From Negaprion brevirostris (taxonomy: Eukaryota): DNA of 64,000 nucleotides. Position numbers and translations under genes: made by a program. Shown piece after piece: positions 1-64,000 of the stretch. The number at the start of each line of letters is the position of its first letter. Positions within the stretch are counted from its first letter, which is position 1. Location: assembly GCA_030324005.1 (NCBI GenBank), contig JARDVH010000042.1, positions 42,079,129-42,143,128 on the forward strand, written 5' to 3'. The notes under the pieces are model-generated. The model was not told the origin of the DNA. It did not search any database and saw nothing but the letters and a program-made list of their open reading frames with translations.

Positions 1-14190: not shown

Positions 14191-14949
14191 ACACAGGGAA
14201 GCCAGAGCCAGGGCTACATAATTGTTAAAGGATTAAGGGGAGGTCAGGAAGGGCTAGGTCACAGACACCCTCACCTAAGGGGGGCTCCAGAAGAGGTCAG
14301 GAAGCCAATGGCCATGTAGTGGTAAACTATACAGTGGGATTAAGTGCTTTACCTTAGCTCACACTCCAGCAACCTCCAGACAGGTTTGAAAAGCAAAGAA
14401 AGCACCTCTCAACAATACATGAACACATCAGACCACAAGGTAAGAGGAGAGAAGGCTCTGGGGAATCTAGTGCATCTTATTCGGCCAACAATTGCTGTTG
14501 ACTTCAATGATTACAACCAGCAGGTTAACTTGGAAGTATTGAGAAGATATCCAAAGAAAGAGACTGAGGCATCCAGAGTCAAAAACTAGGAAGTGAAAAT
14601 TTTACCTCTGAGGACAGGTAGAGCTGAGAAAAATCAAAGATAGTTTCCAGAGGATTGTGCCACACTTATGGTTATTCCCTATACAAGTAAATCACCTTAA
14701 AATACTGTAACATATGAAAGAATTCTTGGGAGGAATGTAAGAAGTAAACCAAAGAATCTGGCATTTATGTGTAAGCTACAGTGTTAACTTAATCACAGTT
14801 GCTTTGTTTAATTTTTTCTACAAACAATAAAGTTTGTATCTTGTGAAATCTTGTGGCATGGTTCGGTTTGGAAAAACAGGGTGTTCAGATTTCCTTCTAA
14901 ATGTTCATGGTCCCTATTTGAATCGTAACAACATCAAGGCAACAGGAAA

Positions 14950-15650
14950 AGTGTGGCAGAACCATATGACCTTTCCTCAGGAAGCATCAAGCCCAGTCAA
15001 ACCCCTTTGCCTTGCTTGACCAATGTAAGAGAAAGCTCCCATTCCAAGATATTCAGGCAGAGACATCAACTCATGTGGTTTGCAACATAGCTAACTGAAA
15101 AGTCAAACATTTTTTAGTTGTGAACAACTTCTCACATTTCAGAGAAATAGCACAGTTGATGCACACCCTGTTACAGGATATTGTGGAACATCTGAAATCA
15201 ATATTTATGCATTATGGAATATCACAACAGGGAACTGATAAAACATCACAATTTTCATCTTTGAACCCTGACACATTTCTAAGTAGAATGAAACTGTTCT
15301 CATTATGGCTCGTCCCAGATAGTTGTTAAGTATTAGGGATGTGGATGGAGCAGTGCAGAATACAAATAGCTTGCTCAGCAATTCAGAAGATTCAAATTTT
15401 CGTCTTAAAATACCATGATACATCACTGACAAACGGATTCAATCCTACAGAACAATTCATGAGCAGTCAGTTGAGACCAATTCCACCATATTCCCAGCAA
15501 ACCTCAATTCCACATGGTCAAACTACAACCGTTTCAGAAAAAGAGAAGAAGCTTGTAATGGTACATCAAATGGGAGACTTCAATTCATGACATAAGGGTG
15601 ATGGAGCTTCGAAAGCTGAACATTTCCATTACAGACAGGGAGCAATGATA
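14950..15650 (+). pseudogene. Gypsy LTR-retrotransposon integrase relic
   Basis: Frameshifted peptides EHLKSIFMHYGISQQGTDKTSQFSS and YHDTSLTNGFNPTEQFMSSQLRPIPP resemble Gypsy integrase motifs (LKSIFARHGIP..SDNGPQF; YRSTP..GYSPAELLMGR.LRT.LP). Confidence 0.65.
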
Positions 15651-16611
15651 TGTGAACCATTCTTGCCTCAAGCATTTTATGCTAAAATGTCTAACAGGTT
15701 CAGTAAGCTGGAGTAAAACTCTTACACCCTTACCACACCTATTTGTAAAAAGATAAGGAAGATTACCAAGGTCACTAGATCATCGAAAATATCTGGGAAT
15801 GGAGCAACCCACACTGAATTAATGCAAGTGGTAACTTCCAAACTCTGGAATTTTATATCCTTCTGATCAGTGAATGTAATAATAATAATAATTAGAAATA
15901 GACCTCTATGAACTTTGGAAATTGCAAAAAAAGTTATGTCATGCTGACAGAAAATTAGGGAGGAAAATCAATGAATTTTTAAAAAAATATAAATTATTTT
16001 AACATGTGTTTCTCTCCAGATAAACAGGGATGTTTTGTTTTGCAGATATTGTGATACTTGTTCAGAAAAGAGCCGGGGGGGTATGTTTCACACTGCTATT
16101 TTGAAGAATGGGGCCAAAAGACGTCACCCACAATAGGCTCCACAGAGATTGGGACGGCTTTTTTAAAGGGCAAAAAATAACATTCTCCCCACCTCACCAT
16201 GAACACAACGNNNNNNNNNNNNNNNNNNNNNNNNNNNNNNNNNNNNNNNNNNNNNNNNNNNNNNNNNNNNNNNNNNNNNNNNNNNNNNNNNNNNNNNNNN
16301 NNNNNNNNNNATGAACACAACGGGGGCTAACCACCTGCCGCCACTGCCCTCAACCATTAATCCAAAATCAGGTCTATGTTGGGATAGGGGGGGAGGTGGG
16401 GTGGGGGGAATTCTCCACCCCCATTTTGAGTAGGCAGGAAAGAGAGTGGAGGAGGAGAATTGAAGGGAGTCCCAAAATGGATTTTATGCCAATTGGATTA
16501 CCCCACTCAATTGTCCCGGCCCCTGACAGTGACATAGCAGGGTTCCTATCATGCAATGATGAGAAATCAATTTGAATATATTTAAATATGATCACTGGGC
16601 CTCCTCACTGT

Positions 16612-16760
16612 AACAAAGAACAAAGAAAATTACAGCACAGGTACAGGCCCTTTGGCCCTCCAAGCCTTCACCAACCATGCTGCCCGACCGAACTAAAACC
16701 TTCTACCCTTCCGGGGACCATATCCCTCATGTATTGGTCCAGGTGCCTCTTAAAGGTCAT
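16612..16760 (-). mobile_element. CR1 3' end fragment
   Basis: AACAAAGAACAAAGAA tail then CAGCACAGGTACAGGCCCTTTGGCCC. Confidence 0.75.
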
Positions 16761-17510
16761 TATCATATAGCATCCCTCCACAATGGAACATCACCCCTAC
16801 AGTGTAACGTCATGTTGGCAAGATTTATAACAGGCTTTTAAAAACATAAAACTGGCAAACAGAGCCAGCCAGGGAACATTCAATGTAATGTCTTCTTATG
16901 TGGCTTGGTGTTTTATGCAAAGCACCTTGGGGCGTTTTAATGTACTCCATAAATATAACTTGATGTTATTACACATAGAAGTACCTGCAAGGCATTGAAA
17001 GCAAAAGAAAGCATGGATGCAGTCTCTCAAGCTTGGAATTCCCAAATCTCTGATCTGGTGGGACATCAATGAATGGGTACTTATTATTTCTCCTTATTTG
17101 TGGTTTACACCAAAGATGGTCACTTATTCCTTTTCAAGATAATTGGGACATATCCATTACTTCCTTTGTACAATGATAGAATTAGTTATTAGTTTCTGAA
17201 TAGGGAGTAACATAAATCTCTGACATAAACTTGGATACCAATCTGGAGCCTGATTTATCACCAAAGTCACACATTCTTGAGTCCCTGGATTAACTGTTTC
17301 TGGAGAGGTGCCATTCACAGTTGACTCCCGGCACTTATGAATTTTTCTTATTAAAAATAAAGTAATAAATGTTCATAAGCATGAAAGCCAGGCAAACATC
17401 TTCATTAATATATTAGATTCAATCAGTTTACTTCAGAAAGAACTATATTTTACTTCCAAAGGTATCATTTACCAAGCCAATCATCCTTTCCTGAATGTTG
17501 NNNNNNNNNN

Positions 17511-18750
17511 CGCTTGTCATCTGTGCAAATGCTGGTGGGACTCAAGATCCAGAAGTCGCAGTTCTTGCTAGTGGGAATGCAATTTTGGATCTTCCCTGTC
17601 CCTCACTGGTAACATTATCAGGTTCACGCCCATAAAAGTGTGAACCTGCTTTCCATAAATTTGAATGTAGTTAAATGTTATTAACCCACTCCCTCGCCAG
17701 ATATTGACCACCCTCCCACATGTTCATCCCATGTTGACATGACGTTATGTCAGCGCAGTTGCCAACAGGTTCACCTTGACATATACCTGTCATGGAGTCT
17801 CTTCTGAGGCCTGAGGTTAAGTATAGCCCGAGGGGGAGAAGGACATGACAAGGCTGTGATGGAGGTGGGGGCCGGCTCAGACTGTGGTGACGGAGTGATG
17901 GGGAAAGGTGGCAACAATGGGGTGGATGGGTTGGGGGAAGAAGAGGCTGATAATCAGGGGTGGGGGAGTGAAAGGAAGGGAAGTAATAATCGGGAAGGGG
18001 GCATTGNNNNNNNNNNNNNNNNNNNNNNNNNNNNNNNNNNNNNNNNNNNNNNNNNNNNNNNNNNNNNNNNNNNNNNNNNNNNNNNNNNNNNNNNNNNNNN
18101 NNNNNNNNNNNNNNNNNNNNNNNNNNNNNNNNNNNNNNNNNNNNNNNNNNNNNNNNNNNNNNNNNNNNNNNNNNNNNNNNNNNNNNNNNNNNNNNNNNNN
18201 NNNNNNNNNNNNNNNNNNNNNNNNNNNNNNNNNNNNNNNNNNNNNNNNNNNNNNNNNNNNNNNNNNNNNNNNNNNNNNNNNNNNNNNNNNNNNNNNNNNN
18301 NNNNNNNNNNNNNNNNNNNNNNNNNNNNNNNNNNNNNNNNNNNNNNNNNNNNNNNNNNNNNNNNNNNNNNNNNNNNNNNNNNNNNNNNNNNNNNNNNNNN
18401 NNNNGATTGCAGGAGTGAGGAGAAGGTGCTGATGATTGGGGGAAGTGCCAATGATTGGAGGGAAGATTTTGGGAGTCATGGGTGGCAGGAAGGTGGGAAG
18501 GTACCAATGATTGGGGTGGGGGTCAGGTACACATGATCTGGAGGTTAGTGGTGGAGAAGTGCCGCCTCTGATTGGGGGTGGAGAGGGGAGCCCCTTTGAC
18601 TTCCATGGTGGGCTGGGGCAGGGATGGGGGGGTTGTTTACTCAGGTTATGATTGGGCTGCCCTTTAAAGATGGCACCCTGATATCTGTGCAGCAGGCTTT
18701 GCTGACATGTTGAGGCCCCACACACTTTTATGACAGCATGAAACGTATCC
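17511..18750. mobile_element. Decayed non-autonomous DNA transposon with G-rich interior (spans an N gap)
   Basis: G-rich low-complexity core and GC-rich flanks like the other Harbinger-type derivatives; termini unclear. Confidence 0.35.
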
Positions 18751-19249
18751 CCTTGGTTTTTCTTTTGGCATAGTGTTGTAGAATCTGGAATAAGATATAT
18801 TGTTTTCCCACTGGAAACAACATTCTGCTAATTTTTAGTAAAATTAAGCCCATTATTATTAGGGATGTTAATTAATCACAATTAACTTTTGTGCTTTAAT
18901 GTGCTGATGTTCAAAACATTAACATTTTAATGTGTTATTCGTGGAAGATATACAAAGTGGTGGAAATGCACAGAGTACACATAGGGAGGAAAAAACAACA
19001 AATAAATCAGCTTTCATGAATGTTATAAATAACTGCCGCATATACGAGCAAAATGACAGCCAGGTCTGGTAACTATAAAGTAATGCCAACAACAACAACA
19101 TCAATTAAATATATGATTAAAACCCAGATTGACTAAAATGATGGCTACAAAACTTTCCTCTGTAGTGCAACTTGTTCTCGTACCATGGAAGGCCAGAACT
19201 CATAGAATGATGGTTCAGCTGCTTCTGGCTGCTTTAAGCGTGGCTTACA

Positions 19250-20110
19250 TGGTGCACCATGACTGAAAGGACTCTGTTGGGCATTACAATAAGTTTGAAA
19301 TTGATTCAGTTCAATCAGAGTGTCTTAAATCTAAACAAAGGAAACTGTGAGAGCATAAGGGGCAAATTGACTATGATTTATTGGGAAACTACATTAAAAG
19401 GTATGACGGTCGGCAGGCAAGGACAAACATTTAAAGAACTTAACATTGTTAACAACAAAAATACACTCCGTTAATGCACAAAAATATACAGAAAATATTT
19501 CCAACAGTAAGCGATGAGTTGGGGAAGGTAGGGGATGGGGTAGGGAATGAAATAGGGGATGAGGTAAATGAGGCAGGGAATGGGGGATGAGATAGGGGAT
19601 GAGGTAGGGACTGGGGTCGGGGATGTTGGGGATGAGGTAGGGAATGAGGATGTGTGTTCAGTGTTCAGTTTGAAGATCCTGTTCAAACTCAGTTCAGGGA
19701 CTGGCTCAGTATCCAGTCTTGAAGTTTGTTTTTTCTTTTCACTTCTGTCATGTTATTTTCTTACACTCTGTTCAGTAAAATAAATTCATTTTAAAATCCC
19801 ATACTAGGGCTGTCCCCTCATCTATTCAAAGGAATGAATGGACCCAACAGCTACTAAAATAAATCAAAGATTGTGGTAGATTATAGGAAGAGGCCTATAA
19901 AGTTGCCAAAACGTGGTAAGCCTGAGAATTTGGAGCATTATAGAATCCTGCAAAGGAGGACCAAGAAAAAGATTAAGAAAGGGAAAATAGAATAAAAAAG
20001 TAAACCAGCGAGTGGACAGTAAAAGCTTATAAAAGCATGCGAAAAGGAACAGATTAGCAAAAACAAATGTAGTTCCATTACAGGCAGAGACAAGAGAATT
20101 TTTAATGAGA
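19250..20110 (+). mobile_element. CR1 ORF2 fragment, interrupted at about 19470-19860
   Basis: LNLNKGNCESIRGKLTMIYWETTLKGMTVGRQGQTFKE matches the CR1 post-endonuclease region; similarity resumes at about 19860. Confidence 0.7.
19520..19650. repeat. (GGGGAT/GAGGTA) low-complexity repeat
   Basis: Degenerate 6-12 nt purine-rich units. Confidence 0.8.
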
Positions 20111-20226
20111 AACTATTTTGTGGATTTGTGGACAGTTTTAAAACTAATATGATGTTGATTGGGGAGGTTTAGCTCTGAGATTGGTAAAAATTGAGCAATT
20201 TAGAACTGGGTAAATTTAAAGATATC

Positions 20227-20362
20227 AGCTGGGATCTTACCACCATTCACGCCGGCAGAATTGTCCCATCCCGCTGCAATGAACAGAGATTCGGCTGGCT
20301 ATCAAATTCTCTGATTTTGCTGCAGCAGGAGCATAGCATGAAAAACAGGTAAGATCACACCC
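20227..20362. mobile_element. MITE (same family as 44169-44284, opposite orientation)
   Basis: TIRs AGCTGGGATCTTACC / GGTAAGATCACACCC; flanks ATC/ATT. Confidence 0.75.
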
Positions 20363-20416
20363 ATTGTGTGCAACCATTAATGTAGTTAACTATATTTCTA
20401 GTCCACTTTCTTGTTA

Positions 20417-20752
20417 AGAATCATTGAATCCCTACAGTGCAGAAGGAGGTCATTTGGCCTATTGACCCTGCACTGACAACAATGTCACCCAAGCACTTTC
20501 TCCATCACCCCACTTATTTTCCCCCGACACTAAGGGGTAATTTAGCATGGCCAATCAACCTAACCTGCACATCTTTGGTCGGTGGGAGGAAACCAACGGC
20601 ACTTGAAGGAAACCCACACAGACGGGGGAGAAAGTACAAACCCACACAGACAGGGGAGGATGTACAAACCCACACAGACAGTGACCCGAGGCTGGAATTG
20701 AACCTGCGTCCCTGGCACTGGGAGGCAGCAGTGCTAACCACTGTGCCTCCGT
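20417..20752 (-). mobile_element. HE1-type SINE, CR1 tail
   Basis: Full head, core and tail; internal tandem duplication of a 28-bp ACCCACACAGAC unit. Confidence 0.9.
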
Positions 20753-21294
20753 TGTGTGCTTTACTGTTTACTAAATATGTATTTTGTTCAGAATCATCAT
20801 AAAAACACTTGGGGCATCCTTCACTGACCTTCACATCCTTCTTCACATTCTACCAAATTGACTAATACAGTTGAGGACAGCCTTTCCAAGTTTCCCTTCT
20901 GGGATTAGGAATACCCTAGCATTTAACATCAGTTTGTGCTCTTAACAGATAATAAAGATGTTACTGTATCCATTTCCAACTTCCTTTATTAACATCTCAA
21001 CTGAACAAATAATGTCCAAAGTAATTGAAACAATCTCTTTCCAGTATGGTTACATTTTAAGAATAATGGTTGCACAATTATTCTATTATTTCCTCATTTG
21101 TGGAAGAAAAAAATTCAAAAACTTTTTTGAAAAATAAGTGACAATGCAATTTTGTACTTTAATTGTTATTTAATAATCACTACTGAAGAATATGGAATTA
21201 TTCTCTGCCTATACTAGTATTGGATGTATAGAAAGATGCAACAGCATGTTCATTTCAGAAACAAACAAATATATGATTTTTTGAAGAAGAAGTC

Positions 21295-21890
21295 TTCTAT
21301 GGGATGCAGGCGTTGTTGTCTGGGCCAGTGTGTATTGCCCATCCCTAATTATCCTTGAGAGTCAACCACATTGTTGTGGATCTGGAGCCTCATGTAAGCC
21401 AGATAAGAGAAGCACAGCAGATTTCCTTCTCTAAAGTACACTAGTGAACCAGATGTGTTTTTGTGACAATCAACGATGGTGTTTAGTTTTTATTCAATTC
21501 AAATTTCAACATCAGCACGGTAGCACTGTGATTAGCACTGCTGCTTCATTATGCCAGGGACCTGGGTTCGATTCCTGGCTTGCGTGACTGTCTGTGCAGG
21601 GTTTGTGCAGTCTCCCTATGTTTGTATGGTTTCCTCTGGGTGCTCTGGTTTCCTCCTACAGTCTGAAGGATGTGCTGGTTAGGTGCATTGACCCAAACAG
21701 GTGCCGAAGTGTGGTAGTTAGAGGAATTTCACAGTGACTTCATTGCAGTATTAATGAAAGCCTTACTTGTGACTAATAAATAAACTTTAACTTTTTAATA
21801 TCTGCCATGGTGGGATTTGAACCTGGGTCCCCAGAGCATTTCCTGGATCTCTGGATTACTAGTTCAGTGGCAAAACCGATATGCTATTTC
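21295..21890 (-). mobile_element. tRNA-derived SINE (non-HE1 family, L2-like tail) interrupted by an HE1 copy
   Basis: ATTGCCCATCCCTAATT tail region at left; GGGATTTGAACCTGGGTCCCCAGAGC..CTGGATTACTAG tRNA head at right. Confidence 0.7.
21513..21796 (+). mobile_element. HE1-head SINE, alternative tail
   Basis: HE1 head with GGTTCGATTCC; tail TTCACAGTGACTTCATTGCAG..GTGACTAATAAATAAACTTT. Confidence 0.85.
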
Positions 21891-21939
21891 ATCCCACTAA
21901 GAAGGTGAACAGAAATGCACGTTACTCATTTTAATGATC

Positions 21940-22512
21940 CAGTTGGTGATCTTTTATTCAATGAGAAAACTAGTTCTCAGTTAAGTGGTAAAATGCAGTG
22001 ACATGCAGTGTTGCAGTGCTAATTGTAGTGTATGTAGGATGCTGGCATCTACATCTGTATCAGCAACCCATAGGCTGTTTGGGATAGCAGATGTAACCTT
22101 GAGTTTTCAGTACAGAATTCAGTATTTTCAGATTTTGCATGCTTGTGAACATTGTGTTAACATCTGAATTTGAAGATGCTTTGCATTTAAAAACAGCATG
22201 GCCATTTGTGGTCACAATCTTTGCTTTCAGAAATATAGCATCCCTCCAATTGAGCTGCTAATTTGAATGCAGTAGCTATTTTTTGTCTGGAAATACAATG
22301 TATGTTTTCAGTGCTTATAAACCTTGGCACTTAAATGAGACTTAGCCTTAATAGTTCATTAACTTATTGATGTACAGTTGGTGATCTCATATTCAATGAG
22401 AAAACCAGTGCTGTGTTAAATGGTAAAATGCAGTGAAATGTAATGTTGCAGTGCTAATTGTAATGGATGCTGAATGCTGACAGTATAATTATATTCTACA
22501 TCTGTGTCAGCA
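21940..22512 (+). repeat. Diverged local direct duplication (21940-22065 / 22375-22512)
   Basis: CAGTTGGTGATCT..ATTCAATGAGAAAAC..TGGTAAAATGCAGTGA..TGTTGCAGTGCTAATTGTA..TCTACATCTGT present twice, starts 435 bp apart. Confidence 0.85.
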
Positions 22513-23817
22513 CATTCATAATATACATGTTATTCAAGACCAAAAATGTCGAATAATACATAGTACAATAAACGTAGGCATTGGCTTGCACAGTGAGGGT
22601 AGAAATATTAACGTAGCTGTGTTCTTTGAAGCATTTACCCTGGATCAGAATTTCAGTTATGTTATAAATGTACAAGCAAATAAATGTTTAAAATGTCAAT
22701 AGTTTAATGCAAAACCTGCCAATTGTAAAGTACCATTAGAATTGTTGCATTTAATTGCTGCATGAGCGTAAGAAACAGATAAATCCGTTTTGATTTCTGT
22801 CTATGTAGCAGAGTGATGTTGCACTTCAAGATGTGTGCTACCAACAGTGGTTTTAGCTAATTGATTTAGTTTGGATTTTGTATTACCTCTTCACAAATGT
22901 CAGGTTTGCATTTCTTTTTACATGGCTACCCCAGAAGGCGTCTAAGGCTATATAAATTCATTTTTGCCACCATATTGACCACTGAACCAATTCAGGAAAT
23001 GCTCCTTTGTGCCACGAGGTTTCAATGATTAAATAATGTTGTACATTTGGCAGCATTTCTCAAACATCATCTAATTACAAAGGTGGCAATAGGGCTCTTG
23101 TGTAAGTTTTAATTATCATTAAATAGATACTACATTCTGAAATCCCTTTTCTGAGTTTGTGTTCTTCAATTAGCCATCAAATTGTTGGTTAGTCAAGCAC
23201 ATAACCACATAACTGCCCAGAGTAGCAACTCCTGCAGACTTCAGAAGTGCTTTTCGAGTGAGTTATTACTCTGTTCCTTTTGTTGTGTTTCTTGATAGTA
23301 ACTTGATTTCTTACCTTGATTACTTTTCAGTTTTTCTTTGCTGCAATCTGACATTTGCTCATTTGGCTAATTGTTTCCATCATCAATCTATTTTCAGTTC
23401 TGTGTATTGGACCAATTCGCTTCTCCAGCCAATTAATTTCTTATGCAAGCTTGGGTTGCATGACTGAAGATCTTTATTGCGTCTGCATTTCTACATGATG
23501 TTTTCTTCACTTTTTTCTTACTGCTCCATTCTATGTCCACAGTATTGTTTTTAAGTGTGGGATTCTGCCTGCTTTAATAAAGCAAAGTTGTTATGTGTCC
23601 GCAACTTGGCTTGTTTGCACTTTTTGTGACTGAGTTCAAGATTATGGGTGATTTCAAGGGATAGATCCTATAAAGAGTGGGTGAATTATTCTGCCAATCT
23701 GACACCCAGGTGGTGAGGTTGAATATCTACCCAGTGTTACTGAGTTTTATGAATTATTCTTGACTGTGCAATGTTACACATCAACCAAATTGCACGGATA
23801 GATTGAATTATTTTAAT

Positions 23818-23960
23818 TCATAGAATCATAACAAATTATGGGACAGATGGAGGCCCTTCATCCCATCATGACTGTGTTAGCTGAGAAAGTGCTATTTAGT
23901 TTAGTCCTATGTTCCAGCTCTTGGACCGCGGCCTTGTAGGTTATGGAATATCAAATGTTT
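23818..23960 (-). mobile_element. Old CR1 3' end
   Basis: CATAGAATCATA tail plus GGAGGCCCTTCATCCCATC. Confidence 0.6.
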
Positions 23961-24479
23961 ATTGAAAACTGGTTGCCAATGTGTATTGGTGAACAAGTTG
24001 ATCCCTCTGATGGGTGGCTCAGACCATTAAAAAAGTGATGCTTCATTATAATTCCATGGGCAATCTGTGGGCACCCAACAGGTTTCTTGTTGCAGCTTGC
24101 AGGTTCCTGAATGTTATATTAGTGTGTTGCCTGAGGAAGTTGATCATGAAAGGAAGCTGTCTGGCACTGATCCATTCAACAACCTATTAAAGCTGCAACT
24201 GGCTCCATAGGCATCTGACTTGCATAGGTTAATGAGACTTCTGTCTAATTCTGGCTGAGACCTTGGCCACTCAGCAAAAAGGCCCCCCAAATACTGTACC
24301 ACAGTCAATGCCCCAAGTCATCCCACTGTGTCCATTGTGGTTCTGTCGCTACAAGACAAAGGAGCCTGGGCTTTCATCTTGGACATGGAAATCAGGTGGC
24401 AGTTCTAATCCTGCCACCTTTGCCAGTCCATCATGGAAAGATGCCATGGGGAGGAGAGGAGGTATAAGCATGATTGAGG

Positions 24480-25360
24480 AATAGATCAATGTGTCATGGA
24501 GCAAATGATTTTCTGGGCGGAACGGTTCCTTGGAGTGCTGAAAAGAGTGAGAGGAATGTATTTACTGACAGCAGAAACAGTGAAGGCTGGTCGAACATGG
24601 GGGCTGGTGGGGTGGAAGTTGGTGACAATGGAAATGCAATCGTGGTTCTCAGAGGGAAGGAAAGAGGTAAGAGCATGAGTGCAGGAAATGGAACAGACAT
24701 GGTCAAAGGCCCTGTCAACTACAGCAGAGGGAAATCCTTGGCTGAGCAAAAGCACTGGTGTGGAAGGTGGCATTATCAGAACAGACGTGAGAGATAGAGG
24801 AACTGAGAAACAGGAAGCAATTGGTAGGGTAGGCAGTCAATGTAGACCTGTTACTGGCTTATTCCCAAAAGTTGAATCAGAGAACTCAAGAAAGGGAACA
24901 GCCAGAAATCGACAATGAGAATTTGAGAGGAGTGGAAATTGGAAGCAAAATTGAAGACTTTTCTGAATTTGGGGAGAGAGCAGGAAATAGTACAGATGCA
25001 GTCATTAATGTACTGGAAAAAATAGATGAGAGAGAGAGAACCTGAGTAGAAGTATAACAAAAATAAACCTTCCTGAAGAGGCAGACGTAGCTAGGATCCA
25101 ATCATGTTCCCATAGCAACATCTTTTATTTGTATGAACAAATTGAATTGAAGGAAAAGTTGTTCAGCCAGGCAGAGAAGGGTGATGGTAAAGGATGGAGA
25201 CTATGTAGGTCTCCATTCAAGCAAAAAGTGGAAGCCTTCAGACATTTGGTGGGTGAGGGACATATGGAAGGATTGAACACCCTTGGTGAAAAGGAACCAG
25301 TTATTGCCAAGAAACTTGTTAATGTGACAGACGATGATCAGAAGAGCCAGGGAGTTAGTT
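24480..25360 (-). pseudogene. Penelope-like retroelement RT/linker relic
   Basis: Minus-strand peptides LNNFSFNS, MDPSYVCLF (MGPSYACLF), FQYINDC (YIDD), FASNFHSS, GFPSAVVDRA, TNFHPTS. Confidence 0.85.
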
Positions 25361-25469
25361 GATAATATATCATGGCCTCAACTCCAATTTCTTGTGCTGC
25401 CCACCCATTCCCCCAACCCTCCCCCCACCCCAACCGCTGCCACCACCACCACCACCGCCATCATAACTC

Positions 25470-25705
25470 TTGACTCCCTAGTCAATTTAACTCAGTCTTG
25501 AATGAATTCAATTCTGGGGAAGGGAATTCTACACACTAATGACCCTCTGAGAGAAAGGACAATCTCCTCATCTCCATCATAAAAGGAAAACCTTTTACTT
25601 TTAAACTGTGCCCTCTTCTTATTGTCAAAACATCCTGCTGGTATCCACCCTCCCCAGCCCTTCAAGATTATATGTTTCAATAAGATCATCAAGTTCTTCT
25701 AAATC
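25470..25705 (-). mobile_element. Old CR1 3' fragment (left half; continues at 30608)
   Basis: CTCTGAGAGAAAG..CTCCTCATCTC..TTATATGTTTCAATAAGATCA..TTCTTCTAAA. Confidence 0.65.
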
Positions 25706-25833
25706 TGGATGGCCATAAAACATTAGACAGGGGTCGTGGGTAGAGAGGTGGACTGGTGGCGTTGAGATGGCGGCGCGGGCTCGTTGGGCCGAAGGGCCTG
25801 TTTCTTGGGCTGATTTTGTTCTTTGCTCTGTTC
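25706..25833 (+). mobile_element. Young CR1 3' end (copy 1)
   Basis: CpG-intact GGCGCGGGCTCGTTGGGCCGAAGGGCCTGTTTC plus a TTGTTCT tail. Confidence 0.8.
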
Positions 25834-26372
25834 AAACTGAAAGTAAAACAACAGCCTGTGCAAGTATCCTAATGACATCTCCATCACATCAGCTCTTAAA
25901 GTAACTTACAACTCTTTTAAATATGCAACAAACTGTAACATACAGGATAGTGTATTTATCTATAAAGATTTATGCAATGAACCAAATGGATGCTATCAAT
26001 TGTAGATATTTGTATAATCCTACAGTAAATGGTCTCCAGGAAATGTTCATCTGGTGGGTGGGTTTGGAAAGGTTGGAGAGAAGCTGTAAAATATCTTGAT
26101 CTCTTTCTGGAGGAGCTTTGCTGATATGTACACTATACCCAAGGGCTCCGAGATGTTTTGTGTATCCCACAGGCAGCTGTACTAGGTGCAATGCTTGCAG
26201 TGAATGGCTGCTAAGAGCAGGAAACAAGATGGGCCAGCCCTGCATGCTTGCCTATCTTAAACTGCAGGCCAATATGTTCTCAGAAGGACCACTTGTCTTT
26301 TTGAGCAATGCCTCTATATAAACACTCATAAATCACTCATACAGCATTCTATCTCTAATGAATGGAACAGGG

Positions 26373-26680
26373 TCACAGCAGTTAGAACAGGGACCCAGGT
26401 TCAATTCCAGTTTGGGTCACTGCCTGTGCAAAGTTTCCACACTCTCTCATGTCCGCTTGGATTTTCTCCCACAGTCCAAAGATGTGCAGGTTAGGTGGAT
26501 TGGCTACGTTAAATTGCATATCAGTATCCAAAGATCAGTATAGATTAGAAGGATTAGCCATGGTAAATATGCAGAGTTATGTGGATAGTGCAGAGAGGAG
26601 GGTCTGGGTGGGATGCTCCTATGGAGAGTTAGTGCAGACTTGGTGGGCCAGATGGCCTCTTTCAGCACTGTAGGAATTTA
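26373..26680 (+). mobile_element. HE1-type SINE
   Basis: GGGACCCAGGTTCAATTCC head, TCCAAAGATGTGCAGGTTAGGTGGATTGGC core, CR1-type tail. Confidence 0.85.
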
Positions 26681-27865
26681 ATGGTTCCAGAATTATATCA
26701 TTTAATGTTCATATAGTAGACCACTGATTAACAATATTATCAAACGTGAACACGAGACTCAAAATTCTTGGGAATTGAGAGGACATCAGTGACAGCTATG
26801 CCTGAGAAACATTGGATTATGGCAGAATTCTGAGTGTCAAATTTATTAGGCTGGATGTTTCTCATTAACATTTGATTTGTTTGGCCAACATTCAGTTGAT
26901 CCGTATCGTGACAATTTACCATACCAGACAACAATCCCATGATATGAAGATGAGGTCGCTGTTTCTGACTATTAGTTATGATCTACACAATATTATCTGG
27001 AAGGGCCCTCCAGCATCATCATTGCAATCACATGCCGTTTATTGACTTTAATAATTTACCCTGCAGAAGCGGGAAGATTTACTGCAACAGCGATTAGTGC
27101 TTCCATCTGTCTCTCCATGAACACTTGAGGCCTGCTCAATAATTTAAAAATGCACATAAGATGTTTAACTCAGAGCTCGCTCGCATTGGGTGCCTTTTGA
27201 ATTTGCTCTGAAATGTCAGTGCTGGAATTGGCTGTGTTGCAAATCTGAATCAATTACTTGTTATAGTATTGTGGAGCCTTGCGGCACAGAAGGAAGCCAT
27301 TCAGCCCACTCTGCAGCTTCTGGCTCTTAGACAGAATCATCAAATTTGTCTTTCACCGCAGCCACACTTTTTCTGCACTTTGGATAGTTCTCTAATTCCA
27401 TTCTGGAAGAGTCCACTGTATCTGTGGCTTTTCCCTTGATTGGAAAGAGATTAAATTCACTTCAGGATCACACTTTTTACAATCTGAATGCCATAAGTTG
27501 AATGAGTAGAGTAAGATATTACCTCAACTGTTTCTGGGTTTGCGGGTGGGGGGAGATGAGAGGTGATCTGCAGCACTCCTGCCTGGAAAATTACTCAAAT
27601 CTTGAGGGCAACGTTCTAATTCCAACATAACTGTATGGTTCTTCTAAAAGTAGAAGGGTATAGCCATCAATTTATTAACCAGCTTAATTAACATTATTCA
27701 TTAGTTTTCTCAGCTTTTCCAAAGAATGCTTCATTATGGCTGCAACTCTGAACTACTCCACAGCCTCTGTAAATCTGCTATCATGTGAAAGATTCAAGTT
27801 CCAACAATAGCAAAGATCTTGCATAAAAGTCTGAGCTTTGTTAATTGTTCAGCTGCAGAATGCTC

Positions 27866-28185
27866 CATGACTGTGGCACAGTGGTTCACACTGCTGCCTC
27901 ACAGTGCCAGGGACCCAGGTTCAATTCCAGCCTCATGTCACTGTCTGTGTGAAGTTTGCATGTTCTCCCCATGTCTGTGTGGGTTTCCTCTGGGTGCTCC
28001 AGTTTCCTCCTATTGTCCAAAGATGTGCGGTTTAAGTTGATTGGTCATGCTAAATTGACCCTAGTGTCAGGAGGAGTATCAGGGTAAGTGAGGGTTACAG
28101 GAATAGGGCCTGTATGGGATTATGGTTGGTACAGATTTAATGGGCTGAATGGCCTCCTTCTGTACTGTAGGGATTCTATTCTGTG
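27866..28185 (+). mobile_element. HE1-type SINE
   Basis: Complete head, core and GGCCTCCTTCTGTACTGTAGGGATTCTA tail. Confidence 0.9.
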
Positions 28186-28193
28186 ATTTTATG

Positions 28194-28830
28194 AGGTGGA
28201 ATTTACAGACCATCTTCACCCATCCCCACTCTCATCCGCAATGGATTTGCAGGTGAGGGCATTAATGAAACGGCATGGATTGTGTGCCCATCAATTACCC
28301 CACTGCCCTTACTGCAATTTTGCCACCTACGCGTTCATTGAGATTCATAAGTGACCAAGTAATGTTCAGTTAAGGGTCTCACCCCACCACTGCTGGCGTG
28401 AGAGAAACCCATGTCAAACATCTAGTCATGGGGTGGGGGTTACCAATATTATAGCCTCCTGTTCCCAGCAGGTCTTCCCCTATACCAACCTGACTCACCA
28501 GCCCATTCCTTGTCTACCCTGCCCCCAACTCTTCTTACACCCCTTTCTGGTACCTGCAAGGCTGGCCTGGATGAAACCCCTGTCTGTCATTCATCCACAC
28601 ACACACACAGGCACACACAAACTTCCCCTGACCCTGACTCCAGCTCCTCGCCTTCAGGGACAGAATGCAATCCCAGCATTGACCACCATTGCCAATGCGC
28701 TGCAGGGACTGGAGAGCTGTTGGTTGTTTGATTGGACTGGGCAGCCTTCCTATCTTAATGTGGGTGGATGTGGATTAGCTAGACCAGATGCTGGTCAGCA
28801 ATGATCAACCAAGGAACCCTACTGAACCCT
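28194..28830. mobile_element. Decayed non-autonomous DNA transposon
   Basis: Starts GGTGGAATTTAC (TIR-like); shares TTAAGGGT and TGATTGG motifs with the elements at 85-431 and 7897-8576. Confidence 0.4.
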
Positions 28831-28909
28831 ACTGCAGTATGAAATGTTGCCATCAGAAGAAAGAGACACAAGTATTATTAATAGTTTAGGTGCATCATTG
28901 TATTAATGG

Positions 28910-29232
28910 TCAGGTGTATTGACCTGAACAGGTGCCAGAGTGTGGTGAATAGGAGAATTTCACAGTAACATCATTGCAGTATTAATGTAAGCCTTATTTG
29001 TCTATAATAAATAAATTTTAAGAACTTTATTCAATTTAATTAAGCAGAATATTAGTGTAATTTAGAGAAAGTCTGAAAGACATGCTGGTTAGGTGCATTG
29101 GTCATGCTAAATTCTCCCTCAGTGTACCCGGACAGGCGTCGGTGTGTGGCGACTCGGGAATTTTCACAGTAACATCATTGCAGTGTTAATATCAGCCGAC
29201 TTGTGACACTAATAAATGAACTTTAAACTTTG
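28910..29232 (+). mobile_element. Two tandem 5'-truncated alternative-tail SINE fragments
   Basis: TTCACAGTAACATCATTGCAGT..AATAAAT..TTT tail at about 28910-29020 and about 29070-29232. Confidence 0.8.
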
Positions 29233-29258
29233 AAAGGTAATGTCAAGTAAATCATATT

Positions 29259-29351
29259 GGCCGGGATTTTCTGGTCATTTATGTCCCGCTGCTGCTGCAA
29301 GCGAGAATGGACAATTTAGTGCTTCAGCTAAATAGTCAGAAAATTCCACCC
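29259..29351. mobile_element. MITE (internally deleted)
   Basis: TIRs GGCCGGGATTTTCTG / CAGAAAATTCCACCC; ATT on both flanks. Confidence 0.7.
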
Positions 29352-30356
29352 ATTATCTTCTATATATTAATTTATAAGAAGGGGTGACTAATTTAGTCAC
29401 AATAAACAGAAGATAATGCAATGCTCTTGCACCAGGAAAAAAATGCATCCGATGTGACAATTTATTCTGAATTGATGCAATTATAAATACAATGATCAGG
29501 TTAGAGTTTTTAAATTTATTCATTATTCTCCCGTGTACCTTTATAAGTCTTTTGCAATCCTCCACCACTTTGGCCTTATATTGTTTCAGGTTGTGCAAGG
29601 TAGAGAATTTCCTTGCATAATACTATGATTCATCCGGAGAGGTTTAAAGCCGCTACCAATATCTTCTTCTTCAGATTGTAATGAATATCGTGTTTTCATT
29701 TCCTTGACTAACCTTGAGAGAAGTGGTTGAGTCATCGGTCCATCTCTTGTACAAGCAAGGGATGACCCCTAGCTTACTCCATTATACCTGCACTTGATTT
29801 TTTGACCAGCACAATCTACCCTTTGGAATGGGGGAGATTCACTGGGAGCTAATTACAGTTGCGTTAAATTACATTTGACAACTGCAATTGTGGACTGAGC
29901 CTAGCAAAGCTTTGTATTGTAAATTAGAAAACAGCTTAACCTGCATCACTTGCAAGTTGAAACACCTCTTGCATTGCTACGCTGTTCTACATACCTAACC
30001 TTGAAGACTGCTCAGAGCTGTCAGTAGGGGCAAAGTGAAAAATGATCCCTGCACTAACACGTCACCTCTTACCTTGATGCAAACACAAAGAGACAAAAGG
30101 CTCTGGGCTCAATCCATTAACTTTGTTACAGAATCACTCAATGCACAACATTTATCACAAATGAGAACTGAATAACCAATAAATGGACCCATAACCTTAT
30201 GATAGTAATGTGTTTTTCAATTCTTCTTTATTTTTAACATTTAAGAATTATCCAAACGTTACCATCCTGTGTTCTGCATACACAAATATCCAGCAACATG
30301 TTTGCTTAAATGTGTGCAAGGAGATAAAGGCAGGAGCATGAAGTCACAATGCTCAT

Positions 30357-30400
30357 TCATAAGAACATAAGAACATAAGAAATGGGAGCAGGAGTAGGCC
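30357..30400 (-). mobile_element. CR1 tail running into a gap
   Basis: (CATAAGAA)3 then GGAGCAGGAGTAGGCC. Confidence 0.8.
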
Positions 30401-30500
30401 NNNNNNNNNNNNNNNNNNNNNNNNNNNNNNNNNNNNNNNNNNNNNNNNNNNNNNNNNNNNNNNNNNNNNNNNNNNNNNNNNNNNNNNNNNNNNNNNNNNN

Positions 30501-30610
30501 CAGGGGTCGTGGGTAGAGAGGTGGACTGGTGGCGTTGAGATGGCGGCGCGGGCTCGTTGGGCCGAAGGGCCTGTTTCCCGGGCTGATTTTGTTCTTTTGT
30601 TCTTTGTTCT
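30501..30610 (+). mobile_element. Young CR1 3' end (copy 2)
   Basis: Nearly identical to 25728-25830; begins exactly at the end of a 100-N gap. Confidence 0.8.
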
Positions 30611-31350
30611 AAACTCTGAGAGGTATAAGCTCAACTTGTTCAATTTTTATCATAAGATAAACCGTTCATCCCAGGAATGAGTCAAGTGAATGTTTTTTTA
30701 TTAGTGTCACATATAAGCTTATATGAACACTGGAATGAAGTTACTGTGAAAATCCCTTAATTGCTACACTCTAGCGCCTGTTCAGTTACACTGAGAGAGA
30801 ATTTAGGATGACAATGCACCTGACCAGCTTATCTTTCTGACTATGCAAAGAAACCAGAGCACTAGAGGATACCCACGCAGACATGGGGAGAACATGCAAA
30901 TTCCACACAGCCAGTGACCCAAGCTGTGAATCGAACCCAGGTCCCTCGCACTGTGAGGTAGCAGTGCTAACCGATGTGCCACTGTCTTTTGAACTGCTTC
31001 CAATGCATGATGTCAAATAATGAGACAAAAACTGCACGTAGTATTCCAGATGTATCTCACCAAGGCCATATTTAGCTGCAGTAAAACTTCCCTACCTTTA
31101 AAGTTCATCCCCATACAATAAACATCGACATTCTATTTGCCTTCTGAATCACTTGCTATACCTGCATACTAATATTTTTTGAATCATGTTCAAGGACACC
31201 CAAATCTCTCTGTACTACCAAGTTCTGCAAGCTCCCTCTATTTAAATAATACGCTGTTTTTATATTCTCTCTGTCAAAGTGGACACGTTGTCCTATATTA
31301 TGTTTCATCTGCCAAAGTTTTGTCTTCTCATTTTACCCTTTTTGATACTT
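30608..31350 (-). mobile_element. Old CR1 ORF2 fragment (right half), with a SINE nested at 30693-30982
   Basis: TCTAAACTC..CATCCCAGGAATGAG..GTGAA / GAACTGCTTCCAATGCA..AAAACTGCACGTAGTATTCCAGATG. Confidence 0.75.
30693..30982 (-). mobile_element. HE1-head SINE, alternative tail
   Basis: TTATTAGTGTCAC..ATGAAGTTACTGTGAAAATCCC at left, tRNA head (GAATCGAACCCAGGTCCC) at right. Confidence 0.88.
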
Positions 31351-32361
31351 TTGCAGATTATCTACCGCTTCTTAACAACTTATTTTCCTATTTATCACAG
31401 GGACAGATTTTCTATGGCAACCAGGTAGAACAGGGTAAAGCAGTTGGTGAGATTACAGGGAGATCTGAATGGTGATTGGGGTGGGGGAGAAGTTGGTGGT
31501 CATCAGAGGGTTGATAGTCAGAGGGTTGGATGATGGCTAGAGGAATAAGTAAGATGGTGATCAAGGGAAAGCAGTTGGTGGCCAGTTGGGTCCAGTGGTG
31601 GTTGGGTTGAACAAATACATCACAGAGGTGTTTACAGGGTAGTTTATTGGACCAGGAGAAAAGGTTCCTGCTCCTCCTGGCCCTAAAGCAATGTTAAAAG
31701 GGTATTCACCTCATGGAAACAGTTTCTATTGCCTCCCTTAAGATAATTATGTTTCTGAGGTCTGAGAATCCCACTGCTTGCTTTCAAAAAATGAAATCCC
31801 TATTAGAATGAAAAAGCAGCCTCATTATNNNNNNNNNNNNNNNNNNNNNNNNNNNNNNNNNNNNNNNNNTCTCATCCCACCAGGGATGGGTGGATTGGGT
31901 TCATGTTCCAGGTTTTGTTTATTTTAACCTTGGACATTGCCCCAACCCATCCATTTTTGGCAATGAAAATACAAAGTTTATCATGTCCTCTATCCCAAAT
32001 CTATTACATTTAATCCTGTACTGACAATCTTCCACCACCACCTCCCCCCCCCCCAACCCCCGCCACCTTGGATAAAGCTAGCTTTCTTCTACCCTGTCCC
32101 ATCCTTTCCTGATCTAAAAAAATTATATTTGCCCACAAGTTGCAGTGTAAGTGAAGAAAATAACTATGTTTGTTTTTACATAACTGCCTTTTAAAACTGC
32201 AGAGTGCCATTATTGATCAAATTCCCAACAATTTCTGCATCTAGCAGGACATCAAGTTAGATGCATCAAATCAGGGCTTTATTGTTCAAGGAAGTTACCA
32301 ATTTCTAATAATGTCAGAAATAGCTCCCAACTTTGCTGTCGTACAATGAAGACATATCAAC

Positions 32362-33020
32362 AGCACCATTTTGGAGAGCGGCATCATCAGAACAGATGCG
32401 ATGGAGGCAAAGGAACTGAGAGAATAGGGTTAAGTCCTTCCAGGATGTGGGGTGTGAAGAGCTGTAATGAAGGTAGCTGTAGGAGTCAATGGCTTGTAAT
32501 GGATATTAGTGGACAGTTTATCACAGAAATGGGGAGAGAGGGGTCAAGGGAGGGAAGAGAGGCATCAGAGATACCAAGTGAAGGTCATTGAGGAGTGGAA
32601 ATTGAAAGCAAAATTGATAAACTTTTTGAAGTCCAGCCGAGAGCACGAAGCAGCACCAAAATAGTTATTGATATATAAATATATCAGGGCAGCACAATGG
32701 CACAGTGGTCAGCACTGCTCCTCACAGCACCAGGGACCTGGGTTCAATTCCCAGCGTTTGTCACTGTCTATGGAGTTGCACATTCTCCCCATGTCTAAGT
32801 GGGTTTCCTCAGGGTGTTCCAGTTTCCTCCCACATTCCAAAGATGTGCAGGTTAAGTGGATTAGCCATGCTAAATTGCCCTTAGTGACAGGGGGACTATC
32901 TAGGGTAAATGCATGGGGTTATGGAAATAGGGCCTACGGGGGATTGTGATCAGTACAGACTTGATGGGCCAAATGGCATCTTTGTGCACTGTAGGATTCT
33001 ATACCAGTAAAAGAATAGCT
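32362..33020 (-). mobile_element. Inverted 5' portion of a Penelope copy (RT C-terminal half), split by an HE1 SINE
   Basis: Minus-strand LFFYW-YINNYFGAASCSRLDFKKFINFAFNFHSS (decayed YIDD region) through SDDAALQNGA. Confidence 0.8.
32687..33001 (+). mobile_element. HE1-type SINE
   Basis: Full head, core and tail; inserted in the Penelope YIDD region. Confidence 0.9.
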
Positions 33021-33027
33021 GTGGCTG

Positions 33028-33763
33028 TTCCAATGATGCCACTTTCCAAAATGGCACTACTGATGTGTCTTCCTCCTTCCTCAATCATGATTTTCCACCC
33101 ACTGTGGTTGACAGAGCTCTATACCTTAGTTCAGCCATGTCTGATCCAACTCCCGTGCCACTGCTCTCACCCCCTCCTCCCTCCCAGAACCAGGATAGGG
33201 TCCCCCTTGTCCTCACTTTTCACCCCACCAGCTTCCGCATTCAAAGGATCATCCTCCGCCAACTCCAGCAAGATGCCACTAGCAAAAACATCTTGCCCTC
33301 ACTGTTCGTTCCAAGACACTCTGGTCCACCGCTCCATCACACCCAATAGCTCACCCTTGGCACCTTCCCATGTAATCACAGACGATGCAACACTGGTCCC
33401 TTTACCTCCTTCCTGCTCACCATCCTAGGGCCCAAACACTCCTTTTGGGTGAAGCAGCACTTCACATGCACCTCCTTCAATCTGGTCTATTGCATCCACT
33501 GCTCCCAGTGTGGTCTATTCTATGTTGGAGAGACCAAGCGCAGACTGGGTGACCTTCAGTCCGACAATAAGCAGGACCCAGACCCACCTTGTCACTGGCA
33601 TTTCAACACACCAACCTGCTCTCCTATCCACACACCTATCTTTAGCCTTTTGCAATGTTCCAGTGAAGCCCAGCACAAACTGAAAGAACAGCACCTCATC
33701 TTCTGTTTGAGCACTTTACAGCCTTCTGGACTTAACATTGAGTTCAACAACTTCAGAACATGA
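33028..33763 (+). pseudogene. Penelope-like element linker plus GIY-YIG endonuclease (frameshifted)
   Basis: FPPTVVDRAL..QNQDRVPLVLTFHPTSFRIQRII; FTCTSFNLVYCIHCSQCGLFYVGETKRRLGD..HFN..KLKEQHLIFCLSTLQPSGLNIEF. Confidence 0.93.
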
Positions 33764-34305
33764 ACTCTCCGCCACCTCTACGTTTATGTTATTTTATTTC
33801 ATTTATTTTTATCTTATTCACCCATTTTTATTGCTTTATATTCTTCTTCTTATTTTAAACTTCATTTCTTCCATCAGTTCATTTGTCAACTTCTGAAACC
33901 TTGCTTTCCATCTTGTTCATCCTCCCCCTCCCCCAGCTTACTCGGGCCATCTGCCACATGCCTCAGGTTGTCCTTTGACACTCTATACCTTAGCTCTGCC
34001 CTTTATACATTCCAGTCTCTTAATTGACACTCTTAGCACCATTCTCAGCCTTTATCACAACCACATACGTTCCCTTTGTCTTTTTGTCTATGGCATCTTG
34101 GTCAATCATGCAAATCCCCCATCACCTCACCCTTACATTATGAATCTCATTCTATTTTCTTTGTCTTCAGCTCTGACGAAGAATAATCCAGACTCAAAAT
34201 GTTAGTTCTATTCTCTCTCCACAGATGCTGTGAGTCCTGCTGAAACTTTCCAGCATTTTCTGTTTTTGTTTCAGATTTCAGCATCCACATTATTTTGCTT
34301 TTATC
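33764..34305 (+). mobile_element. Penelope 3' UTR and pseudo-LTR with hammerhead remnant
   Basis: Pyrimidine-rich UTR, then CTGACGA(34173)..GACTC-AAAATGTTAG and TCTCTCCACAGATGCTG..TTTCCAGCATTTTCTGTTTT. Confidence 0.8.
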
Positions 34306-35439
34306 TCAGGGTAAGAGTGTTTGGTATAGCAGGGTTAATCTGGGACTGGAGAACAGTACCACCCACAGTGCGATGTAGAGAGACACATGCCATGAGACAT
34401 GATCAAGAGTTTATGGAGAGAGTCAAGGACAAGTCAATATGGAGTTAGCTCATAGCTTGGGCAATACTCTGAACAAATGTCAATAATTATGTTTCACCAA
34501 TGGACACTATTGTTCAACCTTACAATCTGTTGAGCCTCTTAGTGAGACTTTGTGAACAAATTCTTGCAACAAAAAGTAATGAGGCTCAGTAGGTTGTGTA
34601 TGTGGGCAGGAGATAGGGGAAGGTCAATTGTAGAAGGACACATTTCATTTTCAATCAATTATCCGAGGTAACCAGCCCAACTATTGTGATGTTCCGAGGT
34701 CTTGATCCAATTGCAGCAAAAAAGGAATGTCAGGAGTAGACTGTTTATGTTCTATTTAATATAAAAATTGATCCTCCGATCAACATGGTTCACTCCAAGT
34801 TCTTTCATTCTGGTTCTTCCTGAATTCCATGCGTGCACACTACCATTTGCTGGCCAGTCTGCGGAAAATAATAAGTCATGTGTCTTTCACAAAAGCACAA
34901 CTTCTAATTTCCTTGCAGTGATCATGGTTATATCTGAATACATATTGAAGTCGGTGGTGGTAACAAACTGCATTTATTTTCAGACCCTCTGGAGCATTCT
35001 ATCAAATTATAACCAAGGTAATACAAGAGGAGAATAATAGCTACAATGTGCTAACTCCCATCAGGGGGGCACCTAGTGTATTCAGTTAACAATGTGCCAA
35101 TGTCATTCATATCAATCACTGCTGTGTTCAAAACAATTCAGAATTTTCTTAAACTCATGGTTTGATATTGCACTTACCTCTCAAAATCACTGAAACATTA
35201 CAATGCAAAACAAGCCATTCAGTCTACCAAGTCTGTACTGGTGCTCTTAAAAAGCATTCTATGTATTTCCACTCCCCTGCCTTGTCCCAGTAACCTTGTA
35301 CATTCTTTCCTTTTAATTAGCCATTGATTCTCTTTTGAATACCCTGCCTTCTTCTCAGGAAGTTTGTTCCAGAATCCAACCACTCTCTGGGCAAAAACAA
35401 AATCTCCACGATACTTTCACTTATTTTACCAATTATTTT

Positions 35440-35906
35440 GAAACAGAGAACTGTGAGATGCTGCATTTTGATAGGCTAAAAATGCAAGAAATACACCATG
35501 AACAGAAGGACACTAGAAAGTACAGAGGACCAGAGAGATCTTGGGGTGCATATCCAAAGATTCCAGAAGGCAGCAGGGCAGGTGGATAAGGGGTTAAGAA
35601 GGCATATGGGATACTTGTCTTTATTAGCTGAGGCATAGAATATAAGTGCAGAGAAGTTATGATGGAGCTGCATAAAACACTGTTAGGCTACAGCTGGAGT
35701 ACTGTGTGCAGTTCTGATCATCACACTATAGAAAATTGCATGAGAAAGAGTGCAGCGATTCACCAGGATGTTGCCTGGGCTGGAGCGTTTCAGCTATTAA
35801 GAGAGGATGGTTAGGCTGGGGTTTTTTTTCTGAGAGCAGAGAAAGCTAAGGGGGGGACATGATTGAGCTGTACAAAATTATGAGGGACATCGATAGGGTA
35901 GATAGG
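35440..35906 (+). mobile_element. CR1 ORF2 C-terminal fragment
   Basis: CEMLHFDR.., AAGAAGGCATATGGGATACTTG, CAGCTGGAGTACTGTGTGCAGTTCTG, GATAGGGTAGATAGG. Confidence 0.88.
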
Positions 35907-36003
35907 GTGGAGTGCAGACTCCTAGTAGACAGTGACCTAAGTCGGGCATCAAACACGGATCTCTGGCACTGTGAGGCAGCAGCGCTAACCACAGTGCCAC
36001 CAT
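35907..36003 (-). mobile_element. HE1 SINE head fragment
   Basis: CTGGCACTGTGAGGCAGCAGCGCTAACCACAGTGCCACC. Confidence 0.8.
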
Positions 36004-37818
36004 AGCTTTCTAATATTAATATTAATTACATGATTTCTATGACATTAGTGAGTCCCGGAGGTTATTGTCCAGTTTCACTTGCACTTACCTGCTCATTGGT
36101 CAAGCTTCTCACCAGTGAGAAACATAGAAGGTCTCCATCATCGGCCATGAGGGGTTGGAGGTCAATGAAGCCTCGGGTGGTCAGGGTCAGGACTGGGCAA
36201 TGTCCATGGGGCAGTGCCAGCTTGACATTGCCCATCTGACACCCTGACAGTGCCCACCACGCACCGTGACACTTCAAACTGGGCACTCTGGCACTGCCCA
36301 CTGGGCACTACACTGTTCTAGGGGCAGTGCCAAGGGGTGGGGCCAAAATGGAAGTGGGGGGCTATGACGGGGGGGTGGGGTGTGAAGAAGAGTTCTGCAG
36401 TGGTGGTGATCGGTGGGAGTAACCTCCAGGGGTGATAATGGGGGAAGGGGGCAAACTCTGACAGGATGGTGATCAGGAAGGGAAATAACCAACTTAGGCA
36501 TCCTTTACAAAATGTGAGGCTGTTCCTTCACTGGCTGTATATTTTAACCATTGCACCAGTATTCCCTGTCCCTCTCTCCCAATAGTGGTAAAGCTACCAG
36601 GGCCAATGTTTCTACTTCAGTCATGCCTTGGAATTGAGAGCTCTGAGGAACCGAATGACAGTGGGTTCGCCATGAACACGCATTAGTGTGTTCCAGCCAC
36701 ACCATCCACCAATAGGACGTAAATCATGGACCTATATGACCTGATGCGTATCACATGGTGCTGCTCATTGTTCAAACTTTTACACAATCTATTATCACAT
36801 TTAAGATGCCAATCATTAATATGTTCAATTTTATATAATTTTAATTTTAAAAAAATTTTTTAATCTATAAATATAACTCAGGTAACTATCTCACCTGTAT
36901 TTTAACACATGAATGTTTTTGGTCTTGGTGTGATTACTTTCACACTTTGCTTATGTCAATGAACAGCTACCTGATTATATTACCATTTGTACAATGATTT
37001 TTTACTAACCCCTGCATTATAGCAATTAAGATTGTGAACATTAGTCATTAGTATAATTGCCAACATGAAAAATTAGCAATGACCTTTCCGGAAACTCTCT
37101 AGTCTCTTTTATAACCTAATCATCTAATTTGCATTATAGATAAGCTTTACCTGTCCTGTTATTTTTTACCTTGAGCACAGCCATTGTATTTTATTGAATT
37201 TAATATATTTAGATTCACTTTTACGTGTTTCTAACAAACATGTCTCATAAATAATATGTATCCTGCAAATTAACACTTGGAAATCTAGCATTATGAAAGT
37301 AATAGTTTCTTAGATATAAATATTCTTTGGCGATGCTTTCAATTTAGGTCAATGTAACTGATGTATTAAGAATGACCTTCTGCTTTTCTTTGCTGTAGTT
37401 TAAATAAGCTACATGTAAACTAGATATCTTCGTAGCACACAGGCCGGAACCATCAGACTTCGGTGAGGTAATGAAGTGGATTATAATTCTAGCCCCAGAT
37501 ATAAACTAGCCTGGATAGAGAGCACTCCTCAACAATCACTCTCATCTAAGCTCAAGGCAGCAACTTCACACATGCTTTTTTTTGGGTGAGGGGGTGAGAA
37601 AGTGAACAACATATCCCCCAAGGAAAATGATTCTCAAGAAGTCTCATCTTTTCCCAGATGGCCTGTTAAATAATTTGTTGGCCAAGATATGACTACCTGG
37701 ATAATATAAGGATTCGAGGGTCTCTTTTCAAAAATTGTATCTTTCCATTTTTGGAAAATCCAGGAGAAGTGGGTTTTTATTACACTGCATGCAGAAGACT
37801 ACAAGAGATGTTCTACTT

Positions 37819-38128
37819 CATAGAAAGAGACCATCTGACCCATTGAATCTGCACCAACCAGACTCTATCCCCATATCCCTACACATTTACCTGCTAATCC
37901 CTCTAATTTATGCATCTCAGGACATCAAGGGGCAATTTTAGCGTGGCCAATCAACCTAACCTGCACATCTTTGAACTGTGGGAGGAAACCAAAGCACCCA
38001 GAGGAAACCCACACAGACACGAGGGGCAGATGCAAACTCCACACAGACGGTGACCCAAGCCGGGAATCAAACCCAGGTCCTTGGAGCTGTGAAGCAGCAG
38101 TGCTAACCACTGTGCTATCATGCCACCC
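37819..38128 (-). mobile_element. HE1-type SINE
   Basis: Full head, core and tail on the minus strand. Confidence 0.9.
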
Positions 38129-38774
38129 CCTTTACCAACTTCTTTACAAGTTTATTACAGAACCATGCAACATGCAATATGCTTTAAAGTGCATCACAAT
38201 GTTAATGACAATAAAAGATAAAAACTTAGGGGGTGATCTTACCATTGCACTCCATCAGTCAATGGGTGAGGTGAGCTGGTAAGGTAGAGCTGAGAAATCA
38301 GGTTTGTGCCCAATATATCGCCTCTCGCGATCTGACCGGCACCGGACATCCAGTATGATCAAACCACTTTTGGTGATCACATAAGAGAGGTTAAATGTAG
38401 AAATTGGAAATCACAGTCTGAATTGTGCCGCTCTTCCAGAAGGTGTGCTACAACATAATCTCACCGTGAGCGTTGACCCATTGATCATCACCCCATTCAA
38501 TAATAAATCTAGAACACGGATACATGGAAAGGCTTAAAGTTTTCATAGTTATAAAATAGATACCTTGAAGCACCAAAAAAATCATGTTTAACCTTTCCTA
38601 TCTATCTGTATTTTTAATTGCATGATAAATATTGGTTTTAGCTAAACTTTTTATTTGTGAAAGACTTTATTCTTTAGTGCTTGTGCATGATTTTGGAGAT
38701 GACTTTAGAGGTAACTTTTTCACATTGGAGGTTTGTATGTCTGATCTTCAGTTTGGAGCTATGATCTATCAGGT

Positions 38775-39780
38775 CAGCATGGGTGCTCCTTATGCTGTTT
38801 CTGCTTTGGAACTCAGATGAGAACCAAGATGACTAACAGAAACAGCAGCAGGAGCAGCAGCAGGAACAGCAACAACTGCTTGTCACAGAAAAGTAGTTCT
38901 ACAGAAGAAGTTGAACAGAATGGTGCTGCTTGCAACATGCCAGAACAGTACTGTCTCGGGAGGCTCAGAGTCACATGCCATGTGGTGGCCCACATTTGCA
39001 GTCAGTTGGAACAAGACCTGTTGTCATAAGGAACTGTGGCCACTCCTTAGCCTGAGCTGTCAACATATTCACTATCTTTAATTTTTCATTAGTTCCTTCC
39101 AAGCTCTGCTGGTGACATTTACAGGATATTTAAAATGCATAAGACGCATGCCTGCTATCTTGTTCCTAGATCAGACTATTGTGTACACTCTGCCAACTGC
39201 TGAAACCATTTGTAGTGATGGTCACTTGGAATTGTGGCTGTAGCTGGCTTCCCACTGGTGCAAGGCACAAATGACAATCAAGGCACCCTCCAATACACTA
39301 GGAATGCTTGTCAGTTGCAAAGCCTTCCACTCCCTCGATGTTCAGTTGGTTTTCAACCACAAAAAGACTTTTATGCTGATTTATGCAAGCTCCCATGATG
39401 CTTTTATCCTGTGGCAGTCCACCCTCCATGATGATACCAATGAGTAATCCAACCAATGAAAGCCAGGAGTAATACAATAAAAGTCATATGACAACTAGAT
39501 GTGCCATTGAGCAAGTCATTGGTATGTTGAAGAGGTGCTTCAGGTCTATGGACAGATCAAAAAGTGTTCTTCAGTGTGCAGAAGCTAGGGATTCCCTGAA
39601 TGGTAATGGTGAGTTGTGTTCTGTGCAGCATCATGCAACAATGAGTTTTGGGAATGCACAAGAAAAATGTTCAGAGCACAGAACCACTTTAATTTTGAGA
39701 AGGCGGAGGAGGAATTTGATGTATCAGTAATGTGCATAGCCTGCAATGCCCTTATTATTGCAAAATTCACTTAGGTTCCA
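38775..39780 (+). pseudogene. Harbinger (HARBI1-like, DDE_Tnp_4) transposase relic
   Basis: AGFPLVQG, KAFHSLDVQLV, SSHDAFIL, TRCAIEQVIGMLKRCFRSMDRS motifs in the expected order, with frameshifts. Confidence 0.88.
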
Positions 39781-39944
39781 CCAATCCACCCATTAGACTG
39801 GCAAAAGCCACTTGCTCCTAATGCTTCCCTTCTTCTCAAAGTGCACAGTATTCCAAGCAAGCAAGCATCCCATATAGCACCGCATTTTAACCCCTTACAT
39901 TAGCATTCATCACAATGAAATGAAAGGAAGCTTTCCTCATGAAG

Positions 39945-40032
39945 AGTCACTGAATTGAAACATCAACTCTGTCTCTCCACAGATGCCGTCAGATCCATTG
40001 AGTATGTCCAGCATTTTTTGCCAATATTTTAT
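39945..40032 (+). mobile_element. Solo Penelope pLTR fragment
   Basis: CTCATGAAGAGTCACTGAATTGAAACATCAACTCTG..CTCCACAGATGC. Confidence 0.75.
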
Positions 40033-41529
40033 TGCCGGGGCGCAATCAAAAATGGGTAATACGTGAACATAACAGCACAAACTTCGCATTCTAACGACGT
40101 GATACACACATGTGCAGACGCTAATACTCTTTACAGTTTCTCTTTTTAACCCTTCTACATGATGCAACCCTTATGCCTCAGCAGAGATAGAGACAGGCTG
40201 CTCTGATCTCTGCTCCAACTGTTAAAGTTCTCCTGGTCGAGATCCTCTGGGTTTCGGACCTGTTGGGGGCAGCACCAAAGATTGTTTCACCTGCACAGAG
40301 GGAGTCTTGGCCATTGTGACATAAACCAGCAAGTGAGGTACTTAGCTTCTTGAATCGGTTCCTCCTTTCCATGCCCTTTTTCACCATCGCTTCTCTAATG
40401 GCTCATCTGCATGTTCCAGTCTAGCCATGAATTAGAGAGCATTTTACTGCACTTTGGCACAATGGACAGTCAAGATTTGGGTATCATAAACCCTATGTCA
40501 GGTGACAGTTAGAGTGTGCTAGCCATTTGTGAGGAGTGCATATACTTGTTTAATGTTCTATGTAGGTAGCCACTCTTTCCATGCATGAAGTCGTCATTGC
40601 AAATGCAACTTATATTTGAAACAGACTCCTGCGATCTCTCCGGAAACGTGCACTATTGCTGTAATGCCTGCCCAGGCAGTGCACATTTTTTTCTGTCACT
40701 CCAGAAGTATCTGCTTTGTTTATGGCCTCCACAATTCAGCATCTACAGAGCTTGCAGCATCCAGCCGACTCTCTACTGCTGACCTTTCCCATACCATCTG
40801 CCCTTAGTCACTTACAATATGCGAGTTTCCGGGAGAGAATCTAGCGATGTTCCCACTGAAAACTGAGTATCTGAACTGGTGATGGTTGCAGCTACCCTCT
40901 GACAGTGCTTAGAATGAGTGACCCCCTCTATAGAATCATTGTCATCCTTCTGCATCACCTCTTACAGGACGTTATGGGTGATTAAAGACATGAATTAGAA
41001 CTTCCAAGGTAAGAAGGTTTTCATTGATCATTAGACACATGATCATATTTCACTGGCTGATAACATAAAATCCACATGACTGAGTGTTGTGTGCCTTGTG
41101 GCTGACTGATATTTTGCTTTGTGATCGAGTAACTGGGAGGTTCCCATTTTTCCACCTCTGATGACCAGGCACATTGAGGCTTGACTATTCTCCAGTGCCT
41201 CCTCTGAAGCTAGCAACTGCTACCTCCAATTCTCCACCTCTTCCCAGTATTCTGAACTCGCTTATCCTGCAAGGAGGGAACAAAGAGACCTATGAATGAC
41301 AGTCGTGGAATGGTTGGGGAGCATTTGTCAACAGTAACCATGAGGGAAATTAAAGGTGTTTCATTAAGATGGGAATGGATGTGATGAAGTGCATAGACAA
41401 TGAGAGATGGATATACTTACAAGGTAAATTGGTGTGAAACAGATGCAATGGAATAGGCTTGAGAAGGCAGAGTGGGAGGGTTAACATGATACACATAATA
41501 GGAGTTGGCTAAATGTGTAATTATATGCA

Positions 41530-41750
41530 TTGGCCCTATCCTGTTTAGCTCATTAAACCACTTTTGGCATTGAGTCCACCAGCATGGCAGCGTACTCCTC
41601 ACACTGCTAACTTCATGGGCAACTTCCAGCCATACCTTGTTGGTTTCACTGACAGCCTTTGTCTTTCCATCAGTAAGGAAGAATATTTCTTTATGGCTCT
41701 GATAACTCCAAGCAGCACATCCAATGAAGAATCACTAAAACATTCCTGCA
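41530..41750 (-). pseudogene. Harbinger ORF1 Myb/SANT-like DNA-binding domain relic
   Basis: FSDSSLDVLLGVI..NKVWLEVAHEVSSVRSTLPCWWTQCQKWFNEL matches the trihelix pattern F(S/T)..E...L..W..(I/V)A..V....R...QC.K.F.DL. Confidence 0.8.
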
Positions 41751-41859
41751 CTTCCTAACACAAACTTCATGTTTAAATACCAAAGGTGGAATCATTCATG
41801 TAGATCATCATTATACCAGCTCAACCTAATTGATTGCAAAACCCGGAAAAAAAATAAAA

Positions 41860-42237
41860 TCTTATAGAAACATATAAAATTATGAAGTAGAAAAATAAGA
41901 TAACGGGGAGGTTGTTTCCATTGGCAGGTGAAACTAGAACTAGGGGGCACTGCCTCAAAATAAGGGGGAGCAGAGTAGGACTGAGTTGAGGAGGAACTTC
42001 TTCACCCAAAAGGTTGTGAATCTTTGGAATTCTGTGCCCAATGAAACAGTTGAGGCTACCTCAGTGAATGTTTTAAGGCAAGGATAGATAAATTTTTGAA
42101 CAGCAAAAGGAATTAAAGGTTATGGTGAGCAGGTGGCTAAGTGGAGCTGAATCTACAAAAAGATCGGCCATGACTTTATTGAATAGCGGAGCAGGCTTGA
42201 GGGGCCAGATGGCCTACTCCTGCTTCTTATGTTCTTA
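41860..42237 (+). mobile_element. CR1 3' fragment nested in the Harbinger element
   Basis: GAGGAACTTCTTCACCCAAAAGGTTGTGAATCTTTGGAATTC ... GGCCTACTCCTGCTTCTTATGTTCTT. Confidence 0.9.
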
Positions 42238-42423
42238 ACTAATGTGTTCGAGCTGAGATTGAGTTAAAAAGCCTCTGACTGATTTGTGCACTTGCCGATT
42301 TCCAAGGCATATCATTCATTGTCAGCTTCCAGTGTGTTACAAAGTTAAAATCCAGCCCCATGATTTCAGTCAGTGGTAAAACTCCAGAGTCTCAATTTTC
42401 ACCAACCAGACAACAACAGTAAT

Positions 42424-42550
42424 GGCTGAAATCTTCTGTCCTTATTCACAGCTGAGATTCTCCAGTGCTGCAGAGGGTGAATGAAGTTTTGGCTGGAACA
42501 CCAGATTTTCTGTTTTTGCTTGCCATGGACAAAACTGGAGATTCCCAACC
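42424..42550. mobile_element. MITE (same broad family as 20227 and 44169)
   Basis: TIR-like GGCTGAAATCTTC / GGAGATTCCCAACC; flanks AAT/AAC. Confidence 0.6.
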
Positions 42551-44017
42551 AACGTAAACATTTATGATATTTATTAAAGCAATAGTTATTTTATGGTACA
42601 ATAGTTGATGTTTAGATCATTGGCTGAGTTTTAATCCTTAGAAAATAGGATCAATTTGAAAGTGAAGTTGAATCTTGGTTTCCCAAAATACTTGTTTTAG
42701 TTTACAGTGCAATTTAATATAATATACTTCTTATTTTATGAATAAATATCTATATCTGTCATTAGTTCATTTTATGTTTTAAAAATTTGGTTAGCTTTGT
42801 GCACTTGTTTAAGGTAGCAGATTAANNNNNNNNNNNNNNNNNNNNNNNNNNNNNNNNNNNNNNNNNNNNNNNNNNNNNNNNNNNNNNNNNNNNGGGCTCA
42901 GTCACTAATAATGCGAATTTTTAAGTAGTGCCTTGCTGGTATGAAAAAGAGGTAGCATCATTATTAATGTCGAAACTATAGCATGTTTCGCACAGGGTTA
43001 TTGTAGAAGGTCAGAGCATGTTTCTCTGAATTAAAAGCCATTTTAGACTATGACATTCCTAATCAACTCAGACCTAAGAGTGCACGGCTCTGATATAATG
43101 AGGGAACAATGAATTTGAATAAAAGGTCAGGTGGAGTGATTTATAAATGTTCTGCTGTACTATAATCGCATATATTGGCACTGTTGTTTTTGTTTGTAGC
43201 CCTTTAATTTTTCACAATGATTTCAAACATTAAGGTATGGTATGTCACAGCAAATTTTGTAACGTCTAATAAATGTTGCATACTTTCAATAATTTGTTTT
43301 TGCAAGTTGTCAAATTTGACAACACAAGTAAGTAACTATCATTATAATACCAACTTATTTCTCCTTTTCTTTGGTAAATGTTTGTATCTTTGATCATTGA
43401 GCGTCTCGGCTATAACATATACTTTCATGTGTCATATATTAGGTTAACATATGACTGACATTTTAATCATGTCTTATCACCGAAATAGAATCTTTGGAAG
43501 CACAGTTGAGTCGGTGAATAAATATATTGCAGTGCATTTGAAAAGATATAGGTGAAAAGCAGGTGATCAAATTGCATGCTTGCGAACATGTGTGAAATAA
43601 ATGTTCGAAATGCACCTTCAATTAACACATTTGANNNNNNNNNNNNNNNNNNNNNNNNNNNNNNNNNNNNNNNNNNNNNNNNNNNNNNNNNNNNNNNNNN
43701 NNNNNNNNNNNNNNNNNNNNNNNNNNNNNNNNNNTTGATAAAAAGATCTTATATATATGATTTTAATACGTACAACATCAAAATGATATATCAAGGGTGA
43801 AATGACTCCATGACAGCAGCACAAAGTAAGCTCATAGAAAAATGGCAGCCGATTTTTTTTCACAATCTTCGTTCCATTGAAGTTGATAGCATGATGGTTC
43901 AAATTCTTTTTAGAGACTCAGTTCCTCGCCCCACTCATTTTGCTTACTTGATTTGAGATTTTAAAGCTTGACAATATTTTCCAAGCGAATGCAAAGTGAA
44001 ACCTGGCATTGTGTTTT

Positions 44018-44356
44018 AATAAAAGCAAAGTACTGCGGATGCTGGAAATCTGAAATAAAAACGAAAAATGCTGGGTGATCGCGGCAGGTCTGGCAGCATC
44101 TGCTGAGAGAGAAACACAGTTAACGTTTTGAGTCCTTATGACTCTTGGTCAAATGAGCTTCAAACATTGAGCGCAATCTTACCAACCGTTCATGCCACAC
44201 TCCTGCTGCAGCCCAACCAAATCTCCGTTCACTGCAGCAGGATGGGAATATCCTACCGGTATGAAGGGCTGTAACATTCCAGCCGTTAACTCTGCTTCTC
44301 TCTCCACAGATAATGCCAGACCTGCTGAGTTCATCCAGTATTTTCTGTTTTTATTG
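44018..44356. mobile_element. Inverted pair of Penelope pLTRs (palindromic), interrupted by a MITE
   Basis: Left arm GATGCTGGAAATCTGAAATAAAAAC..GGTCTGGCAGCATCTG..GAGAGAAACACAGTTAACG mirrors right arm GTTAACTCTG..TCTCCACAGAT..CCAGACCTGCTGAG. Confidence 0.85.
44169..44284. mobile_element. MITE inserted in pLTR hammerhead core
   Basis: TIRs GAGCGCAATCTTAC / GTAACATTCCAGCC; flanks ATT/GTT; reverse-complement homolog of 20227-20362. Confidence 0.8.
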
Positions 44357-44889
44357 TGTATAACAAAGTGCCTGTGTGCTACATGCCCCTGTTTCATGCT
44401 GGTGCCATTGAACAATTTCAGCTTAATTTTCAAGAAAAAAAGCCTTCAGGAATCACTTAAAACATTTGCTCCCAGTGGATATTTATCTCATGACAGATTG
44501 AAATACTGTGGTGAACCATCTAAATAATTTATGTTGCCTCCCTTAAATTATTTTCTTCTGATTATTTTTTAAAAAAGCTGCTAAATTTTCTTTATTTCTC
44601 TATCATTATCCATCTACATCAACTGTTTAATTTGATTTGTTTTGCTTCCTAATTGTCTCATCTTTCTCTGTCCCTTGTGCTCCCCTCTTTCTTTTGCTCT
44701 CTCTGTTGCTCTCCCTATCGCTATCTCTTTCTGTCACACTCCCTTGTTGTAAAAGATGCGGTTTGATCTGAGAGTTTATTTGTCTTCACATTAGCCTTTT
44801 GTGGGGCTGTTGGCATCATCCTACTTCTTCTCTGGCTTTCTTCAAGCCTCCCTCAGTCCACTTTCAACATTATCCATCCAGCTGATTTT

Positions 44890-45224
44890 TAGAATCCCTA
44901 TAGTGCAGAAGGAGGCCATTTGGCCCATTGAATCAACACCAACTTTCCGACAGAGTATCCTGTCCAGGCCCTATCCCTGGAACCTCAAGCATATAACACA
45001 CTAATCCCCTAAATTTACACAATTTTGAATACTAAAGGGCAATTTAGCATGTCCAACCCACTGAACCTGAATGTCTTTCGGATTGTGGTAGGAAACCAGA
45101 GCACCCAGAGGAAACCCTTGCAGGGGGATAACTTGCAGACTTTGCTGAGACAGTGAACCAAGCCAGGAATCGAACCTGGGTCCCTGGCACTGTGAAACAG
45201 CAGTGCTAACCATGCTGTCCCATC
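44890..45224 (-). mobile_element. HE1-type SINE
   Basis: TAGAATCCCTATAGTGCAGAAGGAGGCCATT tail to GGAATCGAACCTGGGTCCCTGGCACTGTG head. Confidence 0.9.
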
Positions 45225-45537
45225 CCCTGCTCAGGAATACAGCCACTCAACAGCTTCCTCAGCATTAGCTGCATGCTACAATCATGTAAACGAGCAGGCA
45301 GCACAAATTCTTCATGCTGTCTTCATCGGAAGCAACTGGCATAGGTTAATCACACATCACACTCCTCACATCTGTTTTCAGGTCCTACCAAATTTCGGTG
45401 CCCCCAATTCTTGGCACAAAATGTAATTGTCAGGCGTTTCCATTCCTACTGTGAAGATTGATTTTTCTTAATCTGCTGATAAATTTCCCAACCCACAGTA
45501 AGCTTGTCTTATTTTACGTTTAAGACAAAGAAGTCAT

Positions 45538-45692
45538 GTTGACTGAGTGAGTAGTACTTGCACCTTTGGTCAGAAGGATGCAAATCACAGAAAGTAGCTT
45601 AGCCACTCAGAATAGAGCACATATCTAGGTTGTCATTTCTTTATAGTACTGATGGAACTTTACTGAGGGTGCTGAGCTTTGGATGAGACATC
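45538..45692 (+). mobile_element. DeuSINE-like 5' fragment (old)
   Basis: GTCAGAAGG..GAGCACATATCTAGG..AGTACTGA..GCTTTGGATGAGAC resembles a SacSINE1/AmnSINE head-to-Deu region. Confidence 0.45.
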
Positions 45693-45819
45693 ATAGAGAA
45701 ACACTATTCTGGTTAATATGTTTGGCTGGATAATCAGTGTGGATCAGATTAGTGCCGTTCTGGCTGGGGTAGATTCAGGGCCTGTTTCCTTTTGGAGATT
45801 GTGACACTGGGTCAGACTT

Positions 45820-46690
45820 ACCATGGCAAGCAAACTGAATAAGATACTCTTGGGAGCTTTTAATGTCTATTTTATTTTTTATTTCTTGCTAGTTTTCTCT
45901 CATATTCTAATTTTTCCCTTTTTTTGTTATCCTTTGCAGATGTCTAAAACCTTCCCAATCTTCACAGCATTATCCATCTTTTATTTTAACTTGATACCAC
46001 CCTTAACTTCCTTCTACAGGCATGGATGGTATAACCTTCTAGTACATTCTTTCTCTCTCAGTTAAATTTATCTATTTCAGAGTTATGAAATATCTCCTTA
46101 AATATTTGTCACTGCTTCTCTCCAATCTTTTTTTAACCTATTTGCCCATTCCATGTTAGCCAACTCTGTCTTCATACTTTTGTAATTGCCTGTATTTAAG
46201 TTTGAGCCATTTGGTTATGGACTCACATTTTTCTCTCTCAAAGTGAATGTAAAAATCTTTCATGTTATGATCACTCTTGAGAACCCTTGGCTGTCAGGTT
46301 ATTACTCACCCTGTCTCATTACGCATTACTTTTACCTGGTGTTGTGAGACTTATTACTGTCATTACGTATTACCAGATGCAAAATAGCCTGCCTGTTGTT
46401 GGTTCTAGAACATATTGTTCTCAGAAACAGTCCCAAATACACTCGATGGACTCATCCTCCAGGCTACCTTTGCCAATTTATTATATCCAATTGATGTAAA
46501 GATTAAAGTCACCCACAACCGTTGTAGTACCTTTCTTAAGCTCTCATTATTTCTTGATGTATATTCTATCCTTTGTAATTACCGTTAGAAGGCTAATAAA
46601 GTAGTCTCACCAGGAGCTTCTCTACTATTTCTTAACTCCAGCCAAACTGATTCAACACCTTGAACTTCTGAACTGACATCTTTTCTCAAG
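45820..46690 (-). mobile_element. Old CR1 ORF2 (endonuclease region) fragment
   Basis: Reverse-complement similarity to the CR1 region seen at 19250-20110 (TCTCCTTAAAT, GCCAACTCTG, TTGCCTGTATTTAAG, CATGTTATGATCACTC). Confidence 0.7.
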
Positions 46691-48749
46691 ATTGTACAAT
46701 CCTGTAGTGATTGATTCAGAGCAAGCTCTGAAGGTGAATGCTTGGAAGAAAGGTAATGGAGGAGGGTTTGTAACGGCCGTTACTGAAACCATTTCTTTTC
46801 GCCAACGTCATGAAATGTAATTTGTTTCAAGTTGGCCATTAGAAACAAATATAAAAAAATGTAAAAATTGTGTTTTAATCACAATTAAGACAAACCCATT
46901 TTTGAAAGTCTACATCAGTTTCAGCAATCTTACTCAAAGTGACTTCCAGACATTAAAGTACATATCATTCAGAATCTTTCTATAAATGTTTAAAACCATA
47001 TTTTGGAAGGAATATTTCTGCATTACTGAGGAATGACCATCATTTGCAACTTCAAAGATGATCTATGATAAGGATTAATTATGTGTTCTAAAGAAACTTA
47101 AAGAATGTGCAGCATGCATTAGATTACATACATTCTGGTTTTCTAACTAGTTTACCCATACATAAAGCAAAGCAACACCGAATCGTACATTGATAATGTG
47201 GAAGAATAATATTCAGCAAAATAAATCAATAAGAAAGATAAATATACAACATCAAGTGCAGTGAGAATTATTAATAAAATATAGTGCACTGTTAATTATC
47301 TTGGTGGTTCTACTTGAAGGTTCATAATCTAATCACAAATGGGCTTTTACCATACCTGCACATTTTTGCTACCAGTTTTGGCAGCTTCAAACTGTGAATA
47401 TTACAGAGGACAGAAACAGAGTGAGATGGAGAACTGAAATATTCGATGCTGCTGCTGTAGGGTTGTTTCCTTGGAACAATAAAAAAATAAAGAAGCAAAC
47501 CAAAATAACTCCTGTGGGATTCTATTAGATAGAGACTGGGATTATTTTGGTTCAGCTAACGGCACCATTGAAGTGTAGATCTATCATTACATGAGGGAAA
47601 TCCACCAGTGAAAGACAGGTTCTTTGGGAATTTATCTCAAGTATCTCAGCTGAAGTAGAAATCATGCCTGTTGATATCAGTTTGGTGTCTATCAGTGGAG
47701 TTATAGCAGTAGTAATACTTAATAACACTGTGGCCAGTATATATGTGCAGTGCTGCATACTAACCACCATCAGTTGTAAAAGCTTTTTCTGGCTAATTTT
47801 GTTGTCTATCTATAACTGTGTTTTCACTGTGATGACGCTGATAAATGCCACGGGCTTCCTGACTCACATTGGGGGAGGGGGAAGGGCGGGGTAGTGGGGG
47901 TCTCACGACAGAAATATCGCTCGACATATACAGAACATTATATTTTTTGTTATATTGCTTACATTTTCTCAGATGCAAGTATCCCAGCATGGGTCGTGTG
48001 TGGACTTAACTTTAGTGTTACATGTTTTGCATTGTTTGATTTTACTTTCTCAGCTATAAAAGGGGGATTCAGTAGCAGGAAGTTAATTTGATTTTGTAGA
48101 ATTTTAACCCTACTGTGGACTGTGTATTTTGTTAGATTTTATTAAACCAAGCAAAATTAAATGCAAAGTAGAAAATCTGATGTAAAAGTATTTCATCAGC
48201 ACATTGCATGAGTGACATTAAAGCTTTTTAAATGAAGAACATTTTATTGTGAATTTGAAAAATATGCACACCCTGCTCCTTTTAATGGTACTTTGTGTGG
48301 GTGTCAGCATGTCAAAATCTGTATTCAATATACAAGAGTTATTAACTTTTAATGCCACACCATTTTTCATGTATTATTAGGCCCTATGTGACCGTATTAT
48401 TTTGAAGTCCATGTATAAGTAATTTGTGAGAATGCCTCTTAAGCACTGAACACATTTTCTTAACATTAATAAAATGCATTAATGAAGCTGTGCTCTTGCA
48501 ACAGTTTGTTTTAGAACAGTCACTACTTTTAGTTTGACAAAGTTTTCATACACCTATTCTGGAAATGTTTAAGCTTAGTCATAATTAAATATTTTTACCT
48601 TAGGTGGATAGTATTTGGTGGAGTCATATTTACTTAATAAATATTGGATTAAACTACATTTGAGACTTTGGTAGTTTAGTTTGGGTACTTCCAACATGAC
48701 TGGGCTAGGTGTTATCTTTCCTCTGTGTGAGTGTCTTTCATCCTGTTAA

Positions 48750-49543
48750 AACATCTGGCATCCATCCAATTTTGGGAGATGATGGATGGGAATTTGTCAC
48801 TTCTGGATTGAACATCATTTAATGTGGCTGTGGATGCCAATTCATGAATGGCAGTCCCTTCCACAGCTGGCAAAAATGAATTTGTATTGACTGATTTTTT
48901 TTTCCTTTAAGCAGGATCTTCTTTCCACCATCTGGTTGTTACTTTTGTCCTCTGCTTTTTCCAAGCTCTTTCTGGTTGCTTGTCTCCAGGCACTCCCATT
49001 AGCTGCAAGGATTTCCCAGGCATCAACTCTGATCCCAGGTCTCGCTTGTAGACATCCTTGTACAGCAGACATGGACGACCTATTGGTTTCATACTGTTAA
49101 CAAACTCACCAAAGGGCATAACTTTGGAAATGTGGCCATAATCCACTGGGGAACATAACTCAACCGACAGAGTTGTTGCTGCTTCAAGAGCCCTAATGTG
49201 CTGGAGGTCCCTGCACACTGGTATACTTCATATTTGGCACTTGGTCTTGCCAGGTAATGGCCACTATTCATCTGAAGCAGCAGAGGTGGAATCTGTTCAA
49301 GTTTCTGTGCTCTCCTAAGTTGTCCATGCTTCACTATTGTAACAGAGGTTGCTAAGTATGCATGCTTGGCACATACAGAACTTGGTATTTTCAGTTAGTT
49401 TGCTGTTGGTCCACATTCAAATTCTTAACTCTGACATGACAGCAAAAGCTGCTAATTTTAGCATCAAAGAACAGGTTTCTGATAATTTAAAGTATGTGAA
49501 ACATTGACAACCTCTAGACAGAGGTTGTCGATGTTGGTGGATA
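48750..49543 (-). mobile_element. RTE-clade LINE, 3' half
   Basis: IDNLCLEVVNV, GRPCLLYKDVYKRDL, WEILAANGSAWRQA, CGRDCHS C-terminal Cys/His motif. Confidence 0.85.
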
Positions 49544-49665
49544 GAACATAGAACACTACAGCACAAAAATCCCGTCGGCCCACAAGTTGCGCCGATCATA
49601 TCCATACCTCCCAGGCCATAGAACTATCTATAACTCCCAGTCCCATTAAATCCCATGTACTCATC
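49541..49665 (-). mobile_element. Young CR1 3' end
   Basis: ATAGAACATAGAACA tail plus CCCGTCGGCCCACAAGTTGCGCCGA; ends abruptly at about 49665. Confidence 0.8.
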
Positions 49666-49699
49666 TTGCCGTGAATCTTGTAGATGGTACAAAATTTAA

Positions 49700-49860
49700 T
49701 TTGTGATCTGGGATGTACTGTCTAAATACATAGTGGAAGCAGATTCAGTAATAACTTTCAAAAGGAAAAACATGAAAAGGAGAGGTTTGGAGGACTGTGG
49801 GACTAGCTCTTTCAAAGAGATGACACAATGCACTAAATAACCCCCTTTTGTACTCTTTAA
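49700..49860 (+). mobile_element. Old CR1 3' remnant
   Basis: GTGGAAGCAGATTCAGTAATAACTTTCAAAAGG..TAGCTCTTTCAAAGAG. Confidence 0.65.
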
Positions 49861-50569
49861 TTCGAAATAAACTGAAATGAATATGAAAGCTGGAACTTTA
49901 AATAAGCATAGGATTTAGAATAAGCATGGAAAATGCTAAAAATGCAAAGCATTTGGTTAAAACCTTTTGTTGGGTGGCAGTATTTCAGGCATTGGCATGA
50001 GGTTACATTTCCAATTCAGAGGGACATAGGGAGATAGCACTTCCATTGGTAATAGTTAACGTGGTAATTGTTAAATCTCTGATATTGCAGGTGACAGCTA
50101 TTAGAATTTTCTGTTAATCCTGCATTAGAAAAATACATTGATTTGATTTTAAAAGCCATGCTCTTGATCAAGAAGGTTCTAATTATATTTGTTGTGATTT
50201 AATACTATAAATAGGAGGCTAGTTAATGCAATTTACTTGTGGAGCTGGATTCAAATCAAGCCTTGACTAGTCAGATGGTGGTCTGTACTGGATTAAAGTT
50301 CCTTCATCGGTGCTGCTTCCAAGTGTATTCAACATTGAGGAGTACAGTTGAAGGAGGGCAGTAAGTGCTAATTAGCAGAATTTAGGATGCTTTATCTTTG
50401 CCCATGTTTGACCCAGTGCCACGAGACTTCATGGGCTCTAGGGTCAAGGTTGAGGACTCTCAGAACCATTGCCTCCCAACTGTACATGGGCCCTGTGATG
50501 CTGATGTCAAACAGTGCTTTGGATGACTTGAAATGGAAAAAATACATCTTGATGAGATTTCTGTTTTCT

Positions 50570-50804
50570 AACACAACAATGAAATTGCTGTGAAAATCCC
50601 CTATTCGCCGCACTCCTGCGTTTGTTTGGGTATGCTAAGGAAGAATTTAGCATGGCCAGTGCACCGAATTGGCACGCCTTTCAGATTTTGGGAGGAAACC
50701 CACGCAGACATGGGGAGAATGTGCAGACTCCACACAGTCACCCAATCAAACACGAGTCCCTGGCATTGAGAAGCAGCAGTGCTAATTACTGTGCACCATG
50801 CCAT
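50570..50804 (-). mobile_element. HE1-head SINE, alternative tail
   Basis: AATGAAATTGCTGTGAAAATCCCCTA..CAGACATGGGGAGAATGTGCAGACTCCACACAG..GCAGCAGTGCTAA. Confidence 0.85.
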
Positions 50805-51278
50805 CCTAGATTAGAGGAAGCTTTGTTCTGTTGTTAAACATCTTGTACTTCACATTTGAAATGAGGTTCCCTAATAGACAGTGTTCCATTATCCAGCTCA
50901 TGCACGCACCGTGCACCACTCCCCACTCCTGAACTTGAGAAAAAAAATCATTAGAATGGAAGCTATAATGTAACAAAAATGTTGGTAAGCGATTTATTGT
51001 TTAGTTAGCTATTTATAAAAACAGTTTGAGAATTAATCTTGAAGTTGTGGAAAACATGTTTATTCTGCTGTTGGTGTGTTTGGGCCCTGTTATCCTTTCA
51101 GCTTGAGGCAACTTTCTCCCTAAATTCCACCAACCACTTATCCTATAATCTTTTTAATGCCAGGATACTTAGAAAAAGATGACTTCAAAGAAGCTGGAAA
51201 GGTCTAGACTTCTGCTTGGAAATTTTGACTAAACTTTCTCACTTTTGGCTCCCTTCAAAAAGTATTTTTATTTTGCAG

Positions 51279-51345
51279 CTTTGGAATCAACTCAGACTGA
51301 GCTATTTGATTTGAAAGCAAAGTATGATGAAGAATCAACTGCCAA
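51279..51345 (+). CDS. CUX1: Internal coding exon of CUX1/CASP (cut-like homeobox 1, N-terminal coiled coil)
   Basis: Acceptor TTTTTATTTTGCAG, donor AA|GTAAGT, 67 nt, phase 1 to phase 2; translates (A)LESTQTELFDLKAKYDEESTA(K) versus human CUX1 [23 protein letters not shown] (recalled as a 67-nt exon); closer to CUX1 than to CUX2. Confidence 0.92.
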
Positions 51346-51650
51346 GTAAGTTTCATTAACTGACATGGTATGGTGTGAGCTATGTGTTAAAACCAAAGAA
51401 ATTGGAATTTATTCCTATGCCAACAAGGACAAAAACAGTAGATATTGATCTCCTGTAGCATGGCTCACCATAAGCACTTGATATATCGTATTCAAGGACA
51501 GGGCCCTTATATAATTAATACAGTGCGTGTTACTCTCTTACTAAAATGAANNNNNNNNNNNNNNNNNNNNNNNNNNNNNNNNNNNNNNNNNNNNNNNNNN
51601 NNNNNNNNNNNNNNNNNNNNNNNNNNNNNNNNNNNNNNNNNNNNNNNNNN

Positions 51651-51803
51651 CTAAGAGTCCTACCCTTGATATTGTACTCCTTCATCCCATTGGACCTGCC
51701 AAAATGGACCACTACACATTTATCCGCATTGAAGTCCATCTGCCACTTCTCCGCCCAGTCTAGCATCCTATCTGTGTCACACTGCATGTCTTGCATGTCT
51801 TGC
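51651..51803 (-). mobile_element. Young CR1 RT C-terminal fragment (5'-truncated end)
   Basis: QCDTDRMLDWAEKWQMDFNADKCVVVHFGRSN. Confidence 0.9.
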
Positions 51804-51804
51804 A

Positions 51805-52585
51805 CGGATCTATGTCTTGGTCCATATGTTTGGTTTTCCTGATGTTGATTGTCAGTCCAAACTCTTTGCCAGTTAGGAGAACTAAACTGCACTTGCTGCT
51901 AGTGGACTTCAGTATGGGATGTCAGCGTGGCATTATCAGGAAACAGCAAATTATAAGACTGGGACATTATAAGCTTTGTGCACTACCTTGCCAACTTGCA
52001 CAGCTTACTGTCAGTTTCAGCATGCAAGTAGACACCTTTATTTGAGTTGCCTAAAGTGTAAAATAACGGCATGGAGAGAAATATGCTAAAGAGAACTGGC
52101 ACCAGGATACAACCCTGCGTCACCCTACTGCTGACCTTGAAAGCTTCAGGTGTTGCTCCTTTGTAACTGATGGAACTGCATGTTCTTGTGGAAAGAAGAA
52201 ATGATGCCCAAGGATACAACCTAATTTCCACAGCAAATTAAAGAGCCTGACTTTGCTGATGAGATCGAAGGCCTTGACAAGGTCTATGAAGGTAACATTG
52301 AGTGGTCTGGTCTGTTAGTGAGACTTACCTTGTATCTATTGAAGTAACAAAGTCATGTTGGCTATTTATCTACCAGCTCTGAAGTTACACTGTGACTCAG
52401 GATTGATGTATAATGCTAGGGTCTGCAAATGGTCAATGTAACCTGAGCAAAGACTTTCCCCATGATACTTTGCACAGAGATGCCTTAGTAATTGTTGCAG
52501 TCACTGTGATCTGCTTTATTTTTGTACAAGGTGATTATATTTGCATCATGTCTTGAGGCACAAATATTTCCTTCCAACAGACATA
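51805..52585 (-). mobile_element. RTE-clade LINE, RT region (5' half of the 48750-49543 copy)
   Basis: DCNNY, PESQCNFRAGR, FIDLVKAFDLIS, FKVSSRVTQGCILVPVLFSIF, EFGLTINIRKTK. Confidence 0.88.
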
Positions 52586-53344
52586 CTAAGTTAATGGAGA
52601 TGCTGTCACAGTGCTGATTTTCCAATGTTGGGCGTTTACCACTGGCAACATCGTCAGTGGCCTTGTTGTTCCTAGCTCAGACTGAGGCAAGAGAAATGCT
52701 CCCTGAAGATCTTGACCTTCTATGATATCCCTTCTCCCCCTCCTTCCTCTGTGACTAGCTTGTCCTCTCCTGTGCTGCATTTGCCTTTCATCCTTTGAGC
52801 CAAAGGGGATGGTCATCATCACATTCATGACCGGAGGCAAGTAGTCTGGCTGGAACTCTTGTAGAAGAAACTATGGCTTTTTCTATGTCCAGTATCACTC
52901 CTGTTGACTTCAACTTTAAACAGCAGGAGAAAACTCACCATAATTCTACAAACTCAGAGAGAGACATCTGAAATCAATCAGCAACTAATCTGAAAGTAAT
53001 TGATGATCTCTTTAAATAGCACAAGTGGGGGGAATCCTTCTAGCGTTCAACTGTGTATGTTTAAGAGAAAGTGATATCTAGAGCAATGAGGTCAAAAATG
53101 GCAGCACTGGCATCAAATCAGCTGACTGATGCCATGATCTGCCCACTCCCCTAACTCTCATATAACACCTGCATTAATGCCCGCATCAAAATGACATCCA
53201 GTGTAGATTGTGCCAGGAATGTGCATGGACAGTGCAGACACCATTTTGTTAACAAAGCAGCACTTATTGCTAAAATTACAAACACCATGGATTCAAATTA
53301 GGTGACTACAGTGCTACATTCAGTAGGTGAGGGACTAATGTCAA

Positions 53345-53525
53345 AACAGATTATCTGGTCATTTATCTCATTGCTGTTCATGGAACCTTGCTGTGCACAA
53401 ATTGTCTGCTACGCCTATTTATATTACAACTGGCACTTCAATACAAAGATACCTTGTTGATTCTAAAGTGATTTGAATGTCTCAAGAACATGAAAGTGCA
53501 ATGTTAATGCAAATTCTGTCTTTTC
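53345..53525 (+). mobile_element. DeuSINE (SacSINE1/AmnSINE1-like) Deu domain and 3' tail
   Basis: CAGATTATCTGGTCATTTATCTCATTGCTGTT..CTTGCTGTGCACAAATTG..TGAAAG..AATGCAAATTCT. Confidence 0.75.
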
Positions 53526-54179
53526 ATTTTGTTTGCTCTTGCATATTACAGTAAATTGGCTCACGTATGAAAAGAGTTGAAAGTTGTCACTCAGGACTTC
53601 CACTCTTCTTGCCAGAGAATCTCATAAGCAGTAAGAGGAAGATAAATAGTAATGGGGGAGGGCTCGCACTCATCAATGGAAGAGACCATTATTGACATGA
53701 TTGGAAGAGACACAGCAGTTCAGAGACACAGCAAGGTTATAGGCAATTTCCCTTCCCTTCTTTTCTTTCTGCTGGATTATTTGCACTCAATTATTTCCTG
53801 AAATAACTGAATGATGGCATAGCAAGTTCTTGCCATCTAACTAATCTGAATATTTGCACTTCAACCCTCTTCCTGGAAACATCAGAAGACTTTGCCTTGA
53901 GGATCATACAGACTGATGAGCATCATTATCTGCAATATTCTAGAGGTTTCAACACAAGGTTGGGTACTCACTATACAGCTTGGGTCAATGTACATAGGAC
54001 ACCCGAGAATCAGTAAGATGAACAGAAATGGACGGAAGTTACTGGAGTGATGCAGTTACAGGGAAGTCTGCATGGAAACAGCTACTTTCATACCAAACTA
54101 GATGCTCTCAGAGTCAACAGAATCAAATCTCAGCAGAATGCTCTGCACTGCACCAGTCAATACTGGTTGAAACTCTATG

Positions 54180-54900
54180 ACTGGATATATTCTATTGCTG
54201 AACCTGGGGATGCAGGCGATATCTCTGATATGTCCCATTTGTCACCCACTGCTGAATAAGGGAAGTGACTGATGCTGTTTATGCCAATGGAAGGGAGTGC
54301 GTTGTGTTCATTCTGACCAAACAGAAACAGAGGAACCTGCACATGGTTTTGCCAGAATTGCAGGCATCCTGATGATGTGCTTTGCCATCAACAATCCACA
54401 TGTTGCTTTGGAAACTACATCTATATGCAGAAATGTACCCTAACCGCAAAGGGTTCCATTCCCTGAATGTGCAGTTGGCATGCTCTGACGAGAGGTTATC
54501 CAGACTGGAAACATTGATTCTATTCTCTCTCCACAGATGCTGTCAGACCTGCTGAGATTTTCCAGCATTTGCTGTTTTTGTTGTAGTGTGCAATAGTGCT
54601 CAGCATACACGCAAATAAATACCCAATATTCTGGTAGCAATCACGATACCTTTATAGCCCCATCCACTATTCCCAGAGTGTTTGAACCACTATGTCAAAC
54701 AAGACACTGGCTGTTGGATTTCAGGGGCTATCCATGTAGCTCATGATGCAGATGCACAGCCCTACCCCATGTGGCCAGCATATGTATAATGAGAGCCATG
54801 GAGTCACAACATACATCTTTGGGCTGACCATTGGGGATCTTCACTCTGGAGGAACGCTGCAGTATTAATCTGTCCTGATTCATGGTGTAAGTGCACAATC
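54180..54900 (+). pseudogene. Second Harbinger transposase relic
   Basis: GFARIAG, NRKGFHSLNVQL, YSGSNHDTFI, WLL..GYP, YNESH motifs; split by a pLTR insertion. Confidence 0.85.
54483..54582 (+). mobile_element. Solo Penelope pLTR with hammerhead remnant
   Basis: CTGACGA(54485)..GAAAC..TCTCTCCACAGATGCTGTCAGACCTGCTGAGATTTTCCAGCATT. Confidence 0.85.
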
Positions 54901-55483
54901 TTGTTGTCAGGATGTACAACCCTAGTAACCAGGGAAAATGAATCTCCAGGCCTTTATTTTTTTCTTTTCATGCATTNNNNNNNNNNNNNNNNNNNNNNNN
55001 NNNNNNNNNNNNNNNNNNNNNNNNNNNNNNNNNCACTATGTTTTCCAGGTGTAGCACAAATAACAGCTCGTGATAACTTTAAAATCAATATTAAATGGCT
55101 TGAAAATGATACCATTTAAATATTTTCCATCACTAACACCGAAATTACTCTTCCTTAATACTGCTTCTGTGACTCTTCTCATCGTTTTCAAATGCATGAT
55201 AAAGCACACATGGAGTATATACTGTTACTGTTAATCCGATGGCTAATGCACTGTTCTGAAAAAAATAGTGCACAAAAATGGCAAGGCATAACTCAAAAAC
55301 ATGTATATTGCATACATGTTATCATTAATTTGATGGCTAGTGCAGCATTTTGAAAGAATAGTGCACTAAAATGGTACAGCATTTGTAGGGCTAAGCTGAA
55401 AATAAATAGTATCACATTTTATAGAAATTCATAGAATTGTTTAAAATGACTTATATTTGATGTAGTCCAGTATCACAGGAAGT

Positions 55484-55800
55484 GGGCAGCATGGTGGCAC
55501 AGTGGTTAGCACTGCTTCCTCACAGTGCCAGGGATCTGGCTTTAATTCCCGGCTTGAGTCAGTGTCTGTGTGGTGTCTTCATGTTCTCCCTGTGTCTGCA
55601 TGGGCTTCCTCCGGGTGCTCCAGTTTCCTCCCACAGTCCAAAGATGTGAGGGTTAGGTGAACTGGCCATGTTAAATTGCTCTTTAAGTGTCAGGCAGACT
55701 AGCAGGATAAATATGTGGGGTTACAGGAATAGGGCCTGGTGGGAGGGATTGTGATCAGTGCAGATCTGATGGACTGAATGACCTCTTTTGGTTGGAATTC
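55484..55800 (+). mobile_element. HE1-type SINE
   Basis: GGGCAGCATGGTGGCACAGTGGTTAGCACTGC head, full core and tail. Confidence 0.9.
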
Positions 55801-56484
55801 TCTGAAGTAGCCAACTTGGTACATATTTTACCCACTGTCTCATTCATAGACATGGACAGTTTGATATTAATTCTAAATAGTCAAAGTATTCAGAAGACAG
55901 AAAAAAATGACACAGAACAGCATAAGAGTGTAGTAAAATGAACACAGAACCCTACTTGGTATATTTGACTGAATTAATTAGTTGAAGCTAAATTTACAAT
56001 TGTCTTTGACCCCCATATTGCATGAAGCTGGAAACAATATTTATGTGCCTATATCTTCATCTTCATATGCAATATATTTTGGCTGCATCTAGGATAAATT
56101 CATGTTTTTTTCAAATAAAATTAATGAAATATTTATGCATTTAACTTGTATCAGTTGATAAGTTCTATCAATCAGTGCTGCTTATTTATGCAACAAAGGA
56201 CATTTTAAATATGGTAGTTAAAGCACTGACTTTTATAAACAACATAGATATCCAATGAAAGAAATAATCTAAACAAATAGTTGCTTGATATTGATGGGTT
56301 GGATTTTCCATTGAATTTCTGCCAGATGTTTAATAGGTCTGAATCATTAAAGTGAATAAAAGGAGACAATAATACTGACTGCGTCTGGTCCATCGCTAAG
56401 CGGATGGCACCTGAGATTGATCTCTCTAAAAAAAATACTGATGCCCGTTCAGCCTCATCAAAATGGCAAAAGTGAACATGAGGT

Positions 56485-57653
56485 GGAGATGCCGGCATTG
56501 GACTTGGGTGGGTACAATAAGAAATCTCACAGCACCAGATTAAAGTCCAACAACTTATTTGGAATCACGAGCTTTCGGAGCACTGCCCCTTAATCGGTTG
56601 ATGAAGGAGCAGTGCTCGGAAAGCTCATGGCTGCAATTCTCCAAAAGTGCTGAATTGGCAGGAAAACTGTTCTAAATCTCGACTGTTTTGTCAGTTCAGC
56701 TTCTCACCTGAATCTCCGAACTCTGTGCACTACGGCGGTTCCCGTCATGGCTATCATTAAAAACTCAGGTGGGCTGAGGCCCATTCATGCCGGAGTTTGA
56801 CAGGTGTGGAATTTTGTGCATGTGCAGTGGTCCCGATTTGTCAGACTCCCTGTTTGCTGGCCCCCACAGCCTTTCCCGAGCCAACCTTGACACCACCCCC
56901 ATTCCAGAGNNNNNNNNNNNNNNNNNNNNNNNNNNNNNNNNNNNNNNNNNNNNNNNNNNNNNNNNNNNNNNNNNNNNNNNNNNNNNNNNNNNNNNNNNNN
57001 NNNNNNNNNNNNNNNNNNNNNNNNNNNNNNNNAGCCCCCCTCCCCGCTTCTCCCCAGCAGACTGCTAGCCTGTCCCAATCGCTGTCCTCCCTCTATCCCA
57101 CACTGATCCTGTCTGCAGAGCGGAACAGGCCCACCCAACCAATTGTCCCAAGGCTCCACCCACAATAGGGCCAAGGTGCCCCCGGGCATAGGCATTTTGT
57201 CCCTTGGGCAGTGCAAGGAGGCACAGGCTGGCAATACCAGGGTGCCCCCGATTTCCCCTCCATTCCGGCAGGGTCTCCAGCTAGTTCCCCGTACGTGGAG
57301 AGCTAGTCTAAACCCTGCCAGAATGAAGTACTCCTGACGGGGAGGGAGACTCAATCAGGACCCTAAGTTCCCAATAATCACATTTAAAACATATTTAAAA
57401 TACATTTTTAAAAAATTCAAATAACTTACCTGTCTTCCTGCCAGTTTCCAGCATGGTCTGACTGGCGACTATTGACCGGCTGTGGGAGATGTGCATACAT
57501 TCCTCGAGCATGGGCAAATCCCGGACCAAGGCTGGCAACGTGCATCCCCCACTGCGACCCTCCAGAACACTTTTCTGGCGGGTTGCAATGGGAGAGTTGC
57601 GGCCCATGATTCTAAATAAACCTGTTGGACTTTAACCTGGTGTTGTGAGACTT
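56485..57653. mobile_element. Second Penelope-type pLTR family, inverted pair, interrupted by a DNA transposon
   Basis: TCTCACAGCACCAGATTAAAGTCCAAC..TATTTGGAATCACGAGCTTTC mirrors GAAAGCTCATG..ATTCTAAATAAACCTGTTGGACTTTAACCTGGTGTTGTGAGA. Confidence 0.75.
56629..57605. mobile_element. Non-autonomous Harbinger-type element
   Basis: TIRs GGCTGCAATTCTCC / GGAGAGTTGCGGCC(C); CATG on both junctions (TSD CAT or ATG). Confidence 0.8.
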
Positions 57654-58902
57654 TATAAAAGTGAATTTGGCATATTTCTCCAGTCCAACTTTCAGGACAT
57701 CAACCCAGGTCTTAATTATTATAGGAGGTAATATGAACAGCAGAGTCTTATCTCTAAAGTGGGGTGGCAATCATGTTTTCTGGAGCTGAAGATTTTTCTT
57801 ACTTTATCGACCTATTGATGTTCGCTGTGTAATGTGTCGAAGATTCTGTGAAGACTGAGGCTGGTCTGTTTGGTAAACTATGTAGTCAGTACAGTTGGGG
57901 ACTGTGGAAAGGACTTTTCCAAAGGAAATCTTTTCAGGTTTATGTTTTGAGGGAGAAGGGGAGGGCACATTGGAAAAGATATGATTAAAGACAATAGAAA
58001 GTGAATTCTCATAGATGATGCAGAAGTAGAAGGTCAAGCTTTGATTTCTCTGCAGCTTCAGAAGGCTGTGATTCCACTTCCCACTCCCACTCTTGAGGTT
58101 ATTGAGGAAAAATGTCGACTGCTATCTAGGAAAAAGCATCACTTTTAACAGATAAAGCCTCTATTGCCTTCAATTTCTTTATGAATAGATCCTGCCAGAT
58201 AGCATTTGGTCACTCGCCAAATTGGGCAGACAGCAATTTGTCATTGCATTCAATTGTTTTCTCCAGGTGAACCATGCACTTTGGATGGGATTACCAGTGC
58301 CAATGGGGTCTTGTCTGCCAATTACAGAGCTGACTATAGCCCTATGTCGCCTCTTTCCAGGAAGGCATATCATTGCCACCCATCACCCTCCCACCCGATA
58401 AAATGTCTCCCTCCACCTATGTCATCACACAGGATGGTATTGAATTTTGTCCTTCAATTTCTTTGCAATGGCCTTAATATTATGGGGCACCCTGGCCATT
58501 ACCCATACCATTCCCCTCATTACGTGCTTCTCCCCGCTCATTGGCTAAAAGTTGGAAAGAGCCTGCCTACAATCATAAATGGCTGTCCTGTAGCAATGTA
58601 ACACTGAGAACAGCATTAAATGTTTTAAGTCAAGGCTGTCCCTATCTTGGAGGATATATTACCTTAGCAAGACGGTTGGATGGCTGACAGATCTGTAGTC
58701 CCAGCAGTACGTCCGACTGTACTGCCAGATGGGTACAGTTGCCCACTGCTGGCAATATAAGCAGTTCCATTTCTTGCAAAGTAGAGAAGAGGTGGGGTGC
58801 AAGCAATATCACCCCCACCTCCTCCATAAAATCCAGCCCCTTGCCTGGAGCCCCTCATTTGGAGGTACTGGAGGAAGTCTTTAGCTAACAGGCTTATGGT
58901 CT

Positions 58903-59000
58903 TTCTCTGGATGGACATCAACATCTGTGAGCAATTCTTGCAATGCACAGGTGCAAAGAGGTGCTACTGATCATTGTCATTACACACCAAATAATCTCTT
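58903..59000 (+). repeat. 98-bp segment duplicated at 62573-62670
   Basis: Ungapped alignment, 8 mismatches by my count. Confidence 0.9.
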
Positions 59001-59309
59001 AGCTGCATTGCTAGCTGTGTGCAAATGTGGTAATTAGGTTGACCCTTAAGTTATATATTGAAGCAGTAGGTACCAAGCTACAGTCATCTTATGAAGCTTC
59101 TTGTCTTTAAAACACAAGTCAATTCCCTTCAGCCCTAATTCCAACACTTCCATGAACTTATCAGAGAACCTAAAGCCTTCCCTGCTGCTAAGCCCATCAC
59201 ATTCTCTTCCCTCTGAGGCAACTTCACACGTTTTATACTTTGCTTATGCTGTTCAGAATAACTTTCCAATTTGAAGGGGGAAGCGATTCAAATTCAACCT
59301 ATTGAGCTT

Positions 59310-60685
59310 ATAACAAAGACAAAGTTGGAAAAGCAAAGGAGGTCAGGCAGTATCTGTGGAGAGAAAAACAGAGTTAATGGGCTCGATTTTATCATTGCAT
59401 GAAAACATGGTAAATTTGGGTGTCAGGCCATTAACACGCTCCACACCTGTGTCTGCATTGATTGCCACTTTATCAAAACCCAAGAATGGCAGCGATCTGC
59501 TTTGCGCCTAAAACAGGCACAGCGGCAATTTAAATGCATTTATATGCAATTTAAATGCATTTATATGCATTTAAATTGAATTAATGATCTGCCTGCCCAA
59601 CTTTACCAGCATTTCCTCCTTTACCGTTGTGTTTGCCAATCTGGAACCGCACCTTAATGGACCTGTTAACCAGAAGTCTGAATCGGGCGCTCCAGCTGCT
59701 GAAGAATGTGTTCAGTGCTTCCAATGGCTCTCTGACTCAGATCAGTGGTGGGGGGAAGGCGGGAGGTGGGTCAGATCATTCTCTGGTTGTGGGTAGGGAG
59801 GAGGAGGAGGAGGCAGGTCAGATGTATCTCTGGTGGTGGGGGTGGGGGGNNNNNNNNNNNNNNNNNNNNNNNNNNNNNNNNNNNNNNNNNNNNNNNNNNN
59901 NNNNNNNNNNNNNNNNNNNNNNNNNNNNNNNNNNNNNNNNNNNNNNNNNNNNNNNNNNNNNNNNNNNNNNNNNNNNNNNNNNNNNNNNNNNNNNNNNNNN
60001 NNNNNNNNNNNNNNNNNNNNNNNNNNNNNNNNNNNNNNNNNNNNNNNNNNNNNNNNNNNNNNNNNNNNNNNNNNNNNNNNNNNNNNNNNNNNNNNNNNNN
60101 NNNNNNAGGTAAGATGTATCTCTGGTTGGGGGGAGGCCTGATCACTCACTGGGGCGGCTGGGGGGTCAGATGGATCTCTGGTGGGGGGGGGCAGATAGAT
60201 CTCTGGTGGAACATGGAGGGGGCAGGGGGGTCCGCTGCCACTCTGCAGGCAATCGATGGAGGGGGAGGAGGACAGGAGCGGTGATTGGTCTGGGTAGCAG
60301 GGTGGGTGGATAAGGGGGACAGTGGTGTATGTGTAATGATGGGAGGTGTATAAGGGGGACAGTGATGTGTGTGTGCACAATCACTCCCGCTTTTTGCTCC
60401 CGGGCCACTTCCTCCACTTTTTGCTGCCCAGGAGCGATCTGACATGGGCACGTTTTTTCAAATATTTTTCCAACTGTGCATGTGCAGTTCAGATCATTTT
60501 GGGTGCCCTAAGCCTTGCCCGCAGCGTGAATGGGACCTGCGATTTTTTTTCAGGCAAAGTGCGTTTGGGGGCGCCTGAAAGCAGATTTCCAAGTCGGATC
60601 TGAATTATGCCCAGATTCAGCACTTAGAATGAAGATGGTAAAATCGGGCTCAGTATCTTGAGTCTGTGTGACTCTTCTTCAAATT
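59310..60685 (-). mobile_element. Penelope pLTR split by a DNA transposon
   Basis: GGTCAGGCAGTATCTGTGGAGAGAAAAACAGAGTTAAT [insert] AGTATCTTGAGTCTGTGTGACTCTTCTTCA. Confidence 0.75.
59379..60651. mobile_element. Non-autonomous Harbinger-type element (spans an N gap)
   Basis: TIRs GGGCTCGATTTTATCAT / ATGGTAAAATCGGGCTC; flanks AAT/AGT; internal 21-bp tandem repeat GCAATTTAAATGCATTTATAT. Confidence 0.8.
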
Positions 60686-62299
60686 ATATCTTGGTAAAAT
60701 GGCTAAGAAACTCAGGAAAAAAATATATTAGCAGTTGGAGAAGGATATAGTTCATGGCATCACTGGAAGCGAAAGGAAGGGAAAAACTGAACTGAAAATG
60801 ATTCAATGTGTGGATAGAGTAGTGATAGCTTGATACTTGCAGTTTGTAACCACGTTACAGCAGGAAGATTTTTTCATTGTCACTCAAGAGATGGTAAGTG
60901 GTGTAAATTATCATAATTTAACAGATGTTTGACTAAACCAATAAGAAGATCTGCAATAACCTCCAGTGACCCTTGACAAAAGTTACAGGCTGAACCTGAA
61001 CAAGATAAATTGCATTCCAATGAAAAAAAAAGCGCAATTGTATATAGATGTTTTGATCTTAATGAGCTTTGGTCTTTCCAAGTAAAACTTGTGAACTCCA
61101 CTGCATGTGACAAATGCTGATGATAGCCAAAGTATCAGGGAAAATTATTATTGTCATCTCCAGCCTAGTTAAATTAATCCAGTGAGCAATTAAAATATAA
61201 ATACTGATTCTGGAAAAGTAGTGGTCTCCATCATGCTTTCCTTCTTGTGGGCCTTACACTTTGTCATGTTAAAACTGGATTATTGAATTTAGCGGAGAAT
61301 AACTATAAAAAATTAACCGTATCGTGTTCACATGGTAAGTGAGCTCATATCAGTAAACCAGCAAGTTGTAATGTCCATTTTAACCTTACCGTTAATTACA
61401 TTTCCCCCGTGTATGCAATGAATTGCCCCAACTGGATTTGAAATAAATCCCTGTGCTAACTGTTTTATTTGCTCCTGTTTCAAGGGGTTATCATTAAAAT
61501 TCAAACATGGTGGGAATTTTTATAAAATAATTGAACAGAAAATGCAGGAGACTTAGAATGGGCAATCTGGTACAGAGAAACACATGATATTTAATTATGT
61601 TCTAATGATCAAAAACCATGAAATGATTTAGTTAGAGACCTTTGGCTGCGGTTTGCAACTTTGCATAAATCATGGTTTCTGGACAGACACTTGAAAATTA
61701 CATTGAATAATGAATAAGAAATATTACATTGGTAGCGTACATAGTTGCCAAAAGACCAGCATTGTGGTTTGGGAAAAGTTGGAATTAAAGGTAGAATATT
61801 CAGCATTCTTTGAAGCTCAATTCTTTGTAACTTAATTATTTTCTGCTGCAGGTTAGATTTTGACAAACAGAAATTCATGGTTTAAATCTGCAACAGCCCA
61901 CCATGAAATTCACTGAGAAAATATGTCCCCAGTTTAGTAGTATCCTACTTTGTAAATTGCAACTATGACAGAATTTGGAATACACAAATATTGGAAACAG
62001 GAATAGACTATTCAGTCCCTTGAATATGCTCTGCTATCCTGACTTGTCAATACCACAGCTCCATTTTCCTACCTTTGCTTCACATTCTTCAAAATCCTTA
62101 ATCAACAAAANNNNNNNNNNNNNNNNNNNNNNNNNNNNNNNNNNNNNNNNNNNNNNNNNNNNNNNNNNNNNNNNNNNNNNNNNNNNNNNNNNNNNNNNNN
62201 NNNNNNNNNNCTTGAATATGCTCTGCTATCCTGACTTGTCACTACCCCAGCTCCAGTTTCCTACCATTGCTTCACAGTCTTCAAAATCCTTACTCAACA

Positions 62300-63990
62300 A
62301 AAAGGGAAAATGCTTGTAAGACTCGGTTGCCCTGGCAGCATCTGTGGAGAGAGGAGCATAGTAGATGATCTGAATCTTCACTCCCATGCCAGGAATGAAG
62401 AGTTAGGATAATAGTTCAGATGGGAGATTTGTAGGAGTAGTGGGGGACAATACCACAAACAGTGCCGAGGCAGGCTGGGTGGAAGGCCTGCCTCAATTCA
62501 CTGGCACTTTATTGAAGCAATGAAAAATAGGAAAGCAAAGAACAGCCCTCCTACCCTCACCCATTATTGTTGTTCTCTGGATGGAAATCAACATCTGTGA
62601 GCAATCCTTGCAATGCACTGGTTCAAAGAGGAGCTACTGATCATTGTCATTACAGACCGAATAGTCTCTTCCATGCTTCAACCCACCACACATTCTCCAT
62701 GTTATACCATGGTGCCTCATGTCCCCCACCCACCCCCTGGCCTTTCACTGCCAATCTGTGCCCTTCTACCCATTGCCCATGGTTCATCGCATTGTTCGTA
62801 CCTACCTACGCTCCTCAGCCCATCCATGTGGTCCTTTATATGCCCTATGCCAATTTATTGCCAATTTATGCCAAACCATGCAGCTCCATCAACCCCATTT
62901 GTCCTTATATCTATGGTGCTAGCTGACCCATTATTTACCAGGGGTAGACCTCAGAACCCATGCTGAGATTAAACAAAGTTCTTAAATATCCCATTGATGA
63001 ATCCACTATTTCAAAAAAATCTACCCTCATTGATAAAAATCAATTAATTACATTTAACTTCCTTTAGTCCCTTCTAAAACAAGTCTTGGAATTCATAGTC
63101 CCACTTTAAAGAGTTTATAATGTCAGGTGAATTGACAGTCATGTAGCATTAATTTTGTAACATAAACCTCAACTATGTCAACAGGGCGAAATAGCAGGCA
63201 CAAATTTTTTTTAATACTGCAACTTTTTCAAATATTTAAATGGCAAGAGTTTCAAATGCCTTGACACCTTGACAGCTCCCTTTGAAAGTTCTGTTGACAG
63301 TTCTTTTTGACTGCTCTCTTGACAGTTCCAATGAGCTTGACAGTTCTCGTGAGTTAATGCACTTCTTCTGCACATTCATGTTTATGCTTAATAATCCCAC
63401 AGCACATGCTACCTCTCCCAAATGGAATCTGACCTCTCTCAAAGGTGTCCTAGGGCCATATCCAAAAGGATATCTTGCCTCTCCAAAGAACTCCAGCAGG
63501 TTTAGACCTTCTCCTACCAGGTCTGAAGTGCCCAAGTCATGTTTCTGACACCCCACTAATGAAAATCAAATCAGCCTGAGGTAGCTGCACTTTAACATTT
63601 GCAGTTGCTTCCATGATCCATGTGTAACTCAGAACCCCCATTCCCCTCTATGTGAGAGTGGGTAGGTACCATGTTTGGAATTGGGACTTCTGGGTCCAAA
63701 CATTTGCAACAATTTTCACAAAGACAGAGAGGTGCTTCAACAAAAATTCAGGTCAACGTTTCAGCTCAATGATGTGCTAATGAAAGGTTAACTCCATGAG
63801 TGGAATCTTATTGCTCGGCCAGTCAGTGAGATTTTCCACTCCCACTGAAGTCAATTGTGTTCACCACATTTGAACAATTCACCACATTTTATGGCCCTGG
63901 CTCTTCCAGTGCCTCTCTCCACAGATGCTGCCTGACCTGCTAAGTATTTCTGTTTCTATTTCAGAGTTACCTCATCCACAGTATTGTAAA
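62300..63990. mobile_element. Penelope inverted pLTR pair split by DNA transposon(s)
   Basis: CTGGCAGCATCTGTGGAGAGAG at 62332, resumes AACGTTTCAG at 63755; opposite arm CTCTCTCCACAGATGCTGCCTGACCTGCT at about 63913. Confidence 0.7.
62367..63754. mobile_element. Non-autonomous Harbinger-type element
   Basis: TIRs GATCTGAATCTT / AAAATTCAGGTC; flanks GAT/AAC. Confidence 0.65.
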
Positions 63991-64000
63991 AGCCCTATTG

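Follow-up and report, generated by a model that had tools for sequence, protein, structure and literature searches.

Harbinger-type transposons at the putative hammerhead cleavage triplet of a Penelope-like repeat in a shark genome, a hotspot probably due to a general target preference

The classical target-site duplication of PIF/Harbinger transposons is TAA/TTA. In the accessible parts of the literature, PHIS elements are divided into PIF/Harbinger, Pangu (ANT), NuwaI (CWG, with GGG-starting TIRs) and NuwaII (PMC4482050), the zebrafish Harbinger3_DR is described with the target AAACACCWGGTCTTT (PMC3016246), and target specificity of DNA transposons ranges from strict in Dada to partial in Pokey (PMC3706591). 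The window analysed here, a stretch of 64,000 nt from Negaprion brevirostris, was originally predicted to hold three elements with unrelated interiors that break a Penelope pLTR (family A) at one and the same position; all three junctions were confirmed and the interiors gave no mutual BLAST match at E ≤ 0.01. It is very likely that unrelated non-autonomous Harbinger-type transposons came to share this one position of an abundant repeat because the site matches the general extended target of their transposase.

The duplication pairs of the 116-bp, ~1.27-kb and ~1.39-kb inserts (Table 1) read AAC/AAT, AAT/AGT and GAT/AAC respectively, and all three inserts have short imperfect TIRs of the form GG[GC]Y-N-GRATTYT. 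Assembly gaps lie inside two of the four long inserts of the window (56629 and 59379), so that lengths are approximate. When the empty sites were rebuilt and scored with the target profile described below, the junction ranked 1st, 1st and 2nd of 97 nearby positions. The empty arm that starts at 44013 is the inverted partner of the arm interrupted at 44169. A fourth element, placed by the original prediction in another pLTR family (family B), does lie in a pLTR, its end being moved from 57605 to 57604, which yields a perfect CAT/CAT duplication; its site is no repeatedly used hotspot (this offset holds 0 of 62 matches in one listing, and 7 genome-wide, itself counted) and the insertion is an isolated event. 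The MITE at 42424 had been credited with a similar context; by profile its site ranks 36-42 of 97, and the likeness is limited to AAY-GT. A MITE-like fragment announced near 63797 is present and starts at 63798; its far TIR and duplication were sought and neither was found.

Table 1. Annotated features of the window, ordered by position
Feature	Position	Strand	Basis
Longer family A parent remnant, outside the finding: GIY-YIG-like endonuclease end, 3' region, empty pLTR arm	33350..34310	+	
127-bp MITE, AAT/AAC duplication, outside any pLTR, poor target context	42424..42550	.	
pLTR family A arm, empty	44013..44153	-	nhmmer match to family A profile, E 1e-35; inverted repeat I24
Left 3-nt duplication copy ATT (hammerhead triplet after CpG decay)	44166..44168	+	junction reading
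116-bp MITE, Harbinger-type TIRs	44169..44284	.	junction reading; 4 partial matches in other loci
Right copy of the duplication (GTT), followed by the 3' portion of the pLTR arm broken at 44169	44285..44359	+	junction reading, arm search
~0.98-kb Harbinger-type element with assembly gap, CAT/CAT duplication, in inverted pLTR family B pair	56629..57604	.	
Interrupted pLTR A arm, 3' part, ends in duplication copy AAT	59340..59378	-	junction reading, arm search
~1.27-kb non-autonomous Harbinger element with assembly gap	59379..60651	.	BLAST, Pfam, TIR
Duplication copy (AGT on +), then degenerate hammerhead core and helix II of the arm interrupted at 59379	60652..60685	-	
Diverged interrupted pLTR A arm, 3' part	62294..62366	-	
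~1.39-kb element, diverged Harbinger-like TIRs	62367..63754	.	one short match elsewhere in loci
Duplication copy AAC, inverted pLTR pair junction and start of partner arm	63755..63794	.	
MITE-like fragment in partner arm, one TIR-like end, TIR score 10, right boundary approximate	63798..63912	+	

The predicted Harbinger-type identity of the inserts was upheld by short G/A-starting TIRs and a 3-bp duplication, with DDE_Tnp_4 homology for the ~1.27-kb element and locus L044 only. The left end of the former is homologous to the end of a DDE_Tnp_4-carrying element (BLAST identity 68-84% to L297, L298 and L299); L297 encodes a DDE_Tnp_4 transposase (E 2e-23; TIR at L297:3671), and two downstream frames of this broken copy gave no Pfam match, a Myb/SANT second ORF being expected in the parent. 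The other window inserts are assigned from TIR and duplication, and the family of the ~1.39-kb element from its TIR only. Judged by these end sequences, the hotspot inserts are non-autonomous Harbinger-type (PHIS) elements. The duplication forms perfect pairs in 17 paired sites and diverged pairs in the window, and it has no fixed sequence: 45 triplet types occur among 153 ends, the commonest (AAT) with 11, and the triplet varies even within one TIR variant. TTAA (piggyBac/Kolobok-type) and TAA duplications were rejected on right flanks that do not fit. A strict ANT duplication created by CpG decay was rejected because, of 13 two-ended loci, 5 have discordant AAC/AAT pairs, and because the triplet is free elsewhere. 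Counts by eye give AAT a somewhat larger share of filled sites (72/79) than of empty ones (77 among the first 100 listed).

The repeat reads CGAAAC-GTT-AACTCT, in which the left half holds the GAAAC that is invariant in the hammerhead core, the duplicated GTT is the predicted cleavage triplet (G16.2-U16.1-U17 of a minimal hammerhead) and the right half (AACTCT) corresponds to helix I and downstream bases. The original prediction was therefore right to place GTT in the core and mistaken in calling the following AAC stem III, since AAC is helix I. Core boxes, helix II, helix I and the palindromic 15.2/16.2 pair of a minimal hammerhead were found among 53 empty copies matching the core pattern, with helix II pairs in 31-42 and helix I pairs in 30-43 of them, one pair showing T-A/C-G covariation (shuffle p = 0.006). 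As an Rfam scan of the window gave no match at E ≤ 1, the identification as a hammerhead depends on this pattern and covariation. Two empty copies, when folded freely (z -0.5 and -1.4), did not adopt the hammerhead fold, as is expected of a minimal motif reported to need a dimer, and folding is not taken as evidence. As GAAACGTT is kept in only 9 of the 53 empty copies with a recognisable core, the proposed disabling of Penelope self-cleavage by insertion would be of doubtful weight, its targets being dispersed truncated end-fragments with mostly decayed cores. In the longer parent remnant, whose empty pLTR arm lies at 34163-34310, the translation of 33350-33760 gives what we take to be a GIY-YIG-like endonuclease with an upstream cysteine motif, 5' of the pLTR (one locus). 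Pfam gave no match for it; in the Atlas the remnant scores 0.93-0.96 to eukaryotic clusters, one of which has GIY-YIG in 10% of its members. By its translated sequence, this remnant appears to connect family A with Penelope-like elements. No Penelope domain turned up when 36 frames upstream of pLTR arms were scanned with Pfam, and a weak RVT_1 match near L018 was not tied to family A.

The predicted single-position peak is seen genome-wide, where junctions cluster at one offset far above chance: 59 of the 100 first-listed anchor-plus-TIR matches (of 434) fall at one of 17 offsets, compared with 7 for a reversed control pattern. Minor peaks lie at +6 (about 5-6 of 100 first-listed matches) and at +39 (about 18 of 73 rows, leaving out ~10 pLTR variants that mimic a TIR), both counted by eye. 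One exact 15-nt context occurs in 275 filled and 1,350 empty sites before correction, and roughly one near-consensus copy in ten is filled. It could be supposed that a few composite elements spread as units and carried the pLTR flanks as fixed parts, and the same 127-bp MITE family does supply several inserts; such spread is barely credible as the general explanation, however, since inserts range from 116 to 648 bp, mostly without mutual similarity (among the 13 of 30 loci where a far end is recognisable), one family occurs in both orientations (L044 versus window 59379), the same families are found outside pLTRs, and flanks beyond the site differ over several pLTR subtypes. For the bulk of sites, the flanks are thus independent targets. 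Attraction of the transposase to cruciforms of inverted pLTR pairs, a further suggestion of the original prediction, draws on the inverted arrangement of two of the three window sites and of the family B site. An inverted partner within 300 bp is, however, no commoner at filled (6/27) than at empty sites (7/36; p = 1), so a cruciform is not needed, and family B is often inverted, yet rarely filled; this reading has hardly any probability left.

Away from the repeat, the profile of insertion sites is palindromic, approximately ARANAY-NNN-RTNTYT, around the nearly free duplication. The target matrix was built from 153 of 166 ends (60 TIR-selected and 106 from a random sample), after 6 flagged pLTR ends, 4 internal repeats and 3 SINE mimics were dropped. 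The TIR-selected and random sets agree, with A at -9 in 48% and 48%, A at -7 in 73% and 60%, A at -5 in 65% and 47%, and C/T at -4 in 80% and 78%, respectively. The repeat matches four of five informative positions on each side (8/10 overall), and the matrix ranks the triplet first in the repeat and in the top 0.01-0.05% of genomic positions, which bears out the predicted coincidence of a preferred extended target with the hammerhead core. On real empty copies the triplet is predicted at 63x (raw) or 201x (sharpened) and the minor sites at 10-18x, and both minor peaks exist. A simple RAC-NNN-GTY rule was rejected: the +6 site fits it perfectly and yet is used about ten times less often, which the extended profile explains. 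In leave-one-site-out calibration, 6 of 16 paired sites score at least 5.5 against 0.19% of background (194x, CI 71-422), near-consensus filled pLTR sites scoring ~7.4; fully held-out calibration, with 7 sites of which one was mis-paired and one was the window's family B site, was not relied on. The SINE control gave 1 insertion among 297 ends, which fits a weaker best site, a number too small for a test. Non-pLTR insertions alone thus predict the peak, ranking its position first and explaining its enrichment within ~2-3-fold.

This bears on the idea of an evolved relationship in which a transposase tuned to the Penelope hammerhead uses it as a safe harbour and inactivates self-cleavage. In its favour, insertion hits the predicted cleavage triplet with single-base precision, and about one near-consensus copy in ten is filled. 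Against it, the pLTR junction takes 3-4 of 113 random ends (about 2 of 100 among the ends listed), leaving ~97% elsewhere, a profile made without pLTR sites predicts the peak, only 8 of the 10 informative positions of the consensus are matched by the pLTR, most target cores are decayed, and in the part of the source at hand the zebrafish element has the same half-site pattern (PMC3016246). A general hammerhead preference is not supported either, given that family B, a second hammerhead family, is not a hotspot. The safe-harbour idea is accordingly very improbable, and the coincidence with a general preference is favoured over dedicated targeting because ~97% of ends lie elsewhere and the non-pLTR profile predicts the peak. 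The family B site at 56629 scores well (66x) yet is rarely filled, for which, beyond sequence alone, a poorer right flank in most B copies or younger age may account.

An additional feature that raises use 2-3-fold or more on top of sequence preference, such as the DNA shape of the overlapping palindromes AACGTT/GTTAAC, longer-range contacts, CpG/methylation or open chromatin at young Penelope copies, is unlikely, though the least so of the alternatives. The ratio of the main peak to the +39 peak is higher than predicted (~13-20:1 against 6-11:1), the near-consensus absolute enrichment, estimated at several hundred-fold, is at the upper end of the predicted 80-530x, and among sites sharing RAAACRTT the pLTR makes up 14 of 30 filled versus 6 of 130 background sites. 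The resulting odds ratio of 18 (CI ~6-54, by hand) reaches or passes the upper end of the 7-16x that the second half-site should give by hand sum, and may be inflated by filled pLTR calls made by eye and background calls made by profile overlap. All these excesses lie within small-sample confidence limits, the matrix being derived from 153 aged ends and the calibration from 16 sites. A matrix that treats positions independently and comes from decayed flanks should under-predict the best sites; there is room for a residual extra preference of 2-3-fold for the pLTR triplet. More specifically, the transposases might recognise a DNA feature peculiar to the Penelope hammerhead beyond the general consensus, some insertions keeping ribozyme cutting at the transposon edge, which is distinctly improbable. 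Since duplication and cleavage triplet coincide exactly, the entire catalytic core stays with the upstream copy, and a GGCT-starting TIR would rebuild helix I as in natural variants; if this were true, one transposon would borrow another's ribozyme and transcripts would be cut exactly at the transposon boundary.

In the preferred explanation, by general target preference, the transposase would read a 15-bp DNA sequence directly, as is reported for zebrafish Harbinger3_DR, and Penelope-type retrotransposition would have spread the site to something like 100,000 copies, an order of magnitude extrapolated from a count of 43 arms in 680 kb. A weak general preference multiplied by so many copies would give a visible single-position peak, the overlap of target and ribozyme being a coincidence of sequence and the insertions independent later events into mostly dead end-fragments. 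The mechanism is ordinary and the example new; it would be a new mechanism only if the residual preference survives at full-genome scale. Such a combination can mimic deliberate targeting of one transposable element by another and calls for caution with such claims, and a single site present in thousands of copies, some filled and some empty, provides a natural reporter of target choice and a means of dating both families.

A literature search found no published description of a Harbinger hotspot on a Penelope hammerhead. Family A shares with the metazoan Penelope-like minimal hammerheads, in the portions of the descriptions at hand, CUGANGA, the extra base before helix II, G-C at the helix II base, palindromic 15.2/16.2, a 4-bp helix I, dispersed single and inverted pLTR copies and an upstream GIY-YIG-like endonuclease; the same portions say nothing of DNA transposons inserted into the motif (PMC4209133, PMC8557442). 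Dada and Pokey, as far as their account was available, resemble the shark elements in inserting again and again at a single position in a multicopy sequence, Pokey likewise inserting also elsewhere, whereas the shark target is a dead retroelement fragment that receives ~3% of insertions and is explained by a general consensus; Dada differs by its 6-7-bp duplications and strict specificity (PMC3706591), with nearly all copies in one target, as against 3-4 of 113 random ends here. With the PHIS groups, in the sections consulted, the shark elements share short GG-starting TIRs, a 3-bp duplication and DDE_Tnp_4 in related copies, while they keep to no fixed triplet, so that a group is not assignable by duplication (PMC4482050); the free central triplet does not fit grouping by duplication sequence. 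The closest likeness is with Harbinger3_DR, in the excerpt available, which has a 3-bp duplication within a 15-bp near-palindromic target and two published half-sites that both fit ARANAY, the shark elements differing by a nearly free central triplet rather than CWG and a looser preference (PMC3016246). Harbinger-type elements of this lineage thus have a target profile that resembles the zebrafish one with the central triplet free.

Insertion of Harbinger-type DNA transposons at one position of family A, a very common Penelope-type terminal repeat (pLTR), is a real and genome-wide nesting hotspot. In the window, the three junctions claimed within family A are present as described. Each insert has short imperfect terminal inverted repeats (TIRs), its 3-bp duplication has diverged, and no interior matches either of the others. 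The fourth element, in another pLTR family (family B), is also a real insertion, with a CAT/CAT duplication, but its end lies one nucleotide before the one originally given. The left end of the insert at 59379 matches loci found by the DDE_Tnp_4 family (68–84%), and one of these loci terminates in a TIR of the same type; the other window inserts are assigned from TIR and duplication alone. A 107-bp stretch of the 1.39-kb insert recurs 3.7 kb upstream with 90% identity, had no further match among the loci compared and is possibly captured local DNA.

Features of the window and their coordinates
Feature	Position	Remark
MITE outside any pLTR	42424-42550	right end at 42550
Insert in family A	44169-44284	
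Insert in family A	59379-60651	
Insert in family A (1.39 kb)	62367-63754	
Insert in family B	56629-57604	
Last MITE-like fragment	starts 63798	far end not found
107-bp repeated stretch	58894-59000; 62564-62670	
Reading frame with VYCIHCSQCGLFYVGET motif and the empty family A arm behind it	33350-34310	
Penelope-like remnant	33000-34310	+ strand
SINE	~32690-33000	
Family B inverted pair	56540-57660	

A search for an anchor in family A with a TIR pattern 0–16 nt away gave 434 matches genome-wide (reversed control, 7), and, of the 100 matches listed first, 59 lie at the triplet, the 3 nt (GTT) duplicated on insertion; inspection by eye classed about 54 of these as pLTR-like. One exact 15-nt left context runs into a TIR-like start at 275 sites versus 1,350 as empty repeat; the fill rate of copies with this context is estimated at about one in ten, allowing for decay. 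Family A itself gave 43 profile matches in 680 kb of non-N DNA sampled at regular 10-Mb intervals along eight contigs; by extrapolation, the genome would carry on the order of 100,000 copies. Only a minor fraction of all insertions falls at its junctions: of 113 randomly sampled TIR ends, 3 lie there clearly and 1 doubtfully, as do about 2 of the 100 ends listed for one TIR variant.

When the far end was sought within 1.5 kb for 30 of 79 exact filled junctions, it was recognisable in 13, with insert lengths of 116–648 bp; most of these inserts are unrelated to one another, and one family lies in the orientation opposite to the window copy. Such varied lengths, relatedness and orientation rule out, for the bulk of loci, that the pLTR flanks are parts of composite elements. 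AAC/AAT copies are discordant in 5 of the 13, which suggests that insertion happened while the CpG was intact. Common 116–127-bp MITEs (loci L033, L035, L057, L058, L060 and others) contain, 48–50 bp inside one terminus, a second TIR-like end, which gives the element a small internal inverted repeat.

In the 53 empty family A copies that match a core pattern, the motif consists of CUGANGA, one extra base, a 5-bp helix II, GAAAC, GTT and a 4-bp helix I. This is the same minimal hammerhead layout as in PMC4209133, so the duplicated bases are the predicted cleavage triplet. One pair of helix I covaries between T-A and C-G (shuffle p=0.006); no covariation was found at other pairs in these copies, and an Rfam search of the window returned nothing. 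Just 9 of the 53 retain GAAACGTT, CpG decay being the main cause of its loss, and the interrupted cores in the window are themselves degenerate. Since the upstream duplication holds core and triplet together, insertion would replace only the 3' strand of predicted helix I.

An empty family A arm stands behind a reading frame that lies near eukaryotic clusters in the Atlas, one with GIY-YIG in 10% of its members; a Pfam search of this frame gave no match. The longer Penelope-like remnant here has a nearly open GIY-YIG-like endonuclease end and then the empty arm, with a SINE inserted beside it. Family B pLTRs often form short back-to-back inverted pairs (also at loci L140, L106 and L105). The proposal that a cruciform of inverted pLTRs attracts insertion is not supported, inverted partners occurring at 6/27 filled versus 7/36 empty sites (p=1, with a possible eighth empty partner, which lies behind another insert, taken into the count).

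Numbered from the TIR, ends outside family A favour A at -9, a purine at -8, A at -7 and -5, and C/T at -4, the duplicated triplet being nearly free; this profile matches both halves of the published Harbinger3_DR target AAACACCWGGTCTTT (PMC3016246). When a matrix is made from 153 ends (the other 13 of 166, namely six flagged pLTR, four internal repeats and three SINE mimics, being dropped), it ranks the triplet first within family A, at 81–155x raw or 217–530x sharpened for decay, and at 63x (raw) or 201x (sharpened) on real aged copies. Minor sites predicted on the latter are -5, +39, +6, +27 and +2; minor peaks occur at +6 (about 5–6 of the 100 matches listed), +2 (3 of 100) and +39 (22 of 73 matches at that offset, about 18 pLTR-like). 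With one site left out at a time, 6 of 16 paired sites (one a pLTR site, in a lower bin) score at least 5.5 versus 0.19% of background, or 194x (CI 71–422). Among sites sharing only the left half and triplet, the first 30 of 560 filled sites include 14 judged by eye to be pLTR, versus 6 of 130 background sites, an odds ratio of 18; the second half-site predicts 7–16x by a hand sum from the matrix. On these results, target sequence alone accounts for the position and size of the peak to within about 2–3-fold. Some stretches of pLTR A (about +35) and of a common SINE look enough like the Harbinger TIR to be picked up as false ends by pattern searches. At locus L203 a MITE lies within this SINE, at a position among the better ones predicted there as targets; by eye, two or three further flanks also resemble SINE sites.

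The samples behind the target-preference reading are small, and two misfits may point to a modest determinant beyond sequence: the main-to-+39 ratio is 13–20:1 versus a predicted 6–11:1, and the family B site, although it scores 66x and its family is abundant, is filled at only 7 places genome-wide with a matching pattern (0/62 with another, which could not match the window's own TIR). The rarely filled family B site might also reflect an age effect. The hotspot is most likely a by-product of ordinary Harbinger target preference, which would happen to coincide with the triplet of pLTR A.

The nesting is apparently undescribed: the literature searched (listings and abstract starts) held no description of Harbinger insertions in Penelope hammerheads, and Repbase or subscription papers may record some. 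PMC9179366 reports Harbinger as undetected in elephant shark and asks that further cartilaginous fish be examined; in contrast, Harbinger-type transposase sequences are abundant in the present genome, with 5,248 DDE_Tnp_4 candidates (150 scored, all above cut-off), several having open frames of 350–680 aa.
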